In this document: one piece after another, positions 1 to 64,000 of the stretch
Layout: every line of letters starts with the position of its first letter
Position numbering within the stretch: position 1 is the stretch's first letter
DNA from: Escherichia phage tuntematon
DNA: 64,000 nucleotides
Strand: one strand, 5' to 3'
Sequence record: NC_052660.1
Position numbers and translations under genes: made by a program
Notes under the pieces: generated by a model
Seen by the model: only the letters and a program-made list of their open reading frames with translations
Told to the model about the DNA's origin: nothing
Database searches by the model: none

Positions 1-90
1 CCCTGCCGCGAAAAGAACAACATCCCAAAGCCATGCCGCGAAAAGAACAACCACCCAAAGCCATGCCGCGAAAAGAACAACAATAACAAT
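1..90. repeat. 30-bp tandem direct repeat, 3 copies, array cut by window start
   Basis: ccatgccgcgaaaagaacaacNNcccaaag at 1-30, 31-60, 61-90; + frame 1 stays open to TGA 139-141 (PCREKNNxPK repeats), so could be a CDS 3' end. Confidence 0.8.
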
Positions 91-107
91 TACCAAGAAA
101 CTAAACA

Positions 108-422
108 CTATTGGCATTGCACATCCTCCTGTGTAGCATGATCTTTTACCCATTTTATACGGGCAGCATTCAAATGTAGCAGCCCGTTTCTTTGTGCAAA
201 ATCATATTTAAACCAGTCTCCGTCATCAAACGGGTATTCTTCAGACAATCCTGCCTCACGAAATTGCATTTGCATTTCATAATTTAGATCATCGTAACCA
301 CCAGTCCAAAGGTAGAGGCAACTACATAATCCTTTATCATGCCAGAAAGGATTATTATCTGGAGCACCAGCTAACAGCCAGTTATGATATGCCTGATAAA
401 ATTCTTTAAGTTCTTCTGACAT
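108..422 (-). CDS. hypothetical protein (paralog of 3914..4291)
   Basis: ORF-track ORF in tightly packed leftward operon; shares FxxAGLSxxxPFxD...GxLxWVKD pattern with 3914..4291. Confidence 0.6.
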   Translation of the reverse strand: MSEELKEFYQAYHNWLLAGAPDNNPFWHDKGLCSCLYLWTGGYDDLNYEMQMQFREAGLSEEYPFDDGDWFKYDFAQRNGLLHLNAARIKWVKDHATQEDVQCQ

Positions 423-620
423 TTAACCTCCTGTGTACAGTGTTGAAAGATACGCAGCAAAAGCATTCTCCGCTGTTTTCACCTCCTCTTCAAGATCTTC
501 ACGCTCTGCTGGCGTTAATGCATTCCGCACAGCAGCGTCTGCTTCTCGGATTTTTCTTACTAAACGTGAAACATCTTTCAGTTGTTGAAAAGTAGCCATA
601 GTCTTTCTCCTTTTAGTCAA
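423..620 (-). CDS. hypothetical protein
   Basis: ORF abutting neighbours in same operon; RBS upstream. Confidence 0.55.
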   Translation of the reverse strand: MTKRRKTMATFQQLKDVSRLVRKIREADAAVRNALTPAEREDLEEEVKTAENAFAAYLSTLYTGG

Positions 621-864
621 ACCAGTTGTATTCAGAAGGGTAACGAGCGTAGTTTGGCTTGTACCCCAGCCTTTTCATCTTAACAGACATACGAGTGAAG
701 CCAAAAGTTGTTTTGCCCTTAGACATAAACTTCTTCCCACTCTTCATTGGCTTCTTAGGGTCTTTGATCGTCTGGTGTAACGCTCGCGCAAGCCACAAAG
801 TGTATGCGCTAGGCACTTGATTAACTTTCATCTTGTTACCTTTCATCATTTCACCTCGGACCAA
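613..864 (-). CDS. hypothetical basic protein
   Basis: ORF with 8-nt overlap to upstream gene; Lys/Arg-rich. Confidence 0.5.
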   Translation of the reverse strand: MVRGEMMKGNKMKVNQVPSAYTLWLARALHQTIKDPKKPMKSGKKFMSKGKTTFGFTRMSVKMKRLGYKPNYARYPSEYNWFD

Positions 865-1145
865 TCAATAGTGATCCACTCATATGCCCCGTTCAGATCC
901 ATTTCTTTATAAACAATAAGCCCACGCTCACGAAGAATTGCTACTGCTTCATCCATCCACTTCACCTGATTGTAGATCTGCTCTGGGTGGGTGGGAGAAT
1001 TATTCAGACCAAAATCAGATGGCGTGAAATTTCTTGAAGAGTTTCCCGCTCGTGCTTCAGCAAAACATGTCTCGATCACTTCTTCAACAGGGAAGTTGAA
1101 GGAAGCTTCTTTTGCAATACGGCGTAACTGTTCGGTCAGATTCAT
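846..1145 (-). CDS. hypothetical protein
   Basis: ORF in operon; no motif recognised. Confidence 0.55.
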   Translation of the reverse strand: MNLTEQLRRIAKEASFNFPVEEVIETCFAEARAGNSSRNFTPSDFGLNNSPTHPEQIYNQVKWMDEAVAILRERGLIVYKEMDLNGAYEWITIDWSEVK

Positions 1146-1172
1146 CTTATTCTCCTTTCGTTGTGCGAAACA

Positions 1173-1610
1173 TTATAGTAGATCTAATGCTTTCAATTCT
1201 TCTTTCAATGATTCAGGCAGGTCACATTCAACGTCAATCAGAGATAACAAGTGACCAACAATGCCTTCCAGATGTTGATACTCACTATAACTTATAAATT
1301 CAGAATTGTAAACAGAAACATCCTTAGTTTCTTTCACAACTTCCTCCGCAGACACGCACATAAAAAAGTTACGCTCTCCGCGAGCTAACAATATCCCCCA
1401 ACTTCTGAACGGATACTGTCCAGCTTCAATAATATCCCCGCTGTCCAATAAAGTCAATGAGCAAACAGAGCCTGATTCACTAACATCTTCGACGCGGAAA
1501 CAAGACCCTTCAATCAAAGCTGCCATTTTGAAATTTTCATCAGAGATCATAGAGAAAGCTTCACGGGCAGCTTTAGTTTTGAAACAGTAAACAGCATTAA
1601 CTTTAAACAT
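1173..1610 (-). CDS. hypothetical protein, MFK-family paralog 1
   Basis: Starts MFKVNAVY; similar N-terminus and length to 1623..2081 and 2087..2542. Confidence 0.6.
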   Translation of the reverse strand: MFKVNAVYCFKTKAAREAFSMISDENFKMAALIEGSCFRVEDVSESGSVCSLTLLDSGDIIEAGQYPFRSWGILLARGERNFFMCVSAEEVVKETKDVSVYNSEFISYSEYQHLEGIVGHLLSLIDVECDLPESLKEELKALDLL

Positions 1611-1622
1611 AACATTCCCCTC

Positions 1623-2081
1623 TTAAACAAAAGGTACGCCGATGGTAGCAACAACCAAACGTTTATAAACTTCAACCTCTTCTGTAGGATTAGCCATTTT
1701 ATGCTCTGCTGCTTCTTTCAAAGCTTCTTCATAACTTTCAAATCCAGAAATACAGGTGTCATCAGTCATTACAACATACCACTCTTCTTTTGTTGTATCA
1801 ACAGGTTCTTCTTGGGGTTTTCCACGACCACCACGAACACCACCGTCAACAAAATAATCTATATGAGCAGAATTGATTATGTAACGATCCCCATCACCAG
1901 CAGTGATAATACCGTCTCTCATACCTATTACAACCATTGACAAGATATTACCATTTGCATCAGTGCTCAACACCTCGAAAAAATTCTCTCCAATGATAGT
2001 AGCAATACTGTTATCAAAGGTAGAATATAGTCGCATATAATCTTCATCCTGGAAACGGTAGACATGACCTTCTTTGAACAT
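1623..2081 (-). CDS. hypothetical protein, MFK-family paralog 2
   Basis: Starts MFKEGHVY; C-terminal half aligns with 2087..2542 (WYVVMTDD.../WHVVIVGS...). Confidence 0.6.
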   Translation of the reverse strand: MFKEGHVYRFQDEDYMRLYSTFDNSIATIIGENFFEVLSTDANGNILSMVVIGMRDGIITAGDGDRYIINSAHIDYFVDGGVRGGRGKPQEEPVDTTKEEWYVVMTDDTCISGFESYEEALKEAAEHKMANPTEEVEVYKRLVVATIGVPFV

Positions 2082-2086
2082 TGGTT

Positions 2087-2542
2087 TTACTCCTTATCAA
2101 TAGTGATTGTGGCGTTTGCTACTGCAACACGAGCGTAAATCTCAACCGTCTTCGACGGATAATCCTTCTTAGCTTTTGTAGCGACTTCAGAAGCTTTTTC
2201 AAAACTAGAACAAACATCTACACACTCTGATCCTACGATCACAACATGCCATTGTGGTCCTGCTTTACCCATTGTTTCCTCCTTTACTTCTTCAAAATAT
2301 TTAAATTCTTCGTTATCAATCAAATAAGTATACGAATTAAATCCTGCGGTAACACCTGCTGTATAGAGGGTACCATTGATATAAAACTCAAGAACATGAC
2401 CATACTTATCATCTGTATTCATAACTTTGAAAACTTCGTTTCCAATCACTTGGCAAACAGCAATATTTGCTTTGTCATGTGTTGCCATATCTCCTTGGTC
2501 AGCAACGCTTTTGAATTTATAAGTAAGCCCTACTTTAAACAT
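2087..2542 (-). CDS. hypothetical protein, MFK-family paralog 3
   Basis: Start moved to internal ATG (MFKVGLTYKF) 27 codons into ORF-track ORF 2087..2623; ATGTTTAAA overlap with stop of upstream gene. Confidence 0.55.
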   Translation of the reverse strand: MFKVGLTYKFKSVADQGDMATHDKANIAVCQVIGNEVFKVMNTDDKYGHVLEFYINGTLYTAGVTAGFNSYTYLIDNEEFKYFEEVKEETMGKAGPQWHVVIVGSECVDVCSSFEKASEVATKAKKDYPSKTVEIYARVAVANATITIDKE

Positions 2543-2729
2543 GATGTGTTCCTTCTTGTTCAAGAGTAAAAGGAATGATTTCACCGTAGCTGTATCGCAT
2601 AGCATCAACTTCTGCTTCTGCACGTTGTGCTAATTCCAGTGTTGCACAGATTTTATATGGAGTTGTTGTGCACTGACTCCAACCTGGGGTGTTCTTAGTC
2701 ACTAAATATACAGTAGTTCCTTTATTCAT
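2535..2729 (-). CDS. hypothetical protein
   Basis: ORF in operon, stop overlaps next start. Confidence 0.45.
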   Translation of the reverse strand: MNKGTTVYLVTKNTPGWSQCTTTPYKICATLELAQRAEAEVDAMRYSYGEIIPFTLEQEGTHHV

Positions 2730-3183
2730 AACTTTCTCCTCCTAGTTCATCATACCATTTCAAAGCGTCTTTTGGAAGCATACCAAAATCTTCTTTTAGT
2801 TCTTTTTCAATCTCTTCTTTCAGTTCATTCAACACTTGTAGTTGGCGTATTTTCTTCCGTAACAAAGCTTCCTGCTCACTGTTGTTTGGCGTTACTTCGT
2901 TTGCTGTTACCATTACATATCCTGTCGGAGAGCAAGGAAGATAATCATCAATATTTTCTAAAGCATAACGATAATTGGAGTCCAGGAAGTTTACATGCAC
3001 TCGATCACATCCAAACAACGTGGCACGAAATACTTCATAACGAGTTTCAGATAAGATATGTTGCACACAGACAATACCTACATCGTTTTGCACTGCACAG
3101 GTTACATTCAACAAACTTGAGTGTTCTTTGACATAATCTACAACACATTGCACATGCGCTTCTAGTATAGATAGTTGTCTCAT
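2722..3183 (-). CDS. hypothetical protein
   Basis: ORF in operon; C-terminal coiled-coil-like KEEIEKELKE. Confidence 0.55.
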   Translation of the reverse strand: MRQLSILEAHVQCVVDYVKEHSSLLNVTCAVQNDVGIVCVQHILSETRYEVFRATLFGCDRVHVNFLDSNYRYALENIDDYLPCSPTGYVMVTANEVTPNNSEQEALLRKKIRQLQVLNELKEEIEKELKEDFGMLPKDALKWYDELGGESYE

Positions 3184-3419
3184 TTTCTACCTCCCCATAA
3201 TGCTAACATTTTATTGAAAATGGAAACGCGTCGTGCGCGAGATGCCATATCATAATTCATTCTTTCCGTCTCTGCAAGAAATTGATCTACTGTAATCAAC
3301 GCTTTTGTCTTCTCTTTCAGAGTTTGCATATTCATCCATTCACATTCAGAATACCAATTATCGAAATACAAACTATCAAGAAGATCCATTGCTGCTTCAT
3401 TCTGTTGTGGTGTGATCAT
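3180..3419 (-). CDS. hypothetical protein
   Basis: ORF, ATGA-type overlap with neighbour. Confidence 0.5.
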   Translation of the reverse strand: MITPQQNEAAMDLLDSLYFDNWYSECEWMNMQTLKEKTKALITVDQFLAETERMNYDMASRARRVSIFNKMLALWGGRK

Positions 3420-3431
3420 TGCACACAGCCC

Positions 3432-3662
3432 TTAATAAACAATTTCATATTCATGAGGAAAGAAAACATAATCTTCCCCTTCTCGTGCATCTATCTCGTC
3501 CCAAAACCATTCCTGCACTTCCATCATCTTCGAGAATCGCACATGAGCAAGCCCACTGTATTCCACCGTGGCTTCCAACACAAGTGGAAATTTTGCATGT
3601 GCTAATCCTTTATAACCACCATCATTCTCAATACGAATTTTCATGCGTTTCATGTTATGCAT
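3432..3662 (-). CDS. hypothetical protein
   Basis: ORF in operon. Confidence 0.5.
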   Translation of the reverse strand: MHNMKRMKIRIENDGGYKGLAHAKFPLVLEATVEYSGLAHVRFSKMMEVQEWFWDEIDAREGEDYVFFPHEYEIVY

Positions 3663-3864
3663 CCTTCAGACCCTTAATAAAGTAACGACTAACCGGATTC
3701 CCTCGGAAGTATTCGTTAATGAAATCGATAACACACGTTTCACTGCCTGTCACAACGGACGGCTTAAAGTTTTGGAATTCTACAGCTACACGGCTGGCTT
3801 TAGCCAGTGCTTGCACACGTGTAGGATCAGTCAAGAACATTGTGACAGTTTTCAAATTCTTCAT
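3655..3864 (-). CDS. hypothetical protein
   Basis: ORF in operon. Confidence 0.5.
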   Translation of the reverse strand: MKNLKTVTMFLTDPTRVQALAKASRVAVEFQNFKPSVVTGSETCVIDFINEYFRGNPVSRYFIKGLKDA

Positions 3865-3913
3865 TTCATCTCCTCATTAGCTATCTGTTATGTCATCCAC
3901 TATACAGACATTT

Positions 3914-4291
3914 TTATTCAATGCAAGCATTATTTGCATCTTCGATTCTGTCTTTCACCCACTGCAATCTCCCTGGGTTGGTATGACAAGAATGTTTCTT
4001 ACCTTCATCTTCATAACGCAGAAGATCATCATTAAAGGGCAGGAAGGATGATAGCCCAGCACACGTGAATTGCAATTTCATCTCTTCCAGCGTTTTGCTA
4101 CGAACCATTTTGAAATGTTCTATATCTTCTTGCGTAGGCTTTTTCTTTAACATAGTGGTTGCGAGATAATCCATAAGGCAAATACACAAACCAACATTCT
4201 CACGATGCATTGAGGAATGATCTTCCATCCATGCTTTATAGAAGCGAATCAATTCTGCACTGCTCAACGGAACATTTTTACTCTTTTGCAT
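3914..4291 (-). CDS. hypothetical protein (paralog of 108..422), first gene of leftward operon
   Basis: RBS GAGGAGA before ATG at 4291; paralogous to 108..422. Confidence 0.6.
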   Translation of the reverse strand: MQKSKNVPLSSAELIRFYKAWMEDHSSMHRENVGLCICLMDYLATTMLKKKPTQEDIEHFKMVRSKTLEEMKLQFTCAGLSSFLPFNDDLLRYEDEGKKHSCHTNPGRLQWVKDRIEDANNACIE

Positions 4292-4898
4292 GACAATCTC
4301 CTCTCATCGTTAGCCATCTTTCATGGCAATCATCAATCACCAACATCATACGATCAATCTTAGGGAATTACAATCGAATTATCATAGGGGATTCCTATCA
4401 ATTATCCCATATATACCGATTATTTTTGACACCCCACTCTTGTATAAAAAGTAACCCAAAATATCTACGGGGAGAGATTATTTCGACACACCCTGTTTCA
4501 TGGCAATCATGGCAAGAATATCTAATAGAATCAATATCATATGGCAAAAATCATGGCGCATACGTAAGAAGTGCTTAACGCGAATTTTCGGGCCGTCAGG
4601 TCCACGCAGCGACAATTCCCAAATATCATGCGAATGAGAATAATTATCATTCGTATTCAATGACTTATGCAAGGCTTATGCCAACATAGCGACAAGGTGG
4701 GCCACTTGATTATAAATCACACAAACACTTATTTATCAATAGGTTGGCAACTTCATCATATGACGGAACATTGTCAACTAATCCCGCTCATGACAGACGG
4801 ACTATTATTCATATGAGAATGATTATTATTTAAACGTTTATTAACATAAAAACTAAAATAAATCAAGAATTTTCTGATTTTATTTACGTTTAAGAGAA

Positions 4899-5016
4899 GA
4901 TGCTCAACATATCGCTACGCGATAGTATTCGCCCCCGTGATATTTGCTCTTCTCTTAGTGCTCAACATTCCCGCCTGTGGCGGTAACATTTCGCCCCCAA
5001 AATTATTGCTTTTTAT
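4899..5016. repeat. 58-bp tandem direct repeat (2 copies) with internal palindromes
   Basis: tgctcaacat at 4901 and 4959; palindromes tatcgctacgcgata (4910-4924) and ccgcctgtggcgg (4971-4983); ttcgccccc at 4928 and 4990. Confidence 0.7.
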
Positions 5017-5379
5017 TCTATTATGTGCATAGTGTGCAATGTATCGGAATGATGATAATCATCCTCCCATTGCCCCCATAATTATTGCCATGCTAATGAT
5101 TTCATCTTGTAATTACCACAATGATTATTGTTATTGCGCTAATGTTATGATCTTGGTAATTACATATAATGCTAATAATAAGCCAGCGCAATAAGTGTAA
5201 GCGTCATTACGCTTGCAATTATTGCAAGCTACGCAGTAACAAGAAATAACCATCACCGATGGTTATGATTGTTGGGGTGTAGTTGGCTTATTATTAGCTC
5301 GCTATGTGTCCGGCATAGCGTGCTAATGATGATCCTGTGAATGATTCGTTTTGTAATGATTTCATTCAGGCACTATTTT

Positions 5380-5575
5380 GCTAATAGTTGTTATTTTAAT
5401 GGTTTCGTTTGTTATTGTTCGTTAGTTGGTTGTTTTGTCGTGTTATCGTTATCTTGCTTAGTATTCATCATGGTTTGATTGTTTGTCGTTATCAATCATC
5501 TTGCTATTATTCCTTTGATTATGATTAGTTTGCTTATTGTTTTAGGTTGTTGGTTAGTTAGTTGTTGCGAACTAT
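5380..5575. other. strongly strand-skewed GT-rich tract (CA-rich on minus strand)
   Basis: About 200 bp almost devoid of A and C on + strand, with short repeats gttattgtt, cgttatc, ttgctta; no ORF. Confidence 0.7.
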
Positions 5576-5664
5576 TATCAACATTATAGTTATGCACTTA
5601 TATTGCATAGATAAACATGGATAGATGATAATGGTTATCATTGCACTAGAAAGGAGGTAAAAGG

Positions 5665-5763
5665 GTGTTTTTGATGGTTTGTTGTTGGTTGTTGATCGAT
5701 TTTAACCGCTCTAAATGGCTCTCTAACAGCCTGTTACCCTGGGAGGTATGGTTATTCGTTTAA
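5665..5763 (+). CDS. candidate 32-aa Trp-rich small peptide
   Basis: Near-perfect SD AAGGAGGT 5651-5658, GTG 5665 (ATG 5674 in frame), stop 5761-5763; not in ORF track (under 60 aa). Confidence 0.3.
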   Translation: MFLMVCCWLLIDFNRSKWLSNSLLPWEVWLFV

Positions 5764-5847
5764 TGGTTGATTAGCTCGATACCGCGATCTATTCAGTTTT
5801 GTTCTGTGTCGGTTTTTCATAGGCGGAATCTATCAACATTATTCAGG

Positions 5848-5876
5848 CAAAAAGAAAGGGCGCTTAGTGCGCCCCT
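5848..5876 (-). terminator. intrinsic terminator after gene 5891..6310
   Basis: Hairpin gggcgc-ttagt-gcgccc 5858-5874 followed on minus strand by TTTCTTTTT. Confidence 0.7.
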
Positions 5877-5890
5877 TGTTTTGTTGTCAA

Positions 5891-6310
5891 TTATAACGCT
5901 TCATAGATTGAGTAGATCCGGTTCGCCAGGTCATTACGAAAGCGGAATTTTTCATCACGTTTAATCATCAGATCCTTAAAACCGCATTCTTTCAAGGCTT
6001 CATTAACTTTATGGCGGCAAACGTTCATATTATCTTGCGCGTCACCAATAAACTTATTACTGTGATGCATTGCTTTGATCTCTTCCTCTAATACCAGGGC
6101 AACTACACGGATCGGATCAAGCTGATATGCGGTAACATCCATGCGGCATTGTAAACGGCTTTTAACATCGTTTACCGGATATACTGCAACCTCTTCCCCG
6201 TCAACGTTCACGATAACCAATTTACCATCGATTTCGAAGCCTTTGGCGGCGCTACCGTGACAAAAAGCGTTATCGAAGGAGTAAGCTGGATTATTTGATT
6301 TAATGTTCAT
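5891..6310 (-). CDS. hypothetical early protein
   Basis: ORF with RBS AAAGGA; promoter 6356-6384 upstream. Confidence 0.6.
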   Translation of the reverse strand: MNIKSNNPAYSFDNAFCHGSAAKGFEIDGKLVIVNVDGEEVAVYPVNDVKSRLQCRMDVTAYQLDPIRVVALVLEEEIKAMHHSNKFIGDAQDNMNVCRHKVNEALKECGFKDLMIKRDEKFRFRNDLANRIYSIYEAL

Positions 6311-6355
6311 GGTGTTGTCCTTTGTTTCGTTTCGTTGTTTGCTGCCAGTGAGTTA

Positions 6356-6384
6356 AATATAATATAACGCCGATCCCCTGTCAA
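6356..6384 (-). promoter_or_regulatory. sigma70-like early promoter (no leader hairpin)
   Basis: -35 TTGACA (rc 6379-6384) inside inverted repeat atcccct/aggggat, 17-nt spacer, -10 TATATT (rc 6356-6361). Confidence 0.55.
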
Positions 6385-6422
6385 TAGGGGATAGCGCATT
6401 ATTTACATTTCTTTACGTTAAA

Positions 6423-6439
6423 GGGCGCTTGGTGCGCCC
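6423..6439 (-). terminator. terminator-like hairpin after gene 6451..6819
   Basis: gggcgc-ttggt-gcgccc, same hairpin family as 5858 and 12054; weak T-run. Confidence 0.45.
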
Positions 6440-6450
6440 CTTGTATAATC

Positions 6451-6819
6451 TTACTTTGTGCGGTTGTGAACGTTATCGCGTTCAACCATCAGGGCAAGGC
6501 GGATCAGTTGATCAGTTGTATCGCGTAAATTGTCGGGCCATGTTTTACTGTTCCAGCTATCCATGTTTGATTGTATATAGGTTTCAATGGCTTGATCCAT
6601 ATTATCAAACAAGTTTTCCTCCAGGCTCTCGGCTGTTTCACACTGGAAAGCATTAGCGACACTATTAATCAATAAGCAAGCCAGTAAATCAGCATTACGC
6701 CAATTTTTACGGATAGTTTCATCTGTCAGATAACCAACGAGATTAACCTTTGCGCCAGTGGTTGACGTTGCGATCACTTCTTGCGCTTTTTCAAGTGCTT
6801 TAATTGCTGATTTGCTCAT
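6451..6819 (-). CDS. hypothetical early protein
   Basis: ORF-track ORF; RBS AGAGGAAAATAAA. Confidence 0.6.
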   Translation of the reverse strand: MSKSAIKALEKAQEVIATSTTGAKVNLVGYLTDETIRKNWRNADLLACLLINSVANAFQCETAESLEENLFDNMDQAIETYIQSNMDSWNSKTWPDNLRDTTDQLIRLALMVERDNVHNRTK

Positions 6820-6840
6820 TTTATTTTCCTCTTTGTGGGC

Positions 6841-6896
6841 TTGCTGTATTGCTCGCCCTACGCAATAACTATAAGTTAACAGGAGCTATAAAGCAA
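6841..6896 (-). promoter_or_regulatory. PeSL-like promoter + imperfect leader hairpin
   Basis: -35 TTGCTT (rc 6891-6896), -10 TATAGT (rc 6868-6873), conserved cgtaggg then GC-rich segment 6841-6862. Confidence 0.5.
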
Positions 6897-6897
6897 G

Positions 6898-7131
6898 TTA
6901 TTTTTTATAAAATTTTTCTGCTGTGATATTCTTCCCAGTAGGCTTAACCACTTGCAAGATCTTATCATGTGCCGAACGTCCAAAAGAGTAAGATCCGTAC
7001 ACGGTAAACCAATAATCCCCGTTCGGTTGAACGGTTACGGCGGCGTACGGTGTACCTCTTTCATTATCCCCGATAAAGTGAGAAACATTACCGTTAACAT
7101 TTGGTTTAGTGCTTTTAATTTGTTCGATCAT
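6898..7131 (-). CDS. hypothetical early protein
   Basis: ORF; RBS TAGGAG. Confidence 0.55.
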   Translation of the reverse strand: MIEQIKSTKPNVNGNVSHFIGDNERGTPYAAVTVQPNGDYWFTVYGSYSFGRSAHDKILQVVKPTGKNITAEKFYKK

Positions 7132-7149
7132 GATATGACTCCTAAATCA

Positions 7150-7208
7150 GGCGGGAAACATTCCCGCCCTACGTGATAAATAGTAATGTAAGCGTGATCC
7201 GGTGTCAA
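7150..7208 (-). promoter_or_regulatory. PeSL-like promoter + leader stem-loop
   Basis: -35 TTGACA (rc 7203-7208), -10 TACTAT (rc 7180-7185), hairpin ggcgggaa-aca-ttcccgcc 7150-7168. Confidence 0.6.
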
Positions 7209-7345
7209 TAGGTAGAATTGTAAAGATTTGATAGTTTATTCCTTTGATGTTTTGTTGTTTGATAGGCGTTAGTTATCAATATATAGCGGGGTCTTCCAGT
7301 GATTATCTTCCCCGTTGCCAGTGCCGCCCGTTCAATAAGCATAAC

Positions 7346-7375
7346 AAAAAACAGGACAAAAACAAGCCCTGTTTT
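7346..7375 (-). terminator. terminator-like hairpin after gene 7383..7574
   Basis: acagg...cctgt stem followed by TTTTTTG on minus strand. Confidence 0.4.
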
Positions 7376-7382
7376 GTAAAGA

Positions 7383-7574
7383 TTAGATCTCGTCACCTAT
7401 ATAATCAGATCTGTTCTTCTCTGTCATACGCTTAAACAATTCTTGCATATGGCTTATAGCTTGCAAGGTGTCTTCTTCCAGGCTTGAATCAACATAATCA
7501 GGATCATTCTTCACCTTGCTATGGTTGTGATAGCGCAACGCTGCTAATACCTTTCTAACTTGTTCTGTATTCAT
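7383..7574 (-). CDS. hypothetical early protein
   Basis: ORF-track ORF; RBS AGGAATAA. Confidence 0.5.
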   Translation of the reverse strand: MNTEQVRKVLAALRYHNHSKVKNDPDYVDSSLEEDTLQAISHMQELFKRMTEKNRSDYIGDEI

Positions 7575-7585
7575 TTTATTATTCC

Positions 7586-7720
7586 TTAAAACCAGGTGCC
7601 AACCGTTTCCAATAGGTCACTGACTACCAGGACAACATTGATCAGCACATATTCAACCATGAAAGGGATAAGCGCCAGTGTCGCTACTATGATCCCCATT
7701 GTGATGATTACCTTTCTCAT
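7586..7720 (-). CDS. candidate 44-aa small membrane protein
   Basis: Hand-translated MRKVIITMGIIVATLALIPFMVEYVLINVVLVVSDLLETVGTWF; start 2 nt after stop of 7723..8007; not in ORF track. Confidence 0.35.
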   Translation of the reverse strand: MRKVIITMGIIVATLALIPFMVEYVLINVVLVVSDLLETVGTWF

Positions 7721-7722
7721 GG

Positions 7723-8007
7723 TTAGCGGTTTACGTGGGCTTTACCGTTTACGGTCATCGGTATGGCCTCAAGGTCTGGATCTTCCTTAAGGTCGCGCGA
7801 AAGCTCACCGCAGCGGATACCCTCGAATCCGTAGTACTCTGTTGTGCCGTCCTGGAAAGTTTTAGCGGCAAGGCATAGGCGATAATTAACACCGATCCGG
7901 TTTACCGCGTTGATATCGGTTAACGTGATGGATTTAGGCAACTCCTTAGCCATTACAGGCGTGTTAATACCAACAACCAGGGCAACTACTGCGATCATCT
8001 TTTTCAT
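7723..8007 (-). CDS. secreted or periplasmic protein (signal peptide)
   Basis: N-terminus MKKMIAVVALVVGINTPVMA looks like a Sec signal peptide. Confidence 0.6.
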   Translation of the reverse strand: MKKMIAVVALVVGINTPVMAKELPKSITLTDINAVNRIGVNYRLCLAAKTFQDGTTEYYGFEGIRCGELSRDLKEDPDLEAIPMTVNGKAHVNR

Positions 8008-8035
8008 GTGTCTATCCTCTTCCTATTGCGTTTAA

Positions 8036-8051
8036 TAGGGCGTTACCGCCC
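8036..8051 (-). other. intercistronic GC stem-loop (no promoter)
   Basis: agggcg-ttac-cgccct between genes 8062..8298 and 7723..8007; no T-run. Confidence 0.4.
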
Positions 8052-8061
8052 TGCTTAAAGT

Positions 8062-8298
8062 TTATTGATTGATGTTATAATGAAAGTTATTTTCTTCAAT
8101 AGCTTTTAAAATAAAAGCTGTGATCGCTTTCGTGTCTACTTGTTCGAACGTATCAGAATAGCACCAATAATAATCATCCCCTACTTTCGGCGGGTAAACC
8201 TGGACAAGGAGATCGCCACCTGGTTGATCTATAAGCTCAACATGCAAGCCGGATGATTCAGCGGTTTTAACGGCGGTTAATACTGTTGCAATACTCAT
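8062..8298 (-). CDS. hypothetical early protein
   Basis: ORF-track ORF. Confidence 0.55.
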   Translation of the reverse strand: MSIATVLTAVKTAESSGLHVELIDQPGGDLLVQVYPPKVGDDYYWCYSDTFEQVDTKAITAFILKAIEENNFHYNINQ

Positions 8299-8318
8299 AA
8301 TCTTTTCCTTTCTGATGT

Positions 8319-8334
8319 GGGGCGTTGCCGCCCC
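8319..8334 (-). other. intercistronic GC stem-loop (no promoter)
   Basis: ggggcg-ttgc-cgcccc between 8343..8642 and 8062..8298. Confidence 0.4.
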
Positions 8335-8342
8335 TTTGTTGA

Positions 8343-8642
8343 TTAGATCGCTGTTTCCAGTAGTTCGGCTAACGTCTTACCGCCTGATAGTTGGTCTAAC
8401 GTTTGCTCTTCTGGCAAGAAATTAGCTGATATTAATCCGACTTGATTCCCTTTGTGCCAATTAGCTTGACGGATGATTCCATCCTTTAAGGATTTTACCG
8501 CCATTGTGCAACCGTCGCCAAATGATTCATTTTTATGATCCATCACTTCATAAGCGCCCAGTTTGCTGCTGTTAGGCACCATTAACGCGAATACATCACC
8601 AACAACCAGTTTTTCTACGGTAACAATAGCGATAGTTTCCAT
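8343..8642 (-). CDS. hypothetical early protein
   Basis: ORF-track ORF; RBS GAGGAAAAC. Confidence 0.6.
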   Translation of the reverse strand: METIAIVTVEKLVVGDVFALMVPNSSKLGAYEVMDHKNESFGDGCTMAVKSLKDGIIRQANWHKGNQVGLISANFLPEEQTLDQLSGGKTLAELLETAI

Positions 8643-8660
8643 TTTGTTTTCCTCATTATC

Positions 8661-8717
8661 GGCGGCACCATTGCCGCCCTACGTGGTAAATAATACCATA
8701 TTGGGGATCGGTGTCAA
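8661..8717 (-). promoter_or_regulatory. PeSL-like promoter + leader stem-loop
   Basis: -35 TTGACA (rc 8712-8717), -10 TATTAT (rc 8690-8695), hairpin ggcggca-ccat-tgccgcc 8661-8678; near-identical copies at 15840 and 17370. Confidence 0.65.
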
Positions 8718-8723
8718 TACTTT

Positions 8724-9110
8724 TTATTCAATATAAATCAAATTATCTTCACCGATGTAAGCCGACACGTTCGGCATAAACTTAGCTGCATTGGTTAGGC
8801 GGTTGGCGGTGTTAGTGGTGTATATTTCAGTGCGATCCCAAAAGCCTACGCCGTGACCGTTACGGGTAAAATGTAAATCATTCCCGATCTGGTTGGCTGT
8901 AGCGCCGTCGCTCATCGCCTCAGAGATAGCGGCATCATTGGCATCACAAAACGCCGCAACGTCACGAATGATCCGTTGATGGGCTTGATCTGAAAATTCA
9001 TAATCAGTCATGTCATCTATAAAATTACCTTCATGATCCCTGGCTGATTCAGCAAAAATAAAGGCTTCTTTATAACCGTTGATGATTTCAATAATGATTT
9101 CTGTTTTCAT
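8724..9110 (-). CDS. hypothetical early protein
   Basis: ORF-track ORF; ATGA overlap with upstream gene. Confidence 0.6.
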   Translation of the reverse strand: MKTEIIIEIINGYKEAFIFAESARDHEGNFIDDMTDYEFSDQAHQRIIRDVAAFCDANDAAISEAMSDGATANQIGNDLHFTRNGHGVGFWDRTEIYTTNTANRLTNAAKFMPNVSAYIGEDNLIYIE

Positions 9111-9322
9111 GCTGTACGCTCGACAATAATAATAGTTTGCGGGATCTCGTTTTCTACTACTAACAAGGCTTTTTTCTGTGTAATAGATATTTTAACACGT
9201 TGTAAAGTAGCGGTGAAATCTTTCATTTCATTATGCGCGGACTTCGTGCAATGCCAGATCTCAGGCTTACCAACTTGTAAGCCGCGTAAAAATTCCGTTT
9301 TGCCTGTTTTGTTCGTGATCAT
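9107..9322 (-). CDS. hypothetical early protein
   Basis: Start moved to ATG (MITNKTGK) with RBS AAGGTGA; ORF track used upstream TTG at 9340. Confidence 0.5.
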   Translation of the reverse strand: MITNKTGKTEFLRGLQVGKPEIWHCTKSAHNEMKDFTATLQRVKISITQKKALLVVENEIPQTIIIVERTA

Positions 9323-9332
9323 TTGTTTCACC

Positions 9333-9437
9333 TTATCCAATACCGTGGGAAGATAGGATCATGTTAGCCATAGTTGCAATCACTCCAACCGATAACGCCA
9401 GGCCAACCACTGCAACCGTGAAAATTTTCTCTAACAT
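9333..9437 (-). CDS. 34-aa hydrophobic peptide
   Basis: ORF-track ORF 9333..9536 reads through the PeSL hairpin; real start taken as ATG 33 codons in (MLEKIFTVAVVGLALSV...). Confidence 0.4.
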   Translation of the reverse strand: MLEKIFTVAVVGLALSVGVIATMANMILSSHGIG

Positions 9438-9456
9438 GATTCTACCCTCATTAGTA

Positions 9457-9517
9457 GGCGTTGCACCATTGCCCCGCCCTACGTAATACACTTTACTAGA
9501 TAACAAATTATTGTCAA
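9457..9517 (-). promoter_or_regulatory. PeSL-like promoter + degenerate leader hairpin
   Basis: -35 TTGACA (rc 9512-9517), -10 TAAAGT (rc 9490-9495), degenerate hairpin 9457-9478. Confidence 0.5.
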
Positions 9518-9520
9518 GCT

Positions 9521-9658
9521 TTATTTTACTTCCCAAACGGAAAATTCGCTGCCTGTTGGGATCATCTTTTTAATCTTGTTTGCTGCCGCTACCAGGTCAA
9601 CGGCTTGCACTGTAATAATATAACCAATTGTCGAGGCTGTTGCGTTGAAAGTTTTCAT
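9521..9658 (-). CDS. candidate 45-aa protein
   Basis: Hand-translated MKTFNATASTIGYIITVQAVDLVAAANKIKKMIPTGSEFSVWEVK; RBS AAAGGGTAA; not in ORF track. Confidence 0.4.
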   Translation of the reverse strand: MKTFNATASTIGYIITVQAVDLVAAANKIKKMIPTGSEFSVWEVK

Positions 9659-9678
9659 TATATTACCCTTTAATACAG

Positions 9679-9696
9679 GCGGGATTAATCCCGCCT
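9679..9696 (-). other. intercistronic GC stem-loop
   Basis: ggcggga-ttaa-tcccgcc between 9703.. and 9521..9658. Confidence 0.4.
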
Positions 9697-9702
9697 TGTT
9701 GA

Positions 9703-9873
9703 TTACTCTTCATCGTCGCCGTTATAGTATTCAATGCCGTTTTCATCGGTTACGGTGATGTTAACGCCACCGATAGCAACACGATCACGGGCAAACGTCA
9801 TAGCTTCATTTAAATCTTCAGACCAAAAAATATTGTGACCTTTGCGCGATACATAAAACATAGTCGGGATCAT
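9703..9873 (-). CDS. hypothetical early protein (57 aa)
   Basis: ORF-track ORF 9703..9957 translates the PeSL hairpin; start moved to ATG 28 codons in (MIPTMFYV...). Confidence 0.5.
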   Translation of the reverse strand: MIPTMFYVSRKGHNIFWSEDLNEAMTFARDRVAIGGVNITVTDENGIEYYNGDDEE

Positions 9874-9894
9874 GATTTGTTTCTCTTCTGTTGT

Positions 9895-9957
9895 GAGCGG
9901 TGGACCATTCCGCCGCTCTATGTAATAAACTTTACTACGTTGTTTGCCTACTGTCAA
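9895..9957 (-). promoter_or_regulatory. PeSL-like promoter + leader stem-loop
   Basis: -35 TTGACA (rc 9952-9957), 17-nt spacer, -10 TAAAGT (rc 9929-9934), hairpin 9895-9918. Confidence 0.6.
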
Positions 9958-9958
9958 A

Positions 9959-10243
9959 TTATTTTTTAATGTTTTGCCCTACAAAATTGATCACTTCCTT
10001 AAGCTGTTTCTCAGTCATGATCGTGCCTGGTAGTTCCTCTTTGATTTCTTCCGGTAAATAGATATTACCGCGCCAGGTTAACAAACAACCGTTTTGATCT
10101 TCGCAGATAGAATAAGAAAACATCCACTCGCAATCATTTTCAAGCTCCCAAAAACACAAAAAGTCTTCTTTCCCTAAGTTTTCAACGGTTAAACATAATC
10201 CGCGACGTGCTGCATAATTAGTTAGGCTTTTTGTTATTTTCAT
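9959..10243 (-). CDS. hypothetical early protein (94 aa)
   Basis: Start moved 17 codons in (MKITKSLTNY); the ORF-track N-terminus is hairpin-encoded. Confidence 0.55.
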   Translation of the reverse strand: MKITKSLTNYAARRGLCLTVENLGKEDFLCFWELENDCEWMFSYSICEDQNGCLLTWRGNIYLPEEIKEELPGTIMTEKQLKEVINFVGQNIKK

Positions 10244-10262
10244 GATTTTTCTCTCTTCTTGT

Positions 10263-10320
10263 GAGCGGCACCATTGCCGCCCTACAAGATACATATTATC
10301 AGACTAGGCGGACTTGTCAA
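10263..10320 (-). promoter_or_regulatory. PeSL-like promoter + leader stem-loop
   Basis: -35 TTGACA (rc 10315-10320), -10 TAATAT (rc 10293-10298), hairpin gcggca-ccat-tgccgc 10265-10280. Confidence 0.65.
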
Positions 10321-10321
10321 A

Positions 10322-10432
10322 CTATTTTTTCTTTTTCTTTGCTTCCAACCGTCTAAGGTTACGGCTTGACTTATTGCGCAAGGCGCTTAGATCGTCGTAC
10401 CCTTTCCATGCTTGCATATCTTTCGGATTCAT
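10322..10432 (-). CDS. 36-aa Lys-rich small protein
   Basis: Internal ATG (MNPKDMQAWKGY...KKKKK) with RBS AAGGGGGA; the upstream part of ORF-track ORF 10322..10594 overlaps gene 10443..10721. Confidence 0.4.
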   Translation of the reverse strand: MNPKDMQAWKGYDDLSALRNKSSRNLRRLEAKKKKK

Positions 10433-10442
10433 GTTATCCCCC

Positions 10443-10721
10443 TTAACGGTTATAAACATTATGGATGGCTTCAAAGGCAAGATGACCATAAGCCGCCAAA
10501 TCGGGATTGATCCAAGCGTTATCCAACATCGTTTCAAGGACTGTGGAATCATCGTATAAAGCATCATAGAAATCTGCACGGATGATCGTTTCAATGTCGT
10601 CCGGTGTTAGTTTGTCGTTCAACTTGCACACTGTTTCAACGTCAACACCAATTTTCCAATTTTGTAAATTAGTGGTTAACATTGTTTTCATTTCTTCGGT
10701 TGTTAATTTAACGATGGTCAT
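10443..10721 (-). CDS. hypothetical early protein
   Basis: ORF-track ORF starting right after PeSL unit. Confidence 0.6.
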   Translation of the reverse strand: MTIVKLTTEEMKTMLTTNLQNWKIGVDVETVCKLNDKLTPDDIETIIRADFYDALYDDSTVLETMLDNAWINPDLAAYGHLAFEAIHNVYNR

Positions 10722-10742
10722 GATTTTTTCTCTCTTCTGTTA

Positions 10743-10800
10743 GGCGGGGCGCTTGTCGCCCCTATGTGATACATCTTATCAGGTTGATTCAGCTTGTCAA
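10743..10800 (-). promoter_or_regulatory. PeSL-like promoter + leader stem-loop
   Basis: -35 TTGACA (rc 10795-10800), -10 TAAGAT (rc 10773-10778), hairpin ggggcg-cttgt-cgcccc 10743-10762; flanks near-identical to unit at 10263. Confidence 0.6.
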
Positions 10801-10801
10801 A

Positions 10802-10963
10802 CTATTTGTTAGCCGGATTATATGCCAGGACCGCGCCACTTGCTTTCACGCTTTCCGCTTCATAGTTGCGCAGATCGTTTTCTGTAAGATTGAGCGCGAT
10901 CACTTCCTCGATCTCAACGTCAGCGGCAAGGGCGATCTCTTTGATAATATCTGTTGTTTTCAT
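10802..10963 (-). CDS. hypothetical early protein (53 aa)
   Basis: Start moved to ATG 13 codons in (MKTTDIIKEI) with RBS AAGGTG. Confidence 0.5.
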   Translation of the reverse strand: MKTTDIIKEIALAADVEIEEVIALNLTENDLRNYEAESVKASGAVLAYNPANK

Positions 10964-10973
10964 GGTGTGCACC

Positions 10974-11093
10974 TTATAAGATGATTGATAAGATAGTGAC
11001 AACGAAAGCGATTATACTGATGGCAAATGTCATCTTTTTACCTTCGGATACTGCCGGATTCTCTACCGTGTATTCTACTGTGTACTTGCTCAT
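10974..11093 (-). CDS. candidate 39-aa membrane-anchored peptide
   Basis: Hand-translated MSKYTVEYTVENPAVSEGKKMTFAISIIAFVVTILSIIL; RBS GAGAGGA; not in ORF track. Confidence 0.4.
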   Translation of the reverse strand: MSKYTVEYTVENPAVSEGKKMTFAISIIAFVVTILSIIL

Positions 11094-11115
11094 CGTGTAA
11101 TCCTCTCGTTTGCTT

Positions 11116-11172
11116 TGGGAACTATTCCCGCCGCCCTATGAATTAAATATACACTATCTCAAAATGATTGCA
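11116..11172 (-). promoter_or_regulatory. PeSL-like promoter + leader stem-loop
   Basis: -35 TTGCAA (11167-11172), -10 TATATT (rc 11145-11150), hairpin gggaa-cta-ttccc 11116-11128. Confidence 0.55.
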
Positions 11173-11190
11173 AGCCTTTTTCTAAATTAT

Positions 11191-11475
11191 TTATGCAGTA
11201 AACAAACCATCATTTACAACGGCGGCGATGATCTCCCGTGCCATTGATTCAGGGAAAGGGGCGCTATAGTCCTGGCTTGTCTCGTCGGTATCAGTGATCC
11301 AATGATAAGCTAACGAGTAAAAGCCTTTACTAACTGTTTTCAGTGAGATGATGATCACTCGGTCAAGCTTATTGGTGAATGTTGCCGTTAATGTGTTACC
11401 CTCCTGCGTCATGTTGGACAAGTAAGCGGGATCATTAATCAGGGAAAACATTAGTACGGTGTTAGCTTTACTCAT
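11191..11475 (-). CDS. hypothetical early protein (94 aa)
   Basis: Start moved 10 codons in (MSKANTVLMF). Confidence 0.55.
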   Translation of the reverse strand: MSKANTVLMFSLINDPAYLSNMTQEGNTLTATFTNKLDRVIIISLKTVSKGFYSLAYHWITDTDETSQDYSAPFPESMAREIIAAVVNDGLFTA

Positions 11476-11495
11476 GATTGCATCCTCAAAGGGGC

Positions 11496-11550
11496 GCGGC
11501 ACCATTGCCGCCCTACACGATAACTATAACACAATGTAAAACAGGATCAA
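11496..11550 (-). promoter_or_regulatory. PeSL-like promoter + leader stem-loop
   Basis: -35 TTGATC (rc 11545-11550), -10 TATAGT (rc 11523-11528), hairpin gcggca-ccat-tgccgc 11496-11511. Confidence 0.6.
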
Positions 11551-11753
11551 CCTTTATTTTTCCACGGTGTCAGCTTGTTAATCATTGGTGATAAATAACG
11601 TTTACCAACGTAAAACAGCACGCCAACTGATGCAACGGCGGCGATCTCATGTAAGGAGGAAGGACGCGCGGTGTCATAGTAGGTACCGATAATAGCAATA
11701 GCGGCTACGGCTGCAACGTCGATAATGATTTTTTCTTGTTTTGCGGTGATCAT
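11547..11753 (-). CDS. small membrane protein
   Basis: Hydrophobic stretches AAVAAIAIIGTYY and AAVASVGVLFYVG. Confidence 0.55.
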   Translation of the reverse strand: MITAKQEKIIIDVAAVAAIAIIGTYYDTARPSSLHEIAAVASVGVLFYVGKRYLSPMINKLTPWKNKG

Positions 11754-11772
11754 AATATTTACCTTTTTGTAT

Positions 11773-11831
11773 GGTGGGAACTATTCCCCGCCTGATGTAA
11801 TACAGTTTAACAGGTCCGGTTATGGTGTCAA
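11773..11831 (-). promoter_or_regulatory. PeSL-like promoter + leader stem-loop
   Basis: -35 TTGACA (rc 11826-11831), -10 TAAACT (rc 11804-11809), hairpin 11773-11792. Confidence 0.55.
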
Positions 11832-11837
11832 CCACTT

Positions 11838-12023
11838 TTAAAGATATTTTATACTGATAACGTTTTCCGGTTTAACCTTGTTGTGATGTGCATCAACATA
11901 GATCAAACCATCGTCAGAAAAGCCCAGGATCACGCCCTGCGCAATAAAACCGTATTCGTCACGGTAACGCACGGCTATTTTTAATGTTGCGTTATAGGCT
12001 GTTTTAAGCTCGTTTAAAGTCAT
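11838..12023 (-). CDS. hypothetical early protein
   Basis: ORF-track ORF; RBS GAGGATAAACAAAA. Confidence 0.55.
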   Translation of the reverse strand: MTLNELKTAYNATLKIAVRYRDEYGFIAQGVILGFSDDGLIYVDAHHNKVKPENVISIKYL

Positions 12024-12053
12024 TTTTGTTTATCCTCTACATGTAAAAAGAAA

Positions 12054-12070
12054 GGGCGCTTGGTGCGCCC
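12054..12070 (-). terminator. intrinsic terminator or leader hairpin
   Basis: gggcgc-ttggt-gcgccc followed on minus strand by TTTCTTTTT. Confidence 0.55.
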
Positions 12071-12078
12071 TTGTTATG

Positions 12079-12225
12079 TTAATCCTCTAAATCCATCCAA
12101 TTATATTTGTCACTCTTCCCGCGCTTTGTTTTATTGCGCTTGTCGCCTTTGCGGATCACTTCCTCATTCCAGGCCTTGCGGATCTTGGAAGATTGAATTT
12201 TTTCTGCGCGATTAGATGTGTTCAT
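12079..12225 (-). CDS. candidate 48-aa basic protein
   Basis: Hand-translated MNTSNRAEKIQSSKIRKAWNEEVIRKGDKRNKTKRGKSDKYNWMDLED; RBS AAAGAGGAAAC; not in ORF track. Confidence 0.4.
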   Translation of the reverse strand: MNTSNRAEKIQSSKIRKAWNEEVIRKGDKRNKTKRGKSDKYNWMDLED

Positions 12226-12245
12226 TTTGTTTCCTCTTTATATGA

Positions 12246-12298
12246 GCGGCACCATTGCCGCTATATTGTTAATTTAAACTGTTTTGTAAAATTGTCAA
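12246..12298 (-). promoter_or_regulatory. PeSL-like promoter (weak -10) + leader stem-loop
   Basis: -35 TTGACA (rc 12293-12298), hairpin gcggca-ccat-tgccgc 12246-12261. Confidence 0.5.
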
Positions 12299-12304
12299 GG
12301 TTTA

Positions 12305-12658
12305 TCATTCATAAGAGCAAGCAAGGATCACGCCTGCAATATAAAGCCAATAATTTTCCCTTTCTCGTTGGATTTTATCATCGCTGCTATTCTCTTTAAT
12401 GTATCCCCAGGATGTTAACAAGCGATCAATTTCCCAATATTCGAAAGCGATATTAATGTCTGATGGCAAACCTTGTAACCATGATGCAAGTGCTTTAACA
12501 ATACTATAATTAAAACGTGATTGGTTATCAGGGTACCAGTACTCGGAATTAAAACGGCGCATCAATTCCGCGATCTTCTCTTTTTCGGTTGTAATACCAT
12601 AATCATTAAAATCGATAGCGGCAAGGATGTACTCTTTAATTGCATTTTGTGCTTTCAT
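12305..12658 (-). CDS. hypothetical early protein
   Basis: ORF-track ORF. Confidence 0.6.
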   Translation of the reverse strand: MKAQNAIKEYILAAIDFNDYGITTEKEKIAELMRRFNSEYWYPDNQSRFNYSIVKALASWLQGLPSDINIAFEYWEIDRLLTSWGYIKENSSDDKIQRERENYWLYIAGVILACSYE

Positions 12659-12676
12659 GGTCTTTCTCTCTTTTTA

Positions 12677-12733
12677 GCGGGAACTATTCCCGCCCTATGT
12701 GTAACAGTTTACTGAAAATTAAATCTGTGTCAA
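12677..12733 (-). promoter_or_regulatory. PeSL-like promoter + leader stem-loop
   Basis: -35 TTGACA (rc 12728-12733), -10 TAAACT (rc 12706-12711), hairpin gcgggaa-ctat-tcccgcc 12677-12694. Confidence 0.6.
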
Positions 12734-12736
12734 GTT

Positions 12737-12958
12737 TTATTTTGTTACTACCATTTGGTACCCTGTTTCAATGTTGCTAAACACTGTTATCCCGTCCTGG
12801 CGTTCACTCATTAGCATACAAGGCGCTAACATCCTTTCTACTGCCTTGCACTCGTTGTAAACGGCGGTTATATCTCCTGCTGCCTTGTCTTCTGTAGTAA
12901 ATGTCTCATTTACGTAAACTTGACCAGCGACAACGGTGACAATAGCGAAAGTGATCAT
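12737..12958 (-). CDS. hypothetical early protein
   Basis: ORF-track ORF. Confidence 0.55.
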   Translation of the reverse strand: MITFAIVTVVAGQVYVNETFTTEDKAAGDITAVYNECKAVERMLAPCMLMSERQDGITVFSNIETGYQMVVTK

Positions 12959-13031
12959 GATGTTTTTCTCTTTATGTGTTTCGATTAGTTGATATTACAG
13001 CAATTCGCAGATTAGTTTTTAGCAATTCGTG

Positions 13032-13250
13032 CTATTTACTCATAACAGTATCGAAAACAAATTTTTCTTTGTTGTCAAAGCTCACGTATCCGATTCGACC
13101 ACGCAAGCCGCGAGTAGTGCCGTATTCGTAACCGTCAAGACCTTTAACCTTCCAATCCACGCCCATTAAAACCGCATTATATTTCTGACCAACTACAAAC
13201 GCGCCACCAGTTGATTCAATGCAAACAACTTTAATTTTACGGATTGCCAT
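13032..13250 (-). CDS. hypothetical early protein
   Basis: ORF-track ORF; RBS AGAGAGAAAGAAAA. Confidence 0.55.
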   Translation of the reverse strand: MAIRKIKVVCIESTGGAFVVGQKYNAVLMGVDWKVKGLDGYEYGTTRGLRGRIGYVSFDNKEKFVFDTVMSK

Positions 13251-13288
13251 TTTCTTTCTCTCTTTCTGGTGATTGGTTTCTCTTCTCT

Positions 13289-13312
13289 ATAGCGCCCATT
13301 ATAAGGCGCTAT
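13289..13312 (-). other. intercistronic stem-loop
   Basis: atagcgcc-cattataa-ggcgctat, 8-bp stem. Confidence 0.4.
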
Positions 13313-13328
13313 AACGAAAAGTCAACGA

Positions 13329-13496
13329 TTATTTTTTAAGGCTTAAAGTACCTAACTTGTCAGCGTGACGCAGACCAGGGAAGATCCATTTGCCTGATTC
13401 ATCTTTTACAGGGGCTTTAAGTGTAGCGCCCAGGTTGGCGGCGTTAACTTTACGTGCAACGTTGCGAGCGGCTTCACGGGTAGTAAAAGTAATCAT
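13329..13496 (-). CDS. candidate 55-aa protein
   Basis: Hand-translated MITFTTREAARNVARKVNAANLGATLKAPVKDESGKWIFPGLRHADKLGTLSLKK; not in ORF track. Confidence 0.4.
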   Translation of the reverse strand: MITFTTREAARNVARKVNAANLGATLKAPVKDESGKWIFPGLRHADKLGTLSLKK

Positions 13497-13520
13497 GATG
13501 TTTTCCTCTTCTCTTTGTTA

Positions 13521-13581
13521 GGCGGTGGACCATTCCCCGCCTTGATGTAATACAGTTTACTTTATTTTTGCAGTATTGCAA
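13521..13581 (-). promoter_or_regulatory. PeSL-like promoter + leader stem-loop
   Basis: -35 TTGCAA (13576-13581), -10 TAAACT (rc 13554-13559), hairpin 13521-13541. Confidence 0.55.
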
Positions 13582-13586
13582 GCGTT

Positions 13587-13799
13587 TTATGAAATAATCG
13601 TCAAAGTAAAATTGTAATCACCTGATTGATACAATACCTTGTCACCGAACGTTCCAACACGTTTAACATTGCAATATATACCCATAACACTTTTTACATC
13701 TTTGATATTCTTCACGCCTGTAATATCTTTATTAAAATGATCGTGATCAGAAAATAAAACTTGTTTTGCATTTTTTAACAGTGTGCGGATATTAGCCAT
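13587..13799 (-). CDS. hypothetical early protein
   Basis: ORF-track ORF. Confidence 0.55.
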   Translation of the reverse strand: MANIRTLLKNAKQVLFSDHDHFNKDITGVKNIKDVKSVMGIYCNVKRVGTFGDKVLYQSGDYNFTLTIIS

Positions 13800-13822
13800 C
13801 GTGATAATCTCTCTTCTGTTGT

Positions 13823-13880
13823 GAGCGGCACCATTGCCGCCCTACGTAATATAGTTTACTCTTTTTCTTTCCCGTGTCAA
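13823..13880 (-). promoter_or_regulatory. PeSL-like promoter + leader stem-loop
   Basis: -35 TTGACA (rc 13875-13880), -10 TAAACT (rc 13853-13858), hairpin gcggca-ccat-tgccgc 13825-13840. Confidence 0.65.
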
Positions 13881-13889
13881 CAATCTTTT

Positions 13890-14117
13890 TCAGATTAATT
13901 CATCCAGGCATAACAGGCGATCAACGTTGAGATCGGTTAGGCTGATGGTTGGCACCTGGTAGGATTCGATGTACTCGACGCTTGCATATTCCCCAAAATT
14001 AGCAATAGCCCACTTATTCAAGATCTCACATACATCATTAATCTTTTTGTTTGTTACAACTGCAATAACCTGGGAAGTGCCAACGGTGCCGGATACGCGA
14101 ACAATATTGATAGCCAT
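13890..14117 (-). CDS. hypothetical early protein
   Basis: ORF-track ORF. Confidence 0.55.
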   Translation of the reverse strand: MAINIVRVSGTVGTSQVIAVVTNKKINDVCEILNKWAIANFGEYASVEYIESYQVPTISLTDLNVDRLLCLDELI

Positions 14118-14139
14118 AATCTTTAATCTCTCTGTTGTT

Positions 14140-14199
14140 GGCGGGAAACCACTTCCCGCCCTATGTGATACATCTTACACTAATTTTAAACGTTGTCAA
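14140..14199 (-). promoter_or_regulatory. PeSL-like promoter + leader stem-loop
   Basis: -35 TTGACA (rc 14194-14199), -10 TAAGAT (rc 14172-14177), hairpin ggcgggaa-accac-ttcccgcc 14140-14160. Confidence 0.65.
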
Positions 14200-14208
14200 C
14201 TGTTTTTA

Positions 14209-14448
14209 TTACATTCCAACCATCGCGGCGCGGATCGCAGTAGTGCTATATTTGAAACCGTCTGGCGTTTTATCTTGTCCAGTTTGTTCCAGAAAAAGCA
14301 TCATATCCCGCGCAGCATCATTACGATTAGTATTAGCGGCGATAAATTCTTTCGCCAACCGATATAATGATTCATCGTTATTAATCCAAAGGCTTACATT
14401 CCAATGAGTTTTGTTTTTGTGACCTAAGAACATTTTTGATTTAGCCAT
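14209..14448 (-). CDS. hypothetical early protein
   Basis: ORF-track ORF. Confidence 0.55.
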   Translation of the reverse strand: MAKSKMFLGHKNKTHWNVSLWINNDESLYRLAKEFIAANTNRNDAARDMMLFLEQTGQDKTPDGFKYSTTAIRAAMVGM

Positions 14449-14472
14449 GATATTAATCTCTTTTTCAGTGAG

Positions 14473-14531
14473 GCGGGAACTATTCCCGCTCTCTATGTAA
14501 TACAGTTTACTCTTTTTATTCGTGCTGTCAA
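14473..14531 (-). promoter_or_regulatory. PeSL-like promoter + leader stem-loop
   Basis: -35 TTGACA (rc 14526-14531), -10 TAAACT (rc 14504-14509), hairpin gcgggaa-cta-ttcccgc 14473-14489. Confidence 0.6.
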
Positions 14532-14537
14532 TGCTTT

Positions 14538-14903
14538 TTATAAATCTTTTTTACGTTTAACATCGCTTGCATGACTGTATACAGCGATCCCATTATCACG
14601 GCAAAAACGGGAAAGGTAGGCATAATTTGAAAACTCTTTACCTTCCAGGTTGATAACCTTGCTAAACTCTTCTAGGGCAACGGTATCAAAATGATCCCCA
14701 TAGCCATATTGAAACGGAACGTTAACTACTTCGATCAGTTTACCGCCGATCTCAACGTCAACCATCAAAGAGAAATAAGTATTACCATAAGACTTTTGAA
14801 ACCAGCGACGGGCGCTAATATGTACCGCTTCAATGCTGGATAGTTCAATTTTAGCAGTGTTAGCCAGGGTAGCATAAGCAGAAACATTGATATTTTTAGC
14901 CAT
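14538..14903 (-). CDS. hypothetical early protein
   Basis: ORF-track ORF. Confidence 0.6.
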   Translation of the reverse strand: MAKNINVSAYATLANTAKIELSSIEAVHISARRWFQKSYGNTYFSLMVDVEIGGKLIEVVNVPFQYGYGDHFDTVALEEFSKVINLEGKEFSNYAYLSRFCRDNGIAVYSHASDVKRKKDL

Positions 14904-14950
14904 AGTCTTTAATCTCTTTTGATTAGTTAGGAGTATTCCCGATAAAAGTT

Positions 14951-14988
14951 ATTATGCTTATACTATCACTCATTGTCAATAGTATAAG
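14951..14988 (-). promoter_or_regulatory. early promoter overlapped by 10-bp inverted repeat (operator candidate)
   Basis: -35 TTGACA (rc 14974-14979), -10 CATAAT (rc 14951-14956); inverted repeat cttatactat 14957-14966 / atagtataag 14979-14988. Confidence 0.5.
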
Positions 14989-14998
14989 ACTAAAACTT

Positions 14999-15178
14999 TT
15001 AACGATAATCGTTATAGGCTTTATTGACCTGGCGAATGTAACATTCGAAAGCAAGATCAATGTATTCGTATTCACGCACATAATCACCATAGGTCACTAC
15101 ATACATTTTTAAAGTTTCCTCATAAGCCAGGAGGATCGAATCTAAACCTATAATCTCAGTTTTTGCAATGATAGCCAT
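14999..15178 (-). CDS. candidate 59-aa protein
   Basis: Hand-translated MAIIAKTEIIGLDSILLAYEETLKMYVVTYGDYVREYEYIDLAFECYIRQVNKAYNDYR; not in ORF track. Confidence 0.4.
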   Translation of the reverse strand: MAIIAKTEIIGLDSILLAYEETLKMYVVTYGDYVREYEYIDLAFECYIRQVNKAYNDYR

Positions 15179-15198
15179 GATGTTAACCTTTTATTGTT

Positions 15199-15255
15199 GG
15201 CGGCACCATTGCCGCCCTACGTGATAAACTATACCAGAATTTTAAACAGTGTCAA
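15199..15255 (-). promoter_or_regulatory. PeSL-like promoter + leader stem-loop
   Basis: -35 TTGACA (rc 15250-15255), -10 TATAGT (rc 15228-15233), hairpin ggcggca-ccat-tgccgcc 15199-15216. Confidence 0.65.
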
Positions 15256-15261
15256 CCGTTT

Positions 15262-15624
15262 TTATTCGTAAATTTTACCGCTCTCGGCCCATACCATAAC
15301 GCGGCGCATACTATCCCAAGTGTTCTGATCCAAGTTTAAGCCGTGCAACTCTTCGGTACTTCCCAGACCAGGTACCGCCTTGTTGTAAGTAGCATATAAG
15401 CGCCCTTGATACTCATACGCCAGAGTAAGATCCGTTTGAATCATCTTTTTAAGCATAGCATTAAGCATCATATTAGCGGCATGTTGATCACGTTTTAGCG
15501 GTAACATATCAATAAGGGCGCGATAAGCTGAAACATGAATATCAACCGTTTCACGTGGTAAATTTTTCATATCATCGCGGAAAGATACCAGATTAAACAT
15601 GATAGTATTGATTTGCTTGCTCAT
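15262..15624 (-). CDS. hypothetical early protein (120 aa)
   Basis: Start moved 19 codons in (MSKQINTIMFN); ORF-track N-terminus is hairpin-encoded. Confidence 0.55.
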   Translation of the reverse strand: MSKQINTIMFNLVSFRDDMKNLPRETVDIHVSAYRALIDMLPLKRDQHAANMMLNAMLKKMIQTDLTLAYEYQGRLYATYNKAVPGLGSTEELHGLNLDQNTWDSMRRVMVWAESGKIYE

Positions 15625-15646
15625 TGTGTTACCCTTTTTTTGTTTT

Positions 15647-15707
15647 GGCGGGGAAGTATTCCGCCGCCCTATGTGATACATCTTATCAGATTAAAAAACG
15701 TTGTCAA
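15647..15707 (-). promoter_or_regulatory. PeSL-like promoter + leader stem-loop
   Basis: -35 TTGACA (rc 15702-15707), -10 TAAGAT (rc 15680-15685), hairpin 15647-15668. Confidence 0.55.
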
Positions 15708-15716
15708 GAATATTTT

Positions 15717-15812
15717 TTAGAAAATAATAGCCGCTACTACAACCCAAAATGGAACGGCGAAAATGATAGCATTAATCGTTCCAACCGTCAAGCTATTTTC
15801 TTTATTAATCAT
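15717..15812 (-). CDS. candidate 31-aa hydrophobic peptide
   Basis: Hand-translated MINKENSLTVGTINAIIFAVPFWVVVAAIIF; RBS AAGAGG; not in ORF track. Confidence 0.35.
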   Translation of the reverse strand: MINKENSLTVGTINAIIFAVPFWVVVAAIIF

Positions 15813-15839
15813 TGTAAACCTCTTGCATAATTTCACTAT

Positions 15840-15898
15840 GAGCGGCACCATTGCCGCCCTACGTGGTAAATATTATGCCAGTGGCGGCGATATGTCAA
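15840..15898 (-). promoter_or_regulatory. PeSL-like promoter + leader stem-loop
   Basis: -35 TTGACA (rc 15893-15898), 17-nt spacer, -10 TAATAT (rc 15870-15875), hairpin gcggca-ccat-tgccgc 15842-15857. Confidence 0.65.
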
Positions 15899-16461
15899 AG
15901 ACTATTTTCAAAGTTTTCTAGTGCGATCCTTTTTTCTTCCTCTGTCGGCTGATAATCAGGAAAAGCATCAACACACAACAACGGCGGGATCTCTTCGTAC
16001 TCTTCCTCTTCCGTTGTCTCCTCGTCTTCCTCCTGGGCTATGGCTGCAATTTTGGCTAATTTTCTTTCAGCTTGAATCAATTTACCATCAAGTACGTTTT
16101 TTGCCATGTTGTAAGCGGTCCAGGTGATGCGCTTACTTTCCAATGCTTCATCAAGCGCCGCTATCTTGCTGGGGTATTCATCCAGGACACGAAAAGCCGG
16201 ATCAACTTTGTATAAAGGATTATCTTTCGCGCCATCGCTCGCATCTTCCGCACTGGATAAATCAGCGTTACCATTTGCCAGCCAACCAGGGCGCACATAA
16301 CGCGCTTTTACGTTGCCGTTACTACGTGCTAATCTGTTACCTATTTGCTCACCGCTATATCCCGTGGATTCATCGATAAGATGATCGGGAATGATGCGCG
16401 GATCATCTGCTTCATGTTTTACCCAAGACTGGATCACATATTCGCGGCCCATATTAACCAC
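15895..16461 (-). CDS. hypothetical acidic early protein
   Basis: ORF-track ORF; acidic tract EEDEETTEEEEYEEIPP. Confidence 0.6.
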   Translation of the reverse strand: MVNMGREYVIQSWVKHEADDPRIIPDHLIDESTGYSGEQIGNRLARSNGNVKARYVRPGWLANGNADLSSAEDASDGAKDNPLYKVDPAFRVLDEYPSKIAALDEALESKRITWTAYNMAKNVLDGKLIQAERKLAKIAAIAQEEDEETTEEEEYEEIPPLLCVDAFPDYQPTEEEKRIALENFENSL

Positions 16462-16711
16462 CTTTTTTCAACAATTGACATACTTTAAAAAGACTTGCTG
16501 AATCCTTGCAAGGGTAGAAAGATGTACGATAATCACGTACGCCAACCTTGCGGATCTCGATGTTTTCGCATGTTGTTTGATCAAAGATATTTATTTCATC
16601 ACGCCCCCTTATATAAACATAGTGGGGATGTATTAACGCATATTTTGCTAATCTGTAAAAAGCGTTATCTTTGAACGCGATCACGTGACCTTTTAATTTG
16701 ATGTAAAACAT
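16454..16711 (-). CDS. hypothetical early protein
   Basis: ORF-track ORF; 8-nt overlap with downstream gene. Confidence 0.55.
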   Translation of the reverse strand: MFYIKLKGHVIAFKDNAFYRLAKYALIHPHYVYIRGRDEINIFDQTTCENIEIRKVGVRDYRTSFYPCKDSASLFKVCQLLKKGG

Positions 16712-16728
16712 TCTACCACCTTACAAAT

Positions 16729-16784
16729 AGCGGGAACTATTCCCGCTTTATGTAACATATTAACAAATTATTCGTTAATGTCAA
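16729..16784 (-). promoter_or_regulatory. PeSL-like promoter + leader stem-loop
   Basis: -35 TTGACA (rc 16779-16784), -10 TAATAT (rc 16757-16762), hairpin 16729-16747. Confidence 0.6.
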
Positions 16785-16787
16785 GCC

Positions 16788-17060
16788 TTAAAGCAAAAAC
16801 GCTACATCTTGCGCTTTTAGTGTAGTATCAACCATTTTCGGGCTTTTATAATCAACAAAGCGCGCGGTTTTTTCAATAGCGAAACCGAGATAATCTTGTT
16901 TGTTGAAATTACATTCTTTCTTAAATGTTTCCCGTGCAATGGCAATCGCTGCGTCCAGGGATAAACGCCCGTCAATATTGATATTAGCGAAAGATCCGCC
17001 ACCGCTCATAGGTTTACCAGTTGTGCCAGCTACGATCATTGTTGCGCTATATGATGCCAT
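16788..17060 (-). CDS. hypothetical early protein
   Basis: ORF-track ORF; the overlapping 16817..17002 frame is rejected. Confidence 0.55.
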   Translation of the reverse strand: MASYSATMIVAGTTGKPMSGGGSFANINIDGRLSLDAAIAIARETFKKECNFNKQDYLGFAIEKTARFVDYKSPKMVDTTLKAQDVAFLL

Positions 17061-17083
17061 GATGATAATCTCTCTTCTGTTAC

Positions 17084-17144
17084 GAGCGGGAAACCACTTC
17101 CCGCCCTATGTGATACATCTTATCAGGTTGTTGTTTGTTGTCAA
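17084..17144 (-). promoter_or_regulatory. PeSL-like promoter + leader stem-loop
   Basis: -35 TTGACA (rc 17139-17144), -10 TAAGAT (rc 17117-17122), hairpin 17086-17104. Confidence 0.6.
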
Positions 17145-17150
17145 TACTTT

Positions 17151-17348
17151 TTATTCTATCCCTGCAATTTGATTAACGCGCTTGCATTTTGTAGCGTGCT
17201 GGTCTTCTGTAATGACTCCCATTTCTAACAGGGAATCAATGAAAGATAAAACCGTTTCATGATCATCCTGGGGATGACTGAACTCAGTAAAACCGTTTAC
17301 TATTACGTTGATTTGTCCAGCTTTCGCCACAATGTGCAATGTTGCCAT
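17151..17348 (-). CDS. hypothetical early protein (65 aa)
   Basis: Start moved 30 codons in (MATLHIVAKAGQ); ORF-track N-terminus is hairpin-encoded. Confidence 0.5.
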   Translation of the reverse strand: MATLHIVAKAGQINVIVNGFTEFSHPQDDHETVLSFIDSLLEMGVITEDQHATKCKRVNQIAGIE

Positions 17349-17369
17349 GATCTTAACTCCAAATAGTGA

Positions 17370-17426
17370 GCGGCACCATTGCCGCGCTACGTGGTAAATA
17401 TTATGCCGCCACCTGGCGAACGTCAA
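17370..17426 (-). promoter_or_regulatory. PeSL-like promoter + leader stem-loop (first of array)
   Basis: -35 TTGACG (rc 17421-17426), -10 TAATAT (rc 17398-17403), hairpin 17370-17385. Confidence 0.6.
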
Positions 17427-17535
17427 CCACTTTTTCAATCTTTTTTATTTTCTTTTTGCTTGCTATATATAAAGGAAAGGGCTATCATCTTTCTACCGCG
17501 CCAACCAGGGCGCACAACAAAGAAAGGGCGACACC

Positions 17536-17802
17536 ATGACAACTACTACATTACACCTTATGCACTCATTGGGCTGGCAAGGCGGCACGGTGCACCAGGT
17601 AGCAAGCGCAACGGGCTTAAAGGTTGAAACCGTTCTCAACCTGGGCGATCATAAAGTGGAAGAGATAGAACATTTTGATCCGTTCGCTGATGGTTATTTA
17701 TGGGCTTGTAATGGCGGCGGGGAAAGCAAGATACCGCCAGGGGCGCGGGGCGATATGTATTTTTGGTTAGGTGTCCTATCCTGGCAAGAAAACAAAAAAT
17801 AA
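17536..17802 (+). CDS. hypothetical protein, divergent from early array
   Basis: ORF-track ORF; candidate promoter TTGCTA-17-TATCAT near 17457-17485. Confidence 0.45.
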   Translation: MTTTTLHLMHSLGWQGGTVHQVASATGLKVETVLNLGDHKVEEIEHFDPFADGYLWACNGGGESKIPPGARGDMYFWLGVLSWQENKK

Positions 17803-17804
17803 TC

Positions 17805-17833
17805 TTGACAAGCCCAGGGATCGGGCTTATACT
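17805..17833 (+). promoter_or_regulatory. orphan sigma70-like promoter facing ORF-free region
   Basis: TTGACA 17805-17810, 17-nt spacer, TATACT 17828-17833; no ORF of 60 aa or more in the 0.8 kb downstream. Confidence 0.55.
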
Positions 17834-18091
17834 GTTTTACATACAGAAGAGGAAGCGCCACCCCACGGCGTAAAGGCGGGGCTAACATACCAGGGGCACT
17901 GGTTGGAAGGTTGATCGCCGGTAGCTCGTCTAAAATAAATTTGTAAAGAAATGTAAAGATAAAAATAATCGCTTGCTTTTGTTGTTGGTTATGTTATTCT
18001 TATTGTATGGCGAGGGGACACGGGAGCGCGAGACAAACACCGCCCCTGCGCGTCATTCTCTAAATGAGATTGATTCTTATTTAATAAAGTA

Positions 18092-18139
18092 AATGATAAT
18101 CATTCTCATTTATAAACTTAAATGCGAATCATTATCATT
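18092..18139. promoter_or_regulatory. two Fur-box-like palindromes
   Basis: aatgataatcatt (18092-18104) equals the 13-bp core of the Fur box consensus GATAATGATAATCATTATC; gaatcattatcatt (18126-18139) is close. Confidence 0.35.
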
Positions 18140-18190
18140 TGCATTTCCATATGAGAACCCTTCTCATTCTCACCTGCATAAAAATTTTTG

Positions 18191-18368
18191 TAAACTTTAA
18201 ATTTTGCTTTTGTACTTTCATTTTTGTAAAAGCAAAAAAACTTTAAATACTGTGGGCGCGCAAAATTTTTAAAATTTTCCTTGACTTTTGAGTTTTGTTT
18301 TGTATCTAACATTTTAAGATAATTTTCCTAAACTTTAAATTTTGGTTTTCAACTTTCACTTTTGTAAA
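18191..18368. repeat. 40-bp direct repeat, 2 copies about 138 bp apart
   Basis: taaactttaaattttgcttttgtactttcatttttgtaaa (18191-18230) vs taaactttaaattttggttttcaactttcacttttgtaaa (18329-18368), about 35/40 identical. Confidence 0.6.
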
Positions 18369-18610
18369 TTCTTAAAAAGTTTAAATAATTTGAGGAATTT
18401 TTGAGATAACAAGTAGTGGTAATTTGAGATAACCTTTAATCTTATTGGCAGACCTTCAGGAACCCACCTAGATCGAATCCTAATGATGCAAACTGAAAAA
18501 GATAAGTGTTTGTATAGGACAAAATAATAGGCTCTCTACGGTGCTGTAGGAGCCTTATTTCTGTGCTACAAAGTGACACCTTTGTTCTAAAAATGAAAAA
18601 AGTTAAAATA

Positions 18611-19153
18611 TCACAAATATCGTCTTTGCGGTATTTTGTCTGGGAAAAGTATTTCGATCAGTTTGTTATGATATTTGCCTAAAAGATTCTGCCCTTTCCA
18701 GGTGGCAGGGTTTAGCACCCCTGGTTCATACATCCCCATTCCAATTCCGTAAACCTTATCGTAGGGGCTTGCTTCAACAAACGTTTTGTATTGGTAAAGG
18801 TGTAAGTCTGCATACAAATCTGGATTCTGTACATATTTCAAGCATAAACCTCGCATAACAATACGCTCACGGTTCTCTTCCCATACGTTGTTATCAAAAT
18901 CCGACACTGCCCTACCCATACGTTTGTAATAAGCTTGGATCTTCTCATCTTTCCGTATCAAACTATGAGTCAGAATAGCCTGTGCAGTGTTGTGGTCATT
19001 AAAAAGCAAAGCTTTACGCCACATCATGTATTGTTCGACACAATTAAATGTCTGATTGTAACCTGGTTCGGTTTCTGTAAAGGGTGCAATATACCAATTA
19101 CTAAAAACATCTTTATGTGAAAAGAAGAATACATATTCGTCAGTTATTCTCAT
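18611..19153 (-). CDS. NADAR-family (YbiA-like) protein
   Basis: FFFSHKDVFSNW, CVEQYMMWRKA and WKGQNLLGKYHNKLIE match NADAR/DUF1768 hallmarks (E. coli YbiA: FYSTSDDYGDFSNF, SEHYFQAQKF, GKGKNRLGYLLMELR). Confidence 0.75.
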   Translation of the reverse strand: MRITDEYVFFFSHKDVFSNWYIAPFTETEPGYNQTFNCVEQYMMWRKALLFNDHNTAQAILTHSLIRKDEKIQAYYKRMGRAVSDFDNNVWEENRERIVMRGLCLKYVQNPDLYADLHLYQYKTFVEASPYDKVYGIGMGMYEPGVLNPATWKGQNLLGKYHNKLIEILFPDKIPQRRYL

Positions 19154-19365
19154 TTTTTCATACCTTCTAAGACTTTAGCTTGCCCGTCTTGAAAAGCTTT
19201 CATCAGAACTATCTTAAGATTGACTTCCAAACGTTCTTCATCCTCTTTATAACAATCCAACACTGCTTTAAGTTCATCATAGTGGTTCAGAATAGGTTTA
19301 AAGATTTCATGATCTGCTAAACGTGCCATAGTTTCTCCTTTGTTAATCCATCCACCAGTAGCCAT
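19150..19365 (-). CDS. hypothetical protein
   Basis: ORF, ATGA overlap with NADAR gene. Confidence 0.55.
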   Translation of the reverse strand: MATGGWINKGETMARLADHEIFKPILNHYDELKAVLDCYKEDEERLEVNLKIVLMKAFQDGQAKVLEGMKK

Positions 19366-19708
19366 AAACCGCGTCTGCGTCGATGAGTTTGTGTTTGTTG
19401 TTCCGCATGTAGTCTAAGATAAGTAGACGTTTATTGTATCTGGAGAGATTATGACCCTCTTTTCCGCCATAGTCAAAATATTTTGCAAGATCTTTACACT
19501 CAAACAAAATCAATTCGGGAGTTTCTTCATACTGGTCTGTCTGGTACACTTGACGAATGATCATGTATACATCATCGTCTTCCGCTAAATGCTCTACTGG
19601 TCCACATCCAGCAGGAACAAATTCATAGTCCCATCGAATCAGATGTTTCTCTACTGCTTCAAAGAAGTCCATTCTTTCGTTGCGCATAATTTGAACGTCA
19701 ACTAACAT
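19343..19708 (-). CDS. hypothetical protein
   Basis: ORF-track ORF in operon. Confidence 0.55.
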   Translation of the reverse strand: MLVDVQIMRNERMDFFEAVEKHLIRWDYEFVPAGCGPVEHLAEDDDVYMIIRQVYQTDQYEETPELILFECKDLAKYFDYGGKEGHNLSRYNKRLLILDYMRNNKHKLIDADAVYGYWWMD

Positions 19709-20700
19709 GTTTCCTCCTGTAATGTTCCACCATAAAGTTTATAAATGTTTTGTATTGAAGCCAGACAAGATAGCTCCACTGTTTCTGTGTAGCCATCTGG
19801 CATAGAATATTTGCTCACTGCTTCCGTGTGAAGGACACGCTTACAACGCTTTTCTGCATCTTTGCATTGCTTCACAGTAGGGAAGTGCCACACTTGGCTC
19901 TGTTTCATAGTAAACACATTATGACTATTTTGTTCTTTGATACGGCGATCACTACTATTGGCAATACCAAACTTCAAAGCACAGAGAAGATTTTGTTCAT
20001 CATAGATATAGTTGATGTATGCCTGTTGTTGTGTATGCCCTTTACACTGCGGACAACCACGCCCCTTATGTAATAAGTGGTCAGCATTCCCTATTTGCTC
20101 CCCGTGATCCTTACATCCATATTTAAACTCTCCTGTTGAGGAAGGTTTACTAATCCACTCTATCCAGATATATCCTTTACTTTCTAAACCTTTTCTCGCC
20201 TTGTAAGTGATCTGATCTTTTGTATAACGGTAAACTCTAGTACAACGACAAGGGATAATCCCTTTTTTAAGATCGTTCCCTGCAATGTAAAATTTACCAT
20301 CACACACTCCTGCTTGTACGTATTCATCATGAGAACAAACAGGACATTCAACCATCCAGAGAATATGACTCCCTTTACGTTTGCCTGTATTGGTGAAAAT
20401 GGTACCAGGTTTAAACTTTCCTGTGTTAATGAAATCTTTTATGTGCTGATCGTCTGTCTTACCTCCTTTCCCAACTCCTTTCCCAATTGCACAGACAGGA
20501 CAACCAGCACGACCAGTTTTAAAGTTTTTAAATGTTGTAGTGTTCCATTCATGAGCATACTGACAACGATTGATCATTTTCGTGTGTTGTCCTGTAAACG
20601 GCTCAACAATTCCAATAATCTCAATACCTTTAGCAGCAGCAATAGGTTGACACTCTTCAATATATTGTTCAATACTCTTCTTTACTGGCATATCTAACAA
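19702..20700 (-). CDS. Cys-rich zinc-ribbon protein, function unknown
   Basis: Repeated CPVC/CPQC/CxC pairs (CPVCAIGK, ECPVCSHDEY, CPQCKGH); no catalytic motif recognised. Confidence 0.6.
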   Translation of the reverse strand: MLDMPVKKSIEQYIEECQPIAAAKGIEIIGIVEPFTGQHTKMINRCQYAHEWNTTTFKNFKTGRAGCPVCAIGKGVGKGGKTDDQHIKDFINTGKFKPGTIFTNTGKRKGSHILWMVECPVCSHDEYVQAGVCDGKFYIAGNDLKKGIIPCRCTRVYRYTKDQITYKARKGLESKGYIWIEWISKPSSTGEFKYGCKDHGEQIGNADHLLHKGRGCPQCKGHTQQQAYINYIYDEQNLLCALKFGIANSSDRRIKEQNSHNVFTMKQSQVWHFPTVKQCKDAEKRCKRVLHTEAVSKYSMPDGYTETVELSCLASIQNIYKLYGGTLQEETC

Positions 20701-20726
20701 TTATCTCCCTATTAAACTGAAATCAA

Positions 20727-20753
20727 TATAACAAAACCCGCCGAAGCGGGTTT
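20727..20753 (-). terminator. intrinsic terminator after ATPase gene
   Basis: aacccgc-cgaa-gcgggtt followed on minus strand by TTTTGTT. Confidence 0.65.
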
Positions 20754-20769
20754 AGCTATTTGTGCTGTA

Positions 20770-21909
20770 TCAGAATACGCTACCCAGGGTAGTGGAACGT
20801 TGTGTTACAGGTTCCAGCACCACTCGCAGAGTGTTTCCTGGTGTAGTGCTCATAACCAGAATCTTACCACCTTCAATCAGATCACAAGTTAGACCATCAG
20901 CCGTTGCACATAGATCAATATGTGGATCACCATCTTCATCCAGGATAACATAACTGTTGGTTTCCATTGCTTCCACTTCATCATCTTTCAAACTTTGTAG
21001 ATAGATGTTCAGGGAACAAGCACCCGACAAAAACTTAGTAGGGGTGAAGTCGTGCCAGTTATTGATCCAATTCACCTTCAAGGTTTTGCCATTAGCTACG
21101 ATAGAAGCCACATTCCATTTAGCATCGTTGCCTAAAGAAATACCCATCATTTCAAGACATTCTTTAAAAGTCATTTTTGGATAGAAATTCAATTCTTCTA
21201 CAATGCCTTGAATAACATCGAAAGACAACTCTGTGCTAACATCCCATAAACGTTGGAAGTTATCTACGTGCTTTTTATTTACCAAGTTCTTATCCAAGTA
21301 ATCTAACATAGTTTCACTAGACAGTTTATCGTAATTGAAACTGTAGTAGATACGACTAGGACGGTTTACAAAATATTCCGAGATATAACCACTATTTTTA
21401 GTGAGGATGTAAAGTTTATTCCCACTTCCTGTTCCATCCAACAAGGTCAACAGTGCTTCCTGATCTTCTTTCTTAGCGTACACTTTATCAAATTCGTCAA
21501 ATAAAACAACAGCACGATCTGTAATTTTACTCATAAATTCTAAGAAGCCAGCATCTGTGTAAGGCTGTGTAACCAAAATGGTTGGAATACCTAAACCTTC
21601 TGTGGACATTAGGGACATGCTAATTAGTTTAGCTAACATCGTCTTACCACTGCCTTTTGTGCCTGTCAGTAACACCCCAGTATTTTTACCTTCTTTACTA
21701 CGACGAGCAAATGTTTTAATAACATGTGCGGCGCGGTCTTTAGTTTCCCCATAAAGAGTGTTCGGAAGAGAGAAACTTTCGCCACGCACTAAAGAGTAGT
21801 TACCGTGCGGATCGCAGTTGACAACCCAAACTCCAGCAGGAAGTTTATTAGCTTCAACGCCATATTCCTTATTTACAACAGCTACATCTCCAAAAATAGT
21901 GTATTTCAT
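20770..21909 (-). CDS. P-loop NTPase (AAA-type ATPase)
   Basis: Walker A GTKGSGKT and Walker B VVLFDEFD. Confidence 0.65.
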   Translation of the reverse strand: MKYTIFGDVAVVNKEYGVEANKLPAGVWVVNCDPHGNYSLVRGESFSLPNTLYGETKDRAAHVIKTFARRSKEGKNTGVLLTGTKGSGKTMLAKLISMSLMSTEGLGIPTILVTQPYTDAGFLEFMSKITDRAVVLFDEFDKVYAKKEDQEALLTLLDGTGSGNKLYILTKNSGYISEYFVNRPSRIYYSFNYDKLSSETMLDYLDKNLVNKKHVDNFQRLWDVSTELSFDVIQGIVEELNFYPKMTFKECLEMMGISLGNDAKWNVASIVANGKTLKVNWINNWHDFTPTKFLSGACSLNIYLQSLKDDEVEAMETNSYVILDEDGDPHIDLCATADGLTCDLIEGGKILVMSTTPGNTLRVVLEPVTQRSTTLGSVF

Positions 21910-22265
21910 TAGAACGTTTCTCCTTTTAAAATAATTACTGTAAACTTTGCAGTTTTTTCACTCTTAATATTCTTGACTAATAAGTACTCTCCTCCAGGGG
22001 CATCTTTGTATTGTTTAATAGCTACTATTTCATTTTTGCAAGTAGCTATAATCGAATAAAAAGGACGTTCCGTGTTATCTTCTTTTCCTGTATATGCCTC
22101 AACATCTTGGCACTCTTCCAGAACACCATTTCCAGGTGTATAGTAAAATTTGTTGCCTGTGATTACAACATCTTTACCAATATCCGTTTTAACTGCTACA
22201 AATTTTTGAGCGTAAGTGGTGAAGCTTACGGTAGCCAGCAATGTGGCTAAGATTAATTTTTTCAT
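21909..22265 (-). CDS. secreted protein (signal peptide)
   Basis: Start moved 10 codons in to MKKLILATLLATVSFTTYAQ (RBS GGAGGGAAG); signal-peptide-like. Confidence 0.55.
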   Translation of the reverse strand: MKKLILATLLATVSFTTYAQKFVAVKTDIGKDVVITGNKFYYTPGNGVLEECQDVEAYTGKEDNTERPFYSIIATCKNEIVAIKQYKDAPGGEYLLVKNIKSEKTAKFTVIILKGETF

Positions 22266-22276
22266 AAACTTCCCTC

Positions 22277-22441
22277 CTATTCCCACAACATACAAATCGC
22301 AGCGACAAACATATTAACAATAGCCGCACCAAGAACTATAAACATCGCCAGTTCTGAACAATATTCACCAACCAGAGGGGATATTATTGCACAAAGTAGT
22401 CCCAATGTCAAACACAAATTGATGATGAAGTTTAAAATCAT
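22277..22441 (-). CDS. candidate 54-aa membrane protein
   Basis: Hand-translated MILNFIINLCLTLGLLCAIISPLVGEYCSELAMFIVLGAAIVNMFVAAICMLWE; RBS AAGGAGAGAA; not in ORF track. Confidence 0.4.
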   Translation of the reverse strand: MILNFIINLCLTLGLLCAIISPLVGEYCSELAMFIVLGAAIVNMFVAAICMLWE

Positions 22442-22450
22442 ATTCTCTCC

Positions 22451-22615
22451 TTACAACCAACCCTTTGCCTGGTAGCCTTTAGAAAATCCATCTTCCCATT
22501 CTTCGAATTCCTTTTTGTGTGTCATTGGACAGTATGGATTTACTTTATTAAACATACCAAACTTGAACCCTGCGGTATACCCTTTCTTAAAAGCTATTGA
22601 TTCTAAAGAGATCAT
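22451..22615 (-). CDS. hypothetical protein (54 aa)
   Basis: Start moved 9 codons in (MISLESIAFKKGY) with RBS AAGAGGAGAAAG. Confidence 0.45.
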   Translation of the reverse strand: MISLESIAFKKGYTAGFKFGMFNKVNPYCPMTHKKEFEEWEDGFSKGYQAKGWL

Positions 22616-22628
22616 ATTCTTTCTCCTC

Positions 22629-22880
22629 TTAGAACTCGACAATGATTTTGTCTAAGTGTTCTGCTTCAACTTGGGATAATGTTAACACCTGCACCAAACC
22701 TCTGTCAATGCCTAATTTGATCACTTGCAAATAATCACCGAAAAGATCAGAGATTTCGATCTGGTGTTCAGTAACCACCACGACCTCGTTACCCTTGGTA
22801 TACTCTCTCCAGATTCGTCCACACTTGTAAATGAAATCTTTCTGGTCTTCACTGATCATCTTAGGCTTAACGCTTAACAT
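22629..22880 (-). CDS. hypothetical protein
   Basis: ORF-track ORF. Confidence 0.55.
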   Translation of the reverse strand: MLSVKPKMISEDQKDFIYKCGRIWREYTKGNEVVVVTEHQIEISDLFGDYLQVIKLGIDRGLVQVLTLSQVEAEHLDKIIVEF

Positions 22881-23236
22881 TACATACTCCCGTATTCTGG
22901 TTCAATATTATGTTTACGACAAATGGTATCCCAACGTTCATTACCAAAACTTCTTCCATGTAGAGCGTTAAATGCGAAATGCTCTGCCAACCACAATACT
23001 ACATCATCAGGATCTGTGTCAAGAGGAATTCTAAACTCTCGATCATAACGCATACGCAGAATAAAATCCTTATCATCTTCAAGGAGATACATGTGACTTT
23101 TAGCCCGTGATGCCAAATCAAAGAAAGGAGGCTCATCTTTCCAAACGTGACGCTCAACTTCAACACCATGATCAACTACCAGAGTAGCGATCACCTCTCT
23201 CATTTCTTTACTAAACATATTACCTCCATTAACCAA
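22880..23236 (-). CDS. hypothetical protein
   Basis: ORF-track ORF. Confidence 0.55.
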   Translation of the reverse strand: MVNGGNMFSKEMREVIATLVVDHGVEVERHVWKDEPPFFDLASRAKSHMYLLEDDKDFILRMRYDREFRIPLDTDPDDVVLWLAEHFAFNALHGRSFGNERWDTICRKHNIEPEYGSM

Positions 23237-23417
23237 TTAGTTCAACCGATTTGCAAATGTAAATCCAAACTGGAGTGAGCATAAGAGCTATACCGAATAC
23301 ACAATTCCACTTAATTCCCATTTCCTCTATTAGAGACATGATTAAGCCAACAGCACTAATAATCAGATAGATCCCTAAGAAAGCCATTGTGAAGAATTCA
23401 GACATATTTAGCTCCAA
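23229..23417 (-). CDS. small membrane protein
   Basis: Two hydrophobic segments (FLGIYLIISAVGLIM, VFGIALMLTPVWIYI). Confidence 0.5.
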   Translation of the reverse strand: MELNMSEFFTMAFLGIYLIISAVGLIMSLIEEMGIKWNCVFGIALMLTPVWIYICKSVELIG

Positions 23418-23764
23418 AGATTATCAAAATAACTAGCAAATAAAAGACGGCCCTCTAATCGTGCCTTCCTTTGATCTTCAGCATACACGATTTCTGGATT
23501 ACCACTATCAATAAAAGCATTCTCCATCTTTTCTAAAATATTTAACCACTCTCTTCTACCTGTCTCCTCTTCTTCATCTGTATACGGCGCACTTCTATTT
23601 GGATACAAAACACGCATCAGTTTAGTGGGGATCATGACAAACGTGCTATTGTTTGCCTTCTCACGGAAGGCTTTAATTCCTGCATAGATTACCTTCCCCA
23701 AAGCTGCATCCAAATCCATCAGGTCACTTTCTTCTATTTGAATTTCATCGTGTACAATTTTCAT
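23408..23764 (-). CDS. hypothetical protein
   Basis: ORF-track ORF. Confidence 0.55.
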   Translation of the reverse strand: MKIVHDEIQIEESDLMDLDAALGKVIYAGIKAFREKANNSTFVMIPTKLMRVLYPNRSAPYTDEEEETGRREWLNILEKMENAFIDSGNPEIVYAEDQRKARLEGRLLFASYFDNLWS

Positions 23765-24048
23765 CGTGCATTCTCCCGATCTGCATCTAATTTCGACAAG
23801 AAAGCTGTATACTCTTCAGAACCTTGGTGTAAAAACATGCGATAAGAGCTTACCAGTTTCTTGGTCGTTGTATAACGTTCCATTTCCCCAACAACACCTC
23901 CACCTAGTGTGTAGAGCACAATACCTTCAACTCCAACATGGGTTACTACTTCAACCAAGTCTGTGTTATCCCAATGGTAGTTAGGTGACACAATAAGATC
24001 GCCCACTGCCAGTTTAATGTTTGCTACTTCATTTTGTGAATAATACAT
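23761..24048 (-). CDS. hypothetical protein (95 aa)
   Basis: Start moved 33 codons in (MYYSQNEV) with strong RBS AGAGGAGAA. Confidence 0.5.
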   Translation of the reverse strand: MYYSQNEVANIKLAVGDLIVSPNYHWDNTDLVEVVTHVGVEGIVLYTLGGGVVGEMERYTTTKKLVSSYRMFLHQGSEEYTAFLSKLDADRENAR

Positions 24049-24085
24049 TTGGTTCTCCTCTCTTAATTGATGGAAATAGTATACC

Positions 24086-24577
24086 TCACCACATAATCTC
24101 GCGCAACTCTTTTTCTTCTTTAAAATTACGCAAGTCTTCCAGTGCACGGTTTAGGTCTTCTTCCGTCTCTGCTTTCTGGACTTTTTCCATCATTTTCGCA
24201 ACAATATTTTTCTTAACTTGCAAATCTGGAACAGGCATACGTTTTTCCATTTCATAAACTTCTCGTTTATGGCGTTCCTCCATCTCTGCTTTTTCTTTTA
24301 CCCAATCCGCCTCGTCCATTGCACCTTTGCAGACACAAGTGTAACCTTTAATAGTATAATCACCATGTTCAATACCAGGTTGAAGAGCTAAGGCTTCATT
24401 ACCACAATACGCGCACAACGGACGACCTGGCATTTTCAAAGTTTTGGTAGCCTTAGCGCCACATTGACTATCCCAGCTTGTTTTATAACTGGAACCGTTG
24501 TCTCCGTGAGAACGACCAACCAAGAAGTTACGGAAGAAACCCATAGCACGTTCGTCAATGTAATCAGGGTAAGCCAT
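24086..24577 (-). CDS. hypothetical Cys-rich protein
   Basis: ORF-track ORF; CAYCG...CVCKG pairs. Confidence 0.55.
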   Translation of the reverse strand: MAYPDYIDERAMGFFRNFLVGRSHGDNGSSYKTSWDSQCGAKATKTLKMPGRPLCAYCGNEALALQPGIEHGDYTIKGYTCVCKGAMDEADWVKEKAEMEERHKREVYEMEKRMPVPDLQVKKNIVAKMMEKVQKAETEEDLNRALEDLRNFKEEKELREIMW

Positions 24578-24589
24578 TATATTCTCCTT

Positions 24590-24883
24590 TCACATTAAGA
24601 CACGTTTTGTGTCGATGGGTGCATTATCAAACATGTTAAGAACATTGTCAAGCAGTTTTACTAATTCGTTTGTAATTTGTTCCTTTGAACGGGAGGAAGT
24701 GAGCACTTTGCTTTCACCAACAATATGCATAACTTTTATAGGAGCGTCTAAAATGATGTTGTGCTGACGATCCTCTTCAAAAGAAGCCAACCATTTCTCA
24801 TTGTTACCGTGCAAGGCTACAATCACACCAAAACCGTTAATTGTTTCAGAAATATTCTTAGTTGCTAAAGTAATGTTCATCAT
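24590..24883 (-). CDS. hypothetical protein, first gene of leftward operon
   Basis: ORF-track ORF adjacent to divergent promoter region. Confidence 0.55.
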   Translation of the reverse strand: MMNITLATKNISETINGFGVIVALHGNNEKWLASFEEDRQHNIILDAPIKVMHIVGESKVLTSSRSKEQITNELVKLLDNVLNMFDNAPIDTKRVLM

Positions 24884-24915
24884 CTACCTCTCTTGTTAAT
24901 GTTCATACATGATAC

Positions 24916-24931
24916 CTGAAAATAATTTCAG
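24916..24931. promoter_or_regulatory. inverted repeat between divergent operons (operator candidate)
   Basis: ctgaaa-ataa-tttcag palindrome. Confidence 0.35.
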
Positions 24932-24939
24932 ATCAAGTG

Positions 24940-24967
24940 TTGACATGCTTTTTAGTCCTGTTAAGAT
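24940..24967 (+). promoter_or_regulatory. sigma70-like promoter of rightward block
   Basis: TTGACA 24940-24945, 16-nt spacer, TAAGAT 24962-24967; RBS GAGAGGAG, ATG 24998. Confidence 0.6.
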
Positions 24968-24997
24968 CAACTCATACAAAACGAGAGGAGAAAACAA

Positions 24998-25426
24998 ATG
25001 CAAAACATGACTTGGACCGAAGCTAAAGAAGCGATGCAGAATGGCAAACGTGTGAAGCACGAATACTTCTGTAGTGATGAGTGGTTTGAGATGCAATACG
25101 GTGTTATTCTGGATGAGCATGGCTACAATATGTCAAACTGGTTCCGAGGGGAAGCTTGGCAAGAACAGGGTTGGTTTGTAATTGAAAAAGAAGACAGTAA
25201 GGAAGAAGGCGTGTTGTCTAATGTAGAACGCGAGATGAGGGAAACAAAGATACCTGCTTTGGATTTTGTATACCTGGAAGAACTTGTGGCAGCATCTTTT
25301 GTAGCAGGAAACCTTTGGAATACACCTGTTAGCCGACTGGAGAACCAAAATAACCCGTCTGCTCGTAATCACAAGCTTTATAAGGGTAAAGGTCACAACA
25401 AATTAAAGAAAGGAAAGAAGAAATGA
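24998..25426 (+). CDS. DUF2829-like protein (Tad2-like candidate) with basic C-terminal tail
   Basis: N-terminus MTWTEAKEAMQNGKRVKHEYF resembles the xFxEALEALKxGKKVRRxGW signature I associate with DUF2829; tail KLYKGKGHNKLKKGKKK. Confidence 0.5.
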   Translation: MQNMTWTEAKEAMQNGKRVKHEYFCSDEWFEMQYGVILDEHGYNMSNWFRGEAWQEQGWFVIEKEDSKEEGVLSNVEREMRETKIPALDFVYLEELVAASFVAGNLWNTPVSRLENQNNPSARNHKLYKGKGHNKLKKGKKK

Positions 25427-25572
25427 TCTACAAAAACAAGTTCACTGGTTGTCTCCGTAAATTTATCGATAAGAAAGGGTTTGTTTCTCTTGACAAGGGT
25501 GTTACGTGGGTGCAAAATGGCACTTCAGAACAACTGATCAAGGCTTTACCTTACTATGAGGAGGTTTTATGA
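25423..25572 (+). CDS. candidate 49-aa protein
   Basis: Hand-translated MIYKNKFTGCLRKFIDKKGFVSLDKGVTWVQNGTSEQLIKALPYYEEVL; ATGA overlaps on both sides; not in ORF track. Confidence 0.4.
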   Translation: MIYKNKFTGCLRKFIDKKGFVSLDKGVTWVQNGTSEQLIKALPYYEEVL

Positions 25573-25829
25573 CACTTTATCACGTAACTACAGAAGGCGA
25601 CTGTGAAGGCCGCACTACAAAAGATTTGGGGTATGTTGAAGCAGATTCACCTGAACATGCTATCAAATACCTGCATTCCATCGGGAAGTATGCGGGTTAT
25701 GAGTATACTATCTACGAGGTTGAAATTATTAACCTTATACAAGTGGCAACTCCTATGGCAGAGTTGAAACATCTTAAGGCAAAAGTAAGACCTGGTGTAG
25801 TGTCCGATTACAAAGGGGAAGTAAAGTGA
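25569..25829 (+). CDS. hypothetical protein
   Basis: ORF-track ORF; RBS GAGGAGG. Confidence 0.55.
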   Translation: MTLYHVTTEGDCEGRTTKDLGYVEADSPEHAIKYLHSIGKYAGYEYTIYEVEIINLIQVATPMAELKHLKAKVRPGVVSDYKGEVK

Positions 25830-26038
25830 GTGGATGGATTAAAGTATCTGGTACCGAGAATGTTCCTATCGGAGAGTGGCTTGTAATCATGGCAAACGGC
25901 AAGAAGGGATTCTGTGAAGTTAACAAAACACGCAATGGCACGATAGCTGTTATCAATGGTCATTTTTATTTTGACTTGGCACCTGTGATCGCATACCATG
26001 CACTACCAACATATGAAGAGGAGATTAACAATGGCTAA
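25826..26038 (+). CDS. hypothetical protein
   Basis: ORF-track ORF, GTG start overlapping previous stop. Confidence 0.5.
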   Translation: MSGWIKVSGTENVPIGEWLVIMANGKKGFCEVNKTRNGTIAVINGHFYFDLAPVIAYHALPTYEEEINNG

Positions 26039-26354
26039 CAAAGAACCACACGTATATACTGCACTGGTAAAGCACTTGAACAAAGAACGTAACAGGATCA
26101 TTGCAGATTATCGTAAATTTAAACGTAGTAGTCTAAATCGTAAATACATGCCACATGCAGCTTTTGACGCTACACGTGCAGTATTTCGTGCAAAGATTGC
26201 GGAAATGGATAATCTGCTTAAGCTTGCACGATTATCTATTCAGGCATCCAAAGTAACAGGGGTCACTCACTTCTTTGACTTCGATACTAAAGCACTATAT
26301 GCACCAGAAGCAGGTGAACAATTGATTTATCTACTTACCAAAAATAAGTGTTGA
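26031..26354 (+). CDS. hypothetical protein (107 aa)
   Basis: Start moved to ATG 26031 (MANKEPHV) behind RBS GAGGAG. Confidence 0.5.
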   Translation: MANKEPHVYTALVKHLNKERNRIIADYRKFKRSSLNRKYMPHAAFDATRAVFRAKIAEMDNLLKLARLSIQASKVTGVTHFFDFDTKALYAPEAGEQLIYLLTKNKC

Positions 26355-26523
26355 CTTTTTTCAAAAAATATGCTACCCTAACCCCGAAGGGTCGAGCGAT
26401 AGCGAGTATAGATTATGTAATAGATTAATCTCTATCGTTAGATGTTCGAAGAATAGAGATTTAAGTACTTGTTCTTATCGGTAGATGATCGTAAGATCAA
26501 GAACAATAATAGGAGAGTATGTT
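26355..26523 (+). promoter_or_regulatory. structured intergenic region with repeats and hairpins
   Basis: Hairpin acccgaagggt; 8-bp inverted repeats atctctat/atagagat and ttgttctt/aagaacaa; direct repeats tagatta x2. Confidence 0.35.
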
Positions 26524-26721
26524 ATGTTAGTCAGTGAAATACTACCTGACTCTAATGGTAATCAGATCACTGTTGATTGGTTTCCTGGTACTGGTACACT
26601 AGATCTAACTGCTGAATGGTCTGGTGATATTTATGGAGAAGGTGTATTATCATTGTCTACAGAACAAATGATCATCCTTCGTGACTTCTTAATTAGTTTA
26701 GATCTAGGAGAAAACAAATGA
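26524..26721 (+). CDS. hypothetical protein (65 aa)
   Basis: Start moved to ATG 26524 (MLVSEIL) behind RBS AGGAGAG. Confidence 0.5.
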   Translation: MLVSEILPDSNGNQITVDWFPGTGTLDLTAEWSGDIYGEGVLSLSTEQMIILRDFLISLDLGENK

Positions 26722-26987
26722 GTAATACTTCTGTTGAGTTTATCGAGAAATCCCCTGTTCCAAAGTTATACCGTTTATCTGAAATTGAACCTATGTCTGT
26801 TTTCTACTACTACGATTCAGAAGTAAGTGAACAAGAACGGGACTACTACTTAGCTACAGATACAGGTGCAGTGTGCTTAACAGGTTCTCGTGCAGGAGAA
26901 TACATTGTGACTAGTCGTTTTAATGAAGCAGATTACTGTTGGGCTAAGGTTGAAACTAAGATTGTCATCAACATCACTAATCATTAA
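26718..26987 (+). CDS. hypothetical protein
   Basis: ORF-track ORF, ATGA overlap. Confidence 0.55.
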   Translation: MSNTSVEFIEKSPVPKLYRLSEIEPMSVFYYYDSEVSEQERDYYLATDTGAVCLTGSRAGEYIVTSRFNEADYCWAKVETKIVINITNH

Positions 26988-27009
26988 GACTAATCTGACA
27001 AAGAGTTAC

Positions 27010-27039
27010 TTGACATGTGCAAAGCTCTTTGTGTAGAAT
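27010..27039 (+). promoter_or_regulatory. sigma70-like promoter flanked by inverted repeat
   Basis: TTGACA 27010-27015, 18-nt spacer, TAGAAT 27034-27039; inverted repeat caaagag (about 26998) / ctctttg (27025-27031) brackets the -35. Confidence 0.5.
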
Positions 27040-27069
27040 AAAGATTCACTTACTAAGGAGATTTTATAA

Positions 27070-27267
27070 ATGGCTACAAAGAAACAGAAAATGAAATGTC
27101 TTACTCTCACTGAACTGGGTCAAGCTTCCAACTGCGTTACTGTTGGTAAGATTTATTCTACAGTTCTTGATAAAGACAACAACAGTTTTACTTTCAAAGA
27201 TGATAACGGAAACCCTCAAGTTGGAATCTACCCTTCCTGTGCTTTTGGTACTTGGGAAAAAGTGTAA
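27070..27267 (+). CDS. hypothetical protein
   Basis: ORF-track ORF; RBS AAGGAG. Confidence 0.55.
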   Translation: MATKKQKMKCLTLTELGQASNCVTVGKIYSTVLDKDNNSFTFKDDNGNPQVGIYPSCAFGTWEKV

Positions 27268-27310
27268 CTAATTAGAGGGTATACTTGTAAACAAGATTAA
27301 GGAGGCATTT

Positions 27311-27484
27311 ATGGGAGATAAACAAAGTAACATCCGTTACGCGCTTTATGGAAGAATGGGTGCAGATTGTGAATGGATGCTTCTGTCGCAACGTATACCC
27401 TCTTACAAAGAGGCTCTTGAAAAAAGAGACTATTACAAACAAACATGGCGTTTTGTCATTTGTAAACACTATTTGGAGGCGTGA
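27311..27484 (+). CDS. candidate 57-aa protein
   Basis: Hand-translated MGDKQSNIRYALYGRMGADCEWMLLSQRIPSYKEALEKRDYYKQTWRFVICKHYLEA; RBS AAGGAGGC; not in ORF track. Confidence 0.4.
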   Translation: MGDKQSNIRYALYGRMGADCEWMLLSQRIPSYKEALEKRDYYKQTWRFVICKHYLEA

Positions 27485-27792
27485 TGAGTACATTATCATT
27501 AGCAGTTATGGTACATCAACAGTATGAAGAAGCTGTGAAAGATTCAGAAAACCCTTCTACATTGGTGTTTGAAGATCGGACTGGTCTTAAATGGGTAGAA
27601 TCTGGGGATGAACTCTACTTTTGGTATCCACAAGGTTGCACAAGTAATTCTAATTTGTATAGTTATGAATTGGAGTATCGTGCGCCTGTAGACGAAGATG
27701 ATAATTACATCATGTATTATGTTAATAATGGTTGCGGTGAAACGTTTAATGTAGTATTCTCTAAAGCCTTGAAGTCCGACGAGGAGATGTAA
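27484..27792 (+). CDS. hypothetical protein, tandem paralog 1
   Basis: TLSLAV...AVKD...YRAPV.EDD.YIMYYVNNGCGE aligns with 27792..28097. Confidence 0.55.
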   Translation: MSTLSLAVMVHQQYEEAVKDSENPSTLVFEDRTGLKWVESGDELYFWYPQGCTSNSNLYSYELEYRAPVDEDDNYIMYYVNNGCGETFNVVFSKALKSDEEM

Positions 27793-28097
27793 TGCGGCAC
27801 AATACGACTTTAAGTTTGGCAGTTGCAGCCCACATGCTGTACAATGATTCTGTGAAGGATGAGTTGTCGCCTGTGAGTTTAGCTTTCTATCTGATAGATA
27901 GGGATTGGATGTTCTCTGGTGAGGATGAAATCTACTACGTAAATTCACGCGGTTTTATTGAAAGTTTTGAACTTGAACATCGCGCACCAACAGCAGAAGA
28001 TGATCGTTTTATTATGTTCTGTGTAAATGATGGTTACGGAGAGGTATATGACGTAGTATTCTTCAAAAACCGACAGAAGACTGAAGAGGAATTCTAA
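27792..28097 (+). CDS. hypothetical protein, tandem paralog 2
   Basis: TLSLAV...SVKD...HRAPTAEDDRFIMFCVNDGYGE aligns with 27484..27792. Confidence 0.55.
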   Translation: MRHNTTLSLAVAAHMLYNDSVKDELSPVSLAFYLIDRDWMFSGEDEIYYVNSRGFIESFELEHRAPTAEDDRFIMFCVNDGYGEVYDVVFFKNRQKTEEEF

Positions 28098-28460
28098 ATG
28101 AAAAGGCTACTTTGTGTCCTGATGTTGATGATTGCGACCAATGCTACAGCCGCCCGTGATGGTTTCAAGATTGGGGTGGAAGGTAGCCAATTCTTCACTT
28201 GGTATGGTGGTGAAGCTGTCTACCAGGTGGATGATAAAAAGTATAACTGTAAGTTTGATCGTATAGATCGTGGAGTGGATAATTGGGGTGACGCTTACAA
28301 AGCCACAGGTTTCTATTGCACAAAAGATTTATATATTACAGTCAAAGAACCACAAGACAACAGAAAGGTGTTGTTCATTGTGCTAAACCCTGCTAAATTT
28401 GAAGAACGTAAAGCTTACTATGCAGATATGTTCATTGAATACAAAAAGGAGGAAAAATGA
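28098..28460 (+). CDS. secreted protein (signal peptide)
   Basis: MKRLLCVLMLMIATNATAARD looks like a signal peptide. Confidence 0.6.
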   Translation: MKRLLCVLMLMIATNATAARDGFKIGVEGSQFFTWYGGEAVYQVDDKKYNCKFDRIDRGVDNWGDAYKATGFYCTKDLYITVKEPQDNRKVLFIVLNPAKFEERKAYYADMFIEYKKEEK

Positions 28461-28819
28461 GAGAAACAATCGTAGATGTTGTTATTAATGGTCAACGTTA
28501 TGTGCCTGTTGTAGAGAAAGCTGAACCAGATGCTTTAGATGTTGTTTTTGAAGACGATGATCTTGGCACTGTTACTGTGCGTGAATATTTCAGACGACTG
28601 CTCTCTACGCTTTGGGAAGAAGAAGATAGCTTCAGTGGAAAACGCCCTTTCGGTAACTCTTGCTGGCAGTTCGATTTGATTATTGGTTTGATCGATGCTG
28701 GGTACCTGGAAGGTAAAGTTTATCGTGACGAAGATGGTGGTATAGAAGATACCGACTATGATCGCGAAGAAGCAGATAAACTCATCCAGGGTCTGATCGC
28801 ACGTATGTGTTTAGGTTAA
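28457..28819 (+). CDS. hypothetical acidic protein
   Basis: ORF-track ORF. Confidence 0.55.
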   Translation: MRETIVDVVINGQRYVPVVEKAEPDALDVVFEDDDLGTVTVREYFRRLLSTLWEEEDSFSGKRPFGNSCWQFDLIIGLIDAGYLEGKVYRDEDGGIEDTDYDREEADKLIQGLIARMCLG

Positions 28820-28820
28820 T

Positions 28821-29189
28821 ATGAAGGTATTAAACTTTTACCATTTAGGCAAAACAATCCCAGAGGGTGCTGTTTATATTGGTAGAGCAATGCCACATAT
28901 GGGACTAAAAGCCTCTAAGTTTGCAAATCCTTTTAAGTTAAAAGATGATGAACCACGAGGATCAACCATACAAAGGTATAAAGAGTGGTTGTGGGAGCAA
29001 ATTCGTTGTGGTAAGATCACTCTTGAAGATTTATTAGAGTTAGAAGGGAAAGATTTAGTTTGCTTCTGCTCACCTCAACCTTGTCATGGAGATGTATTGG
29101 TAGCAGCCGTAGCTTGGGCTAGAAAAGAGTGGGACAAAAGGCATCCTACTTATGTAGACAATTATTGGATTTGGGAGGAGAATTTTTGA
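28821..29189 (+). CDS. hypothetical protein with conserved Cys/His motif
   Basis: Motif FANPF...CFCSPQPCHGDVL; family not assigned. Confidence 0.55.
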   Translation: MKVLNFYHLGKTIPEGAVYIGRAMPHMGLKASKFANPFKLKDDEPRGSTIQRYKEWLWEQIRCGKITLEDLLELEGKDLVCFCSPQPCHGDVLVAAVAWARKEWDKRHPTYVDNYWIWEENF

Positions 29190-29539
29190 AAAATATTATT
29201 GATGTAGATGTGTTTGGTATCACAACACTACAAGACAAACAAGCAACATTGTATTATCATAAAAAAGAGGACCAAGCTTACATCTACATCGGGGCAGAAA
29301 AGTTTGGTGTCGGAGATATGGTTTTAAATGTTGAAGGAGATCTTCCTTTAGAACAAAAGTTGAAAGTTTTTCGTTTCACAGGAGATGTTAAACTAGACGG
29401 CGTTATCGCAATCCTACAAGAAGACCATTATTATATGGTAACTTTCGTTACTCCTGCTTTCTCTGGCCTTAATGGAGAAGAAGCTCTTAATGATGTTATT
29501 ATCTTAAAGATTGGTAATGCTCTAAACGATGTAAACTAA
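29186..29539 (+). CDS. hypothetical protein (117 aa)
   Basis: Start moved to TTG 29186 behind RBS GGAGGAG; ORF-track start at 29129 overlaps previous gene. Confidence 0.45.
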   Translation: MKNIIDVDVFGITTLQDKQATLYYHKKEDQAYIYIGAEKFGVGDMVLNVEGDLPLEQKLKVFRFTGDVKLDGVIAILQEDHYYMVTFVTPAFSGLNGEEALNDVIILKIGNALNDVN

Positions 29540-29546
29540 AGGGGGA

Positions 29547-30062
29547 GTGAGTATGTTCTTTGATGCAAATTCTCTTTTTGTATCTACAGCAGGGCAATCT
29601 GCTGTTAATGCAGAATTTGAGGAAAGAGAAGAATGGATTGATAATCACAACTACGATCCAAGTAATTTAAACTGGTGCAGTTTGGATGTTGGTAATCTTA
29701 GTAGAGATAATGCACTTAGAGCATACTACTCTGTATATACTGTTGACAATCTTTATCAATACTACGTGTTTCGTAGTCTTATTGTTAATCTTAATTTAGC
29801 TGGACGTTTAAAGAACAATAAGGCATTCACATTGGGACATTATATTCCCTTCCGTAAAGGTGGTGTGCATTTTCCATGCAATTGGATTATTCAAACACGA
29901 AAAGAAAACAGTTTAGCAGGAGACACCATGCCAAGATTTAAAGATAAGTGGACATGGGAAAAACAAATGGGGTACATTAATGCACATTTGCCACCTAATC
30001 TAAAAGAACCTTATGCCAGCAGAGCTAAGGAAATGATGAGGATTGTCAAGAGTTTTTATTAA
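29547..30062 (+). CDS. hypothetical protein
   Basis: ORF-track ORF; RBS AAGGGGGAG. Confidence 0.55.
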   Translation: MSMFFDANSLFVSTAGQSAVNAEFEEREEWIDNHNYDPSNLNWCSLDVGNLSRDNALRAYYSVYTVDNLYQYYVFRSLIVNLNLAGRLKNNKAFTLGHYIPFRKGGVHFPCNWIIQTRKENSLAGDTMPRFKDKWTWEKQMGYINAHLPPNLKEPYASRAKEMMRIVKSFY

Positions 30063-30076
30063 GAGAGGAGAAATAC

Positions 30077-31669
30077 GTGTCTACACAATTGAGTTTTACA
30101 CCTACCGAGGAACAATACGCTATTGAAAGCGGGTATAAAGAAAATCGTTTCGTTACAATTCAAGCTAAATCTGGATCAGGTAAAACGTCAACACTATATA
30201 TGTTGGCTAATGGCACAAATGATAGTATTCTATACTTGGCGTTTAACAAAAGTATGGCAGAGGAAGCTCGGCGTAAAATGCCGCCTAACGTTATGTGCCG
30301 AACGCTACATTCAATCTGTTACCAGCGTCTTCCACAAAACCTTCGACACAAATTATCTCGTCCAGAAGGTCAATATGTTAACGTAGCTGGAACTGGTAGT
30401 GAGATTGCCAAAAAATTCAAGATTCAGAACTTGATTGATAAGAATGGTAAAGTGCTACTGACTCGTGCAATGATCGGGTTAATGGTAAAACAAACTTTAG
30501 CTAAATATGAGTTTTCTGACGATGAACATATTGGACATAAACATTTTCCTAAAGTGCATATGTCAGATCTTAAACGTAAGAACATCAACGAACAAAAACT
30601 TATTAACGAAGTTGTTAAATATGCGAAGCAACTTTGGCGTGAGCGTATCGATCCTAAATCAGAAACCATTATGACTCATGACACCTATGTGAAACTCTTT
30701 GAATTGAGCAAAGAAGACTTAGGATACGATATTATTTTTGGAGATGAATTCCAGGATGTTAACCCTGCATTCCTGTCTATCCTTCGCAATGCTAAATCGG
30801 CTAAACGTATTGTTGTTGTGGGTGATGAATTTCAGAGTATTTATCAGTTCCGTGGAAGCCAGAACATGATGAAGCAAACGGCTACATATGGGGTTGAGTT
30901 GCCTCTGACAGCTTGTTTTCGCTTTGGTCCTAAAGTTGCGGACATTGCTAATGCGATCCTTTCTGATCGTTCACCTCTGAAGCATCCGCTGGTAGGCAAA
31001 GGTTATGATACTGTCACTGGAAGTTTTCATTCTGATGTGGTAGATTATAGTAAACCTTACACCATTATTTTCCGTAAGAATTTGACTCTGTTGCTCGAAG
31101 CTATGGACCGAATTGCTAACGGAGAAGAGATTATTATTAACGTAGATACCAAAGATTTCATTTCTATGGTTGATAGTGTTAATGCTTTACGTAGAGGCGA
31201 TTTGGACAAAGTTAAGCATGAGACAGTTCTCCCTTACACCTCTTGGGAAGAATTTGTAGAGTGTGCAGAATCAGATCCTGATGCAAAACGACTTTTAAAC
31301 ATTGTTGTTTCTGGTAAAGCTAATAATATTGCATACACTTTACGTATGCACCGTAACTCTCCAACGGCTAAAGTTACTTTAACTACAGCCCACAAATCAA
31401 AAGGTTTGGAGTGGGATCAGGTTATTGTTGCAAATGACTTCCCTTCCAATTATGATAAGAAGGGTGAGTGGGTAGGTCTTGAAGAATCAGAACGAAATCT
31501 TCTGTATGTTGCACATACACGTTGTATTAAATGTCTGCAATGGAACCGGACTGTTCAAGAGATTTTAGACATGCATCGTTTAGGTAAGAGCACGGCTCCT
31601 GTATCCGAAGAAGATAAGCTTATAGCTGCCCTTGCTCGTAAGATTAATCAAATCAGAGAGGATCGTTAA
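30077..31669 (+). CDS. SF1 DNA helicase, UvrD/Rep/PcrA family
   Basis: Walker A AKSGSGKT, motif II FGDEFQDVNP, motif III VVVGDEFQSIYQFRGS, motif V/VI TTAHKSKGLEWDQVIV. Confidence 0.85.
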   Translation: MSTQLSFTPTEEQYAIESGYKENRFVTIQAKSGSGKTSTLYMLANGTNDSILYLAFNKSMAEEARRKMPPNVMCRTLHSICYQRLPQNLRHKLSRPEGQYVNVAGTGSEIAKKFKIQNLIDKNGKVLLTRAMIGLMVKQTLAKYEFSDDEHIGHKHFPKVHMSDLKRKNINEQKLINEVVKYAKQLWRERIDPKSETIMTHDTYVKLFELSKEDLGYDIIFGDEFQDVNPAFLSILRNAKSAKRIVVVGDEFQSIYQFRGSQNMMKQTATYGVELPLTACFRFGPKVADIANAILSDRSPLKHPLVGKGYDTVTGSFHSDVVDYSKPYTIIFRKNLTLLLEAMDRIANGEEIIINVDTKDFISMVDSVNALRRGDLDKVKHETVLPYTSWEEFVECAESDPDAKRLLNIVVSGKANNIAYTLRMHRNSPTAKVTLTTAHKSKGLEWDQVIVANDFPSNYDKKGEWVGLEESERNLLYVAHTRCIKCLQWNRTVQEILDMHRLGKSTAPVSEEDKLIAALARKINQIREDR

Positions 31670-31921
31670 ATGGCGGGGTATCACATAACAGACATTAAGA
31701 AACAACCTTATGGCAGCATAGAAAAGATTAAAGAGGAAGTAGAAGAACTTTTTGATGCTGTTGAGCAGGATTGCAAAATAATGCAACTTGTTGAATTGTC
31801 AGATATTATAGGTGCTGTCGAGGGAGTTTTAGAACAACAGTTCCCAGATATGACTTTACAAGATTTGATCATTATGTCAAACATTACTAAACGTGCGTTT
31901 CGCACAGGAGGAAGGTCATGA
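31670..31921 (+). CDS. small acidic protein, possibly MazG-like NTP pyrophosphohydrolase
   Basis: 83 aa with EEVEELFDAVEQD...ELSDIIGAV; weak pattern match only. Confidence 0.35.
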   Translation: MAGYHITDIKKQPYGSIEKIKEEVEELFDAVEQDCKIMQLVELSDIIGAVEGVLEQQFPDMTLQDLIIMSNITKRAFRTGGRS

Positions 31922-32475
31922 ACACAGGTGTGATTGCCGAAGCCATCCAGAGTTATGGACGCTTTGCTGAAATGTTAGATGTTCCTTATTTAGTGGATGC
32001 AGATATTTTGGCATTCACACTGCCACCTGGCAAAGAAGATGCTCCTTTGGGGCATCCTAATGGGAAGTTTTATGTTGCCAGTGCCGAGCAATCATTCTTG
32101 CAAATGGAAAAGGATGGCTACGAGTTTATCGCTGGTCATCCCTACATGGCCCTGACACCATGTTACCGCACAGAGGAAGTGTTGGATGATTCTCACTTCA
32201 ACATCTTCTTGAAGCTGGAGTTGATTGAGTTCTATCCCAGCTTTGGTGAAGTGAAAGAGTATGCCGAAGAAATGCGATACTTCTTCTGGACCTACTACAA
32301 AGTCCAAACAAGAATTGTAGAAACAGAAATAGGGCTTGACGTGGAAGACATGAATGGTTTAGAATTAGGGTCATTCGGAACAAGATTGTCCCCACAAGGT
32401 CATCCATATATTTATGCAACAGCCATAGCCGAACCTCGTGCATCTATGGCAATTAACAGGAGGAATCATGATTAA
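31918..32475 (+). CDS. hypothetical protein
   Basis: ORF-track ORF. Confidence 0.55.
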   Translation: MNTGVIAEAIQSYGRFAEMLDVPYLVDADILAFTLPPGKEDAPLGHPNGKFYVASAEQSFLQMEKDGYEFIAGHPYMALTPCYRTEEVLDDSHFNIFLKLELIEFYPSFGEVKEYAEEMRYFFWTYYKVQTRIVETEIGLDVEDMNGLELGSFGTRLSPQGHPYIYATAIAEPRASMAINRRNHD

Positions 32476-33856
32476 TAAATTTGCCCGTAAACAGGAAGTT
32501 GCTGAAGCAGCACGTCGCGCTGGTGTGTATGACAAATTGTGTGAAGGTATTGTGAAGGTGTATGGCTGGGAGGGAGAAGATGATCCAACCTGTTCAGGTG
32601 ATTTTGCAATGAACGATATGACCTTCCCATATATTTCCTACAATGCCTCCACTGGTGAAATAAACGGTGTAACCAGCACCAGTGTTGATCGTTATCCAGA
32701 CGCAGAACAAACCACAGGAGGTTACATGTTAGATCTGATTCTTAAGAAATCAGGGTTATTGGGAATCGAAGACGTTTTCGTAGATGCAGATAGTTTATCA
32801 TTAGGAGATGTTGTTAAACTACTGGTAGACTTTAGATTTGCAACAGGTAAAAGCTTCTGGAAGCCAGAAGATGCTGAACGTTTGAAGACAATCGACCCAA
32901 GTATGTATGAACTGCCACAATATAAAGATAAACAATTCCGCAAGGTTATCTTCTTTGATCGTCAAGCAGGTTTAGATGCAATGCATATTGAAGTTGGGGA
33001 TTTACCACGCCCACACTCTGCTGCTACTGGTGATCGCAGCCTTGTAGAAGTCACGGCCCAAGAATTTAAAAATATGTTTGCTGCGAAATACGATGAAGCT
33101 GCGCCTGTGCCAAGTATTGAGGAGCAAGAGGAAGAACAGTTTGTAGCGGAAGATACTGCATTTGAATATCTGCCGAACACAGGTGTTATGCCTTCAGAAG
33201 ATTTCGTGCAGGTTCGCTTCAACAATGGTCAAACAGATGTTGCTAAGGGAACAGTATTCACTTGGAATATCGACAATCTGGAAGAGTGGGCGATTAAAGA
33301 ATACTTCATTCTCCCGCGCACGGCAAAATACAACTATAATAATGGTGGACACCGCCCTTGTGGTGGTCACGTAGAAGTTCTCTTTCGTGACGGAACTACG
33401 GATAGTGGATCGGCTACGCATTTCACTTGGGGTCATGTTGGATATGATCGGGATATTGTTGGTTGGCTTCCAACTAACAACCCTAAACCACGTTACCGTA
33501 AGCCTCGTAAGAAGCCGCCAGTAGGTAAGAAGAGTGTTGTTCGTGTCCTTTACACTACACAGCAGACATACACATTTAAAAATGTGGTAGACGTGCAAGT
33601 GACCGAGGAGCGAGTTTATATCCAATATGATCGTGAAGTTACAGAGGGTATTAAAGAATCGGTTACTACCGAAATTGAAAATAAGCTTGTTATGGCAATC
33701 ATTGTTGAAGAAAGTAAAGTAGAGAACGGTAAAGCCTACACTGTTCGTGATAGCTTCTTGCGTAACATTGATGGAACTTGGGATTATAATGGACACGATG
33801 GGACCGCTGTAAAGAACGGTAAGATCATGGGAAGACAATTCCTCTCCAAACGATAA
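32468..33856 (+). CDS. hypothetical protein (462 aa)
   Basis: Start moved to ATG 32468 behind RBS AGGAGG; basic segment PRYRKPRKKPPVGKK. Confidence 0.55.
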   Translation: MINKFARKQEVAEAARRAGVYDKLCEGIVKVYGWEGEDDPTCSGDFAMNDMTFPYISYNASTGEINGVTSTSVDRYPDAEQTTGGYMLDLILKKSGLLGIEDVFVDADSLSLGDVVKLLVDFRFATGKSFWKPEDAERLKTIDPSMYELPQYKDKQFRKVIFFDRQAGLDAMHIEVGDLPRPHSAATGDRSLVEVTAQEFKNMFAAKYDEAAPVPSIEEQEEEQFVAEDTAFEYLPNTGVMPSEDFVQVRFNNGQTDVAKGTVFTWNIDNLEEWAIKEYFILPRTAKYNYNNGGHRPCGGHVEVLFRDGTTDSGSATHFTWGHVGYDRDIVGWLPTNNPKPRYRKPRKKPPVGKKSVVRVLYTTQQTYTFKNVVDVQVTEERVYIQYDREVTEGIKESVTTEIENKLVMAIIVEESKVENGKAYTVRDSFLRNIDGTWDYNGHDGTAVKNGKIMGRQFLSKR

Positions 33857-33863
33857 AACTTAA

Positions 33864-33886
33864 AGGCGCACTTTGCGCCTTTTTTG
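33864..33886 (+). terminator. rho-independent terminator
   Basis: aggcgca-ctt-tgcgcct then TTTTTT. Confidence 0.8.
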
Positions 33887-33956
33887 ATTTTCCTCAAAGC
33901 TTTTTTCGGTTAGAAGAGGTAGAATAATAGTTCTACTCACAAAATAAGGATTAATA

Positions 33957-35771
33957 ATGAAAGATTTGTACCAAGATGTTTTTTCTTTTTTAGATCGCAC
34001 TTCAGAAACATACACTAGAGAGAATGCAAACAAACCTTCCCACCTCGTTAACACGCATAGGGATCTCTTGGCGGGGATTTTAAGCAAACATATGGCAATG
34101 ATACAGATACTGCCAAAAAACTTGTCAGAATGGCATACAGAAGGTTTTGGACATATTCACGACTTGGATTATCTGCTCTCTCCTCTTACAAACTGTTGTC
34201 TTGTTAATTATCAAGATATGTTAGAAAATGGTTTTAAGATCGGTGCTGCACAGATAGAAAAACCAAAATCTATTGGAGTAGCTACCACAGTGCTAACTCA
34301 AATCATCCAAGCTGTTGCCTCCAGTCAGTATGGAGGTCAAACGTGTGCACACATTGATAAAGGGCTTAGTCCTTATGTTGAAGCTAGTTTCCTTAAAAAC
34401 ATGGAGATAACCAAACGTCGCTACGGTTGTTATGCAAGGAAAGAAGCCCTAGAAATGACAGAACAAGATGTATATGATGCTATGCAAACTCTCTTGTATC
34501 AGGTTAATACTTTAATGAGTGTTAATGGACAATCTCCTTTTATTACAATCAGTATGGGTCTGGATACCTCTGTTTTTGGCAGAATGATCACAGCCAACTA
34601 TCTTAAAGTGCATAGTAACGGTCTAGGCAAAGATCATGTAACGCCTGTATTCCCTAAAGTTATTTTCTTTTTACAAGAAGGTGTTAACATGAAACCTAGT
34701 GATCCTAACTATGACCTTAAGCAACAAGCTTTGGCATGTTGTGCTGATCGTATTTATCCAGATTTTATTTCTGTTCCTTTGAACAAAGAAGTTACGGGAT
34801 CAGCAGATGGTACTGTTACGAGTATGGGTTGTCGTTCCTTTTTGTCGTACTATGCCACCGAACAAGGAGAAAAATATGATGGACGATTCAACCTTGGAGT
34901 AGTTTCTATCAACTTGCCTCTGATTGCTGCGGAAGCGAGAAGTAAAGGAGAATCTTTCACCTACCTCCTTAATAAACATATGGAGATAGCCTACGATGCT
35001 CACATGCTACGTGTAAACCGTATTAGACATACCAAAGCATCTGAAAACCCTATTCTTTTCATGGAAGGGGCTTTAGCGCGTTTAAATGCCAATGATGAAA
35101 TTGGTGTTTTGTTTGAAGATGGTTATGCTTCTATTAGTATTGGTTATGTAGGTCTTGCCGAAGCTTTGGAAATCCTTTATCCAGAAGAAAAAGATAAAAA
35201 GGAACTTGGTAAAAGCATTCTGCAACATATGAAAGATGTGTGTGCTGTGTTTAAAGAACGATCTAAGCTGGCGTTTAGTCTCTATGGAACTCCAGCAGAA
35301 TCCTTGTGCTATAAGTTTGCAACAGCTTTAAATAAAAAATACCCAGGTTTGGTAGAAAGAGACTATCTTACTAACTCTTTTCATCAACCTGTATGGTTGG
35401 TAACAAATCCTTTTGAAAAATGGGATTATGAAGCAGGTTTTGCACAGATTAGTAATGGTGGTAACATAAGTTATGTCGAAACACCAAACTTAAAGAATAA
35501 CTTAGAAGCTTTGGAGACTTTAGTAGACTACGCTTATGAACATATTCACTATTTTGGTATTAATCAGCCCGTGGATCAATGCTTTAAGTGTGGTTTTCAT
35601 GGAGAATTTAAGGCAACGGCTAAAGGGTTTGAGTGTCCTGATTGTGGCAACCATGAAGAAGAAACTATTTCTGTAGTTAGACGTGTATCAGGGTATCTTT
35701 CTGCCCCTAATTCACGGCCTTACAACAAAGGTAAAATGCAGGAAGTTTTGCAAAGGGAGAAACATCTTTGA
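33957..35771 (+). CDS. nrdD: anaerobic ribonucleoside-triphosphate reductase (class III)
   Basis: C-terminal glycyl-radical motif RVSGYL preceded by Zn-ribbon CFKCGFHG...CPDCG; 604 aa. Confidence 0.9.
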   Translation: MKDLYQDVFSFLDRTSETYTRENANKPSHLVNTHRDLLAGILSKHMAMIQILPKNLSEWHTEGFGHIHDLDYLLSPLTNCCLVNYQDMLENGFKIGAAQIEKPKSIGVATTVLTQIIQAVASSQYGGQTCAHIDKGLSPYVEASFLKNMEITKRRYGCYARKEALEMTEQDVYDAMQTLLYQVNTLMSVNGQSPFITISMGLDTSVFGRMITANYLKVHSNGLGKDHVTPVFPKVIFFLQEGVNMKPSDPNYDLKQQALACCADRIYPDFISVPLNKEVTGSADGTVTSMGCRSFLSYYATEQGEKYDGRFNLGVVSINLPLIAAEARSKGESFTYLLNKHMEIAYDAHMLRVNRIRHTKASENPILFMEGALARLNANDEIGVLFEDGYASISIGYVGLAEALEILYPEEKDKKELGKSILQHMKDVCAVFKERSKLAFSLYGTPAESLCYKFATALNKKYPGLVERDYLTNSFHQPVWLVTNPFEKWDYEAGFAQISNGGNISYVETPNLKNNLEALETLVDYAYEHIHYFGINQPVDQCFKCGFHGEFKATAKGFECPDCGNHEEETISVVRRVSGYLSAPNSRPYNKGKMQEVLQREKHL

Positions 35772-36238
35772 ATTTTGCAGGATATGAACCTGTAGATCTT
35801 ATTAATGGTGAGGGAGTTAGGTGCTCCCTCTGGGTTAGTGGTTGTAGCCACGGTTGTCGTGGCTGTTTTAACCAAAAAGCCTGGTCTTATTCTTATGGGA
35901 AACCGTTCACTCACGAAAATGTAGAGCAAGTTTTAAAAGATTTGTCAAGACCGTTTGTAAAAGGTTTAACAATTTTAGGAGGAGAGCCATTAGATCCACA
36001 GAATATTTACAATGTTAAAAACCTTATAGAAAAGGTTAGAGACGTTTATGGGTCAAGCAAAGATATAATGGTGTATACAGGGTATACTTTTGAGGAAGTG
36101 CCTTTGTATATTAAAAATCTTGTTGACATTATTGTAGACGGAAAGTATGAAATAAACAATCCAACTACAAAACCTTTCAGAGGGTCAGATAATCAAAGAT
36201 TATGGACCAAAACGGCAAGTGGTTGGCAATCAGATTAA
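35768..36238 (+). CDS. nrdG: anaerobic RNR activating enzyme (radical SAM)
   Basis: CSHGCRGC (CxxxCxxC) near N-terminus; immediately after nrdD; TTG start. Confidence 0.8.
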   Translation: MNFAGYEPVDLINGEGVRCSLWVSGCSHGCRGCFNQKAWSYSYGKPFTHENVEQVLKDLSRPFVKGLTILGGEPLDPQNIYNVKNLIEKVRDVYGSSKDIMVYTGYTFEEVPLYIKNLVDIIVDGKYEINNPTTKPFRGSDNQRLWTKTASGWQSD

Positions 36239-36251
36239 CTTAGGAGGTTTC

Positions 36252-36443
36252 ATGGTTACATATTTTGCTGTAGGAGATAGAGTAGGGACGGCAGGAGAAC
36301 TTTTGAAGAACAGTGATCGGGACGTTAAGGACATTCTTGCAACCCTTGTGGATATTTTACAAAGAAAAGAGTTGCTTTCTGATCGAGATGTTGCTAAATT
36401 ACTTGATATCGGAGGAGATGAACTTCAAAGACTTCCATTTTAA
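36252..36443 (+). CDS. hypothetical protein (63 aa)
   Basis: Start moved to ATG 36252 behind RBS TAGGAGG. Confidence 0.45.
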   Translation: MVTYFAVGDRVGTAGELLKNSDRDVKDILATLVDILQRKELLSDRDVAKLLDIGGDELQRLPF

Positions 36444-36458
36444 GTGAGGAGATAAGTA

Positions 36459-37064
36459 ATGCAACATAGTGTAGTAGTCAACATGCCGAATAGTGGGGAT
36501 AAATCTTTTGGTGTTCCTGCTAAAAAAGTGTGGAAAGCCCATTTTCATCTTACTTTATCTAACGTTAGTTCTGAAGAGTTGATGAAAGCAGCTAAGATTA
36601 TTGGTGCCAAATGCACAACAATTGATTTACATCGGGATACAAAGTCTCAACGTGATCGTATGTTAACAAAGTATCAAAGCGATCTCGACACTACTTTAAT
36701 GTTGCAGTGTGTAGAAAAACTTGAGAATGCAGGTTTCAATGTTGTTCGTTACAAACTGGAACGAATGTTTAAACATGTTGCCTGTGTTCTTTTCATGGAT
36801 CTAAGTAAAGAAAATTACGGAGAAGTTCACATTAAGACTTCAGCAAGTGATCCCGAAGTAGAAACAAACTTCTTCCGTATTTCTTCTAATGCTGAAGAAA
36901 TTGATTACCGATTTTATAATGCTCGCTTATATTCCGCAGAAGATAAGTTGCGTTTCAATGAAGCGTATGATATGCTCTTGAACAGTGGGATACAGATAAA
37001 AGGCTACCACATAGAACAAGTGGTAGTGGACAGTAATCTTAACTTAGACGCATGGTGGGCTTAA
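36459..37064 (+). CDS. hypothetical protein
   Basis: ORF-track ORF; one HxTx motif (HFHLTL) but no confident family. Confidence 0.55.
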   Translation: MQHSVVVNMPNSGDKSFGVPAKKVWKAHFHLTLSNVSSEELMKAAKIIGAKCTTIDLHRDTKSQRDRMLTKYQSDLDTTLMLQCVEKLENAGFNVVRYKLERMFKHVACVLFMDLSKENYGEVHIKTSASDPEVETNFFRISSNAEEIDYRFYNARLYSAEDKLRFNEAYDMLLNSGIQIKGYHIEQVVVDSNLNLDAWWA

Positions 37065-37065
37065 T

Positions 37066-37722
37066 ATGACTATTAAACATATCTCTTTTGATGTATGGAA
37101 CACACTGATCACAGCAAACTCCAATTACGCAGACATGCGAGCCTGGACTATCGCAAAATATGGAGATATTACGGAAGTTGAAGCAAGAGCAGCTTATAAA
37201 AAAATCAAAAAGGAACTGGATAATGCAGCACTTCAAGGCAAAGCCGAGTGTGCAGCATACGCCTGGGAAAGACTCGGTTCTGAACTTGGGATAACGCCTT
37301 GGAAGTCTGCAAAGCTTCGTTTCGAGTGTGAACAGTGGTTCCTTAAGTTTCCACCACACGTAGCCGTAGATCTGCCGATGTACTTGCTGTATCTTTCTGG
37401 GCGTTATGATTTGAGTATTAAGAGCAATACCAACTTCATATCAGGGGATATTCTGCGTCGTGCTTGTAAGTTTGATAGTTGGAATTGTTTTGAGTTCACC
37501 CATTTCTCGGATGAAGCTTTACTTTGTAAACCAGATCCGCGATTCTTTGCTCGCACGCTCACGTATTCTCCGATCCCTCTGTTAGGGCACGAAGTATTGC
37601 ACGTAGGCGATAGTGAAGAATATGATGGAAAATGTGTTGACTTAGGATTTAACTTCTGTCATATTAAGAACCCTAACGACTTACTAGAGAAACTTAAAAG
37701 AGGAGAAATTGTAAATGCGTAA
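37066..37722 (+). CDS. HAD-superfamily hydrolase
   Basis: Motif I FDVWNTL (dehalogenase-like DxYxTL type) and motif IV VGDSEEYD. Confidence 0.55.
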   Translation: MTIKHISFDVWNTLITANSNYADMRAWTIAKYGDITEVEARAAYKKIKKELDNAALQGKAECAAYAWERLGSELGITPWKSAKLRFECEQWFLKFPPHVAVDLPMYLLYLSGRYDLSIKSNTNFISGDILRRACKFDSWNCFEFTHFSDEALLCKPDPRFFARTLTYSPIPLLGHEVLHVGDSEEYDGKCVDLGFNFCHIKNPNDLLEKLKRGEIVNA

Positions 37723-38542
37723 TCAAACTCAAATTTTTGCAAATAAATTTGATGACCTGGAAACTGCTACTTTTGATATCCAAGATTATTCAAAATTGAA
37801 ATTTGGTAGTAACCAAGCCGCGCGTCGTATGGGTAAAGAATTGGCACTTCAGTTTTTTGCTCAAGTGGCAATGAAACATATTGGGGAACAATTTGTTATC
37901 ATTCCTTCTCCTTACAACCATGTGCATAATGCTGCAACAATGATGACAGATCATTTTATTAATTACTTTAATATGTTGCAAGCACAATATGATCAAGGTC
38001 GTTCAGCAGAACTGGACATTATTCATCGTAAAGTTAGCTATATCAACGATTATGGTTTCTTGGATAAAGCTAGTCGTAAGAAACTTATTGATGGGGATAC
38101 ATTCTACTGTAACAAAGAATTCTGGGGGGATAAGAAGCTTGTATTCATTGATGATGTAAATATCACTGGAACGCATGAAGACAAACTGATTGAGATCCTT
38201 AATGAAAATCAAGTTAAAAATGATGTTTACTTCCTGTATTTTGCAAAATATGAAGGTAATCAAGCAGATACCGAAGCTAAACTGAATTTTAACTACATTA
38301 ATACACCGGAAGCGTTTGTTAAAATGATTAATGAAGAACGTGATGCACAGTGTCTTGTTCGTCCTATTAAGTATCTTATGGGCCAAAATCATGAAGACTT
38401 CAAAATCATTCTTAGCCAATTGCCACATTACTATGTAGAGCAACTTTTCTTTGGATGCTTGGGAGAAGGTTACAACCGAATTTCAAAGTATGCTGAAAAC
38501 TTTGAATTCTTGGATCGTTACACAAAACAACACATTCTGTAA
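37715..38542 (+). CDS. type I phosphoribosyltransferase-fold protein
   Basis: PRPP-binding loop KLVFIDDVNITGTHEDK. Confidence 0.65.
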   Translation: MRNQTQIFANKFDDLETATFDIQDYSKLKFGSNQAARRMGKELALQFFAQVAMKHIGEQFVIIPSPYNHVHNAATMMTDHFINYFNMLQAQYDQGRSAELDIIHRKVSYINDYGFLDKASRKKLIDGDTFYCNKEFWGDKKLVFIDDVNITGTHEDKLIEILNENQVKNDVYFLYFAKYEGNQADTEAKLNFNYINTPEAFVKMINEERDAQCLVRPIKYLMGQNHEDFKIILSQLPHYYVEQLFFGCLGEGYNRISKYAENFEFLDRYTKQHIL

Positions 38543-38555
38543 TAAGGAGCTAAAA

Positions 38556-39029
38556 ATGCTTAAAATGAAAACAGGTAATCTTATTGATGCCGCTAAAGCA
38601 GGTGAAGTAACTGTTATTGCTCATTGTTGCAACTGTATGTGTAATATGGGGGCAGGTATTGCCCCACAAATCAAACGAGCATTTCCTTACGCATATGCAG
38701 CAGACTTAGACACAATGGCTGGTGATCAAAGTAAACTAGGTTGTTTTAGTTTAGGGGTGCCAGACGAACAATCAGACCCTTTGGTATATAATCTATACGG
38801 GCAATACCGTTACGGATACAATGCTAAAGGTCGTCAGTTGGACTATGATGCACTTTACGATGCACTAATAGCTATGGCTAACGATTTGCTTCTCCGTGAC
38901 CAAAAATGTAAGATCGGCTTACCTATGATTGGCGCTGGACATGCTGGAGGTAATTGGGCTATCATCCAAGTGATGATTGAAGAAACTTTAGTAAAAACAG
39001 GTCACGATGTGACTATTTATAAACTTTAA
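38556..39029 (+). CDS. macrodomain protein (ADP-ribose binding/hydrolase)
   Basis: VTVIAHCCNCMCNMGAGIAPQIKRAFP and IGLPMIGAGHAGG match macrodomain signature blocks; start moved to ATG 38556 behind AAGGAG. Confidence 0.7.
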   Translation: MLKMKTGNLIDAAKAGEVTVIAHCCNCMCNMGAGIAPQIKRAFPYAYAADLDTMAGDQSKLGCFSLGVPDEQSDPLVYNLYGQYRYGYNAKGRQLDYDALYDALIAMANDLLLRDQKCKIGLPMIGAGHAGGNWAIIQVMIEETLVKTGHDVTIYKL

Positions 39030-39041
39030 GAGGAGATTAGT

Positions 39042-39263
39042 ATGGGTGTTTTTGCAGGTATTGTTGCAGTGGTAAGCTTTTTTGTTATTGCTTTTATGCT
39101 TAGTTTGATTCCAGCTTGGTTACTGTTGCTGGCTTACAACTATGTTGCTGAAGTTATGGGTCATGCAGATATCACTGTCCCAGTAACCTTCTGGACCGTG
39201 GTTTGTGTTTCGTTTATTCTGGCTGTATTACGAGGAATCTTTTCCTCTCATTCAACAAAATAA
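39042..39263 (+). CDS. small membrane protein
   Basis: Two hydrophobic helices. Confidence 0.5.
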   Translation: MGVFAGIVAVVSFFVIAFMLSLIPAWLLLLAYNYVAEVMGHADITVPVTFWTVVCVSFILAVLRGIFSSHSTK

Positions 39264-39342
39264 GTGTTGACATAGTTCTTAAAAAGAGTAAGATATATCA
39301 CATGAAGCGGGGAATAGTTCCCCGCAAAGAGAGGAGAAAAGA

Positions 39343-40317
39343 ATGCAACTTGGTTTCCCAATTATTGATGTAGTTGTTTTAGTTGGTATTTTAGCATTGT
39401 CTATTGGTATTGATTTCTTTGGTCACAAAGAAAATAAAGAAATTTCATTCAAATCCGCAGTTGGTTGGTCGATCTTTTGGATTGGTGTATCATTAGCTTA
39501 TTATGGTTTTGTATACTTCCAACATGGTGCCGATTTTGCTAACTTGTTTTTAAGTGGATATGTGTTGGAAAAATCTTTGTCGGTAGATAACTTGGTAGTA
39601 TTTGTAGCAGTATTCGCAAGTTTTGGTATTAAAAGCACACACTTGCAGCACAAGATTCTACTTTGGGGTATTGCAGGTGCGATTGTCTTCCGAGGTGTGT
39701 TTGTAGCAGTAGGCACTTACTTGTTAAGTTTGGGCTGGTATGTTAATATCTTCTTCGGTGCGGTCATCCTTTTCTGTGCAGCTAAAATGGTATTTGCTGG
39801 AGATAATGACGCAGAAGTTGATTACTCTAAACACTGGGCTACCCGTATTGTTCGTAAACTGTTCCCTGTATCTAATAAAATGGATGGGGAGAAGTTCTTC
39901 ACAATCGAAAATGGTGTTCGTGTAGCAACTCCAGCTTTGGTTTGCGTATTCGTGATGGAAATGGTGGATGTAATCTTTGCAGTAGATTCGGTTCCAGCGG
40001 TGATCGCAGTGACACAAGAACCCCTGCTTGTATTCTCTTCGATGTTATGTGCAATCTTAGGTCTACGTGCTCTGTTCTTTGTTCTTAGTGTCGCACTGAA
40101 GTATCTGGTTCACTTGGAGAAAGCAGTTATTGTGGTTCTGGTGTTTGTAGGCGTTAAACTGATGTATCACCCGTTTGCAGAAACATTGCATGAGAAAATC
40201 AGTTTCCTGCCAGCACATATTGATCCAACTGTTAGTATGTATATCGTGCTTGGTACTTTGGCCCTTGGTGTTATTGCAAGCTTTATCTTCCCTGAAAAAG
40301 AAGAAGCTACTGTTTAA
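39343..40317 (+). CDS. TerC-family integral membrane protein
   Basis: Polytopic membrane protein with LEKSLSVDNLVVFVAVF motif typical of TerC. Confidence 0.6.
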   Translation: MQLGFPIIDVVVLVGILALSIGIDFFGHKENKEISFKSAVGWSIFWIGVSLAYYGFVYFQHGADFANLFLSGYVLEKSLSVDNLVVFVAVFASFGIKSTHLQHKILLWGIAGAIVFRGVFVAVGTYLLSLGWYVNIFFGAVILFCAAKMVFAGDNDAEVDYSKHWATRIVRKLFPVSNKMDGEKFFTIENGVRVATPALVCVFVMEMVDVIFAVDSVPAVIAVTQEPLLVFSSMLCAILGLRALFFVLSVALKYLVHLEKAVIVVLVFVGVKLMYHPFAETLHEKISFLPAHIDPTVSMYIVLGTLALGVIASFIFPEKEEATV

Positions 40318-40323
40318 TAAATG

Positions 40324-40348
40324 AGCCTCCTTCGGGAGGCTATTTTAT
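40324..40348 (+). terminator. rho-independent terminator
   Basis: agcctcc-ttcg-ggaggct then ATTTTAT. Confidence 0.75.
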
Positions 40349-40359
40349 AGGAGAGACTT

Positions 40360-40710
40360 ATGAGTAATTTTGATGAAATTCAAGAACTTGTTTGGGATTT
40401 ATCTGGTGATGTGGATTACATTTCAGATTATCTTTCAAAAGTTTACCCTGGGGTAAGCGTTATGATTGTGACCAAAGATCCAATTAATTTGCCTCCTAAT
40501 GTTGTAGCTTGTTGTGGAAGTGGTTCAGGAGAAGTAGAGCCTGTATCTCGTTGGGAATTAACTAAAGCTGTTTCAAAACGAAACGGTGAAGTTTTGAATA
40601 TTGATATTGAGCAAATATGGACTTCTCCAGCAGCCAAATGGAATGATCCAAATGGTTGGGATTTGTTCTTCTGGGATAATGAGACTGATGATGAGGTGTT
40701 TTTAAAATGA
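40360..40710 (+). CDS. hypothetical protein
   Basis: ORF-track ORF; RBS AGGAGAG. Confidence 0.55.
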   Translation: MSNFDEIQELVWDLSGDVDYISDYLSKVYPGVSVMIVTKDPINLPPNVVACCGSGSGEVEPVSRWELTKAVSKRNGEVLNIDIEQIWTSPAAKWNDPNGWDLFFWDNETDDEVFLK

Positions 40711-40893
40711 AATACTTGTTGGTTGTGTTTGAAAATATCTGTTTTGCAATAGGGTTGTTTGTTGTAATTTTTGTATTGACAAGCGTAATCAACGGCAGTA
40801 AAGTGAGTTTATACCGAGATGGAGAGCAACTTTATTGCTTCTCTGGAGATTTCAAACACAGATGTATTAATAGCCAAAACGAGGAAAGCAAAT

Positions 40894-41331
40894 ATGAAAA
40901 AACTAGCCCTGATTTTAATTGGTTGTATCTTTTTAACAGCTTGCGAGGATGAAACAAATCCTGCACAATACCAACAACCTCCTCAACAATACGCTCAACA
41001 AGGATCTGACGGAGATACAACTATTATCAACAATGGTGGCGGTTCTAGTAGTAGCGGTGTTGGTGAGTTTGCTACAGGTATGTTGTTAGGGCATATGATG
41101 AGTGGCGGTAGTAATCGTAACAGTGGGGATTATAACGATAACAGAACGATTATTAATAAGCATTATAATACACCTAAACCGAAAACTAATTTTTATGGTA
41201 AGCCTAAACAAGAGATAAAAACTTATGAAAAGCCGAGACAAACTTTTAAAACAAATAGTAGCTATACAACTCGTAAATCTTACAATAGCCCTTTAAGTAA
41301 AAAGAGTTCATCTCGTAGCAAGCGACGTTAA
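40894..41331 (+). CDS. lipoprotein, low-complexity Q/P/S/G/N-rich
   Basis: Start moved to ATG 40894 (MKKLALILIGCIFLTAC lipobox) behind RBS GAGGAAAG. Confidence 0.5.
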   Translation: MKKLALILIGCIFLTACEDETNPAQYQQPPQQYAQQGSDGDTTIINNGGGSSSSGVGEFATGMLLGHMMSGGSNRNSGDYNDNRTIINKHYNTPKPKTNFYGKPKQEIKTYEKPRQTFKTNSSYTTRKSYNSPLSKKSSSRSKRR

Positions 41332-41345
41332 TAAGGAGAAAAACA

Positions 41346-41939
41346 ATGACAATTTCTATTCGTACTTCCATCGTAGGTGTTAAAAGGTTGCCTAATGCTT
41401 TGCAAATCACACGCGCTTTGAGGGATACATTCTCTGCTGTGGACGAGCATAAGATGCTTGATAATCTTTCAAATTGGCCCTATTTCCATTATTTTAAAAA
41501 TGAAGATGACGAGTTTATAGACGCTGTTTCTTATGGTTATGATTTCGGTAAGGAGGTTTCTGCTGAAGAATTTGTAGCTATGGTGTTCCCAAACGGTTTG
41601 CCTACTCGCAGTAAACGTAAAAAAGGACCAAAAAACAAGAAACGTGCTACTAATAAAGCTACCATTTTCTTTACTGATGGCACACAATATACGATTAAAG
41701 ATTTTGAAGAGGTATCTTATACAGCAGGTGGGAATCTTTCTTTCTACACCATCAAAAAACAAAACTCTACGTTCAGCCATGTTTCTAACATGATTGAAAT
41801 GTTAGTAGAAGATATTGAAAGCGTAGCTGTGTTAGGTATGCATAAAAGCTTTTTAATTACAAATATTTCAGATTTCAGTGCAAGTTTATCTGGCCCTGAT
41901 TTTGAAGCCACGACCACACATTTCGCTTTTAAGGTGTAA
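41346..41939 (+). CDS. hypothetical protein
   Basis: ORF-track ORF. Confidence 0.55.
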   Translation: MTISIRTSIVGVKRLPNALQITRALRDTFSAVDEHKMLDNLSNWPYFHYFKNEDDEFIDAVSYGYDFGKEVSAEEFVAMVFPNGLPTRSKRKKGPKNKKRATNKATIFFTDGTQYTIKDFEEVSYTAGGNLSFYTIKKQNSTFSHVSNMIEMLVEDIESVAVLGMHKSFLITNISDFSASLSGPDFEATTTHFAFKV

Positions 41940-41942
41940 GTT

Positions 41943-42533
41943 ATGCATACCGAGAGAGACTTGCAACTCTTGTGGTGGGAAGTGATGCAGGAAATAAAAG
42001 AAGATTTTCCTGTTTACTACAACATGTTACGTGAAGCAGGATATAAAGCTTGTGTTAGAAACAAAGTGAATAACTCTTTCGGTTGGTGCAACTACCGAGA
42101 TAAAATTGTTGTTGTAAATTGGCACTTGCATAAGAACTCCACAAGAGATATGATCGTGGATACAATGAAGCACGAAATTGCTCATGCTATTGATGGTTGT
42201 ATGGGTAAGTTTAGTAGGCACGGTGCTCATTGGCAAAAACTGGCAGCAGAATTAGGGGCTAATCCTAAAGCCACTTCCAAAGAGCCGTTGAACCACGAAT
42301 ATAAATATGTTCTTGTTCTGGTAGATAGGTTTGCGACAAGATGTGTTAGAGGTTATAATCGTAAACCTAATCGCATGTACCCAGGTAAGCAACCTAATAT
42401 GTGGTTGAAATCAGATAAAGAAGGGACCGAAGGAAAATTATGGTTGTATAAATGGGACGATTGGGTTAAAGTAGCTAAAGAGTACGGTGTTTCACCATAT
42501 ATAAGAGATGCAGAAGAGGAGAATGAAGAATGA
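41943..42533 (+). CDS. SprT-like zinc metallopeptidase
   Basis: HExxH motif MKHEIAHAIDG with downstream His; SprT-like length. Confidence 0.55.
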   Translation: MHTERDLQLLWWEVMQEIKEDFPVYYNMLREAGYKACVRNKVNNSFGWCNYRDKIVVVNWHLHKNSTRDMIVDTMKHEIAHAIDGCMGKFSRHGAHWQKLAAELGANPKATSKEPLNHEYKYVLVLVDRFATRCVRGYNRKPNRMYPGKQPNMWLKSDKEGTEGKLWLYKWDDWVKVAKEYGVSPYIRDAEEENEE

Positions 42534-43642
42534 CAAGTCCATTTTTAAAAGCAGCTACTGGTGGTCAGAAGAAGCCTGAAATGAGCGTATTTGCTGCAAC
42601 AACAGATGCAAGTAAATCTGTATTCGCTCCAAGCGTGTTAGATGCCAGTCCTGTTTATGCACCAGCGGCACCGCAAGAAGTTCCAGTTTTGCCTTCTATG
42701 ACCCGACAAGAGATCGAAGAGATTGGGGCAGAGGCAGGAACAACCTTGCGTTCCTTGAATGCCGAGGTATTAAAACATCAACGTAGTAATCAAGGCGATC
42801 AGATGAGTGAACGACTCACAGCTTTGATTAAACAGGCAAAACAACTTGATCCAAACTCTATTAAACAAAGCAAGGGTATTACTAAACTCATTAAAAAAGT
42901 TATGGGTATGAAAGAAGACCTGTTTGGGGAGTTTGATAATGTTAATAACCGTATTGAAGAGTTGGTAAAGAACCTTCAAATGGATATTCGCAAAGAAGAA
43001 GATTCCTTGGTATATCTTGAAAAGCTACATCAAGCTATTGGACAGTATGCTGCAAGTTTGAACCGAGATATGCAGCTTCTAACAGCAACCTATGAAAAAG
43101 AAGAACAAGCTTTGGCTGCTCTTCCAGAAGATGCAGTAGAACAGCGACAAGTGATCCGAGATACTTTGGATCTTCTGGAGATTCGTATTGCAGATTTAAA
43201 AGCATTGCGCCTACTGTGTGTCCAAATGGGACCGCGTGTACAAGGTATGCAAAAAGTTTCTGCAAGCTTAATGCGATCTGCGCGTAACATAGTAAATAAT
43301 GTTATTCCTGCTTACTCTGCTAACTTCTCAATGTATATCGAGAGCTTACGTCAAATGAAAGCAGCAGAGACGCAGAATAACGTTCTTGATGAATTTAACC
43401 TGGCAATTAAACTGGGTAGCGATCTTGCCACACAGAATCAGATCGAAGCAGCAGCACTGGCTAACCGTCAAGTGTTGGATATTGAAACTCTGCGTCACGA
43501 TCAGGAAAACTTGGTTAAGATGTTGGAAGAAACTAACCGCATCAATACGGAAGCCCGTGCTGCTCGTGTTGATTATATTAATGAAGTTCAATCTCTGGAA
43601 GACGGGATGGTAGCTGCTGTGAAACGAGGGCTTGGTAAATGA
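42530..43642 (+). CDS. TelA-like (toxic anion resistance family) coiled-coil protein
   Basis: 370-aa mostly helical protein of TelA-like size, sitting between TerC and TerD genes; family call is tentative. Confidence 0.45.
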   Translation: MTSPFLKAATGGQKKPEMSVFAATTDASKSVFAPSVLDASPVYAPAAPQEVPVLPSMTRQEIEEIGAEAGTTLRSLNAEVLKHQRSNQGDQMSERLTALIKQAKQLDPNSIKQSKGITKLIKKVMGMKEDLFGEFDNVNNRIEELVKNLQMDIRKEEDSLVYLEKLHQAIGQYAASLNRDMQLLTATYEKEEQALAALPEDAVEQRQVIRDTLDLLEIRIADLKALRLLCVQMGPRVQGMQKVSASLMRSARNIVNNVIPAYSANFSMYIESLRQMKAAETQNNVLDEFNLAIKLGSDLATQNQIEAAALANRQVLDIETLRHDQENLVKMLEETNRINTEARAARVDYINEVQSLEDGMVAAVKRGLGK

Positions 43643-43833
43643 GAATCCGTATCTATATAATTGATGAAGACATTGGTGTCCGTTATGATGACGAAAAACG
43701 ATTCGCACCGATGGGAGGTATATATCCCCCAAGTGTTCTAGCAGTTTGTCGTGATTGTTATATTTATGAAGGTTGTCGTAACTTCCGTAAATTCGAACTC
43801 CTTGCAGATATTGACTTCAATGAGGAGGAGTAA
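43639..43833 (+). CDS. hypothetical Cys-containing protein
   Basis: ORF-track ORF, ATGA overlap. Confidence 0.5.
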   Translation: MRIRIYIIDEDIGVRYDDEKRFAPMGGIYPPSVLAVCRDCYIYEGCRNFRKFELLADIDFNEEE

Positions 43834-44006
43834 TGAAAATATTACGAGTGAATATTGAAACTGCTTGGTGTGGATGCAATGAGGTTGTGGATATCGAAAT
43901 TGAAGATGATATGTCTCAAGAGGATATAGAAGATCTTGCACACGAAACCTTTCAGGATTATTGTAATTACGGGTTCCATATTTTAGAGGAGGAAGAAGAT
44001 GTATAA
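43833..44006 (+). CDS. candidate 57-aa acidic protein
   Basis: Hand-translated MKILRVNIETAWCGCNEVVDIEIEDDMSQEDIEDLAHETFQDYCNYGFHILEEEEDV; TAATG overlap; not in ORF track. Confidence 0.4.
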   Translation: MKILRVNIETAWCGCNEVVDIEIEDDMSQEDIEDLAHETFQDYCNYGFHILEEEEDV

Positions 44007-44397
44007 TCCAACAGGTATTCTTTTAAAACTTACAGTAACAGACCCTACTCTTTTCACCAAGTTAGCAAGTGGTGAAGTTTATGAAGTAATGAAAGATGAT
44101 GACGGTTGGTGTTATCTTTGTGGCTACTTCCTCTGTGATGCAGAAGAGTTAGAATCCATTGTAACTAAAGGTTTTTATGAAGAACCAGGGTTCCGTGTGG
44201 AAACTACGCAGAAACCTGATACCATTACGTTGACTCGACAGGAACTGATCACAATCATTGAAGATGCTTTTATTGATGGCTGGAATACACAAGATAATGA
44301 CTGGGGTGGACCCGAAGCTTTTCTGGAACATCATAAAGCTTATGGAGAATTTTGTGAAACCACTGTAGCTCTTGATAATCTGAAGGAGGGTTTGTAA
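43999..44397 (+). CDS. hypothetical protein
   Basis: ORF-track ORF. Confidence 0.55.
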   Translation: MYNPTGILLKLTVTDPTLFTKLASGEVYEVMKDDDGWCYLCGYFLCDAEELESIVTKGFYEEPGFRVETTQKPDTITLTRQELITIIEDAFIDGWNTQDNDWGGPEAFLEHHKAYGEFCETTVALDNLKEGL

Positions 44398-44960
44398 TGG
44401 GTTGTTTTAGTTTTTTGTGCAAAGAATCGGGCAAAGCTGCCCTTTCTACTTCTTTCGACGGATCGCCTTGCTACCTCTTTCTTTTGAAGGACGGTGTTGT
44501 TATTGAAGAGATGTATGGCAACTATGATAGTTATGGTTGTGTTTTCTCTGGAAAGGAGGATGAAAATGGTGTTCGTGAACGATTTGAATGGGCTATGGAT
44601 TGGAGTAAGGTTTGTGATTTGATGCATTCCTCAAATCCAAGGGACGGTATCGCTATGGTGCTGGAAGAGTACTTTACAGGTGAAATCCCTACAGAACAAT
44701 CTGACGGAGATCCTAACCAAGGTTGGGGTGATGGTGAAGAAGATCCAGATTGTTTTTTCAGCACAGAAAAGAATAAGTTTAAACGTGTTGACAACCCTTA
44801 TCACAAAGTGCATAATACTCTCATTGAAACAGAAGATGACAAGATGGAAATTGAAGAAGATGATCCTCTTGTAACACTTCCTATAAGTGAGTTACAAAAG
44901 ATCACTAAGGAAGCTTACGATTTGGGCTTCAAAATTGGTAGAGGAGGTATGCGTGTTTAG
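44397..44960 (+). CDS. hypothetical protein
   Basis: ORF-track ORF. Confidence 0.55.
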   Translation: MGCFSFLCKESGKAALSTSFDGSPCYLFLLKDGVVIEEMYGNYDSYGCVFSGKEDENGVRERFEWAMDWSKVCDLMHSSNPRDGIAMVLEEYFTGEIPTEQSDGDPNQGWGDGEEDPDCFFSTEKNKFKRVDNPYHKVHNTLIETEDDKMEIEEDDPLVTLPISELQKITKEAYDLGFKIGRGGMRV

Positions 44961-45231
44961 ATTCAATATTCAAGAAGAAAAAAGTCAGGATTTACCTATT
45001 GCTTTCGAAGATCTTGACGTAGGGGCCACATTCATGTATTATGATGCCTATGAAGACGCAGGGTTGGATACCTACCGTAACTTGGTGTTCATTAAAAATT
45101 CCACAAACAGTGCGATCTGTATTAATGGATCACTAGCACAACGAGGCTATACTCATTGCATCCCACCAGATACAAATATGGTGGAAGTAGATTTAGAAGT
45201 TACCAATATTACACTTAAGAAGGAGAAATAA
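44953..45231 (+). CDS. hypothetical protein (paralog of 46253..46522)
   Basis: Start moved to GTG 44953 behind GGAGGT; FRFNIQEEK...DLDVGATF aligns with LNFEIDEQK...DLDVGDTF. Confidence 0.45.
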   Translation: MFRFNIQEEKSQDLPIAFEDLDVGATFMYYDAYEDAGLDTYRNLVFIKNSTNSAICINGSLAQRGYTHCIPPDTNMVEVDLEVTNITLKKEK

Positions 45232-45232
45232 T

Positions 45233-46027
45233 ATGTCCGAGAAAATCAGCCTGAAAAAACGTCAAGAAAACCTTGCTTTCTCTCTGAAAAAGAATAAGAA
45301 CCTGAATGAAGGTAAGATTGTTCTTCGTGTAGCATGTGCTCTAGATATTTCTGGTAGTATGCATGGTCTATATTCTAGTGGGGTAGTGAGTGATTTTGTA
45401 GGTAAACTGCTTCCTTTTGGTATGCTGTTCGACGATAATCAACAAATTGATATGTGGGCCTTCAATACGAGTTCCCAAGAGCTTACTCCAGCAACAGCAG
45501 ATGTTTACGATGACTATGTTGGTAAATGTATGCGTAATGTTCGTATCGGAGGTGGAACAAATTACGCCCCTGTAATGGCAGATATCTACGATGAGTATTT
45601 TGGCACTGTTACCAAATATATTACCACTAAACAAGTGGTACAAGAGGAGGCTCCAAAGAAAGGCTTCTTTAATCGTCTGCTTGGTAAAACTGAAACAGTA
45701 TCTGTAGAGCGTGAAAAGGTTGTAGCTGTATCTGAACCAGGTGCTGACGTTACCCCTGGTGTTGTATTCTTCCAGACAGACGGTGAGAATGGTGATCCTA
45801 GTGCTGTTCGTCGTCTTATTGAAGAGAATAAGAATAAACCTATTTATTGGTTCATGGTTGGCGTTGGTAATGAGAAGTTTGGCTTCCTGAAAGAACTGGC
45901 AAATGCTTATGATAATGTTGGTTTTATTGGCATTAAAGATTTAGACTTGACAGATTCAGAGCTTTATGACAAACTCTTATCTGAAGAGTTCGGAGAGTGG
46001 GTTGTTAAAGTAGGTGCTAAAAAATGA
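45233..46027 (+). CDS. von Willebrand factor A domain protein (TerY-like)
   Basis: MIDAS motif DISGSM near N-terminus of a Rossmann-like region. Confidence 0.6.
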   Translation: MSEKISLKKRQENLAFSLKKNKNLNEGKIVLRVACALDISGSMHGLYSSGVVSDFVGKLLPFGMLFDDNQQIDMWAFNTSSQELTPATADVYDDYVGKCMRNVRIGGGTNYAPVMADIYDEYFGTVTKYITTKQVVQEEAPKKGFFNRLLGKTETVSVEREKVVAVSEPGADVTPGVVFFQTDGENGDPSAVRRLIEENKNKPIYWFMVGVGNEKFGFLKELANAYDNVGFIGIKDLDLTDSELYDKLLSEEFGEWVVKVGAKK

Positions 46028-46272
46028 TCGACGAGCTTGCCTCTCAAGTCATAGAAAATTATTGGCGCGAGAGAGAAGCTTTCATTATGCGCAGTCTCAA
46101 AGAGTATTTCATTGGGACTGTGCGAATGGAAGATATTGTAAGTAGAGTAGAGATTCATGTATGGCCCGATTATGAAGAATGGGTTGACAAAGAAAATGAA
46201 AATGCTATAATTCTTCGTATATACAAACCGGAGATAACATTAGGAGGAAGAAGTGTTAAACTTCGAAATTGA
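46024..46272 (+). CDS. hypothetical protein
   Basis: ORF-track ORF, ATGA overlap. Confidence 0.5.
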   Translation: MIDELASQVIENYWREREAFIMRSLKEYFIGTVRMEDIVSRVEIHVWPDYEEWVDKENENAIILRIYKPEITLGGRSVKLRN

Positions 46273-46522
46273 TGAGCAAAAAGTAAATAAACGATGCCTT
46301 ACCATTAAAGATTTGGATGTAGGAGATACTTTCGTCTATGAAAATGCATTTGACGAAAATGGTTTAGACCTTAGTGAAATCATTGTTTATTTAAAAGTAG
46401 ATGATGGGGAAAATGATTATTCTGCTGTAGAACTAAACCATCATGCACAATTAGTATCAATCCAAAACACATCTAAGCTTTTGGAAGTAGAATTGACTGT
46501 AACTGGTATTACACTTAAATAA
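46253..46522 (+). CDS. hypothetical protein (paralog of 44953..45231)
   Basis: GTG start; shared DLDVG.TF and LEV.LTVT.ITLK blocks. Confidence 0.5.
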   Translation: MLNFEIDEQKVNKRCLTIKDLDVGDTFVYENAFDENGLDLSEIIVYLKVDDGENDYSAVELNHHAQLVSIQNTSKLLEVELTVTGITLK

Positions 46523-46537
46523 TAGAGGAGACAAAAG

Positions 46538-47140
46538 ATGACTGATAAAATTTCCCTGAAAAAAGGCTCTAGCGAAAAAATTTCCCTGAAGAAGGTTGCT
46601 CCGGCTCTGAAAGAACTGCGCCTGGAATTCTCTTGGAAGTCTGATTCTAAACTGGATCTGGATGTAAGTGCACTGGTTTGTCGTCACAATGCCGCTGGCA
46701 ATCCTGAAATGCTGTCTGCACGTCATCTTGTTTGCTATGCTAACAAGTTTGATCCTGAACGTTCTACCTTCGCTGGTGACGATGTTCGTGATGGCACTGG
46801 CAGCATGGAGCAGATTGATATTACTCTGGCTAAAATCTCTCCTGATGCACAAGAGATTGCCTTTGTTCTGACCATTGATGATGATACAGGTCTGAAACGT
46901 TTTGGTCATGCTTCTGAAGGTATGCTTAAAATCTTCGACTCCGAGCGCAATGTGGAAATTCTGGATTTTGACTTCCTGGCTCCTGAAGTAGCTGGTAACA
47001 CAATCTGCCACGTGGCTTCCTTGGTTCGTGAAGATGGAGAATGGAAGCTGAAAGCATATGGTGTAGGTAAAGCTGGTCTGGATATTTGTGATGTGGTGAT
47101 GGCCTTCGGTGGTAAAAAAGAATGGTATGAATGTCCGTAA
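46538..47140 (+). CDS. TerD-domain protein
   Basis: 200 aa; LDLDVSALV and GDDVRDGTGSMEQIDITL match the TerD signature (GDNxTGEGDGDDEQI). Confidence 0.7.
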   Translation: MTDKISLKKGSSEKISLKKVAPALKELRLEFSWKSDSKLDLDVSALVCRHNAAGNPEMLSARHLVCYANKFDPERSTFAGDDVRDGTGSMEQIDITLAKISPDAQEIAFVLTIDDDTGLKRFGHASEGMLKIFDSERNVEILDFDFLAPEVAGNTICHVASLVREDGEWKLKAYGVGKAGLDICDVVMAFGGKKEWYECP

Positions 47141-47158
47141 TAATTAACAAATGATTTT

Positions 47159-47180
47159 GAGGGGGAGAAATCCCCCTCTT
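47159..47180 (+). terminator. terminator-like hairpin
   Basis: gaggggga-gaaa-tccccctc then TT. Confidence 0.5.
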
Positions 47181-47207
47181 GCAATAAAGCCTCTATCGTG
47201 TTATACT
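47179..47207 (+). promoter_or_regulatory. sigma70-like promoter
   Basis: TTGCAA 47179-47184, 17-nt spacer, TATACT 47202-47207. Confidence 0.55.
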
Positions 47208-47239
47208 AGAAATTCGTTAACTTAAAAAGGAGGCAAAAT

Positions 47240-47761
47240 TTGCTGATAAAAAACTTTGTAACAGTTGCGTTACTATCCTTAACTGCTTTTACATTTACAC
47301 CTGTTGTGGCGAAAGCCGAAGCTGCAAACGTAAAAACCGCTAAAGTAGTTCACAAATGTACAAAGCAATATAATGATAAAATTCTATTAGCTTGTGCAAT
47401 TTACGCAGAAGGTCGCGGTCTGGGTAAAAAAGGAATGAATGCCGTTGGGAATGTGGTAATCAACAGAAGAAATGATACCTACTTCCCTAACACAGTCAGA
47501 GGAGTCTTGTTCCAGAAAGGGCAATTCTCATATGCGAAAACTTTTAACGTAACAGAGAAAGATAAGTGGCAGGAAGCAAAAGCAATAGCGGAGCGTTTAC
47601 TTTATTTAGAGAAACATTTTCCTGAATTGCGGTCTGTTTTAGATGTTACTAAAGGTGCTCTATACTTCAAGAAACGGAATATAAGAACACACTGGGAACG
47701 TGATATGCGTCTTGTTTATCGAGATAAAGTGCATGGTTTCTATCTACCAAAGGGGAGTTAA
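47240..47761 (+). CDS. SleB/CwlJ-type cell wall hydrolase with signal peptide
   Basis: Signal-peptide-like N-terminus; LLACAIYAEGRG, MNAVGNVVINRR and GQFSYAKTF match hydrolase_2 family blocks; TTG start. Confidence 0.7.
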   Translation: MLIKNFVTVALLSLTAFTFTPVVAKAEAANVKTAKVVHKCTKQYNDKILLACAIYAEGRGLGKKGMNAVGNVVINRRNDTYFPNTVRGVLFQKGQFSYAKTFNVTEKDKWQEAKAIAERLLYLEKHFPELRSVLDVTKGALYFKKRNIRTHWERDMRLVYRDKVHGFYLPKGS

Positions 47762-47762
47762 A

Positions 47763-48047
47763 ATGCAAGAAGATAATACTGTTGTTGTAGCAAGTTACCT
47801 GGTTGTCGGTCTTACTGAAGAGGATGTATACTACACCCGTAAGCATTTAGAAGCATACGCTACTTTGTTTATGGAAGATGAAAAGGATGTAGATAAATAT
47901 AGCATTGACATGATCAACGACAGTATTTATCCTTGTATGGTTCTTAAAGTAGATGCTGTGTTGTGGGAGCGTTTTGCAAGGACTCATGATGCTGTAGAAT
48001 GCTCCGCAGTAATGTCTCAAAACAACATTTTAGGGGAGATTCACTGA
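47763..48047 (+). CDS. hypothetical protein (94 aa)
   Basis: Start moved to ATG 47763 (MQEDNTVVV) behind RBS GGGGAG. Confidence 0.5.
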   Translation: MQEDNTVVVASYLVVGLTEEDVYYTRKHLEAYATLFMEDEKDVDKYSIDMINDSIYPCMVLKVDAVLWERFARTHDAVECSAVMSQNNILGEIH

Positions 48048-48277
48048 TGGGAGAAGTCATTGAAGTCAATTTTCGCACTAAACAGAAAGTGCAAAAATAT
48101 GTCGTTATTAAAAACATTTGCGTTGTCTGCTTCAATACAGTAATATACGACTCACGACGCGGAGAAAACGAAAATGAACCTTACATTGAAATTTCTAAGA
48201 ACAAAGGTCAATGTATTTGTAAGAACTGTGCAGTAGCTATTAAGGAGGTTGTAAATGAAAACGCTTGGGACCAATGA
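48047..48277 (+). CDS. Cys-rich zinc-ribbon protein (76 aa)
   Basis: Start moved to ATG 48047; CVVC...CKNC pairs. Confidence 0.45.
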   Translation: MGEVIEVNFRTKQKVQKYVVIKNICVVCFNTVIYDSRRGENENEPYIEISKNKGQCICKNCAVAIKEVVNENAWDQ

Positions 48278-48446
48278 AACTGGCGAGATCTCTCTTCAAG
48301 AAGTGACAAACGACAAACTGATTAAACTACGGGACGTAGCCCGTGACCATCTCCAAGAATCTTTTAAAGAATATATGGAAGCACGAGATCGTGTGATCCA
48401 AATCCAACAAGAAATGATTAAACGTGGGATTGTAGCCGACAGTTAA
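48255..48446 (+). CDS. hypothetical protein
   Basis: ORF-track ORF; RBS AAGGAGG. Confidence 0.5.
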   Translation: MKTLGTNETGEISLQEVTNDKLIKLRDVARDHLQESFKEYMEARDRVIQIQQEMIKRGIVADS

Positions 48447-48462
48447 TATAACGGAGGGGAGA

Positions 48463-49026
48463 ATGATTTATTATATTACTCCCTATCTGACAGGAAATAT
48501 CGGCAAGGCTATCAATGAAGCCATTGCCGTTCTTCCAGATGATAGTTGGGTGTGTTTAAGAGATACCGATACAATGTTCCTCCTACCTGATCAACCATCT
48601 ATGCTTGAAGAGCTTGTTATGTCAAACCCGCCTTTTGATGTAATAGGTGCAACTTGTAACAGGTTAGGCAGTGGTTATCAGCTTTTCTCTAACCAAATTA
48701 ACGATGATCCAGATATTCTAAACCATATAGAATATGCTAAGATTGCAAGAGAATATCATAAAGTAAATGTTGAAGAAGTTCCTTTCGGAACACCTCTGGC
48801 AGGTTTCTTTTTGCTTTTTAGAAAATCATTGTGGAATGAAATTCCTTTTGAAGAAAAATCTATCCAATTCGACTTAATTTTCTCTCGCACTTTACATGAA
48901 AAAGGAAAGAGGTTAGGATTGATGCGGGGAATGTATCTGTTTCACATTTACAGATTAGGTCAAACAAATCCTCAACGGTCTATACATCATTTATTACACT
49001 GTCATGATCACAGTAAAACTATTTAG
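48463..49026 (+). CDS. putative glycosyltransferase-like protein
   Basis: DxD-type acidic motif CLRDTDTMF; weak call. Confidence 0.4.
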   Translation: MIYYITPYLTGNIGKAINEAIAVLPDDSWVCLRDTDTMFLLPDQPSMLEELVMSNPPFDVIGATCNRLGSGYQLFSNQINDDPDILNHIEYAKIAREYHKVNVEEVPFGTPLAGFFLLFRKSLWNEIPFEEKSIQFDLIFSRTLHEKGKRLGLMRGMYLFHIYRLGQTNPQRSIHHLLHCHDHSKTI

Positions 49027-49034
49027 GAGAGAAA

Positions 49035-49718
49035 ATGGAAAATATTAAAATCGGAGTGGGTGTTATCACTGTAGGTGTCCGTCCACTTAAAGACTACCTT
49101 GTAACAGATCCACGTGCAGATTTTCGAGTATTCAACGATCCAGATCGTAAAGGTGTAGCTTATGCCAGGAATGAACTTATGCACCAGTTTTATGAAGAAG
49201 GTTATGATTATTGGTTTATTTTTGACGACGATTGCTACCCAGTCATGGAGGGATGGGAAACATATTTTGTAGATCAAGCTGTCTCTGGAGGATGGGATTT
49301 CTTTGGTATGCCGGAGTACTTCAAAGATAAAGTTGTTGGAAGCAAAGGAGAAGTTATTCTCTGGGAACTTGCAATGTGTCAATTTGCAATGTATTCTCGT
49401 GCTGTTGTTGAGAAGATGGGTTATTTCCGTCCTTACACTCACGGTTATGGTTTTGAAGATGCTGAATGGGGACACCGTTTGCAAGCTGCTGGTTTGAATC
49501 ATGGTATTCAGGCAACACCTTGTCCACTTCGTATCATGGCTTATATCCACCCAGACGATGTTTTTGGAAACAATCCTATGCCTTTTGCTAACCTGACAAA
49601 AGAAGAGAAAGAGGCTGCTATTGGGATTAACTGGGAAGAATATAAAGCATCTTTAGAGGATATTAAAAATGGGAAAATCCGAATTTCCTATGAGGAGGCA
49701 CTAGCACATGTCAAATAA
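49035..49718 (+). CDS. glycosyltransferase, GT-A fold (family 2-like)
   Basis: FIFDDDCYP and YGFEDAEWGHR resemble GT2 signature blocks. Confidence 0.6.
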   Translation: MENIKIGVGVITVGVRPLKDYLVTDPRADFRVFNDPDRKGVAYARNELMHQFYEEGYDYWFIFDDDCYPVMEGWETYFVDQAVSGGWDFFGMPEYFKDKVVGSKGEVILWELAMCQFAMYSRAVVEKMGYFRPYTHGYGFEDAEWGHRLQAAGLNHGIQATPCPLRIMAYIHPDDVFGNNPMPFANLTKEEKEAAIGINWEEYKASLEDIKNGKIRISYEEALAHVK

Positions 49719-50655
49719 AAAATGGTCTAAACTAAAAATTGATGCAAAACCTCACAGCGGTTGTGACTATCATCGTATTGTTATACCATTTAACAACAAT
49801 AATATTCAACCTAAGAAAGATGTTGTTGTGTTTAACCGTATCCACTCTAAAGGTGCAGAATACGTTTTATCTTTGAAACGTCAAGGTGTTAAGGTTGTTG
49901 TAGACTTAGATGATTTTTACCAACTTAATCCAGAACATTATTTAGCAAGCCTATACGAGTCAAACACTCATGCTATTGTAGCTATGGTTAAGCTTGCTGA
50001 TGTGGTTATTGTGACTACGGAATATTTGGCATATAAGATCCGTCACTTAAATAGGAATGTTGTTGTGATCCGAAATGCACTTCCTTTTGATAGCGGACAA
50101 TTCACTTTGTCAAATGATCGTTCATCCGGTACCCCTGTTGTATGGGCTGGCGGTGCTAGTCACGAACCAGACTTACGACTAGTCTCTAATACTTTCGATG
50201 ATGAACTTCTTACTATTGCGGGATATGAAGCATCACAAAGCATCACGGGACAAGAGTGGATTAAGATTCGCAGAAATTTACCAAATGCCAAATATAAAGC
50301 CGCTGTAAAAGATTTAGATAATTACATGAGTGTTTACGAAAGTCATGCTATTGCTATAGCTCCTTTGGTAGATAATGATTTTAATAATTGTAAAAGTAAT
50401 CTCAAAATCCTGGAAGCTGGAGCAAAAGGTATTCCAATTGTTTGTTCTAAGGTATTACCTTATTTTAACCCTGTAGATGCTCGCGCTGTTGCTTACGCAG
50501 AGAATAAAGCAGAATGGCATTACGAAATTGTTAAGCTTCTTCGCAATCCAAACTATCGGGAAGATCGTGGCTTGTTCTTGGCTGAACATGTTCGAACACA
50601 TTATAATCTGGCAGATGCAAACGAGTTGCGACGCCAGGTTATTGAAAGTTTGTAG
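49708..50655 (+). CDS. glycosyltransferase, GT-B fold, paralog 1
   Basis: C-terminal SNLKILEAGAKGIPIVCS resembles GT-B nucleotide-sugar site; paralog of 50663..51607. Confidence 0.5.
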   Translation: MSNKKWSKLKIDAKPHSGCDYHRIVIPFNNNNIQPKKDVVVFNRIHSKGAEYVLSLKRQGVKVVVDLDDFYQLNPEHYLASLYESNTHAIVAMVKLADVVIVTTEYLAYKIRHLNRNVVVIRNALPFDSGQFTLSNDRSSGTPVVWAGGASHEPDLRLVSNTFDDELLTIAGYEASQSITGQEWIKIRRNLPNAKYKAAVKDLDNYMSVYESHAIAIAPLVDNDFNNCKSNLKILEAGAKGIPIVCSKVLPYFNPVDARAVAYAENKAEWHYEIVKLLRNPNYREDRGLFLAEHVRTHYNLADANELRRQVIESL

Positions 50656-50662
50656 GTGAAGT

Positions 50663-51607
50663 ATGGGACAAATAATTCTTGACAATCGTAACGGAATCAA
50701 TTATAGTGTCTGCGATTTCCATAGGGTAGTGCTGCCTTACTCAAGGCAGTTCTCTTCACAACCTAAACACAACGTTTTCGTTTTTAACGGAGTGCCAACA
50801 AAAGGTAAAGAGGGCTTTTTAGCCCTTAAAAACCTAGGCTTTAAAATGGTTATGGATTTGGATGACTCTTTAGTTATTCCAAAAGGACACATGTTAGAAG
50901 GTATTTTTGAATCAGGTATTCGTGAACATTTAAAATGGTTTTTAGAGCACAGCGATCTTGTTACAACTACGACACCTGCTTTGCAAGTTGAACTTTCACA
51001 ATACAATGATAATGTGCACATAATCCCTAATGGTCTTCCTTACGATGAAGGTCAATTTGTGTTGACCCGTGATCGCTACTCCAAAACTCCATTAGTCTGG
51101 GCTGGAAGTGAAACACATAAACAAGATTTGGCTATCTTGCCCGATTTTGGTAAAAATCTTACAATATGTGGTTTTCGTAGGGATTCTGAAGTTTTAAGTA
51201 GTCGTGAATGGTCTGTGATCAGAGAAAATGTAGCACCAACTTGTGTTTATGAAGGTGTAAGACCATATGCCAACTACATGGAATCTTACGATGGTCATCA
51301 AATCAGTCTTGCGCCATTGCTTGATAACGTGTTTAATAATGCAAAAAGCAATCTTAAAATTCTTGAGGCAGGTGCTAAGGGTTTACCTTTGATCTGTTCT
51401 CCTCGTGAGAATTATCATACACAAGAGTTTAAAGATTTGTTATTCTTTGCTGAAACACCTTCCGAGTGGAAAGATATTACGGAATACTTATTAAGTGCTC
51501 CCGATGTTTGCATGGAGAAAGGATTAGCATTAGCTAAGTATGTCAGGACTCATTATCACATTGATGTGTTGAATGAGCGTCGTAGACTTTTATTTGAGGA
51601 GCTATAA
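50663..51607 (+). CDS. glycosyltransferase, GT-B fold, paralog 2
   Basis: SNLKILEAGAKGLPLICS; collinear similarity to 49708..50655. Confidence 0.5.
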   Translation: MGQIILDNRNGINYSVCDFHRVVLPYSRQFSSQPKHNVFVFNGVPTKGKEGFLALKNLGFKMVMDLDDSLVIPKGHMLEGIFESGIREHLKWFLEHSDLVTTTTPALQVELSQYNDNVHIIPNGLPYDEGQFVLTRDRYSKTPLVWAGSETHKQDLAILPDFGKNLTICGFRRDSEVLSSREWSVIRENVAPTCVYEGVRPYANYMESYDGHQISLAPLLDNVFNNAKSNLKILEAGAKGLPLICSPRENYHTQEFKDLLFFAETPSEWKDITEYLLSAPDVCMEKGLALAKYVRTHYHIDVLNERRRLLFEEL

Positions 51608-51885
51608 TGATTAACACTTTTGATTTTGAATACACCACTCGTAACGGGAAAGCCTTAGTCGTGGAGGTGGATTACTATTATGAAGAGCCTAACCCGCTTT
51701 CTCGTGAAAGTGATTGGGATTACCACGGAGGGCTTTTAATCGACGGTATTCGTTTTTATGAAGGCTCTACAGAAGTTTTTGAAAAAGATTTAAATGTAAC
51801 TGTAGCAGAAATTGCTTTCCAATTTAGAAAGCACATGGAAGAACTAGAAGCAGAATATATGATGGAGACTAACGAACCATTTTAA
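51607..51885 (+). CDS. hypothetical protein
   Basis: ORF-track ORF, ATGA overlap. Confidence 0.5.
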   Translation: MINTFDFEYTTRNGKALVVEVDYYYEEPNPLSRESDWDYHGGLLIDGIRFYEGSTEVFEKDLNVTVAEIAFQFRKHMEELEAEYMMETNEPF

Positions 51886-51897
51886 CAGGAGAACAAA

Positions 51898-53676
51898 GTG
51901 TCGCACATTATAACTAAATATGGATTTGATGTTGATCTTAGCAAGGAAGGGCATACAGGTTGTCCGCGCTGCATGAAAAATGGCAAGGATCGCTCTCGTA
52001 ATAACCTGATGGTTTATGGATTAGATTCTAATGGAGAGCATAAAGGTGCTAAGTGCTTTGCGTGTGAATACACTATTCCTAGCGTAGAATGGTTACGAGA
52101 AAATGGTGAAGTTTTAGAAGAAGAGGAGGAGATTGTGGGTTCGGAATTTAATAAACAGATTCATCGTAAAATTGTTCAAGAAACATCAACCAACCCACGT
52201 GGTTATCGAGGCATTAAAGAAAAAGTTTCATCTTTCTATGGTGTTCGTTATGAATACCGTCAGGAAGGGGATCAGATGGTAGTAGAAAGTTGTTTATATC
52301 CAACTACTATCGGTAAAGAGTTGGTTGGTTTTAAGCGTCGTATTCATCCTAAAGATTTCAGTAAACCTATTGGTCAAGTAGGTAAAGATGTAGATCTTTT
52401 TGGACAAATTCGTTTTGCAGACCGTTCTCATACTGTGGTAATTACAGGTGGTGAACACGATGCTCTGGCAGCTTATCAAATGCTGTCTGAAAACTTGGAC
52501 AACAAATATGAACTTCCAGCAGTAGTTAGTGGCACAACTGGTGAAACCAGTATGTATAAACAAGTTCAGGCACAATATCCTTTCTTTGAAAAATTTAAGA
52601 AGATTATTGTTTGCATGGATAATGACAAAGCTGGTAATGAGGCATTTGAAAATATTGTTAAGGTGCTGCCTCGTAACAAAGTCTACCGTATGCAGATGGA
52701 TCTTAAGGATGCCAATCAGTATCTGGAAGAAGGTCGTGCAAAAGATTTCGTAAAAGCTTTTTGGAGTGCTCGTCTATACACCCCAGCAGGTGTTTATGCT
52801 TCTAATGTCTTGTATGAAGCTGCATTAGAATGCTTGGAATCCAAGATGATTACCTTGCCTCCTTTTATGCGTGTTGCTGCAAATATGCTGGGTGGTGGTT
52901 TAGTAGAGGAAGAGATTACAGTTATCCTGGCAAAGACCAGTATCGGTAAAACTTTGATGGTGAACGAGATCACCAAACATATTATTGTTGCGCACCCAGA
53001 ACATACCCTAGGTATTCTGTCCTTGGAAGCAACTTATAAGAAATATTCTCGTAACCTGTTGTCCTCGTTCCTGCATATTCCTCTACACAGGAAAACACCG
53101 GAAGAGAAATTTCAAATCTTGGAAGAGAATAAAGAAAAAATCCTAGATTTTTACGAAAGAGAAGATGGATCACCACGTTTTTATGTGTGTGATGATCGTG
53201 GAGCAGATGTGGAGTCTATCAAAGAAAAAGTTTTGGAGATGATCATCTATTTTGGAGTAACAATTCTTGTTATCGACCCTTATTCTGATTTGCTTTCTGG
53301 TATGGATGTTCAAGCCCAGGAAGAGTTAGCAACATGGTTGAAGCGCATCATGAAAGAGTATGCTATAACCATTATCGTCATCTCACACGTTAAGAAGTCG
53401 GCTAATGGTGGCAATGAACACTTAACAGAGGACGATGCAATGGGTAGTAGTTTCTTGGCTAAAGGTGCTGGTATTACCTTGGCTTTGGAACGAGATAAAG
53501 CCGCTGAAGACCCTGTAGAACGCAATACGACTCATTGCTTTATCCTAAAAAACCGTGAGTTCTCGGAAACTGGTCCGGCAGGGCAGTTTTACTATGACAT
53601 TAGAACTGCAACTCTGCATGACAAAGAGCAGTATTTCAACAATCCTGCTAATTTGCCTACGGATAGCAACTATTAA
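51898..53676 (+). CDS. T7 gp4-type DNA primase-helicase
   Basis: Zn ribbon CPRC...CFAC, TOPRIM block VVITGGEHDALA...CMDNDKAGNEAF...DLKDANQY (compare T7 gp4), Walker A KTSIGKT; GTG start. Confidence 0.85.
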   Translation: MSHIITKYGFDVDLSKEGHTGCPRCMKNGKDRSRNNLMVYGLDSNGEHKGAKCFACEYTIPSVEWLRENGEVLEEEEEIVGSEFNKQIHRKIVQETSTNPRGYRGIKEKVSSFYGVRYEYRQEGDQMVVESCLYPTTIGKELVGFKRRIHPKDFSKPIGQVGKDVDLFGQIRFADRSHTVVITGGEHDALAAYQMLSENLDNKYELPAVVSGTTGETSMYKQVQAQYPFFEKFKKIIVCMDNDKAGNEAFENIVKVLPRNKVYRMQMDLKDANQYLEEGRAKDFVKAFWSARLYTPAGVYASNVLYEAALECLESKMITLPPFMRVAANMLGGGLVEEEITVILAKTSIGKTLMVNEITKHIIVAHPEHTLGILSLEATYKKYSRNLLSSFLHIPLHRKTPEEKFQILEENKEKILDFYEREDGSPRFYVCDDRGADVESIKEKVLEMIIYFGVTILVIDPYSDLLSGMDVQAQEELATWLKRIMKEYAITIIVISHVKKSANGGNEHLTEDDAMGSSFLAKGAGITLALERDKAAEDPVERNTTHCFILKNREFSETGPAGQFYYDIRTATLHDKEQYFNNPANLPTDSNY

Positions 53677-53695
53677 GGGCTTCGGCCCTTTTATT
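53676..53695 (+). terminator. rho-independent terminator
   Basis: gggc-ttcg-gccc then TTTTATT. Confidence 0.75.
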
Positions 53696-53705
53696 AAAAA
53701 TACCT

Positions 53706-53734
53706 GTTGACAACTTTACGGAAGGGACTTATAC
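53706..53734 (+). promoter_or_regulatory. sigma70-like promoter
   Basis: TTGACA 53706-53711, 17-nt spacer, TATACT 53729-53734. Confidence 0.6.
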
Positions 53735-53768
53735 TTGTCTCATCAACCAAACAAGAGGAGAAGTAAAA

Positions 53769-54200
53769 ATGCGTATGACAATCGATCTGAATGCAAAAGT
53801 TAAAGCTGCTGGTGCTCTGGGTGCTGGTGTTATTAAACACAAACAAGCGTTGGCATTTGCCATCCCACATATGATTGTTGAGGATCATCCTGAAGAGTTT
53901 GCTGTAAAAGTTGTTGAGAACAATGTCTCTGTTATTGAACATCTTCCAACTGGACGTTCTTACCGTGTTGTTTCTTCTAAAGGTTTCCGTTTCGATGTAA
54001 GCCCTTCTTTCACAAAAGGTGCTGGTCGTAGTAAAGTGGGTATTCTTTCTTACAAATATTATATCGATAAAGTTGCAGATGGTGTCGCATTCTGTCGTGT
54101 AAGTGAAGGTAAAGTAGATATCATCTTTAAAAATACCAAAAACATGGTTATTTCTGACGATGGTAAAGTTGACCTCACTATTGAGTTCGCTAACAACTAA
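53769..54200 (+). CDS. hypothetical protein
   Basis: ORF-track ORF; RBS AAGAGGAG. Confidence 0.55.
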   Translation: MRMTIDLNAKVKAAGALGAGVIKHKQALAFAIPHMIVEDHPEEFAVKVVENNVSVIEHLPTGRSYRVVSSKGFRFDVSPSFTKGAGRSKVGILSYKYYIDKVADGVAFCRVSEGKVDIIFKNTKNMVISDDGKVDLTIEFANN

Positions 54201-54209
54201 GGAGGACTA

Positions 54210-55004
54210 TTGAGCAAGTTGAATACACTTGATCAATATTACACTAACCCCGCTTATGCGGGGTTCTTATGTGATAAGATCAAAGAAATTTTTGGAGAGG
54301 AAGCTAACTACGTAGAACCATCTGCGGGAGAAGGAGCTTTCTCTTTTTGTTTTAAAAACATAACTTCTTTTGATATTGACCCTAAGTTTGAAGATTGTAT
54401 TGAGGCAGATTTTTTAGCTCAATCTGTTGAGTCTGTTGGCAGTGTAACTGCTTTTGTCGGTAATCCTCCGTTTGGAAAAAATGCCAGTCTTGCCATTAAG
54501 TTCTTTAACCATTGTGCTGAAATGTTGGATAACGAAGGTGGTATTTGTTTTATCTTGCCTCGCACATTTCAAAAAATCTTTTTTGCACACAAACTAAATC
54601 CCCACATGCATCTTCTTTACGAAGAAGAATGTCCAAAAGGATCTTTTATTCTTCATGGAGAACCTTGGGATGTTCCTTGTGTATTCCAGATATGGATTAA
54701 ACGCAACGAGAAGCGTTCTCCCGTTGTTTTAGGAGAGAATCGACTGTTCGTATTAGGTAACAGTAAAGACTACGATATAGCCGTTAGGAGAGCGGGAGCA
54801 AGTGCAGGTAAAGTGTTATCAGAAGAAGATTCTTTATCTGAAGCATCTACCTACTTTTTAAAAGCCTTGACTTCTGATCTTAAAACACGTATCATTGAGG
54901 CTTACCCGTTACTTAAAGCTGAAGCTAGTAAAACTGCGGGAGTAAGAAGTTTAAGTTTAAAAGAACTTCAGTGGGTTCTGGAGAACATTAGAAAGGAGGA
55001 ATAG
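54210..55004 (+). CDS. N6-adenine DNA methyltransferase (orphan)
   Basis: QYYTNP motif, SAM-binding EPSAGEGAF, catalytic GNPPFGK; TTG start behind GGAGGA. Confidence 0.7.
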   Translation: MSKLNTLDQYYTNPAYAGFLCDKIKEIFGEEANYVEPSAGEGAFSFCFKNITSFDIDPKFEDCIEADFLAQSVESVGSVTAFVGNPPFGKNASLAIKFFNHCAEMLDNEGGICFILPRTFQKIFFAHKLNPHMHLLYEEECPKGSFILHGEPWDVPCVFQIWIKRNEKRSPVVLGENRLFVLGNSKDYDIAVRRAGASAGKVLSEEDSLSEASTYFLKALTSDLKTRIIEAYPLLKAEASKTAGVRSLSLKELQWVLENIRKEE

Positions 55005-57601
55005 TGAGTAAGTTTACATGGGATATTGAAGCAAACGGATTGTTGAATAATGACACTATTGATTATTTAGCTAGTCCTTATCGTCTCAAAGACACATTTC
55101 AAATGCACTGTATTGTCTTAGAGAACCATGAAACAGGAGAAATAGTAGCTTTCCACGATGGCCCTAAATACATCTTTGATGGGCGTCCTTATGAAGAGTC
55201 AGATGGTAAATACACATATGTTCTTAAAGAGTATGTGGCGCAAGATTACACACATTTTCAACTAAAAGATTTCCCAGATTTTATTAATCATGAAGGTTAT
55301 TTTAAAGACAAGCCTGAATATCTGGTTGAAATGGCTGTGGCTCACAACGGTATCAACTACGACTGGTTGGCTACAAAACTGTTTTATGGATTAGATTACA
55401 GTGTTAAATATAATACGTGGGGCAAAAATAAGGTAAAACTTATTGACTCCTTGATTTTGAGTAAAGTGTTAAACCCAGATCGAAAGATTGAGGGCAAATC
55501 AGGACATAGCTTGGCAGCACTTTCTCGAAAAGCAGGTGGTGATGTAAAAATAGATTTCCGTAAAGAGATTCCAGAAGAAGATCGATTTAAGACTTTTGCT
55601 GCGGATATGCTTTATTACTGTATCTATGACAACAAAGCCAATACGAGCGTATATAATTACCTTATGGAAGAATGGGGTGATTATGATAAATGGGAAGGTC
55701 CATTTGAACTTGAACAACGTGTAGCAGACATTATTACACGTCAGGAACACCGTGGATTTGCTTTTAACATGAAACAAGCAGAAGAGAACCTTGCTTTTTT
55801 GGATGCAGAAATGGAGCGTCTTCGTTTACTCGTTGAGCCTATTTTGCCACCTAAACCAGCAACAAAAGGTTATCTTAAGGCTTTTATTCCACCTAAGTTG
55901 CAAATTAAAAAGAACTTAGAGCCAACTAACCATATGATCAATTTTGCTAAGAAACATGATGGTCATTTGGAAGAGAGGGATGGCGATTGGTGGTTAGTTA
56001 TGTTGGGGAAAGAGTGGAAACTGCCAGTTGCAGCAGATGAACCTCTATGTGATCCTAACATTCCTGCAACATTGAACGATACAACCCATATTAAAAACTG
56101 GCTTGTAGGATTAGGTTGGGTACCATCTGAATATAAAGATAAAGACTTGACTCTTAAATCTGGCACCAAGATTAAAAAGAGCGAGGAAGAACTTCAGAAA
56201 GGTATTCGAGCTTACGTTGAGCAAACTCTATCTTCTAATTTTTGTCAGGATCGTTGTGATCATCTGGAGTGCACACCGGAAACCCTGGAAAGGAAGATTC
56301 AAGAGCGTATAGCAAAAGGTAAAGGTCGCGGTCTTAAAGTATTGACTAACCCATGTTTTACCAAAGGTCAGGAAAAAGAAATTTGTCCTAACCTGCAAGC
56401 TTTGGGTGAGAAGTTTCCTTATGCTACACAGATTGTAGAATACTTAACGTATAAGCATCGTAGGAACTCTATTTTAGGTGGCGGTGCTGATTGGGAAGAA
56501 GATGAAGAAGATCAAGAATACGATAAAGGTTTCTTAGCCGCAGTAAGGGCGGATGGGCGTATTCCTACCCCAGCCGCTACATGTGATGCTGCAACCTCTC
56601 GTATGAAGCATAGATCTGTAGCTAATATTCCTCGTGTCACATCTTTGTTTGGATGGGAGATGCGTAACTTGTTTGGTGTAGAGGTTCCTAAATACTTCCA
56701 GATCGGCTACGATTTCGACTCTTTGGAAGCAAAAATTGAATCACACTACTGTTGGCGGTACGAGCCGGAGCCACACGAATATTGTAACGCTCTGTTGTTA
56801 GAGAAACCTAACGATGTTCACACAATGATGGCAAAACGTATCACTGAAACTATTGGACGTAAATTTGAACGTAGTCCTGCTAAATCTGTTAAGTATGGTA
56901 TTACCTATGGTGCACAAGCCGACAAGGTTGCTAAAACAATTGGTAGCGATAAGTTTACAGGTCAATTGGTGTTTGATGCTTTCTGGGAAGCTGCATTCCC
57001 ATTGGCGCGTCTTAAAGAACGTTTAAACGATTTCTGGGTTAAGACTGGTAAACAATATGTTTTGGGTATTGACGGTCGTAAGGTTCCTACTCGTTCTGCT
57101 CACGCGATTCTTAACTCTCTATTCCAAAGCGGCGGGGTTATCTGTGCTAAACGTGCAATGGTTATTTATGACGACATGATCGAAGAAGAAGGGCTAAGTG
57201 TTGACTTCTTTAAAGATGACTGGAAGAATAAAGACTTCGTGCAACAAATGATCGCATATCACGATGAAGCCCAGCTTGAAGTTTCTCGTAACCTTGTAGA
57301 ATTTAAATGGTTTTCACCTGAATCATTAGGTTGGAAGAAAGTAGACGATCCTGAAGAACAAAAGAAAATTGATAAAGAATGCCTTGCTAAAGTTGAAGAA
57401 TGGAAGCATAATAAGGAAAAAGAGACGGGACAAATTTGGGCTAACATTCATGAATCTCCCAAAGGTGGATGGTTTACAGCCTATAGTCGGGCAGGTGAAC
57501 TTGCTGCTTTAGCTGTTACTAAGGCTGGAGAATTTTACAATCTTAATGTTCAGCTTACTGCCGGATATGATGTGGGTAACTCCTGGGCGTCCTGTCACTA
57601 G
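55004..57601 (+). CDS. family A DNA polymerase with 3'-5' exonuclease domain (T7 gp5-like)
   Basis: N-terminus FTWDIEANGLL...FHDGPKYIFDG parallels T7 gp5 IVSDIEANALL...FHNGHKYDVPA; 865 aa; GTG start overlapping MTase stop. Confidence 0.9.
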   Translation: MSKFTWDIEANGLLNNDTIDYLASPYRLKDTFQMHCIVLENHETGEIVAFHDGPKYIFDGRPYEESDGKYTYVLKEYVAQDYTHFQLKDFPDFINHEGYFKDKPEYLVEMAVAHNGINYDWLATKLFYGLDYSVKYNTWGKNKVKLIDSLILSKVLNPDRKIEGKSGHSLAALSRKAGGDVKIDFRKEIPEEDRFKTFAADMLYYCIYDNKANTSVYNYLMEEWGDYDKWEGPFELEQRVADIITRQEHRGFAFNMKQAEENLAFLDAEMERLRLLVEPILPPKPATKGYLKAFIPPKLQIKKNLEPTNHMINFAKKHDGHLEERDGDWWLVMLGKEWKLPVAADEPLCDPNIPATLNDTTHIKNWLVGLGWVPSEYKDKDLTLKSGTKIKKSEEELQKGIRAYVEQTLSSNFCQDRCDHLECTPETLERKIQERIAKGKGRGLKVLTNPCFTKGQEKEICPNLQALGEKFPYATQIVEYLTYKHRRNSILGGGADWEEDEEDQEYDKGFLAAVRADGRIPTPAATCDAATSRMKHRSVANIPRVTSLFGWEMRNLFGVEVPKYFQIGYDFDSLEAKIESHYCWRYEPEPHEYCNALLLEKPNDVHTMMAKRITETIGRKFERSPAKSVKYGITYGAQADKVAKTIGSDKFTGQLVFDAFWEAAFPLARLKERLNDFWVKTGKQYVLGIDGRKVPTRSAHAILNSLFQSGGVICAKRAMVIYDDMIEEEGLSVDFFKDDWKNKDFVQQMIAYHDEAQLEVSRNLVEFKWFSPESLGWKKVDDPEEQKKIDKECLAKVEEWKHNKEKETGQIWANIHESPKGGWFTAYSRAGELAALAVTKAGEFYNLNVQLTAGYDVGNSWASCH

Positions 57602-57618
57602 TTAACTCATTGTTTTAT

Positions 57619-57640
57619 AAGGGGCTTCTGCCCCTTTATA
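57619..57640 (+). terminator. rho-independent terminator
   Basis: aaggggc-ttct-gcccctt then TATA. Confidence 0.7.
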
Positions 57641-57649
57641 GGAGGAGAT

Positions 57650-57841
57650 ATGCATTACGATTTAGATTGTCTTGGTATGCCTTACCTACCAGATGAATTT
57701 GAAGGTGAAGAAGAACGTGAATGGGACGATGGGGATATCCGTTGTTGGTCTTGTGGTAAAGATATGTCTTATGAACAACATATGCACAATGATGGTTTCT
57801 GCATACATTGTTATAATGAAATTGATCTGGAGGAAGATTAA
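57650..57841 (+). CDS. small zinc-ribbon protein
   Basis: CWSCG...CIHCYN; RBS GGAGGAG. Confidence 0.5.
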   Translation: MHYDLDCLGMPYLPDEFEGEEEREWDDGDIRCWSCGKDMSYEQHMHNDGFCIHCYNEIDLEED

Positions 57842-58008
57842 TGGGAAATGGTATCATGATTTGCTATAAAATTGTGCGTATTGTCGGAGACGAAGTTACC
57901 ACTCGGTATTTTATGATAGAGTCTCAAGCCGATGAGGTTTACAATGACTGGCTTGAAAAAGGTGGATACGATTTTGTATCTAAAGAAACTTTCCGTTTAG
58001 AGGTATAA
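57841..58008 (+). CDS. candidate 55-aa protein
   Basis: Hand-translated MGNGIMICYKIVRIVGDEVTTRYFMIESQADEVYNDWLEKGGYDFVSKETFRLEV; TAATG overlap; not in ORF track. Confidence 0.4.
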   Translation: MGNGIMICYKIVRIVGDEVTTRYFMIESQADEVYNDWLEKGGYDFVSKETFRLEV

Positions 58009-58018
58009 GGAGAAAACA

Positions 58019-58237
58019 ATGCGTAAACTAGTGAGCTTTAATGTTTCAATTCTTATTGATGAACAAAATGAAGATGTTATTAAAGGTCTTGCAAATAAGA
58101 TTGCAGGTGGAATGACGGAAGCTGAAGTGTGGGAAGAATGTGCTCGACTTTATGAGGAAGGTGTTATTGAGGTCTTGGGGGATGAGATTAATATGGACGA
58201 TGTTGTAAAAGTAACTGTGGAGCGTATCAATGACTAA
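58019..58237 (+). CDS. hypothetical protein
   Basis: ORF-track ORF; RBS TAAGGAG. Confidence 0.5.
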   Translation: MRKLVSFNVSILIDEQNEDVIKGLANKIAGGMTEAEVWEECARLYEEGVIEVLGDEINMDDVVKVTVERIND

Positions 58238-58823
58238 ATCAAAACAAATCAATATTGCCAAAGAAATTCTTACCGTATTAAAGATCGCTGATCCTAATTC
58301 TGTCTTGGCTGGCGGTGCTGTTCGTGATTGGCGTATTCTTGATATTGCTGGACGTGATCTGGATTTCTATACATCCCTTCCTGCACATCGGACTGAAGAA
58401 CAAATACAAGGATTAATTGCATCTGCTTTAATGGGAACCAATATTCGTAAACTAGGAAACAAAGAGGCTTCTGACAATTATGAAGGTGTTACTGGTCTTA
58501 AACACGTTTTTGAGTTTGAACGTGATGGTCAGCTTTGCAACCTTATGATTATGGAACCAAGCGTAATGACAACCTTTCTAAATGAGTTCGATCTGTCCAT
58601 CTGCCAGGCTGCATTTGATGGGAAGGACTGTTATTATTCTAAAGATTTTGAAACAACCTTGGAAACAGGGATCTGCTTCTTGCACAAAGATGTTAGAGAA
58701 GATGCCAAACACGTTATTAAAATTGCTACACGTTTCCCATATCTTCGTTTTGTGAAAGAGGTTAAGGTTCCACGTCCACCTCAAGTAGATACCAGATTGG
58801 AAGAAGATGATATTCCTTGGTAA
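58230..58823 (+). CDS. Pol-beta-superfamily nucleotidyltransferase (CCA-adding-enzyme head-like) with SSB-like acidic tail
   Basis: AGGAVRDWRILDIAGRDLDFY matches GGxVRD...DxD nucleotidyltransferase motif; C-terminus EEDDIPW. Confidence 0.55.
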   Translation: MTKSKQINIAKEILTVLKIADPNSVLAGGAVRDWRILDIAGRDLDFYTSLPAHRTEEQIQGLIASALMGTNIRKLGNKEASDNYEGVTGLKHVFEFERDGQLCNLMIMEPSVMTTFLNEFDLSICQAAFDGKDCYYSKDFETTLETGICFLHKDVREDAKHVIKIATRFPYLRFVKEVKVPRPPQVDTRLEEDDIPW

Positions 58824-58830
58824 TTAAAGC

Positions 58831-58860
58831 TTGACAATATTAAACATTTTATGATAGGAT
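58831..58860 (+). promoter_or_regulatory. sigma70-like promoter
   Basis: TTGACA 58831-58836, 18-nt spacer, TAGGAT 58855-58860. Confidence 0.5.
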
Positions 58861-58868
58861 AGCATTCA

Positions 58869-59261
58869 ATGACTGAACGTTCTAAGATAGCTGTTGAAAC
58901 TGTTTATGGAAACTATACCAGTTTGACACTAGTTGAGAAAAATGTTGTAGGTCTTGACAACTCTTTTTATTTTCAAATTTTGGTTATTCAAGGTGGAAAC
59001 AAGAAGCTAACTGCTCGTGTTGAAACATCTGAAATAATTGAAACCACTGTTACAAACAAAGAATTCATTTCACTGCAAGATACAATCCGAAACGTTATAG
59101 ACGAAGAAGGCAAAGCTGCCACAATTAAACTCGGAGGTTTCCCAGTGCAAATAGTTCATTTTCCTAATGGTGAAATTGGAGTTGGAATAGGTAAAGGTAA
59201 ATACCTGTTAGAGCAAGATGATATGGAAAGACTCCGCTCTTTCTGTGCAAAATTAATGTAA
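58869..59261 (+). CDS. hypothetical protein
   Basis: ORF-track ORF. Confidence 0.55.
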   Translation: MTERSKIAVETVYGNYTSLTLVEKNVVGLDNSFYFQILVIQGGNKKLTARVETSEIIETTVTNKEFISLQDTIRNVIDEEGKAATIKLGGFPVQIVHFPNGEIGVGIGKGKYLLEQDDMERLRSFCAKLM

Positions 59262-59277
59262 TGTAGAGGAGATAATA

Positions 59278-60165
59278 ATGTCCGTAATTAATACTGAAAC
59301 TGATCGTAAAGGCAAAACTGTAACTTATGCAACTGGTATCGTAGACTACGTTAAACTGGATAAATTCGCTGAACCTAAAACTTTTCATTGGGAAGGAAAA
59401 ACGATTGTTTCAACTCACCGAGCTTCTCTTGTTCTGAAAGAGAAAGGTGCTAAACCAGATGAGAAAGGTGTTTGGATTTCTCTTGGTGACATTGAACTGA
59501 AAGAAGGTTATGAAAACCTACAAGTCAAAGAAGGTGATAACTGGATCACTATTGAAAAAGGTGTAGAAGTAAGTATTGATATTGATCGCGTTGATAATAA
59601 AGGCGGTAAAACTTACTACAATACTAAAAAATCTCGTATTACAGTATTGTCTACCGATGGTGTTCAGAAGTCTAACAAATCTTCTGGCAATAAGGGGTCC
59701 AACGATGCGGCTCCTAAACAATCCTATAAAAAACGTGATACTGTAGGTCTGGAAACTGGTCACGCAGTAAATGGTGCACTGGAACTGATTCGTAATGGTG
59801 TTAAAGGTGATGCTTTCGATATCGCTGGGGTTGTTCAATCTGCAACTGTCACACTGAAATCGGAAATTGCTGAATCTCGTGGCGTTGATATTAATGATTA
59901 TGATCTTGGGGCATCTGTTGGTCACGCTATCCTCAATGCTTGTAAAGACCATACCATTAAGACTGTATCTGTAGAAGATCTGATTGATTCTGCTCGTAAA
60001 GTTCTGGCTCTGTCTGATAAAGTTGCTGCTGCCATTCGTGGTTCCGCAGAACAACCTAAGAAAGAAGAGAAGAAAGAAGTTAAGAAACCTGAACCACAAC
60101 CAGAACCAACTCCAAGTAATCAAGAAGAACCTCCAATGGACTTCGACGATGATATTCCATTCTGA
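59278..60165 (+). CDS. ssb: single-stranded DNA-binding protein
   Basis: C-terminus MDFDDDIPF is identical to the E. coli SSB C-terminal tip as I recall it; acidic/Pro-rich linker; next to replication genes. Confidence 0.6.
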   Translation: MSVINTETDRKGKTVTYATGIVDYVKLDKFAEPKTFHWEGKTIVSTHRASLVLKEKGAKPDEKGVWISLGDIELKEGYENLQVKEGDNWITIEKGVEVSIDIDRVDNKGGKTYYNTKKSRITVLSTDGVQKSNKSSGNKGSNDAAPKQSYKKRDTVGLETGHAVNGALELIRNGVKGDAFDIAGVVQSATVTLKSEIAESRGVDINDYDLGASVGHAILNACKDHTIKTVSVEDLIDSARKVLALSDKVAAAIRGSAEQPKKEEKKEVKKPEPQPEPTPSNQEEPPMDFDDDIPF

Positions 60166-60193
60166 TCTTATTGATTTATAAAGAGTTTTTATA

Positions 60194-60224
60194 AAAGAAA
60201 GGAGCCATTTGGCTCCTTTTCTTA
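60194..60224. terminator. bidirectional rho-independent terminator between convergent genes
   Basis: ggagcc-attt-ggctcc flanked by A-run (left) and T-run (right). Confidence 0.75.
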
Positions 60225-62894
60225 TTTATAATTGGAAGGAATGTTGTTATAATCTGAAAGTTTTGTGCAATACCTGAATAGGTAACTATTAGCTACTCCG
60301 CCTAATGTATTTGTTAATGTTGTTCCTGTTCCTGTAAGATTTGTGCATCCACTAAAGAAAGAAGATAATGCTCCACGTTTACCACAAACAGTTAACCCTG
60401 GGTTGTCATTAAAGATTTTATTAAAATCTGTAAGTGCTAAACAACCTTGGAATGTAGCTGTTAAAGAGGTCACTTTCGTTGGAATATTATCAAACATTCC
60501 TGCTGGAACTTCTGCAAGAGAGGTGCAATCTTTAAAGGTGTAAGAATATCTTGTAACTTTTGATAGATTCTTAAATAAATCTGAAGGAATAGATGTTAAA
60601 GATGTACAACCTTCAAACGTGCTTGACATTGTTGTCAGCGAAGGAAATAAAGCATCACTGAATAATCCTTCAGGGATAGCTGTCAAACTTGTACAGCCAG
60701 AGAAGATACCACTTATAGATGTTCCGGTGTAAGATGTGTTACTAAAACAATCAGAAGTTATTCGTCTTAAGTTAGCACAACCTTTTAAGAATTGTGAGGC
60801 TGGGCTTGTAGAATAACCAATTCTGTTGCCGCCCCATAATTCTAAAAGATTTGGATTTGCTTCCATAGACACATCAACACTATTCACTACTGAAGCACTT
60901 GCAAATTCAATAGCCAGTCTATATTCTCCTGTTGGATAACTATCCACTGTAGAGAAAGCTTTATTTCTAAATATTACTTTATTTGAAGGTATTACAACGT
61001 CATCCACCTTAACTACAAAGTTAGCTGGTGTGACAGTACCCGATAAAATTGGGAACGTAATTGCCCCATCTGCCGAGTGGTTGAAATATCCGTTTAGAAC
61101 CGTTAAGCTACTACTAGGAGATGGAGCTAACTCCTTTCCCGCAACAGCATTCACCGTTAAATAAGAACTATCAGAAGCGGTAACAACACCTTGATACGTA
61201 GCTGTGCAACCAATCCTACAACCACCATCACCAACACCAGTTATTACACCAGTTGTAGGATCTACTGTAGCAACATTAGGATCTGTAGTTGTATACTCAA
61301 CAACCATACCAGGTAAGCTTGCTGCCCCTGTTGGCGTTATTTCTGCTACCATTGTTTGTGTTGTTCCTACATCCATTGCAGATAAGCTAGGGGTGTAAAC
61401 GCTCAATGTTGAAGCATATCCTCCAGAGGTATCTGATAAAGTTGTTCCTTCAGCGTTTAAGGCTGTCATACCTGCATCAAAACCACCTTCTGCATGGAAA
61501 GTCATTAAACCAGTAGATGATATTGTCATGTTTGCAGGGGCAGAAGAAGTGTATTTAATATCGAAAAGTTTACCTCCTTCTGGGCTAACAGAATGTGTCA
61601 ACTGTTTAGTTCCACCTACAATACAAATTCCTAAAGAATCTGTAGTTAAGCCAGTTGCCAGAATATCACCCGTAATCACGGAGCTTGCTATTGGTGTGAA
61701 TTTATTATAGTTTAGACCACTATTGAACAGATACGAGGCTTTCCCATCTTTCCAAATACCGGAATAATACATATCTCCATTATAAACGAAAAAGGTTCCT
61801 TGATAACCTAATTGGTTAGTAACATCCATATTCAGCGTATGAACGCTTGTGAGCTTGTTTATATCCCAAGAACCCACTCCTTCAGGTTTAACTGGTTTCC
61901 CCACTTGGAGTGGATCTCCGCTCGCAGAATCATACCCCAAACCTAAGTTTGCAGTGTAGTTCTTACCAATAGCCCACAAGGAATTATTGATCCCAACGAA
62001 AAAAGAGTGGCGGCTTGGTGGAAACTTCCATGTTGAGAAACCTGCTGCAAAGGTATCCAGTTTAGTGTAGGTTGTTTCTGTATTAGATCTAACATATAAG
62101 TAGTTTACTGTACCCGTGCCACCGGAGGTATCTCCTACAACTATTGTCTGGGAAACTGTATTGATGTAATCTTTGACATACACTGTTTCAGTAGCGGATA
62201 TCTTGGCATTGACAAAAGCTGTTGTTGTGTTATTATTACCTGCTAAACCTTTACTAGCTCCACAAACACGCAAGGTTCCCACATTGTTGACATAAGAGCA
62301 TTGGTTGTAACCTGCATCAAAAGCAACTGCTGCACTTGTTATCTGACGAGGAGTAGAAACTTCGTTAGTAGTACTTGCACCTAAACTACCTACTGTGTTT
62401 TGACCTGATCCATAAAGAACACCACTATTCATTAACCAGAGAGTGTTATTATATCCTCCCTTAACCTCTTTAAGATTAGCTAAAGAGATAGTCCCTGTTA
62501 TTACAGATGGAAAGCTGGTCCAAGTAGTTACACATGCGTCCGTACCACCTGCTGCTATAGATCCTACCAATCCTGCTGTCAATCCTGAATATTGCCATCC
62601 ACCACTGTTAGTTTTAATAACAAAACAACGATCTGCGGTAAACACATCCGCTACTACAGTAGAAGCTAAGTGGAAATTATTGAATCGTGCACTACGAGTT
62701 CCATCTGCAATCTCACCAAAGAGGTTTGCGCCTTGAGTAAACAATCTACCATCATTAAGCAAAATTGCTAAACTGCTGTTAGAATTACCAGCATTATCTG
62801 GGTAATCTAAAGCGATTACTTTTTTAACAATACCTGCTGGCAGAGGAACGACACCAGTGCTGGTCATAATAGTAAATATTGGAATTGGAAACAT
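60222..62894 (-). CDS. tail fibre / receptor-binding protein with C-terminal LRR-like repeats
   Basis: 890 aa; C-terminal repeats GCTSLTAIPEGLF, EGCTSLTSIPSDLF, KDCTSLAEVPAGMF, QGCLALTDF resemble BspA-type leucine-rich repeats; Gly/Thr/Ser-rich body. Confidence 0.65.
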   Translation of the reverse strand: MFPIPIFTIMTSTGVVPLPAGIVKKVIALDYPDNAGNSNSSLAILLNDGRLFTQGANLFGEIADGTRSARFNNFHLASTVVADVFTADRCFVIKTNSGGWQYSGLTAGLVGSIAAGGTDACVTTWTSFPSVITGTISLANLKEVKGGYNNTLWLMNSGVLYGSGQNTVGSLGASTTNEVSTPRQITSAAVAFDAGYNQCSYVNNVGTLRVCGASKGLAGNNNTTTAFVNAKISATETVYVKDYINTVSQTIVVGDTSGGTGTVNYLYVRSNTETTYTKLDTFAAGFSTWKFPPSRHSFFVGINNSLWAIGKNYTANLGLGYDSASGDPLQVGKPVKPEGVGSWDINKLTSVHTLNMDVTNQLGYQGTFFVYNGDMYYSGIWKDGKASYLFNSGLNYNKFTPIASSVITGDILATGLTTDSLGICIVGGTKQLTHSVSPEGGKLFDIKYTSSAPANMTISSTGLMTFHAEGGFDAGMTALNAEGTTLSDTSGGYASTLSVYTPSLSAMDVGTTQTMVAEITPTGAASLPGMVVEYTTTDPNVATVDPTTGVITGVGDGGCRIGCTATYQGVVTASDSSYLTVNAVAGKELAPSPSSSLTVLNGYFNHSADGAITFPILSGTVTPANFVVKVDDVVIPSNKVIFRNKAFSTVDSYPTGEYRLAIEFASASVVNSVDVSMEANPNLLELWGGNRIGYSTSPASQFLKGCANLRRITSDCFSNTSYTGTSISGIFSGCTSLTAIPEGLFSDALFPSLTTMSSTFEGCTSLTSIPSDLFKNLSKVTRYSYTFKDCTSLAEVPAGMFDNIPTKVTSLTATFQGCLALTDFNKIFNDNPGLTVCGKRGALSSFFSGCTNLTGTGTTLTNTLGGVANSYLFRYCTKLSDYNNIPSNYK

Positions 62895-62905
62895 TTAAAC
62901 CCTCC

Positions 62906-62931
62906 ATAAAAAGAAAGCCCCTTTCGGGGCT
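62906..62931 (-). terminator. terminator or attenuator between tail-fibre genes
   Basis: gcccc-tttc-ggggc followed on minus strand by TTTCTTTTTAT, then RBS GGAGGG. Confidence 0.6.
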
Positions 62932-62935
62932 TCTG

Positions 62936-64000
62936 TTATCGTGTTACAACAACCATGTCCACGATATCACCCACACCAGGATACGTTAATTGCAAAATTG
63001 TTACTGCGTTAGCAGTAGTTGCTATTTCTGTATCATTTAGTGCTCCATAAGACGCATCTAGTGTAACCGTGTGTCCCGTTGTATCTTGAATCAAATAAAT
63101 CATTGCTGAAAACGCTTTAGGTTTTGTAGAGCCAGTGACACCAGGCCATGCTCCAACTGTCAGAGCGTCAGTTACTGTAACAACATACATATTGGAAGTT
63201 CCAGAAGGAGTCCAAGATGCTCCAGAGTTGGCAGTAGTTGTTTCAAGTTCCATGAAACCTGCTGTAACTTTAGTTGGTGTTATAGCTTCCGTAGGATCTG
63301 ATCCTGATATTTCGATCCAGTTTCCATCAGAACGACCATACGTCAAGCCGTCTTGAGGGGCTTCTGGTATACTAGGAAGAGTTCCTATAAGTGTCCACGT
63401 AGAAGAATCTGTTTTCTTAAACACTGCTCCAGTGGTAGTATTGAAGGCGTAATCATTGATAACACCGTCTCCTGCGACTGGATTAGTTGTTGCTACAAAC
63501 CATTGTGCGCCGTCCTTACCGTTGGTCCCATTAGTACCATTGGTTCCGTTTGCTCCTGGATCACCTTTCTCACCTTTATCTCCCTTCTCGCCTTTGTCAC
63601 CTTTAATACTCCCCATGTCAACAAAAGATGCGGAATTGGTGTCTTGATCATAAGTATAGATGTAAAGATTACTGGTGTCTTCAGTTAAATAAGCATCGCC
63701 ATAGTTATTATAAACGGGGAGAGCTTCTCCATTTGCAACATGACCTTTAGCTGTAATAGATCTACCACCCAAACTACCCACATTGAGCCACGTTTGATTG
63801 TCGTCGATCCACACGTAAAGGTCATTTTTTACAATGTAGGCATCACCAACCTCCGCTACAGACGGTAGTTCTGAAACATCTGACAATTCGCCATTTACAG
63901 AAAGACCTGCACCAACCGGACCTTGGATACCTTGAACACCCTGTTCACCTTGTGGACCAGGATCTCCCTTATCTCCTTTGTCCCCCTTCTCTCCTTTTAA
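62936..64000 (-). CDS. collagen-like tail-fibre protein, 5' end beyond window
   Basis: Gly-X-Y repeats GDKGEKGDKGEKGDPGANGTNGTNGTNGKDG; frame stays open through 63887-64000 (KGEKGDKGDKGDPGPQGEQGVQGIQGPVGAG), so ORF-track start at 63886 (a TTG) is not the true start. Confidence 0.75.
   Translation of the reverse strand, partial: LKGEKGDKGDKGDPGPQGEQGVQGIQGPVGAGLSVNGELSDVSELPSVAEVGDAYIVKNDLYVWIDDNQTWLNVGSLGGRSITAKGHVANGEALPVYNNYGDAYLTEDTSNLYIYTYDQDTNSASFVDMGSIKGDKGEKGDKGEKGDPGANGTNGTNGTNGKDGAQWFVATTNPVAGDGVINDYAFNTTTGAVFKKTDSSTWTLIGTLPSIPEAPQDGLTYGRSDGNWIEISGSDPTEAITPTKVTAGFMELETTTANSGASWTPSGTSNMYVVTVTDALTVGAWPGVTGSTKPKAFSAMIYLIQDTTGHTVTLDASYGALNDTEIATTANAVTILQLTYPGVGDIVDMVVVTR

Follow-up and report, generated by a model that had tools for sequence, protein, structure and literature searches.

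A mobile glycosyltransferase cassette of Phapecoctavirus phages is a candidate virion-protein O-glycosylation system

Comparison with related phages suggests that four adjacent glycosyltransferase genes of Escherichia phage tuntematon serve to attach sugars to virion proteins and not to DNA. The first-pass annotation of this DNA had offered DNA bases, the virion and host surface glycans as substrates; the virion is now the best supported of the three, whereas the evidence runs against DNA bases. With a confidence that falls a little short of an even chance, we propose that the genes form a virion-protein O-glycosylation cassette. In this model, the two GT-A enzymes together with the duplicated GT-B would act in the cytoplasm of the infected cell and jointly build a short O-linked oligosaccharide on phage structural proteins, so that the virion would end up coated with glycan like that of mycobacteriophage Che8. 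The glycan would probably contain L-rhamnose, drawn from dTDP-L-rhamnose via the phage RmlABCD enzymes, in addition to host nucleotide sugars. In related small phages the acceptor would most likely be the Thr-Thr with which the major capsid and tail-tube proteins terminate, and we infer that the candidate acceptor in the present lineage is the major capsid protein, which is encoded outside the window (the whole stretch of 64,000 nucleotides analysed here) and ends in ..LTTA.

The window belongs to a phAPEC8-like Phapecoctavirus (99% identical), and the four open reading frames, all on the plus strand, are phAPEC8 gp071 to gp074, which already carry a glycosyltransferase label in RefSeq. These labels, structure prediction and Pfam confirm that four glycosyltransferase-like genes lie side by side, as the first-pass annotation had noticed; the division into two GT-A-type enzymes and a GT-B paralogue pair is supported by structure prediction, which covered P1 and P2, and by the Pfam domain models from which P3 and P4 were assigned. 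P1 (gp071, 48463..49026, 187 aa), a minimal GT-A glycosyltransferase, and P2 (gp072, 49035..49718, 227 aa), a GT-A (GT2-like) glycosyltransferase, are both predicted to adopt a Rossmann-like fold with a DxD motif for metal and nucleotide-sugar binding. The motif is conserved as D34-x-D36 in P1, while FDDD is invariant in P2, which also has a YGxED motif; fold searches with the two models confirmed GT-A and did not discriminate the acceptor. P3 (gp073, 49708..50655, 315 aa) and P4 (gp074, 50663..51607, 314 aa) are placed by Pfam in the GT-B/GT4-like group, as judged by matches to C-terminal (Glyco_trans_1 type) and N-terminal (Glyco_transf_4 type) domain models. P3 matches Glyco_trans_1_4 and Glyco_trans_1_2 below threshold, P4 attains 25.1 bits with PF13524 (Glyco_trans_1_2; gathering score 25), and in the GT-B family PF13524 matches 52 of the 70 members, PF13692 32 of 70, and PF13579 or PF13439 a few. 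The two paralogues share 41% identity. P3 is the copy that most resembles the lone GT-B of other phages (42-46% identical to prophage GT-Bs), and P4 keeps every invariant column of the family alignment; the duplication is a peculiarity of Stephanstirmvirinae-like phages, the relatives L005, L006 and L011 having one GT-B each. Searches of PDB sequences with single proteins and with family profiles of P1, P2 and P3 returned nothing significant, and NCBIfam holds no model for any of P1-P4. Well over a hundred sequenced phages have this gene block, and a literature search retrieved no paper assigning a function to gp071-074.

Translationally coupled to P4 is gp075 (phrog_4240, 51607..51885, plus strand), a lineage-specific 92-aa acidic open reading frame whose phage distribution mirrors the Stephanstirmvirinae. 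A family annotation was sought for it and not found, it gave no functional clue, and in the prophage cassettes of L005 and L006, the two inspected closely, GT-B has no such neighbour. Promoter and terminator scans yielded nothing usable on the timing of expression. Directly upstream of P1, in the same strand block, lies a Ter cluster (TerD, vWA-TerF, TelA, a TerC-like protein, a PRTase and HAD hydrolases), and the same arrangement is seen in relatives. This proximity favours an acceptor of another kind, namely a non-structural phage protein, a host protein or a small molecule such as the product of the Ter/PRTase gene set, a predicted maker of a nucleoside-like metabolite. Similarly, a Burkholderia GT-B homologue follows an intimin/invasin-type adhesin gene, which suggests glycosylation of a non-virion protein within the family. 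We nevertheless regard such an acceptor as decidedly unlikely, since all small phages examined carry the cassette without Ter genes and positive evidence points to no specific alternative acceptor.

A phage dTDP-L-rhamnose pathway accompanies the cluster. RmlA, RmlB, RmlC and RmlD of phAPEC8 all score above the NCBIfam equivalog cut-offs; because their genes lie outside the window, this likely donor pathway was invisible to the first-pass annotation. The phage distributions of RmlC and GT-B match, with 63 records each at at least 95% identity and 65 versus 66 at 60-80% identity, and neither protein was found in Vequintavirus genomes. The sugar supplied by the phage is common in O-antigens, which is also consistent with remodelling of the host envelope: rhamnose or other sugars would be transferred during infection onto a lipid-linked or lipid A-core/ECA/NGR-type glycan, and thereby block superinfection or keep progeny from sticking to cell debris. 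In agreement, surface glycans are receptors for these phages (PMC8594841; PMC11990801), lipid-linked glycans are the typical substrates of GT4-like GT-B and GT2-like GT-A enzymes, and some GT-B relatives have been auto-named diacylglycerol glucosyltransferases. However, P1-P4 are all hydrophilic (GRAVY -0.19 to -0.36) and a Gtr-type flippase or membrane partner was not found, as P1-P4 and the scanned neighbours gave no Pfam matches to the GtrABC seroconversion set (GtrA flippase, GtrB bactoprenol glycosyltransferase and membrane GtrV). Moreover, the BASEL authors judge complete modification of abundant surface glycans in the lytic cycle unlikely to be effective (PMC11990801), and envelope remodelling, which we consider unlikely, would leave the Thr-Thr tags described below unexplained.

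Its genomic position in other phages identifies the gene cluster as a mobile cassette, which in small temperate phages is located in the late operon, immediately before the terminase and capsid genes. The Enterobacter huaxiensis prophage L006 presents, at 7797-10921, a matching gene set in matching order, consisting of P1 (44% identity), an NDP-sugar dehydratase/epimerase, P2 (38%) and P3 (46%), inserted between endolysin and HNH-TerS-TerL-capsid. Holin and terminase flank the P2 and P3 homologues of Pseudomonas prophages and of more than 24 metagenome contigs, and in about 30 environmental phages GT-B is found upstream of HNH/TerS/TerL together with an FkbM-like methyltransferase, so named by its motifs and not by a Pfam test. 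In Cellulophaga phage phi12:3, a glycosyltransferase with the P1 domain resides within the head module; altogether, GT-B is carried by more than 576 viral contigs. Being co-directional within the late operon, the temperate-phage cassette does not resemble a lysogen-expressed moron, which again argues against an envelope function. In the lineage of the window, the four genes adjoin the replication genes and form part of the replication block, not of a late block.

Virion-protein glycosylation is further supported by the C-termini encoded near the cassette. Across 106 loci that bear GT-B, the 2474 open reading frames include 20 with a -TT ending (7.7 expected) and 8 with a -PTT ending (0.3 expected; Poisson 1e-9). 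The proteins concerned include major head proteins (L006 ..ANTTT, L049 ..ANPTT, L025 ..AGSTT, L066 ..AAPTT and L067 ..THPTT) and major tail proteins (L006 ..ANPTT, L066 ..GGPTT, L067 ..TWTTT, L057 ..GEATT and L050 ..LEPTT), with identities confirmed via PHROG or Pfam, and in L006, L066 and L067, among others, capsid and tail protein of one phage are both tagged. As a control, 57 homologous capsids whose last residue is not T were examined, and none has the cassette within +-10 kb (Fisher p 1e-4). L132 has a TT-ending capsid without this cassette, and a different glycosyltransferase cassette (GT-D, GT2 and methyltransferases) directly 3' of the capsid gene. The signal is confined to the exact -TT/-PTT ending, as nothing could be learnt from a general scan for Ser/Thr-rich tails (at least 5 of the last 10 residues). 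GT-B-bearing Pseudomonas E217-like prophages and Bacteroidota-type phages have capsids without the TT tag. The ending ..LTTA is found on every Stephanstirmvirinae capsid protein, two of them encoded on contigs that bear GT-B as well, whereas 40-odd relatives without the glycosyltransferases have no TT at the capsid C-terminus, yet Thr residues nearby. The LTTA ending differs from the -PTT tag and represents a single evolutionary lineage; capsid genes were sought in the divergent cassette-bearing large myoviruses L046 and L048 and not found, so that the comparison covers one lineage. In phAPEC8, no tag is present on the tail tube, sheath or decoration proteins. The colanidase tailspike gp088 (..VPTT) was considered as a shared acceptor and rejected, as this tail is Phapecoctavirus-specific and absent from phi92-like phages.

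Several observations weigh against virion-protein glycosylation: the location in the replication block, the single-lineage LTTA ending, Thr near capsid ends of phages without the enzymes, the untagged tube, sheath and decoration proteins of phAPEC8, the tagless E217-like and Bacteroidota-type capsids, and the marginal homology to the Che8 glycosyltransferases. A cryo-EM study of phi92 at 3.2 Å mentions no glycan, and this too counts against our reading, although terminal glycans that are flexible often go unseen. A paper according to which E. coli phage JEP7 has no glycoprotein was set aside as irrelevant because JEP7 is a Rosemountvirus.

Glycosylated DNA bases, the substrate emphasised by the first-pass annotation, are disfavoured. 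Here the enzymes would modify a hydroxylated pyrimidine in phage DNA as protection against restriction, like the T4, RB69 or TET-associated systems, and the adjoining replication genes as well as the speculation on rhamnosylated hydroxymethyl bases by Olsen et al. (PMC7552041) speak for it. Weak local similarity confined to the DxD region also links P2 with Pfam TAGT (E 1e-3) and with the PHROG for the T-even beta-glucosyl-HMC alpha-glucosyltransferase (E 8e-6); for TAGT (PF20691) the score of 19.5 bits over 37 residues stays below the gathering score of 27.5, and P2 is not a member. Reading of the whole phAPEC8 annotation and domain tests of 10 candidates, which together covered part of the hypothetical proteins, revealed neither a ThyA-type hydroxymethylase nor a 5hoC synthase nor TET/JBP. 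The sole thymidylate synthase of phAPEC8, gp156, is Thy1/ThyX without a PDB ThyA match, and this type is common to rV5 and PVP-SE1, which have none of the glycosyltransferases. In HincII RFLP, all Phapecoctavirus and Justusliebigvirus isolates were cut and only three T-even-type phages resisted (PMC10269720); the window alone contains 56 HincII sites. Furthermore, the cluster-bearing phi92-like phages Bas60-62 are 'exceptionally susceptible' to RM systems (PMC8594841), and small prophages carry the cassette without base-modification genes. With no enzyme for hydroxylated pyrimidines among the proteins covered and, judging from the literature, no restriction resistance, T4-type base glycosylation is very improbable.

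We tentatively extend the virion-protein reading, at lower confidence, to a widespread and hitherto unrecognised O-glycosylation of virions in phages of Gram-negative bacteria that would read a short C-terminal Thr-Thr (often Pro-Thr-Thr) tag on major capsid and tail-tube proteins and may give Phapecoctavirus and Justusliebigvirus a rhamnose-containing capsid coat. The -TT/-PTT tag makes the idea directly testable. If correct, virion glycosylation would reach beyond actinobacteriophages to the phages of Gram-negative bacteria. Phapecoctavirus and Justusliebigvirus coliphages are common, have a broad host range and serve in therapy cocktails; a phage-made glycan coat could alter their recognition by antibodies, their clearance and stability, and possibly their adsorption, affect the visibility of therapeutic phages to the immune system, and offer an engineering handle. 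In any case, a tempting and probably wrong DNA-glycosylation annotation is removed from a gene block of well over a hundred phages.

Among known systems, the T-even DNA glucosyltransferases (alpha-gt, beta-gt and beta-glucosyl-HMC alpha-GT) and the arabinosyl-5hoC systems of RB69 and DLP3 resemble the cassette in being soluble phage enzymes encoded among DNA-metabolism genes, and RB69-like phages also encode a nucleotide-sugar pathway. In contrast to both, the DNA here is restriction-sensitive, neither hydroxymethylase nor 5hoC synthase was found, and homology is insignificant beyond the DxD region. TET-associated glycosyltransferases share the weak local match of P2 around its DxD motif, whereas here the score is sub-threshold and neither a TET/JBP nor a C5-methyltransferase partner was found. 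GtrABC/seroconversion modules of temperate phages are likewise phage-encoded glycosylation affecting a surface glycan; the cassette differs in having no GtrA flippase or membrane glycosyltransferase, in being cytoplasmic and present in a virulent phage, and in that its temperate-phage copies lie in the late operon, not beside the integrase.

The closest counterpart is mycobacteriophage virion glycosylation, which is reportedly effected by gp108-110 in Che8 and is also described for Corndog and Myrna; the Che8 glycans are said to be located on C-termini. In Che8, phage glycosyltransferases are reported to modify capsid and tail tube (PMC12363180; PMC11256854). P2 matches Che8 gp108 marginally (E 0.002) and the GT-A domain of gp102 from Boomer (E 2e-14), an experimentally untested enzyme of a phage that belongs, like Che8, to cluster F; the cassette proteins gave no match to Che8 gp109 and gp110. 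Unlike Che8, the phages considered here infect Gram-negative hosts, their glycosyltransferase families differ from the tested Che8 enzymes, and their tag is -TT/-PTT instead of -GS. In the phage of the window, moreover, the cassette is duplicated in its GT-B, stands in the replication block and is paired with a dTDP-rhamnose pathway, and the shared tag is represented by the capsid alone (..LTTA), tube and sheath being untagged. The two systems resemble each other in being multi-gene phage glycosyltransferase cassettes, and Che8 genes 108-110, followed by HNH, cos and terminase, occupy a position equivalent to that just upstream of HNH and terminase in the small phages. In Che8 and Boomer, the same C-terminal tag (..TGS or ..DGS) marks both the capsid and the major tail protein; among the relatives studied here, a single phage likewise carries a short C-terminal Ser/Thr tag on its major capsid protein as well as on its major tail protein.

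The 3.1-kb region that holds the four genes is 99-100% identical in many Phapecoctavirus (Stephanstirmvirinae) Escherichia phages, phAPEC8 included, on which window position x corresponds approximately to 161228 - x on the opposite strand. The first-pass annotation had described four consecutive glycosyltransferase (GT)-like genes; the ORF positions it gave are exact, and the motifs it quoted are found in the sequences. P1 (48463-49026) and P2 (49035-49718) are confirmed as GT-A enzymes and P3 (49708-50655) and P4 (50663-51607) as a GT-B pair, all on the plus strand and directly 5' of a 92-aa ORF (51607-51885) and the primase-helicase. P3 and P4 are indeed paralogous, with 41% identity (E 1e-76). 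Each of the four genes is preceded by a Shine-Dalgarno-like sequence, and neighbours abut or overlap. The genes themselves are already known and annotated, RefSeq naming their phAPEC8 counterparts gp071-gp074 'glycosyltransferase', and none of the papers searched gives them a function. In Pfam, P1 had no match, P2 matched the TAGT, Glyco_transf_7C and GT2 models, all sub-threshold, P3 matched GT1-type models below threshold, and P4 scored exactly the gathering score of Glyco_trans_1_2; Pfam support alone is thin, and the folds were tested directly. PHROGs places all four proteins in 'glycosyltransferase' families, and PF13524 is matched by 52 of 70 members of the P3/P4 family, some members also matching GT4 N-terminal domain models.

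Directly 5' of the block, the plus strand of this virulent phage carries a full 'Ter' gene set between 36459 and 47140 (36459-37064, 37066-37722, 37715-38542, 39343-40317, 42530-43642, 45233-46027 and 46538-47140), comprising HAD-type hydrolases, a ComF-like PRTase, a TerC-like membrane protein, TelA, a vWA-TerF-like protein and TerD, and conserved in the divergent relative L010. Such sets were reportedly predicted by Anantharaman et al. in 2012 to make a nucleoside-like metabolite. The 170-aa protein encoded at 40819-41331 (+) has a Ser/Arg-rich C-terminal tail (..SPLSKKSSSRSKRR), and its homologues in related phages (cluster 39) have still longer SR-repeat tails (..SSSRSSFSSSRRR). A perfect sigma-70 consensus (TTGACA, 16 nt, TG, TATAAT) at 46184-46211 (+) lies within the ORF 46024-46272, just 5' of the ORF starting at 46253 and of TerD.

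Glycosylation of modified DNA bases had been suggested as one role of the cluster, with a search for base-modification genes elsewhere in the genome as a check. Known DNA sugar modifications all begin with a hydroxylated pyrimidine from a ThyA homologue or a TET/JBP enzyme (PMC13326640; bioRxiv 2023.12.21.572611). Both a ThyA-type hydroxymethylase and TET/JBP are absent from the phAPEC8 annotation, and ten further phAPEC8 candidates, including annotated 'DNA methyltransferases', contain no hydroxymethylase or TET/JBP domain. The 'thymidylate synthase' gp156 (45712-46710 in NC_020079) belongs to the ThyX/Thy1 type, and its NCBIfam score falls far short of the equivalog cut-off; comparison with the PDB revealed no ThyA relative, and by its record the gene is also present in the GT-less phages rV5 and PVP-SE1. 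The matches of P2 to TAGT and to the PHROG of the T-even beta-glucosyl-HMC alpha-GT are confined to some 38 residues surrounding the DxD motif. In HincII RFLP of a collection of APEC phages, all were cut but three, these being T-even types (ESCO47 and ESCO10, Dhakavirus; ESCO58, Tequatrovirus); the five Phapecoctavirus and three Justusliebigvirus isolates were digested (PMC10269720). The window alone contains 56 HincII sites. Phi92-like phages, which carry the same GT cluster at about 70% protein identity, were described in the BASEL study as 'exceptionally susceptible' to RM 'despite a putative dTDP glycosylation machinery' (PMC8594841). We consider it very improbable that these enzymes glycosylate phage DNA. 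Some RefSeq names in phAPEC8 are themselves doubtful: the 'DNA methyltransferase' gp117 (66487-66966) matches an XkdF-like prohead protease domain, and gp194 (26117-26800) and gp177 (33211-33720) have no methyltransferase domain match.

A reading of the full phAPEC8 annotation located a complete dTDP-L-rhamnose pathway outside the window, gp166-gp169, all four proteins passing the NCBIfam equivalog cut-offs for RmlB, RmlA, RmlC and RmlD. By tblastn, RmlC and GT-B have near-identical distributions among phages: 63 records each at 95% identity or more, 65 and 66 records, respectively, at 60-80% (the phi92-like Justusliebigvirus group), and both in a few Klebsiella phages, whereas neither was found in sequenced Vequintavirus. 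The rhamnose donor pathway and the GT block are thus found together, and P1, P2 and the 92-aa ORF are distributed likewise. A natural Phapecoctavirus, Escherichia phage vB_EcoM_ESCO37 (OM386659; PMC10269720), is without RmlA and RmlB but has all four GT genes, at 98.8% identity, which suggests that the precursor can come from the host.

Many relatives of the GT-B enzymes at 40-50% identity bear bacterial names, and their contigs are prophages. The Enterobacter huaxiensis prophage runs from an endolysin through a P1 homologue (44%), an NDP-sugar dehydratase/epimerase, a P2 homologue (38%) and a GT-B (46%) to HNH, TerS, TerL and capsid; Pseudomonas silvicola and over 24 metagenome contigs have a holin, a P2 homologue, a GT-B and one gene ahead of TerL, portal and capsid. 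In a myovirus contig of 135 kb, a 184-aa ORF occupies the place of P1, followed by an epimerase, a P2 homologue, a single GT-B and a primase. When a collection of viral contigs was scanned with the family alignment, 576 GT-B relatives were confirmed; of 106 GT-B loci (2474 ORFs clustered), 48 have a P2-type GT-A gene and 21 a P1-type gene, in each case co-directional with GT-B. A large group of environmental phages of about 30 kb has GT-B flanked by a sigma-like regulator and a small membrane protein, with HNH/TerS/TerL on the other side and an FkbM-like methyltransferase (by motif) nearby, and in Cellulophaga phage phi12:3 a P1-domain GT sits within the head module, adjoining a methyltransferase. 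These contexts mark the cassette as mobile and, in small phages, as part of the late/head region. In the window, an endolysin at 47240-47761 (+), a SleB-like cell-wall hydrolase (Pfam Hydrolase_2, E 2e-17) whose N-terminus resembles a signal peptide or SAR segment (MLIKNFVTVALLSLTAFTFTPVVAKAEA), lies three small genes 5' of the GT block; the Enterobacter prophage endolysin directly precedes the cassette.

Virion proteins of several of these relatives share a C-terminal -TT, often -PTT. In the Enterobacter prophage the capsid ends ..GANTTT and the tail-tube protein ..TTTANPTT. Across the GT-B loci, 20 ORFs end in -TT (7.7 expected) and 8, of which 7 are distinct, in -PTT (0.3 expected; Poisson ~1e-8 to 1e-9). 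Further tagged major head proteins belong to loci L049 (..SANPTT), L025 (..DAGSTT), L066/L055 (..FAAPTT) and L067 (..GTHPTT), and tagged major tail proteins to L066 (..GGPTT), L067 (..NTWTTT), L057 (..GEATT) and L050 (..LEPTT), identities being confirmed by PHROGs and Pfam; a weakly assigned virion protein of L069 ends ..LNPTT. Other head proteins end ..TQAT (L060) and ..VSGT (phi12:3 capsid). The tags sit past the end of the family profiles and on non-homologous proteins within one phage. As a control, 63 homologues of one capsid family were taken from viral contigs: within 10 kb of the 57 not ending in Thr, no gene of the P1, P2 or P3 type was present, and two of the six ending in Thr had a P2-type GT. 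Counting distinct capsids gives 4/4 versus 4/61 (Fisher p = 1e-4), a value that overstates independence because several positives are mutually related. Another of the six (L132:10055-17153, IMG/VR 3300018059_000021) has a capsid ending ..AGSTT followed directly by a different cassette, consisting of an FkbM methyltransferase, a GT-D/methyltransferase fusion and a GT2-like protein, which points to a pairing of TT-tagged capsids with unrelated GT sets. Separately, an early-region family of about 155 aa in the ~30-kb GT-B-bearing phages (L078:2780-3247 and 15 homologues, cluster 18) has a conserved Ser/Thr-rich tail (..PPSKSSTSSVKTTISK).

The block in the window is the same gene set as the small-phage cassettes, except that GT-B is duplicated and the sugar pathway has moved elsewhere and grown to RmlABCD, and the simplest transfer of function is O-glycosylation of virion proteins. 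We tentatively favour this role, with slightly less than even confidence. In the window's own lineage, the Stephanstirmvirinae capsid, encoded outside the window, ends ..RPELV[VI][KR]LTTA in every genome or contig examined, and two contigs with an LTTA-ending capsid also hold GT-B; capsids of about 40 GT-less relatives end ..STGTFA, ..LTGTFA, ..STGKFTA, ..[AV]TLK.. or ..MTSV, without TT. LTTA as a putative acceptor tag is suggestive only, since it comes from a single lineage and is not -PTT. The tube, sheath and decoration proteins of phAPEC8 have no tag, no real ORF of the window ends in TT, and the phi92 cryo-EM paper reported no glycan. The Phapecoctavirus colanidase tailspike ends ..VPTT and was rejected as a candidate, this tail not being common to phi92-like phages. 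Remodelling of host glycans by the cassette is an unlikely alternative to virion glycosylation, and action on another acceptor is less likely still. A 411-aa GT-B homologue in Burkholderia dolosa (L015:3025-8440, JAIMDN010000082.1), 3' of an intimin/invasin-type inverse autotransporter and a 571-aa protein, hints at adhesin glycosylation by the family outside phages.

Should virion glycosylation fail as a reading, an ordinary annotated GT cluster remains. Nearest in mechanism is actinobacteriophage virion glycosylation, although membership through homology to tested enzymes is not established. In mycobacteriophages such as Che8, capsid and tail-tube proteins are glycosylated by the phages' own GTs, according to published summaries (PMC11256854, PMC12363180). 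In Che8, for which glycosylation of the virion has been shown, the order of GT108-110, gp111, HNH, genome end and terminase is the same layout as in the small-phage cassettes. Capsid and major tail proteins of Che8 and Boomer share a C-terminal ..TGS or ..DGS, just as the tag occurs on both in some of the relatives studied here, and Freeman et al. in 2023 reportedly placed the glycan sites of these mycobacteriophages at the C terminus. If our interpretation holds, the present system would differ from that of the actinobacteriophages in its GT families, its Gram-negative hosts and its -TT/-PTT tag and, in the large virulent phages, in a rhamnose supply of their own.

Follow-up and report, generated by a model that had tools for sequence, protein, structure and literature searches.

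What does an adenine methyltransferase gene do directly in front of the DNA polymerase gene of an Escherichia coli phage, and is its expression tied to genome replication? This question is raised by three consecutive genes in the window, by which we mean the whole stretch of 64,000 nucleotides that was analysed:

53769 to 54200, + strand: p143, an ORF of 143 amino acids, basic (pI 9.19), with the motif SPSFTKGxGRSK; it stops nine bases before the start of the methyltransferase gene
54210 to 55004, + strand: MTase ORF, 264 amino acids, TTG start, a putative gamma-class SAM-dependent DNA N6-adenine methyltransferase
55004 to 57601, + strand: DNA polymerase ORF, 865 amino acids, GTG start, family A, with an N-terminal 3'-5' exonuclease domain

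An earlier note on this DNA had described the central gene as an orphan N6-adenine methyltransferase that is translationally coupled to the polymerase. The 4-kb region around the MTase gene shares 98-99% identity with more than 60 genomes of Phapecoctavirus (Stephanstirmvirinae), among them those of the Escherichia phages EP57, SKA64, Mt1B1_P17 and phAPEC8. The phAPEC8 counterpart, gp078, is annotated as 'putative DNA N6-adenine methyltransferase, similar to Escherichia phage rv5' and is flanked by gp077 (hypothetical protein) and gp079 (DNA polymerase I). The adenine methyltransferase label for this gene is not new and has been in GenBank since 2012 (phAPEC8). Solitary adenine methyltransferases are common in phages, and the finding as first written adds little. 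We consider the gene an ordinary one: it encodes a solitary DNA adenine methyltransferase and belongs to the replication operon of an E. coli phage similar to phAPEC8. The questions that can be addressed beyond this are the substrate of the enzyme, the meaning of the overlap with the polymerase gene, and the identity of its conserved partner.

The MTase ORF carries a complete and conserved set of methyltransferase motifs

The three motifs quoted in the earlier note are all present in the translation of the ORF, which has a Shine-Dalgarno sequence ahead of its start:

54200 to 54205, + strand: Shine-Dalgarno sequence AGGAGG of the MTase, 4 nt 5' of the TTG, overlapping the p143 stop codon TAA (54198 to 54200)
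54231 to 54251, + strand: motif X, DQYYTNP, residues 8-14
54315 to 54341, + strand: motif I, EPSAGEGAF, residues 36-44
54459 to 54479, + strand: motif IV, GNPPFGK, residues 84-90 (NPPF is residues 85-88)

A search at E ≤ 1e-3 returned 2462 homologues, of which 60 with 38-89% identity were aligned (alignment A1). The N-termini of the homologues (MSKRNTLDQYYT...) agree with the TTG start in this alignment. Invariant positions are D8 and T12 in motif X, E36, P37, A39, G40 and G42 in motif I, D55 in motif II, and N85, P86, P87 and G89 in motif IV; motif III is likewise invariant across the 60 sequences, and F88 of motif IV is kept in at least 90% of them. The number of homologues, together with the invariance of every catalytic motif residue, places this ORF far beyond what chance would produce. 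The order of the motifs is X (8-14), I (36-44), IV (85-88) and VPCVFQIW (155-162), followed by approximately 100 conserved residues at the C-terminus, in which the blocks RRVGGxAGK and TAGVRS stand out as conserved. The protein is acidic (pI 5.31). With a GC content of 0.381, the gene matches the window (0.393), indicating that it is not a recent import.

Profile and fold comparisons place the protein next to gamma-class DNA methyltransferases

Searches against curated family models were negative. Pfam gave no match at E ≤ 0.01, the best model, Eco57I, reaching 15.5 bits where 25.3 are required and the N6_Mtase model staying below threshold, and NCBIfam gave no match either. PHROG 5172 matched at 6.7e-110 and bears the label 'unknown function'. 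A single-sequence search of the PDB returned Ta1320 only, at E=0.18. Informative results came from a family profile, from PADLOC and from the comparison of folds. The PADLOC profile MTase_II PDLC03255 matched the protein at 1.5e-36, with residues 21-254 aligned to profile positions 15-250 of 269, and PDLC03256 matched at 3.8e-28. The precomputed annotation of many homologues, including the 49% identical phage homologue P0016, lists PF26055 (Mtase_EDM2). We did not use this assignment: a local Pfam scan of the window protein and six homologues was negative even at E ≤ 10, and a literature search on the accession PF26055 found nothing. Membership in PF26055 is marginal and has no bearing on the substrate.

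The AlphaFold2 (AF2) model calculated from A1 had a pLDDT of 93.8 and a pTM of 0.89. When this model was compared to the PDB with Foldseek, M.BseCI ranked first (7.7e-8), followed by M.TaqI, a Type I M subunit and CamA, and the RNA adenine methyltransferases KsgA, TrmN and Erm ranked close after the DNA enzymes. A fold search against the viral models of BFVD added no named relatives. Judged from the model, the catalytic core is a generic NPPF amino-methyltransferase core. The extent of the alignments differs: only for the gamma-class DNA m6A methyltransferases (M.BseCI, MmeI, M.TaqI, CamA) does the alignment extend over 220-249 of the 264 residues, while for the RNA enzymes it covers 136-154 core residues. 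As a whole, the predicted protein is built like the catalytic domain of a gamma-class DNA methyltransferase. With M.TaqI, M.BseCI, CamA and the methyltransferase module of MmeI the phage protein shares the Rossmann SAM fold, the order X-I-II-III-IV(NPPF/Y)-V-VIII and a C-terminal position of the recognition part, although identity to these enzymes is only 12-20%. The classes are defined by motif order in the Malone-Blumenthal-Cheng scheme. A further difference lies in size. In the four enzymes named above, 150-300 residues at the C-terminus form a domain of their own for DNA recognition, whereas the phage protein ends at 264 amino acids, with approximately 100 residues after motif VIII and without a separate large target-recognition domain. 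Taken together, motifs and model describe an NPPF-type amino-methyltransferase that is best read as a DNA N6-adenine methyltransferase.

One alternative is that the gene is an inactive relic without methyltransferase activity. The lack of a curated family model at threshold would fit this, as would the report of the BASEL study that Vequintavirinae, two of which carry an orthologue of the gene, show no protection from restriction. Against this stand the SAM-binding and catalytic motif residues, all of them invariant in 60 homologues down to 38% identity, the conservation of the protein at 97-99.6% in 63 phapecoctavirus records, and a predicted fold that is confident and complete. We regard a relic as hardly credible; the pattern of conservation points to an enzyme under purifying selection.

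Bacterial homologues link the family to DNA

To our searches of the literature, the family yielded no methylome, biochemistry or characterised member, and phages of the phAPEC8, rV5 and Stephanstirmvirinae types yielded no methylome or target site. Information on the substrate was taken from bacterial loci. One genome per prokaryotic species was scanned; 280 stretches encode relatives of the MTase, and 79 loci were kept and their neighbours clustered. In 14-15 of the 79 loci an ORF of approximately 215 amino acids lies directly 3' of the MTase homologue, on the same strand, and abuts or overlaps the MTase stop codon. The MTase homologues upstream of this ORF show 33-43% identity. A single member of the neighbouring ORF family was scanned against PADLOC and matched REase_II PDLC03460 at 5.3e-15. 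As bacterial homologues thus stand next to a putative restriction endonuclease gene, some members of the MTase family seem to belong to Type II restriction-modification systems of two genes, and DNA is the expected substrate. From this genomic context we infer that the phage enzyme also acts on DNA.

The phage protein resembles the methyltransferases of the PADLOC MTase_II systems PDLC03255 and PDLC03256 over nearly the full length of the profiles. The loci differ, in that the bacterial MTase_II loci have a PDLC03460-like neighbour, whereas the phage MTase has p143 instead. The recognition sequences of the bacterial systems and of the phage enzyme may differ as well. Some bacterial copies of the MTase lie in prophages, and at one Leclercia locus (L025) a gpA-type terminase is encoded 3 kb away. 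The metagenomic copies that were looked up are on large phage-like contigs.

The fold search alone leaves the RNA enzymes close behind the DNA enzymes, and the protein could be a METTL5-like RNA N6-adenine methyltransferase with rRNA, tRNA or mRNA of the host or the phage as its substrate. This is very improbable in our view. The alignments to RNA enzymes cover the core only, while the matches to the REBASE-derived Type II methyltransferase profiles are near full-length. The pairing of bacterial homologues with a putative Type II endonuclease speaks against an RNA substrate too, as does the fact that all phages checked have the gene in a DNA replication module. METTL5, Ta1320 and PH1948, which belong to the 18S rRNA m6A family, have about 200 amino acids and lack a counterpart of the conserved C-terminal 100 or so residues of the phage protein. 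METTL5 acts on rRNA together with TRMT112, whereas the context of the phage MTase is DNA replication.

The phage gene is an orphan with respect to the linked endonuclease family

The genes that flank the MTase gene are p143 upstream and the polymerase gene downstream, and no restriction endonuclease gene is adjacent, as the earlier note had stated. An HMM of the endonuclease family linked to the bacterial homologues was searched against the six-frame translation of the window and did not detect this family (best E=1.5). In a tblastn search with one member of the family against 50,697 phage records, it was absent from every E. coli phage and was found in 28 records of T4-like cyanophages only. 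These searches support the orphan status of the phage gene with respect to the only endonuclease family that is linked to the MTase family.

T4 Dam, a solitary phage methyltransferase, belongs to a permutation class different from the gamma class. Solitary phage methyltransferases in general (Murphy et al. 2013, as cited in PMC12210895) and the enzyme described here are alike in having no cognate endonuclease, in being expressed with DNA-metabolism genes, and in a presumed role in the protection of progeny DNA. Unlike those enzymes, the phage MTase has a conserved small partner gene, to which we return below.

The overlap with the polymerase gene is ordinary gene packing

The ORF downstream of the MTase gene matches Pfam DNA_pol_A at 1.4e-13 and PHROG 17 at 2.7e-111. 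Its exonuclease motif WDIEANGL begins at residue 6, which leaves the GTG at 55004 as the only plausible start. Two features mark the junction:

54994 to 54999, + strand: Shine-Dalgarno sequence AGGAGG of the polymerase, within the terminal codons of the MTase ORF and separated from the GTG by 4 nt
55002 to 55006, + strand: TAGTG junction, in which the MTase stop codon TAG (55002 to 55004) and the polymerase GTG share base 55004

The overlap of stop and start codon in front of a family-A polymerase was correctly observed in the earlier note. From it, the note had concluded that translation of MTase and polymerase is coupled, so that the MTase dose follows replication and leads to self-methylation of the phage DNA, either as anti-restriction protection or as a signal for packaging or late transcription. 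Several observations are compatible with this. The TAGTG junction is annotated in the same way in phAPEC8, vB_Ec-G1 and iGC_PHA_EC001, the three phapecoctavirus annotations checked, both genes lie on one probable transcript (see below), and the MTase gene is located in a replication module.

Overlaps of this kind, however, are the norm in these phages. In the + strand block of SKA64, which is 99% identical, 20 of the 44 same-strand junctions overlap (45%), four of them by 1 nt, nine by 4 nt and five by 8 nt, and in the region around the MTase gene of phAPEC8 this applies to 7 of 17 same-strand junctions (41%), with four overlapping by exactly 1 nt. The polymerase start also has its own ribosome-binding site. 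In the minimum-free-energy fold of positions 54950 to 55050 the AGGAGG of the polymerase is unpaired, and the stability of this fold is not beyond that of shuffled sequences (z=-1.29). We also considered that RNA structure might hide the ribosome-binding site of the polymerase, but the fold gave no sign of this. Going by this fold, nothing suggests that initiation at the polymerase gene depends on ribosomes that have just translated the MTase ORF.

The arrangement in other phages also argues against dedicated coupling. The metagenomic phage contig L092, with an MTase of 59% identity, has the order primase/helicase, small ORF, MTase, PolA, yet a gap of 36 nt takes the place of the overlap. rV5-like and Vibrio phages separate the MTase gene from the polymerase gene entirely: in the vequintavirus RudolfGeigy (Bas52) the 54% identical orthologue follows a DnaQ-like exonuclease gene, far from the polymerase, and in the Vibrio phage IBT_VpB-34 the homologue precedes ribonucleotide reductase. 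On three further phage contigs the homologue lies beside ribonucleotide reductase genes. The trait that is common across lineages is the location of the MTase gene in DNA-metabolism modules, which was seen in every phage checked. General anti-restriction protection, as the proposed outcome of the coupling, also conflicts with the BASEL report that Vequintavirinae and their relatives, two of which carry the orthologue, are hypersensitive to restriction. We consider translational coupling as a control of MTase dose improbable, and view the one-base overlap of MTase and polymerase gene as ordinary phage gene packing and not as a dedicated dosing device.

A candidate host-type promoter precedes the p143-MTase-polymerase block

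A candidate promoter lies upstream of the three genes:

53707 to 53735, + strand: strong sigma70-like promoter TTGACA-17-TATACT, matching at 11 of 12 positions and located 5' of p143, MTase and polymerase

Its position coincides with a 'putative host dependent promoter' that is annotated in phAPEC8 (6006 to 6044 of that record, L001). Promoter-like sites are not enriched overall (16 found, 18.7 expected from shuffled sequences), and the promoter call at 53707 to 53735 thus rests on match quality and position. Our scan for terminator-like sites found none on the + strand between this promoter and the end of the polymerase gene. From the promoter and the terminator scan, p143, MTase and polymerase are probably co-transcribed, and expression of the MTase during replication is likely.

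p143 is the conserved neighbour of the phage MTase

The small basic protein encoded upstream of the MTase matched PHROG 9938 at 9.8e-63, again a family with the label 'unknown function', and had no match in Pfam, NCBIfam, PADLOC or the PDB. Homologues of p143 adjoin the MTase gene in all eight phage lineages checked, upstream of it in seven and downstream of it in the rV5-like lineage. They abut the MTase gene at seven phage loci (L092, L093, L094, L095, L009, L008 and L096). The homologue of the Vibrio phage (L009) is located directly upstream of the MTase homologue. So are those on L092-L095, four independent phage contigs from metagenomes, and there the 3' end of the small ORF and the start of the MTase gene overlap by 1-17 nt. 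The homologues from this Vibrio phage and these four contigs were matched in a single round of phmmer with E values from 7e-49 to 4e-6. In RudolfGeigy the p143 homologue (blastp 2e-13) lies directly 3' of the MTase orthologue, with an overlap of 38 nt. Going by gene order, the phage MTase has its conserved partner in p143 and not in the polymerase.

The p143 family is small: a search of 1.84 billion proteins at E ≤ 1e-3 returned no more than 24 cluster representatives. In the alignment of p143 homologues (A2), P33, V67, P79, S80, K83, G84, R87 and G132 are invariant, which gives the motif SPSFTKGxGRSK. We considered p143 as a degenerate restriction endonuclease and rejected this, as hhalign against the bacterial endonuclease family found nothing and A2 contains no invariant acidic residue. 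The lack of an invariant acidic residue also makes a PD-(D/E)xK nuclease unlikely. A protein of 395 amino acids, P0020 (blastp 5e-9 to p143), at first resembled a fusion of p143 and MTase; an in-frame stop codon separates the two parts, and the entry is a read-through in gene calling.

The gene pair could represent a two-protein module with a role other than classical anti-restriction, in which p143 would be an accessory factor that directs the MTase to DNA or activates it, or would read the methyl mark. Such a mark might then serve transactions of the phage DNA, for example the distinction of phage and host DNA by phage nucleases, or the control of replication and recombination. The retention of p143 next to the MTase in all eight lineages despite rearrangement is in agreement with such a module, as are the frequent overlaps within the pair (1-38 nt), the combination of a basic p143 with an acidic MTase, and the tiny size of the p143 family. 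The p143-linked MTases are also less basic than the endonuclease-linked ones (median pI 6.9 versus 8.6), although this trend is weak and inconsistent, as two partners are acidic. On the other hand, the apparent fusion of the two proteins was a read-through of an in-frame stop, and the predicted structure of p143, calculated from an alignment of 4 sequences, had a pLDDT of only 52.6. Moreover, the endonuclease-linked bacterial homologues of the MTase have the same length and occur without p143, so the MTase is probably self-sufficient. We regard this two-protein module as rather unlikely. The linkage of p143 to the MTase is a modest new lead for an accessory factor of the MTase.

Protection from restriction would have to be narrow

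The BASEL study found Vequintavirinae and their relatives to be exceptionally sensitive to restriction, with EcoKI, EcoCFT_I, EcoRI, EcoRV, EcoP1_I and EcoCFT_II as the systems used. The BASEL vequintaviruses RudolfGeigy and JeffSchatz carry the 54% identical MTase orthologue. As carriers of the orthologue are sensitive to restriction, any protection by the MTase must be narrow. Non-specific adenine methylation, or protection of GAATTC or GATATC sites, is unlikely, at least for this orthologue. In the light of these data on two orthologue carriers, an orphan methyltransferase should not be assumed to act in anti-restriction. We infer that a narrow, site-specific protection against a cognate enzyme is the most economical reading.

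Discussion

Our analysis suggests the following sequence of events. The host-type promoter at 53707 to 53735 would drive p143, MTase and polymerase early or in the middle of infection, and the MTase would be made as part of the replication module while the phage DNA is copied. It would use SAM for N6-adenine methylation of one specific short site on the new phage genomes, and the methylated progeny would be protected only in hosts whose restriction enzyme recognises this site. p143 may support the activity of the MTase or control it. As a whole, this explanation, namely an intact gamma-class DNA methyltransferase that is expressed with the replication module, marks a specific site and protects against cognate enzymes only, appears to us somewhat more probable than otherwise.

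A bolder proposal goes beyond simple site protection: p143 and the compact MTase could form a previously undescribed module that, for instance, marks replicating phage DNA as self. This is a tentative idea, to which we assign a low probability.

The methyltransferase family itself is widespread without a curated Pfam or NCBIfam model at threshold, and it can now be tied to DNA by bacterial homologues that are paired with a putative Type II endonuclease. Phages of the phapecoctavirus type are used in phage therapy and biocontrol, and the methylation motif of the enzyme would help to predict their host range on restricting strains.

The Polymerase Gene and a Promoter-Like Site Ahead of It

The 3′ end of the ORF for the putative orphan N6-adenine methyltransferase (MTase) contains a second promoter-like site, about 110 nt ahead of the polymerase start:

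54867-54895, + strand, promoter-like site TTGACT-17-TATCAT, 10/12 matches

This site could give rise to a polymerase transcript that is independent of the MTase. Promoter-like sites around this region were not enriched compared to shuffled sequences.

The polymerase gene comprises 2598 nt in the window (55004-57601) versus 3333 nt in the close relatives vB_Ec-G1 and iGC_PHA_EC001, and probably also in vB_EcoM_01 and MRostami-2023b. The coordinates of the long gene in two loci from these relatives are:

L090, 1605-4937, long polymerase gene
L091, 1605-4937, long polymerase gene

The difference in length corresponds to an in-frame insertion of 735 nt, which is probably an intein or a similar mobile insert. 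In iGC_PHA_EC001 a gene for an HNH endonuclease lies immediately 3′ of the polymerase gene; the window phage has neither the 735 nt insertion nor an HNH endonuclease gene after the polymerase.

Relatives of the MTase and Its Neighbours

For p143, the basic protein encoded next to the MTase, the profile also matched a handful of very long proteins rich in Ser/Thr and full of repeats: P0128 (4054 aa), P0141 (2373 aa), P0136 (690 aa) and P0146 (693 aa). Each was hit in 5-10 separate stretches, with E-values from 2.8e-16 to 3.3e-4. These matches are probably compositional or repeat artefacts and not homologues. In one public gene call (P0020, 395 aa, L096 30-1217) the p143-like and MTase ORFs are joined, with Gln assigned to an in-frame stop. 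This reflects either the use of an alternative genetic code in gene calling or recoding of a stop codon by that phage.

Homologues of the putative Type II REase family (about 215 aa), whose members directly follow homologues of the MTase in some bacterial loci, were found in 28 T4-like cyanophage records (31-33% identity), where they are labelled "hypothetical protein". Examples from phage records H71-H90 are:

S-SM1, 41602-42189, REase-family homologue
Syn1, 55670-56191, REase-family homologue

The C-terminal two-thirds of the MTase showed partial matches in some cyanophages (S-CAM7, P-SSM5, S-SKS1).

Other Gene Sets and Related Records

Two further gene sets lie in the window:

about 36459-47140, + strand, tellurite-resistance-like set (annotation in the 99%-identical phage SKA64)
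48463-51607, + strand, four glycosyltransferase genes in a row, immediately upstream of primase/helicase

The first comprises genes for a HAD hydrolase, a phosphoribosyltransferase, a Macro-domain phosphatase, a TerC-family membrane protein, a SprT-like protein, TelA, a vWA-TerF-like protein and TerD, and is flanked by anaerobic ribonucleotide reductase genes and endolysin. As to the second set, the BASEL study still found related phi92-like phages to be restriction-sensitive.

Five records are named for hosts other than E. coli, as "Campylobacter phage" (B15, A116, A140, D1) or "Acinetobacter phage vB_AbaM_ABPW7" (MG065650.1, MG065676.1, MG065674.1, MG065646.1, OP562383.1). Their MTase region is either of the phapecoctavirus type (98-99% identity) or an rV5-type orthologue (about 54%), and they look like E. 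coli phages filed under another host.

Follow-up and report, generated by a model that had tools for sequence, protein, structure and literature searches.

A stand-alone phage nucleotidyltransferase with an SSB-type C-terminal tip, a possible docking peptide at replication forks

Background

The C-terminal tip of SSB is a hub for the recruitment of genome-maintenance proteins in bacteria, and this interface is also an antibiotic target. Acidic tails may also turn inward, and those of T7 gp2.5, E. coli SSB and Hfq fold back on their own domains. In T7, the SSB gp2.5 and the helicase gp4 have in common an acidic, Phe-terminated tail which binds the T7 DNA polymerase gp5 (PMC12339929). The T7 genome gives these ends as ...EDGDF for gp2.5 and ...NDTDF for gp4. 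A similar pair occurs at L085, where a gp2.5-like SSB ends in ...DEDVPF and the primase/helicase in ...DDRVPF.

The literature searched contains no mention of DDIPW or of a non-SSB protein bearing the SSB tip. The nucleotidyltransferase (NTase) described here is such a protein, since its core has a nucleotidyltransferase fold and not an OB-fold. If phage enzymes routinely bear the SSB tip, this would be a general route, recognisable in sequence, by which phages bring their own activities into the SSB hub or into T7-like replisomes. The tip would then be a cheap bioinformatic handle on replisome-associated phage proteins that have no assigned function. For a widespread and uncharacterised family of small NTases, the tail provides a concrete, testable hypothesis on the site of action.

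Results and discussion

The window is the whole 64,000-nucleotide stretch of phage DNA that was analysed. It comes from a phAPEC8-like E. coli myophage, and the NTase gene lies within the DNA-replication gene cluster (Table 1). No terminator-like sites were found between the NTase and SSB-like genes. The two are separated by a single ORF, in agreement with the original prediction. The 130-aa protein encoded there has no relative in PDB or Pfam; its synteny is kept in all related clades and it lies alongside the SSB-like gene in 10/10 loci. Orthologs of the primase/helicase match Toprim_2 and DnaB_C, and the aromatic C-terminus is kept in relatives. The 92-aa protein keeps its terminal Phe and acidic residues in five lineages.

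Table 1. Positions of the NTase, the SSB-like protein and neighbouring features in the window
Feature	Position	Strand	Basis
NTase gene, 197 aa, stand-alone class II CCA/PAP-type head domain	58230..58823	+	
NTase catalytic motif A, AGGAVRDW...DLDFY, residues 27-47	58308..58370	+	Alignment; profile match to 6ibp/7otr motif A
NTase linker, variable, predicted disordered, residues 179-192	58764..58805	+	pLDDT, identity, length variation
NTase SSB-Ct-like tip DDIPW, residues 193-197	58806..58820, stop 58821-58823	+	Clade conservation
Conserved 130-aa protein between NTase and SSB-like gene	58869..59261	+	PHROG 16560
SSB-like protein, 295 aa	59278..60165	+	ORF; only the tail matches SSB models
SSB-like protein layout: beta-rich N-terminal domain, conserved helical middle domain, low-complexity linker, SSB tip			
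SSB-like 12-residue tip EPPMDFDDDIPF	60127..60162	+	phmmer alignment to 1eqq_A and 7f2n_A
Bidirectional intrinsic-terminator-like hairpin, end of replication operon	60197..60220	.	
Family A DNA polymerase, 865 aa	55004..57601	+	Pfam DNA_pol_A 1.4e-13, PHROG 17
T7 gp4-like primase/helicase, 592 aa, C-terminus ...PTDSNY	51898..53676	+	NCBIfam DnaB and primase matches
92-aa protein, C-terminus ...ETNEPF	51607..51885	+	

The upstream protein had been predicted to be a Pol-beta-type nucleotidyltransferase, and this assignment holds; its catalytic motif is intact. By its sequence and its structure model, it is a catalytically intact, stand-alone enzyme of the Pol-beta superfamily with the fold of a class II CCA/PAP head domain. 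Residues G28, G29, W34, D43 and D45 are invariant in an alignment of 89 family members, and motif A aligns by HMM with motif A of the CCA-adding enzymes 6ibp and 7otr. In a model built from the 89-sequence alignment, residues 1-178 form a confidently folded core and confidence in the tail is low; after residue 176 the pLDDT is 57-72 and secondary structure is absent. This model replaced an earlier one from a 13-sequence alignment, which had a pLDDT of only 62. Besides the invariant Trp34, family traits include conserved Y84 and K164 and an FP motif near residue 170. The family is found in 195 GenBank phages, among them ICP1, and has members in small T7-like phages.

The GenBank label for the protein is 'putative tRNA nucleotidyl transferase / poly(A) polymerase'. 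If it were correct, the enzyme would mature or repair the tRNAs of the phage, or tail RNA, and its acidic tail would be irrelevant. The label agrees with the top structural matches, which are CCA-adding enzymes and PAP, with the motif A match, and with the 10-11 tRNAs encoded by Phapecoctaviruses (PMC7862966, PMC10793346, PMC10698182). However, the protein has only 197 aa, compared with ~370-450 aa in the structurally matched enzymes, and is without the neck, body and tail domains that bind tRNA. Neither the RRD string (motif B) nor the EDxxR string (motif D) occurs in its sequence. The scores against Pfam PolyA_pol PF01743 (13.9 bits, cut-off 23 bits) and the NCBIfam CCA model TIGR02692 (12.6 bits, cut-off 438.8 bits) are both below threshold, and only 11/89 family members match PF01743 at E<0.01. 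No tRNA gene was found in the window, near the NTase gene or in phAPEC8 1-30 kb. The family travels with T7-type replication modules, not with tRNA clusters: among 80 viral loci (the window-like L011 included), a gp4-like primase/helicase, counted from T7 gp4 phmmer matches, lies within 7 kb in 61 and Pol A in 43. The occurrence in small T7-like phages also argues against a role in tRNA metabolism, and the GenBank label is quite improbable as a description of function.

The original prediction noted acidic tails on both the NTase and the SSB-like protein, and both are present in the ORF translations. The NTase ends in ...TRLEEDDIPW and the SSB-like protein in ...EEPPMDFDDDIPF. The similarity of the latter to E. 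coli SSB, which that prediction had put forward, is exact, since its last 12 residues (EPPMDFDDDIPF) match the end of E. coli SSB at 12/12 positions (PDB 1eqq_A). Stop-to-stop ORFs of at least 50 aa were scanned over the whole window (n=437), and no ORF apart from these two has the ending [DE][DE]x(0-1)[ILVM]P[FWY]. A rough estimate of ours from residue frequencies gives about 1e-6 per protein for [DE]-D-I-P-[FW] at the end. The NTase tip is kept across homologs and is therefore more than chance. Compared with the SSB-Ct consensus (three acidic residues followed by Ile-Pro-Phe), the NTase sequence EEDDIPW agrees at all positions except for the terminal Trp in place of Phe. The tip is at the extreme C-terminus behind the disordered linker, with the stop codon directly after DDIPW. 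Trp seems to be a natural variant of the SSB tip because bona fide phage SSBs end in DDDIPW. It is also chemically plausible, since indole-carboxylate fragments occupy the SSB-Ct pocket of DnaG (PMC5872125).

The NTase tip is far better conserved than the sequence before it. Among NTases of the phAPEC8-like clade, the tip has a mean pairwise identity of 92%, compared with 71% for the core and 30% for the linker. The linker differs in length between homologs, and the codons of the tip show synonymous changes (GAT/GAC, CCT/CCG, TAA/TAG). A homolog with 35% identity, P0016, keeps DDIPW together with the same PolA-NTase-hyp-SSB synteny. On these sequence comparisons, DDIPW behaves like a selected short linear motif under protein-level purifying selection. 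Such selection on a tip carried by a disordered, variable linker is the pattern expected of a docking peptide.

The tip could instead have no function, being a historical accident that arose, for example, through copying of the SSB 3' end or through drift and is kept by phylogenetic inertia. The tip-coding DNA of the NTase and SSB-like genes has GATGATATTCC in common, which fits a copying event. In addition, the tail is missing in most of the NTase family (~1000 clusters, with ~96% of representatives lacking the tip) and is replaced in sister clades. However, this 11-nt identity reflects codon usage for D-D-I-P, and the flanking DNA is unrelated. The idea that the NTase tip arose when the 3' end of the SSB gene was duplicated is therefore unsupported, as the sole identity is at the codon level. 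Inertia also does not account for a tip at 92% identity with synonymous substitutions behind a linker down to 30%, for its retention at 35% core identity, or for the recurrence of such tips in at least five NTase lineages. A tip without function is thus very improbable.

The original prediction had treated a lack of the acidic tip in related phages as evidence against it, and the outcome among relatives is divided. In syntenic relatives with 34-38% identity, the SSB-like protein still ends in DFDDD[IV]PF, but the NTases end in MDEI/TDEI, EEFKI or DVFNF; at 35% identity, P0016 still has DDIPW. Since the SSB tip is constant while the NTase tails of sister clades differ, the two tips do not co-vary across clades. 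The terminal residue of the NTase tip is always Trp and never Phe, and that of the SSB-like tip is always Phe and never Trp; the two tips could therefore address different sites. Ends of the type [ILVM]P[FWY] occur in 6/147 NTase-family representatives compared with 20/1671 background ORFs (OR 3.5, p=0.015). For the broader class of acidic ends that finish on an aromatic residue, the family shows no significant enrichment (OR 2.1, p=0.06).

The SSB-like neighbour also has a conserved tip. DFDDD[IV]PF is kept in orthologs down to 49% identity, and most of the 94 homologs have ...[IVLC]PF ends. The label SSB, which the original prediction used and some GenBank records also give, is supported only by the tail and the position; homology to an OB-fold is not detectable. 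Sequence and profile searches with the core found no Pfam, PHROG, NCBIfam or PDB match outside the tail, and a large homolog search with the protein returned tail similarity alone. Comparisons by hhalign with T7 gp2.5 and with nine collected tip-bearing clusters, SSB clusters included, were negative. The protein is therefore a putative SSB, named from its tail and its place in the replication module. In viable isolates (Mt1B1_P17, ZCKP1, nieznany and others), an HNH-gene insertion lengthens the protein by 15 residues and buries the tip, so this phage group may be able to do without canonical docking of the SSB tip through a free carboxylate.

The tip is not confined to these two proteins. [DE]DDIPW directly before a stop codon occurs at no fewer than 120 viral loci, in at least 23 unrelated protein clusters. 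The carriers include canonical SSBs (phrog_44, 9002, 7364) and a DNA helicase (phrog_16), and many are unrelated phage proteins without an assigned function. Within the replication module of this phage, the tails are ...DDDIPF on the SSB-like protein, ...EDDIPW on the NTase, ...TDSNY on the primase/helicase and ...TNEPF on the 92-aa protein.

This distribution bears on the possibility that the tail acts within the NTase itself. An acidic tail could fold onto the enzyme's own basic nucleic-acid-binding surface and gate substrate access, in which case convergence would account for its similarity to the SSB tip. The tail is indeed acidic, on a flexible linker and of low confidence in the model. 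The diverse acidic or hydrophobic tails of other clades (MDEI, EEFKI, DVFNF, WDEEF, FSDEW) would be expected if only charge and a hydrophobic anchor matter. There are precedents in Hfq, which is reported to be autoinhibited by its acidic C-terminus (PMC5606850), and in gp2.5, whose tail fills its own DNA-binding groove in models (PMC12339929). However, D-D-I-P-W is exact over 35-100% identity, Pro and Trp included, and charge mimicry needs less than this. Most members of the NTase family work without any tail. The same pentapeptide is carried by at least 23 unrelated folds, which speaks for a shared receptor outside the protein, and intramolecular regulation is improbable.

Since the tag is conserved and is also present on many unrelated phage proteins, it probably tethers the NTase to the replication machinery. 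The proposed mechanism follows the shared-tail logic of T7, and it is an even call whether the NTase is an enzyme whose portable docking tip holds it at ssDNA and replication-fork sites. In the phAPEC8 lineage, and independently in a few other NTase lineages, the enzyme has a disordered linker of ~14 residues ending in the SSB-Ct-type tip DDIPW. The acidic residues, Ile-Pro and the terminal aromatic residue with its free carboxylate would plug into a tip-binding site of the same class as that addressed by the DFDDDIPF of the SSB-like protein. This site may belong to the phage replisome (Pol A, primase/helicase), to SSB-interacting proteins of the host, or to both; the Family A DNA polymerase is a candidate receptor for the tails. 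Docking would thereby tether nucleotidyl-transfer activity at ssDNA or the fork. With low confidence, the enzyme may act at the fork on the 3' end of DNA or of an RNA primer, and not on tRNA.

The same tip could instead be directed at the host as a decoy or targeting peptide. It would dock into pockets of the host SSB interactome (e.g. ExoI, RecQ, PriA, RNase HI), and either block them competitively or deliver the NTase to modify a host protein or the DNA end held there. Its function would then be anti-host or anti-defence and not replisome tethering. The neighbouring SSB-like tip, identical to that of host SSB at 12/12 positions, speaks for host-type pockets as the targets in this phage group. 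DDIP[FW] also resembles the SSB-Ct consensus of bacteria more closely than the DxDF tails of the T7 type, and the many tip-bearing phage proteins without an assigned function are compatible with such a role. Conversely, the NTase family sits in replication modules and not in early or anti-defence gene clusters, and the NTase tip is missing from sister clades that have the same SSB tips. A host-directed peptide is therefore possible but unlikely. In a more specific form, DDIP[FW] is a portable address label on many unrelated phage proteins, helicases among them, and in this phage it would bring nucleotidyl transfer to a host protein of the SSB interactome or to the nucleic-acid end bound there. 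The NTase would then be a targeted anti-host or anti-defence modifier and not a passive accessory of the replisome; this form is distinctly unlikely.

The host-directed proposal also draws on Gad2. Like the NTase, Gad2 (PF26128) is a phage-encoded nucleotidyltransferase; it is an anti-Gabija protein of ~400 aa (bioRxiv 10.1101/2023.05.01.538930), compared with 197 aa for the NTase in the window. Some members of the NTase family have faint or weak precomputed Pfam matches to PF26128. However, direct hmmscan gives no match to PF26128 at E<=10 for the window NTase, P0009, P0016, P0118, P0159, P0131 or P0081. The last of these, a family member of 400 aa, has no homologs in the SPbeta group. A Gad2 identity for the NTase was dropped on these two grounds. 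The PADLOC defence models also give no match.

Comparison with known systems

Among known proteins, the NTase core is closest to class II CCA/PAP enzymes (PF01743 head domain) and to the stand-alone head-domain protein 2la3. The NTase has neither body and tail domains nor the EDxxR nucleotide-selecting motif.

The tail of the NTase is closest to the bacterial SSB-Ct (...MDFDDDIPF). Both are C-terminal, with an acidic run, Ile-Pro and a terminal aromatic residue with a free carboxylate, and in both a disordered and poorly conserved linker precedes the tip. The bacterial tip sits on an OB-fold protein and ends in Phe, whereas DDIPW is on a nucleotidyltransferase and ends in Trp.

The closest parallel in organisation is T7 gp2.5/gp4. 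In both systems, at least two proteins of a module with a gp4-like primase/helicase and Pol A have acidic tails with an aromatic end. Unlike in T7, the second tail-bearer in this phage is an enzyme for which T7 has no equivalent, and the tip is of the bacterial IP[FW] type and not DxDF. By analogy, the NTase may be a variant of the known tethering principle in which T7 gp2.5 and gp4 share a tail, and the T7 precedent would suggest partners within the phage replisome no less than among the SSB-interacting proteins of the host.

Two similar tails in one operon

The original prediction placed a nucleotidyltransferase (NTase) with GGAVRD...DLDFY and the ending EEDDIPW two genes upstream of a putative SSB that carries the tip of E. 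coli SSB. The ORFs in the window agree with this description (table below). A single 130-aa ORF separates the two genes, and the SSB-like protein shares its 12 final residues, without a mismatch, with E. coli SSB (C-termini of 1eqq_A and 7f2n_A). The window has 437 ORFs of 50 aa or more, counting both strands, and an acidic-[ILVM]-P-aromatic C-terminal tip is confined to these two. Outside of its tail, no similarity between the SSB-like protein and any SSB could be detected; its identity as an SSB rests on the tail and on its position.

Positions of features in the window
Feature	Position	Description
TelA/TerD-like tellurite-resistance-type genes	42530-43642 (example)	in plus-strand block
Four successive genes annotated as glycosyltransferases (phAPEC8 gp071-gp074)	~48460-51610	directly upstream of primase/helicase, within replication operon
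92-aa protein	51607-51885	upstream of primase/helicase; ends ...ETNEPF; acidic/aromatic end kept in all five lineages
Primase/helicase	51898-53676	ends ...PTDSNY; terminal aromatic and nearby acidic residues kept in relatives examined
Family A DNA polymerase (PolA)	55004-57601	865 aa
Cys-rich (zinc-ribbon-like) protein	57650-57841	63 aa; between PolA and NTase; acidic C-terminus ...EIDLEED
NTase	58230-58823	197 aa; AGGAVRDW...DLDFY inside; C-terminus ...TRLEEDDIPW
130-aa protein	58869-59261	between NTase and SSB-like gene
SSB-like protein	59278-60165	295 aa; C-terminus ...EEPPMDFDDDIPF
HNH insertion site of some isolates	60160-60190	compare L214 4905-5399; L215 (NC_052662) 1402-2800
Predicted bidirectional terminator	60197-60220	ends operon

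The window comes from a phAPEC8-like E. coli myophage (genus Phapecoctavirus, Stephanstirmvirinae), and more than 60 sequenced isolates match positions 57600-60200 at 98-99% identity. The NTase/SSB-like pair lies at the 3' end of its operon, a long one on the plus strand for replication and nucleotide metabolism, in the order 92-aa protein, gp4-like primase/helicase, methyltransferase, PolA, three small ORFs, NTase, 130-aa protein and SSB-like protein. There is no terminator-like site between the NTase and SSB-like genes. The 130-aa protein is strictly syntenic with both neighbors in all related clades (10/10 loci) and has no detected relatives in PDB, Pfam, NCBIfam or PADLOC; it could be a partner of either one.

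Orthologs of the 63-aa Cys-rich protein occur in the same small-ORF cluster in two compared loci, L013 and L007, and in L007 are not immediately behind PolA. The window polymerase is shorter than those of relatives, which reach 1099-1189+ aa (L007 6285-9584, L015 3027-6341 and L214 1-1740), and L006, L015 and L214 have an additional 198-aa ORF behind PolA. The length difference and the extra ORF suggest that mobile elements (intein or homing endonuclease) have inserted into the polymerase gene or beside it. The GC skew changes sign twice, near 24 kb and near 60 kb, along with the coding strand (1-24000, 24000-60200 and 60200-64000).

The enzyme and its genomic company

The AlphaFold2 model of the NTase (89-sequence alignment) has a pLDDT of 92 and a folded core of residues 1-178; the last ~20 residues have low confidence and no secondary structure. 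Sequence-profile matches are confined to catalytic motif A. Within the family G28, G29, W34, D43 and D45 are invariant; conservation is 98% at R32, Y84 and K164 and 92% at D33. Since the residues of the catalytic motif are invariant or nearly so, the NTase is probably active. BFVD has the same small fold from many phages, T7-like podophages among them, and none of these proteins is characterised. By tblastn, 195 GenBank phages have a member of the family, one of them being Vibrio phage ICP1 (ORF223). ICP1 ORF223 (L037 7001-7363; BFVD F1D1P7) seems truncated or split at 122-137 aa, and two annotated hypothetical proteins lie under the match. The papers searched had nothing on a DDIPW-type motif or on this family.

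A bona fide CCA-adding enzyme was considered and rejected. At half the size of such an enzyme, the NTase is missing the body and tail domains as well as the RRD and EDxxR motifs, and it scores under the Pfam and NCBIfam thresholds.

A T7 gp4-like primase/helicase lies within 7 kb in 61 of 80 IMG/VR loci with a family member, and a family A polymerase in 43 of the same loci. Other members are found amid nucleotide-metabolism genes (MazG, dNMP kinase, TK, NUDIX, ThyX). These neighbors indicate that the family accompanies T7-type replication modules as an accessory and is not tied to tRNA clusters. Genomes of phapecoctaviruses encode 10-11 tRNAs (PMC7862966, PMC10793346), but there are no tRNA genes in the window or near the NTase gene. 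A genuine tRNA/poly(A) enzyme for which the tail is irrelevant is very unlikely.

Conservation and spread of the tip

DDIPW ends 10 distinct NTase homologs (59-98% identity), except for one with DDSFPW, and the 14 preceding residues differ in length and sequence. Mean pairwise identity is 92% in the five-residue tip versus 30% in this linker (71% in the folded core), and the tip codons have synonymous changes (GAT/GAC, CCT/CCG, TAA/TAG). This pattern is that of purifying selection at the protein level on a short linear motif. A tail that acts as an intramolecular autoinhibitor of the NTase is quite unlikely.

The original prediction held that a lack of the acidic tip on the NTase of related phages would refute docking, and the relatives are divided. 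The tip is kept in the close homologs and, among 1034 family representatives from an exhaustive profile search, in P0016, which is only 35% identical, ends in PDDIPW and has the synteny of the window (primase/helicase, PolA, small ORFs, NTase, 129-aa protein, SSB-like protein). Four other distant members have IP[FWY]-type tips (P0118 ...SNDIPW, P0159 ...DDGIPF, P0109 ...KPIPF, P0035 ...ESIPY). Such tips end 6 of 147 NTase representatives, compared with 20 of 1671 phage ORFs in a background set that itself has SSBs (odds ratio 3.5, p=0.015); for the wider group of acidic tails with a terminal aromatic residue, enrichment falls short of significance (p=0.06). On the other side, about 96% of the representatives have no such tip, and syntenic clades with 34-38% identity have NTase tails of ...EFMDEI, ...HWTDEI, ...NEEFKI and ...PDVFNF next to an SSB tip that is still DFDDD[IV]PF. 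The two DDIPW clades are not sisters in an unsupported NJ tree. The NTase tip is therefore specific to certain lineages and does not change in step with the SSB tip. An NTase tip that has no function is highly improbable.

An IMG/VR scan for [DE]DDIPW-stop matched at least 120 loci (L092-L211), and the 119 ORFs that end at these sites form at least 23 clusters of unrelated viral proteins. Among them are canonical SSBs (phrog_44, phrog_9002, phrog_7364), a 601-aa DNA helicase (phrog_16, L116), proteins of phrog_862, phrog_21342 and phrog_3284, several families with no assigned function and an unannotated 29-member family of about 195-220 aa ending in IEDDIPW. Among the matches listed, an NTase accounts for one ORF only, and a second ORF with the tip was present in the retrieved sequence of just 4 of the 120 loci. 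Since some real phage SSBs end in Trp, this residue is a natural alternative to Phe, and the presence of the tip on non-SSB clusters suggests a portable module. The DnaG pocket for the SSB C-terminal tip (SSB-Ct) binds indole-carboxylate fragments (PMC5872125), which makes a terminal Trp chemically reasonable in such a pocket.

About 16 of 94 SSB-like homologs extend ~15 aa past ...IPF. In L214 and the viable isolate Mt1B1_P17 the extension comes from an insert of ~511 bp with a free-standing gene for an HNH homing endonuclease, placed exactly after the Phe codon, with the stop replaced; the same insertion is found in ZCKP1, nieznany and PsgM04F. The resulting SSB-like protein has 310 aa (...DFDDDIPFAPIGLQYGRNFLHCF) and its tip is internal, no longer C-terminal. 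The NTase of these phages still ends in EEDDIPW. The conserved tip-coding DNA of the SSB-like gene seems to be a homing site. Either these phages can dispense with docking by a free-carboxylate tip of their own SSB-like protein, or they remove the extension, or host SSB takes over.

Proposed role and comparison with T7

The sequence observation is well supported, and a plausible mechanism, with about an even chance of being correct, is an active NTase that works with a T7-type replisome and is tethered by its tip to a site also addressed by the SSB-like protein. The NTase would be a template-independent nucleotidyltransferase alongside the replisome and, in the phAPEC8 lineage, would be held by its disordered linker and SSB-Ct-type tip. 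The shared site could belong to phage replisome proteins, to host SSB-interacting proteins or to both; a tail that serves instead as a host-directed decoy or targeting effector is unlikely. A nucleic-acid 3' end at the fork is a guess for the substrate.

In T7, the SSB gp2.5 (...EDGDF) and the primase-helicase gp4 (...NDTDF) have a common acidic, Phe-terminated tail, and PDB 6P7E, as cited in PMC12339929, is T7 polymerase with a bound DTDF peptide. The locus L085 has an IPF-like tip on both a gp2.5-like SSB (...DEDVPF) and a primase/helicase (...DDRVPF). In the window, as in T7, several replisome-module proteins end in similar acidic/aromatic tails; with the conserved ends of the 92-aa protein and the primase/helicase, four module proteins have T7-like tips. 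The NTase-SSB pair therefore fits a known design in which similar tails send several replisome proteins to a common site. Neither the enzyme family nor the principle of the SSB tip is new in kind. Their combination appears not to have been described before: a nucleotidyltransferase with an SSB-type tip that ends in Trp, as one case of a tip found across at least 23 phage protein families.
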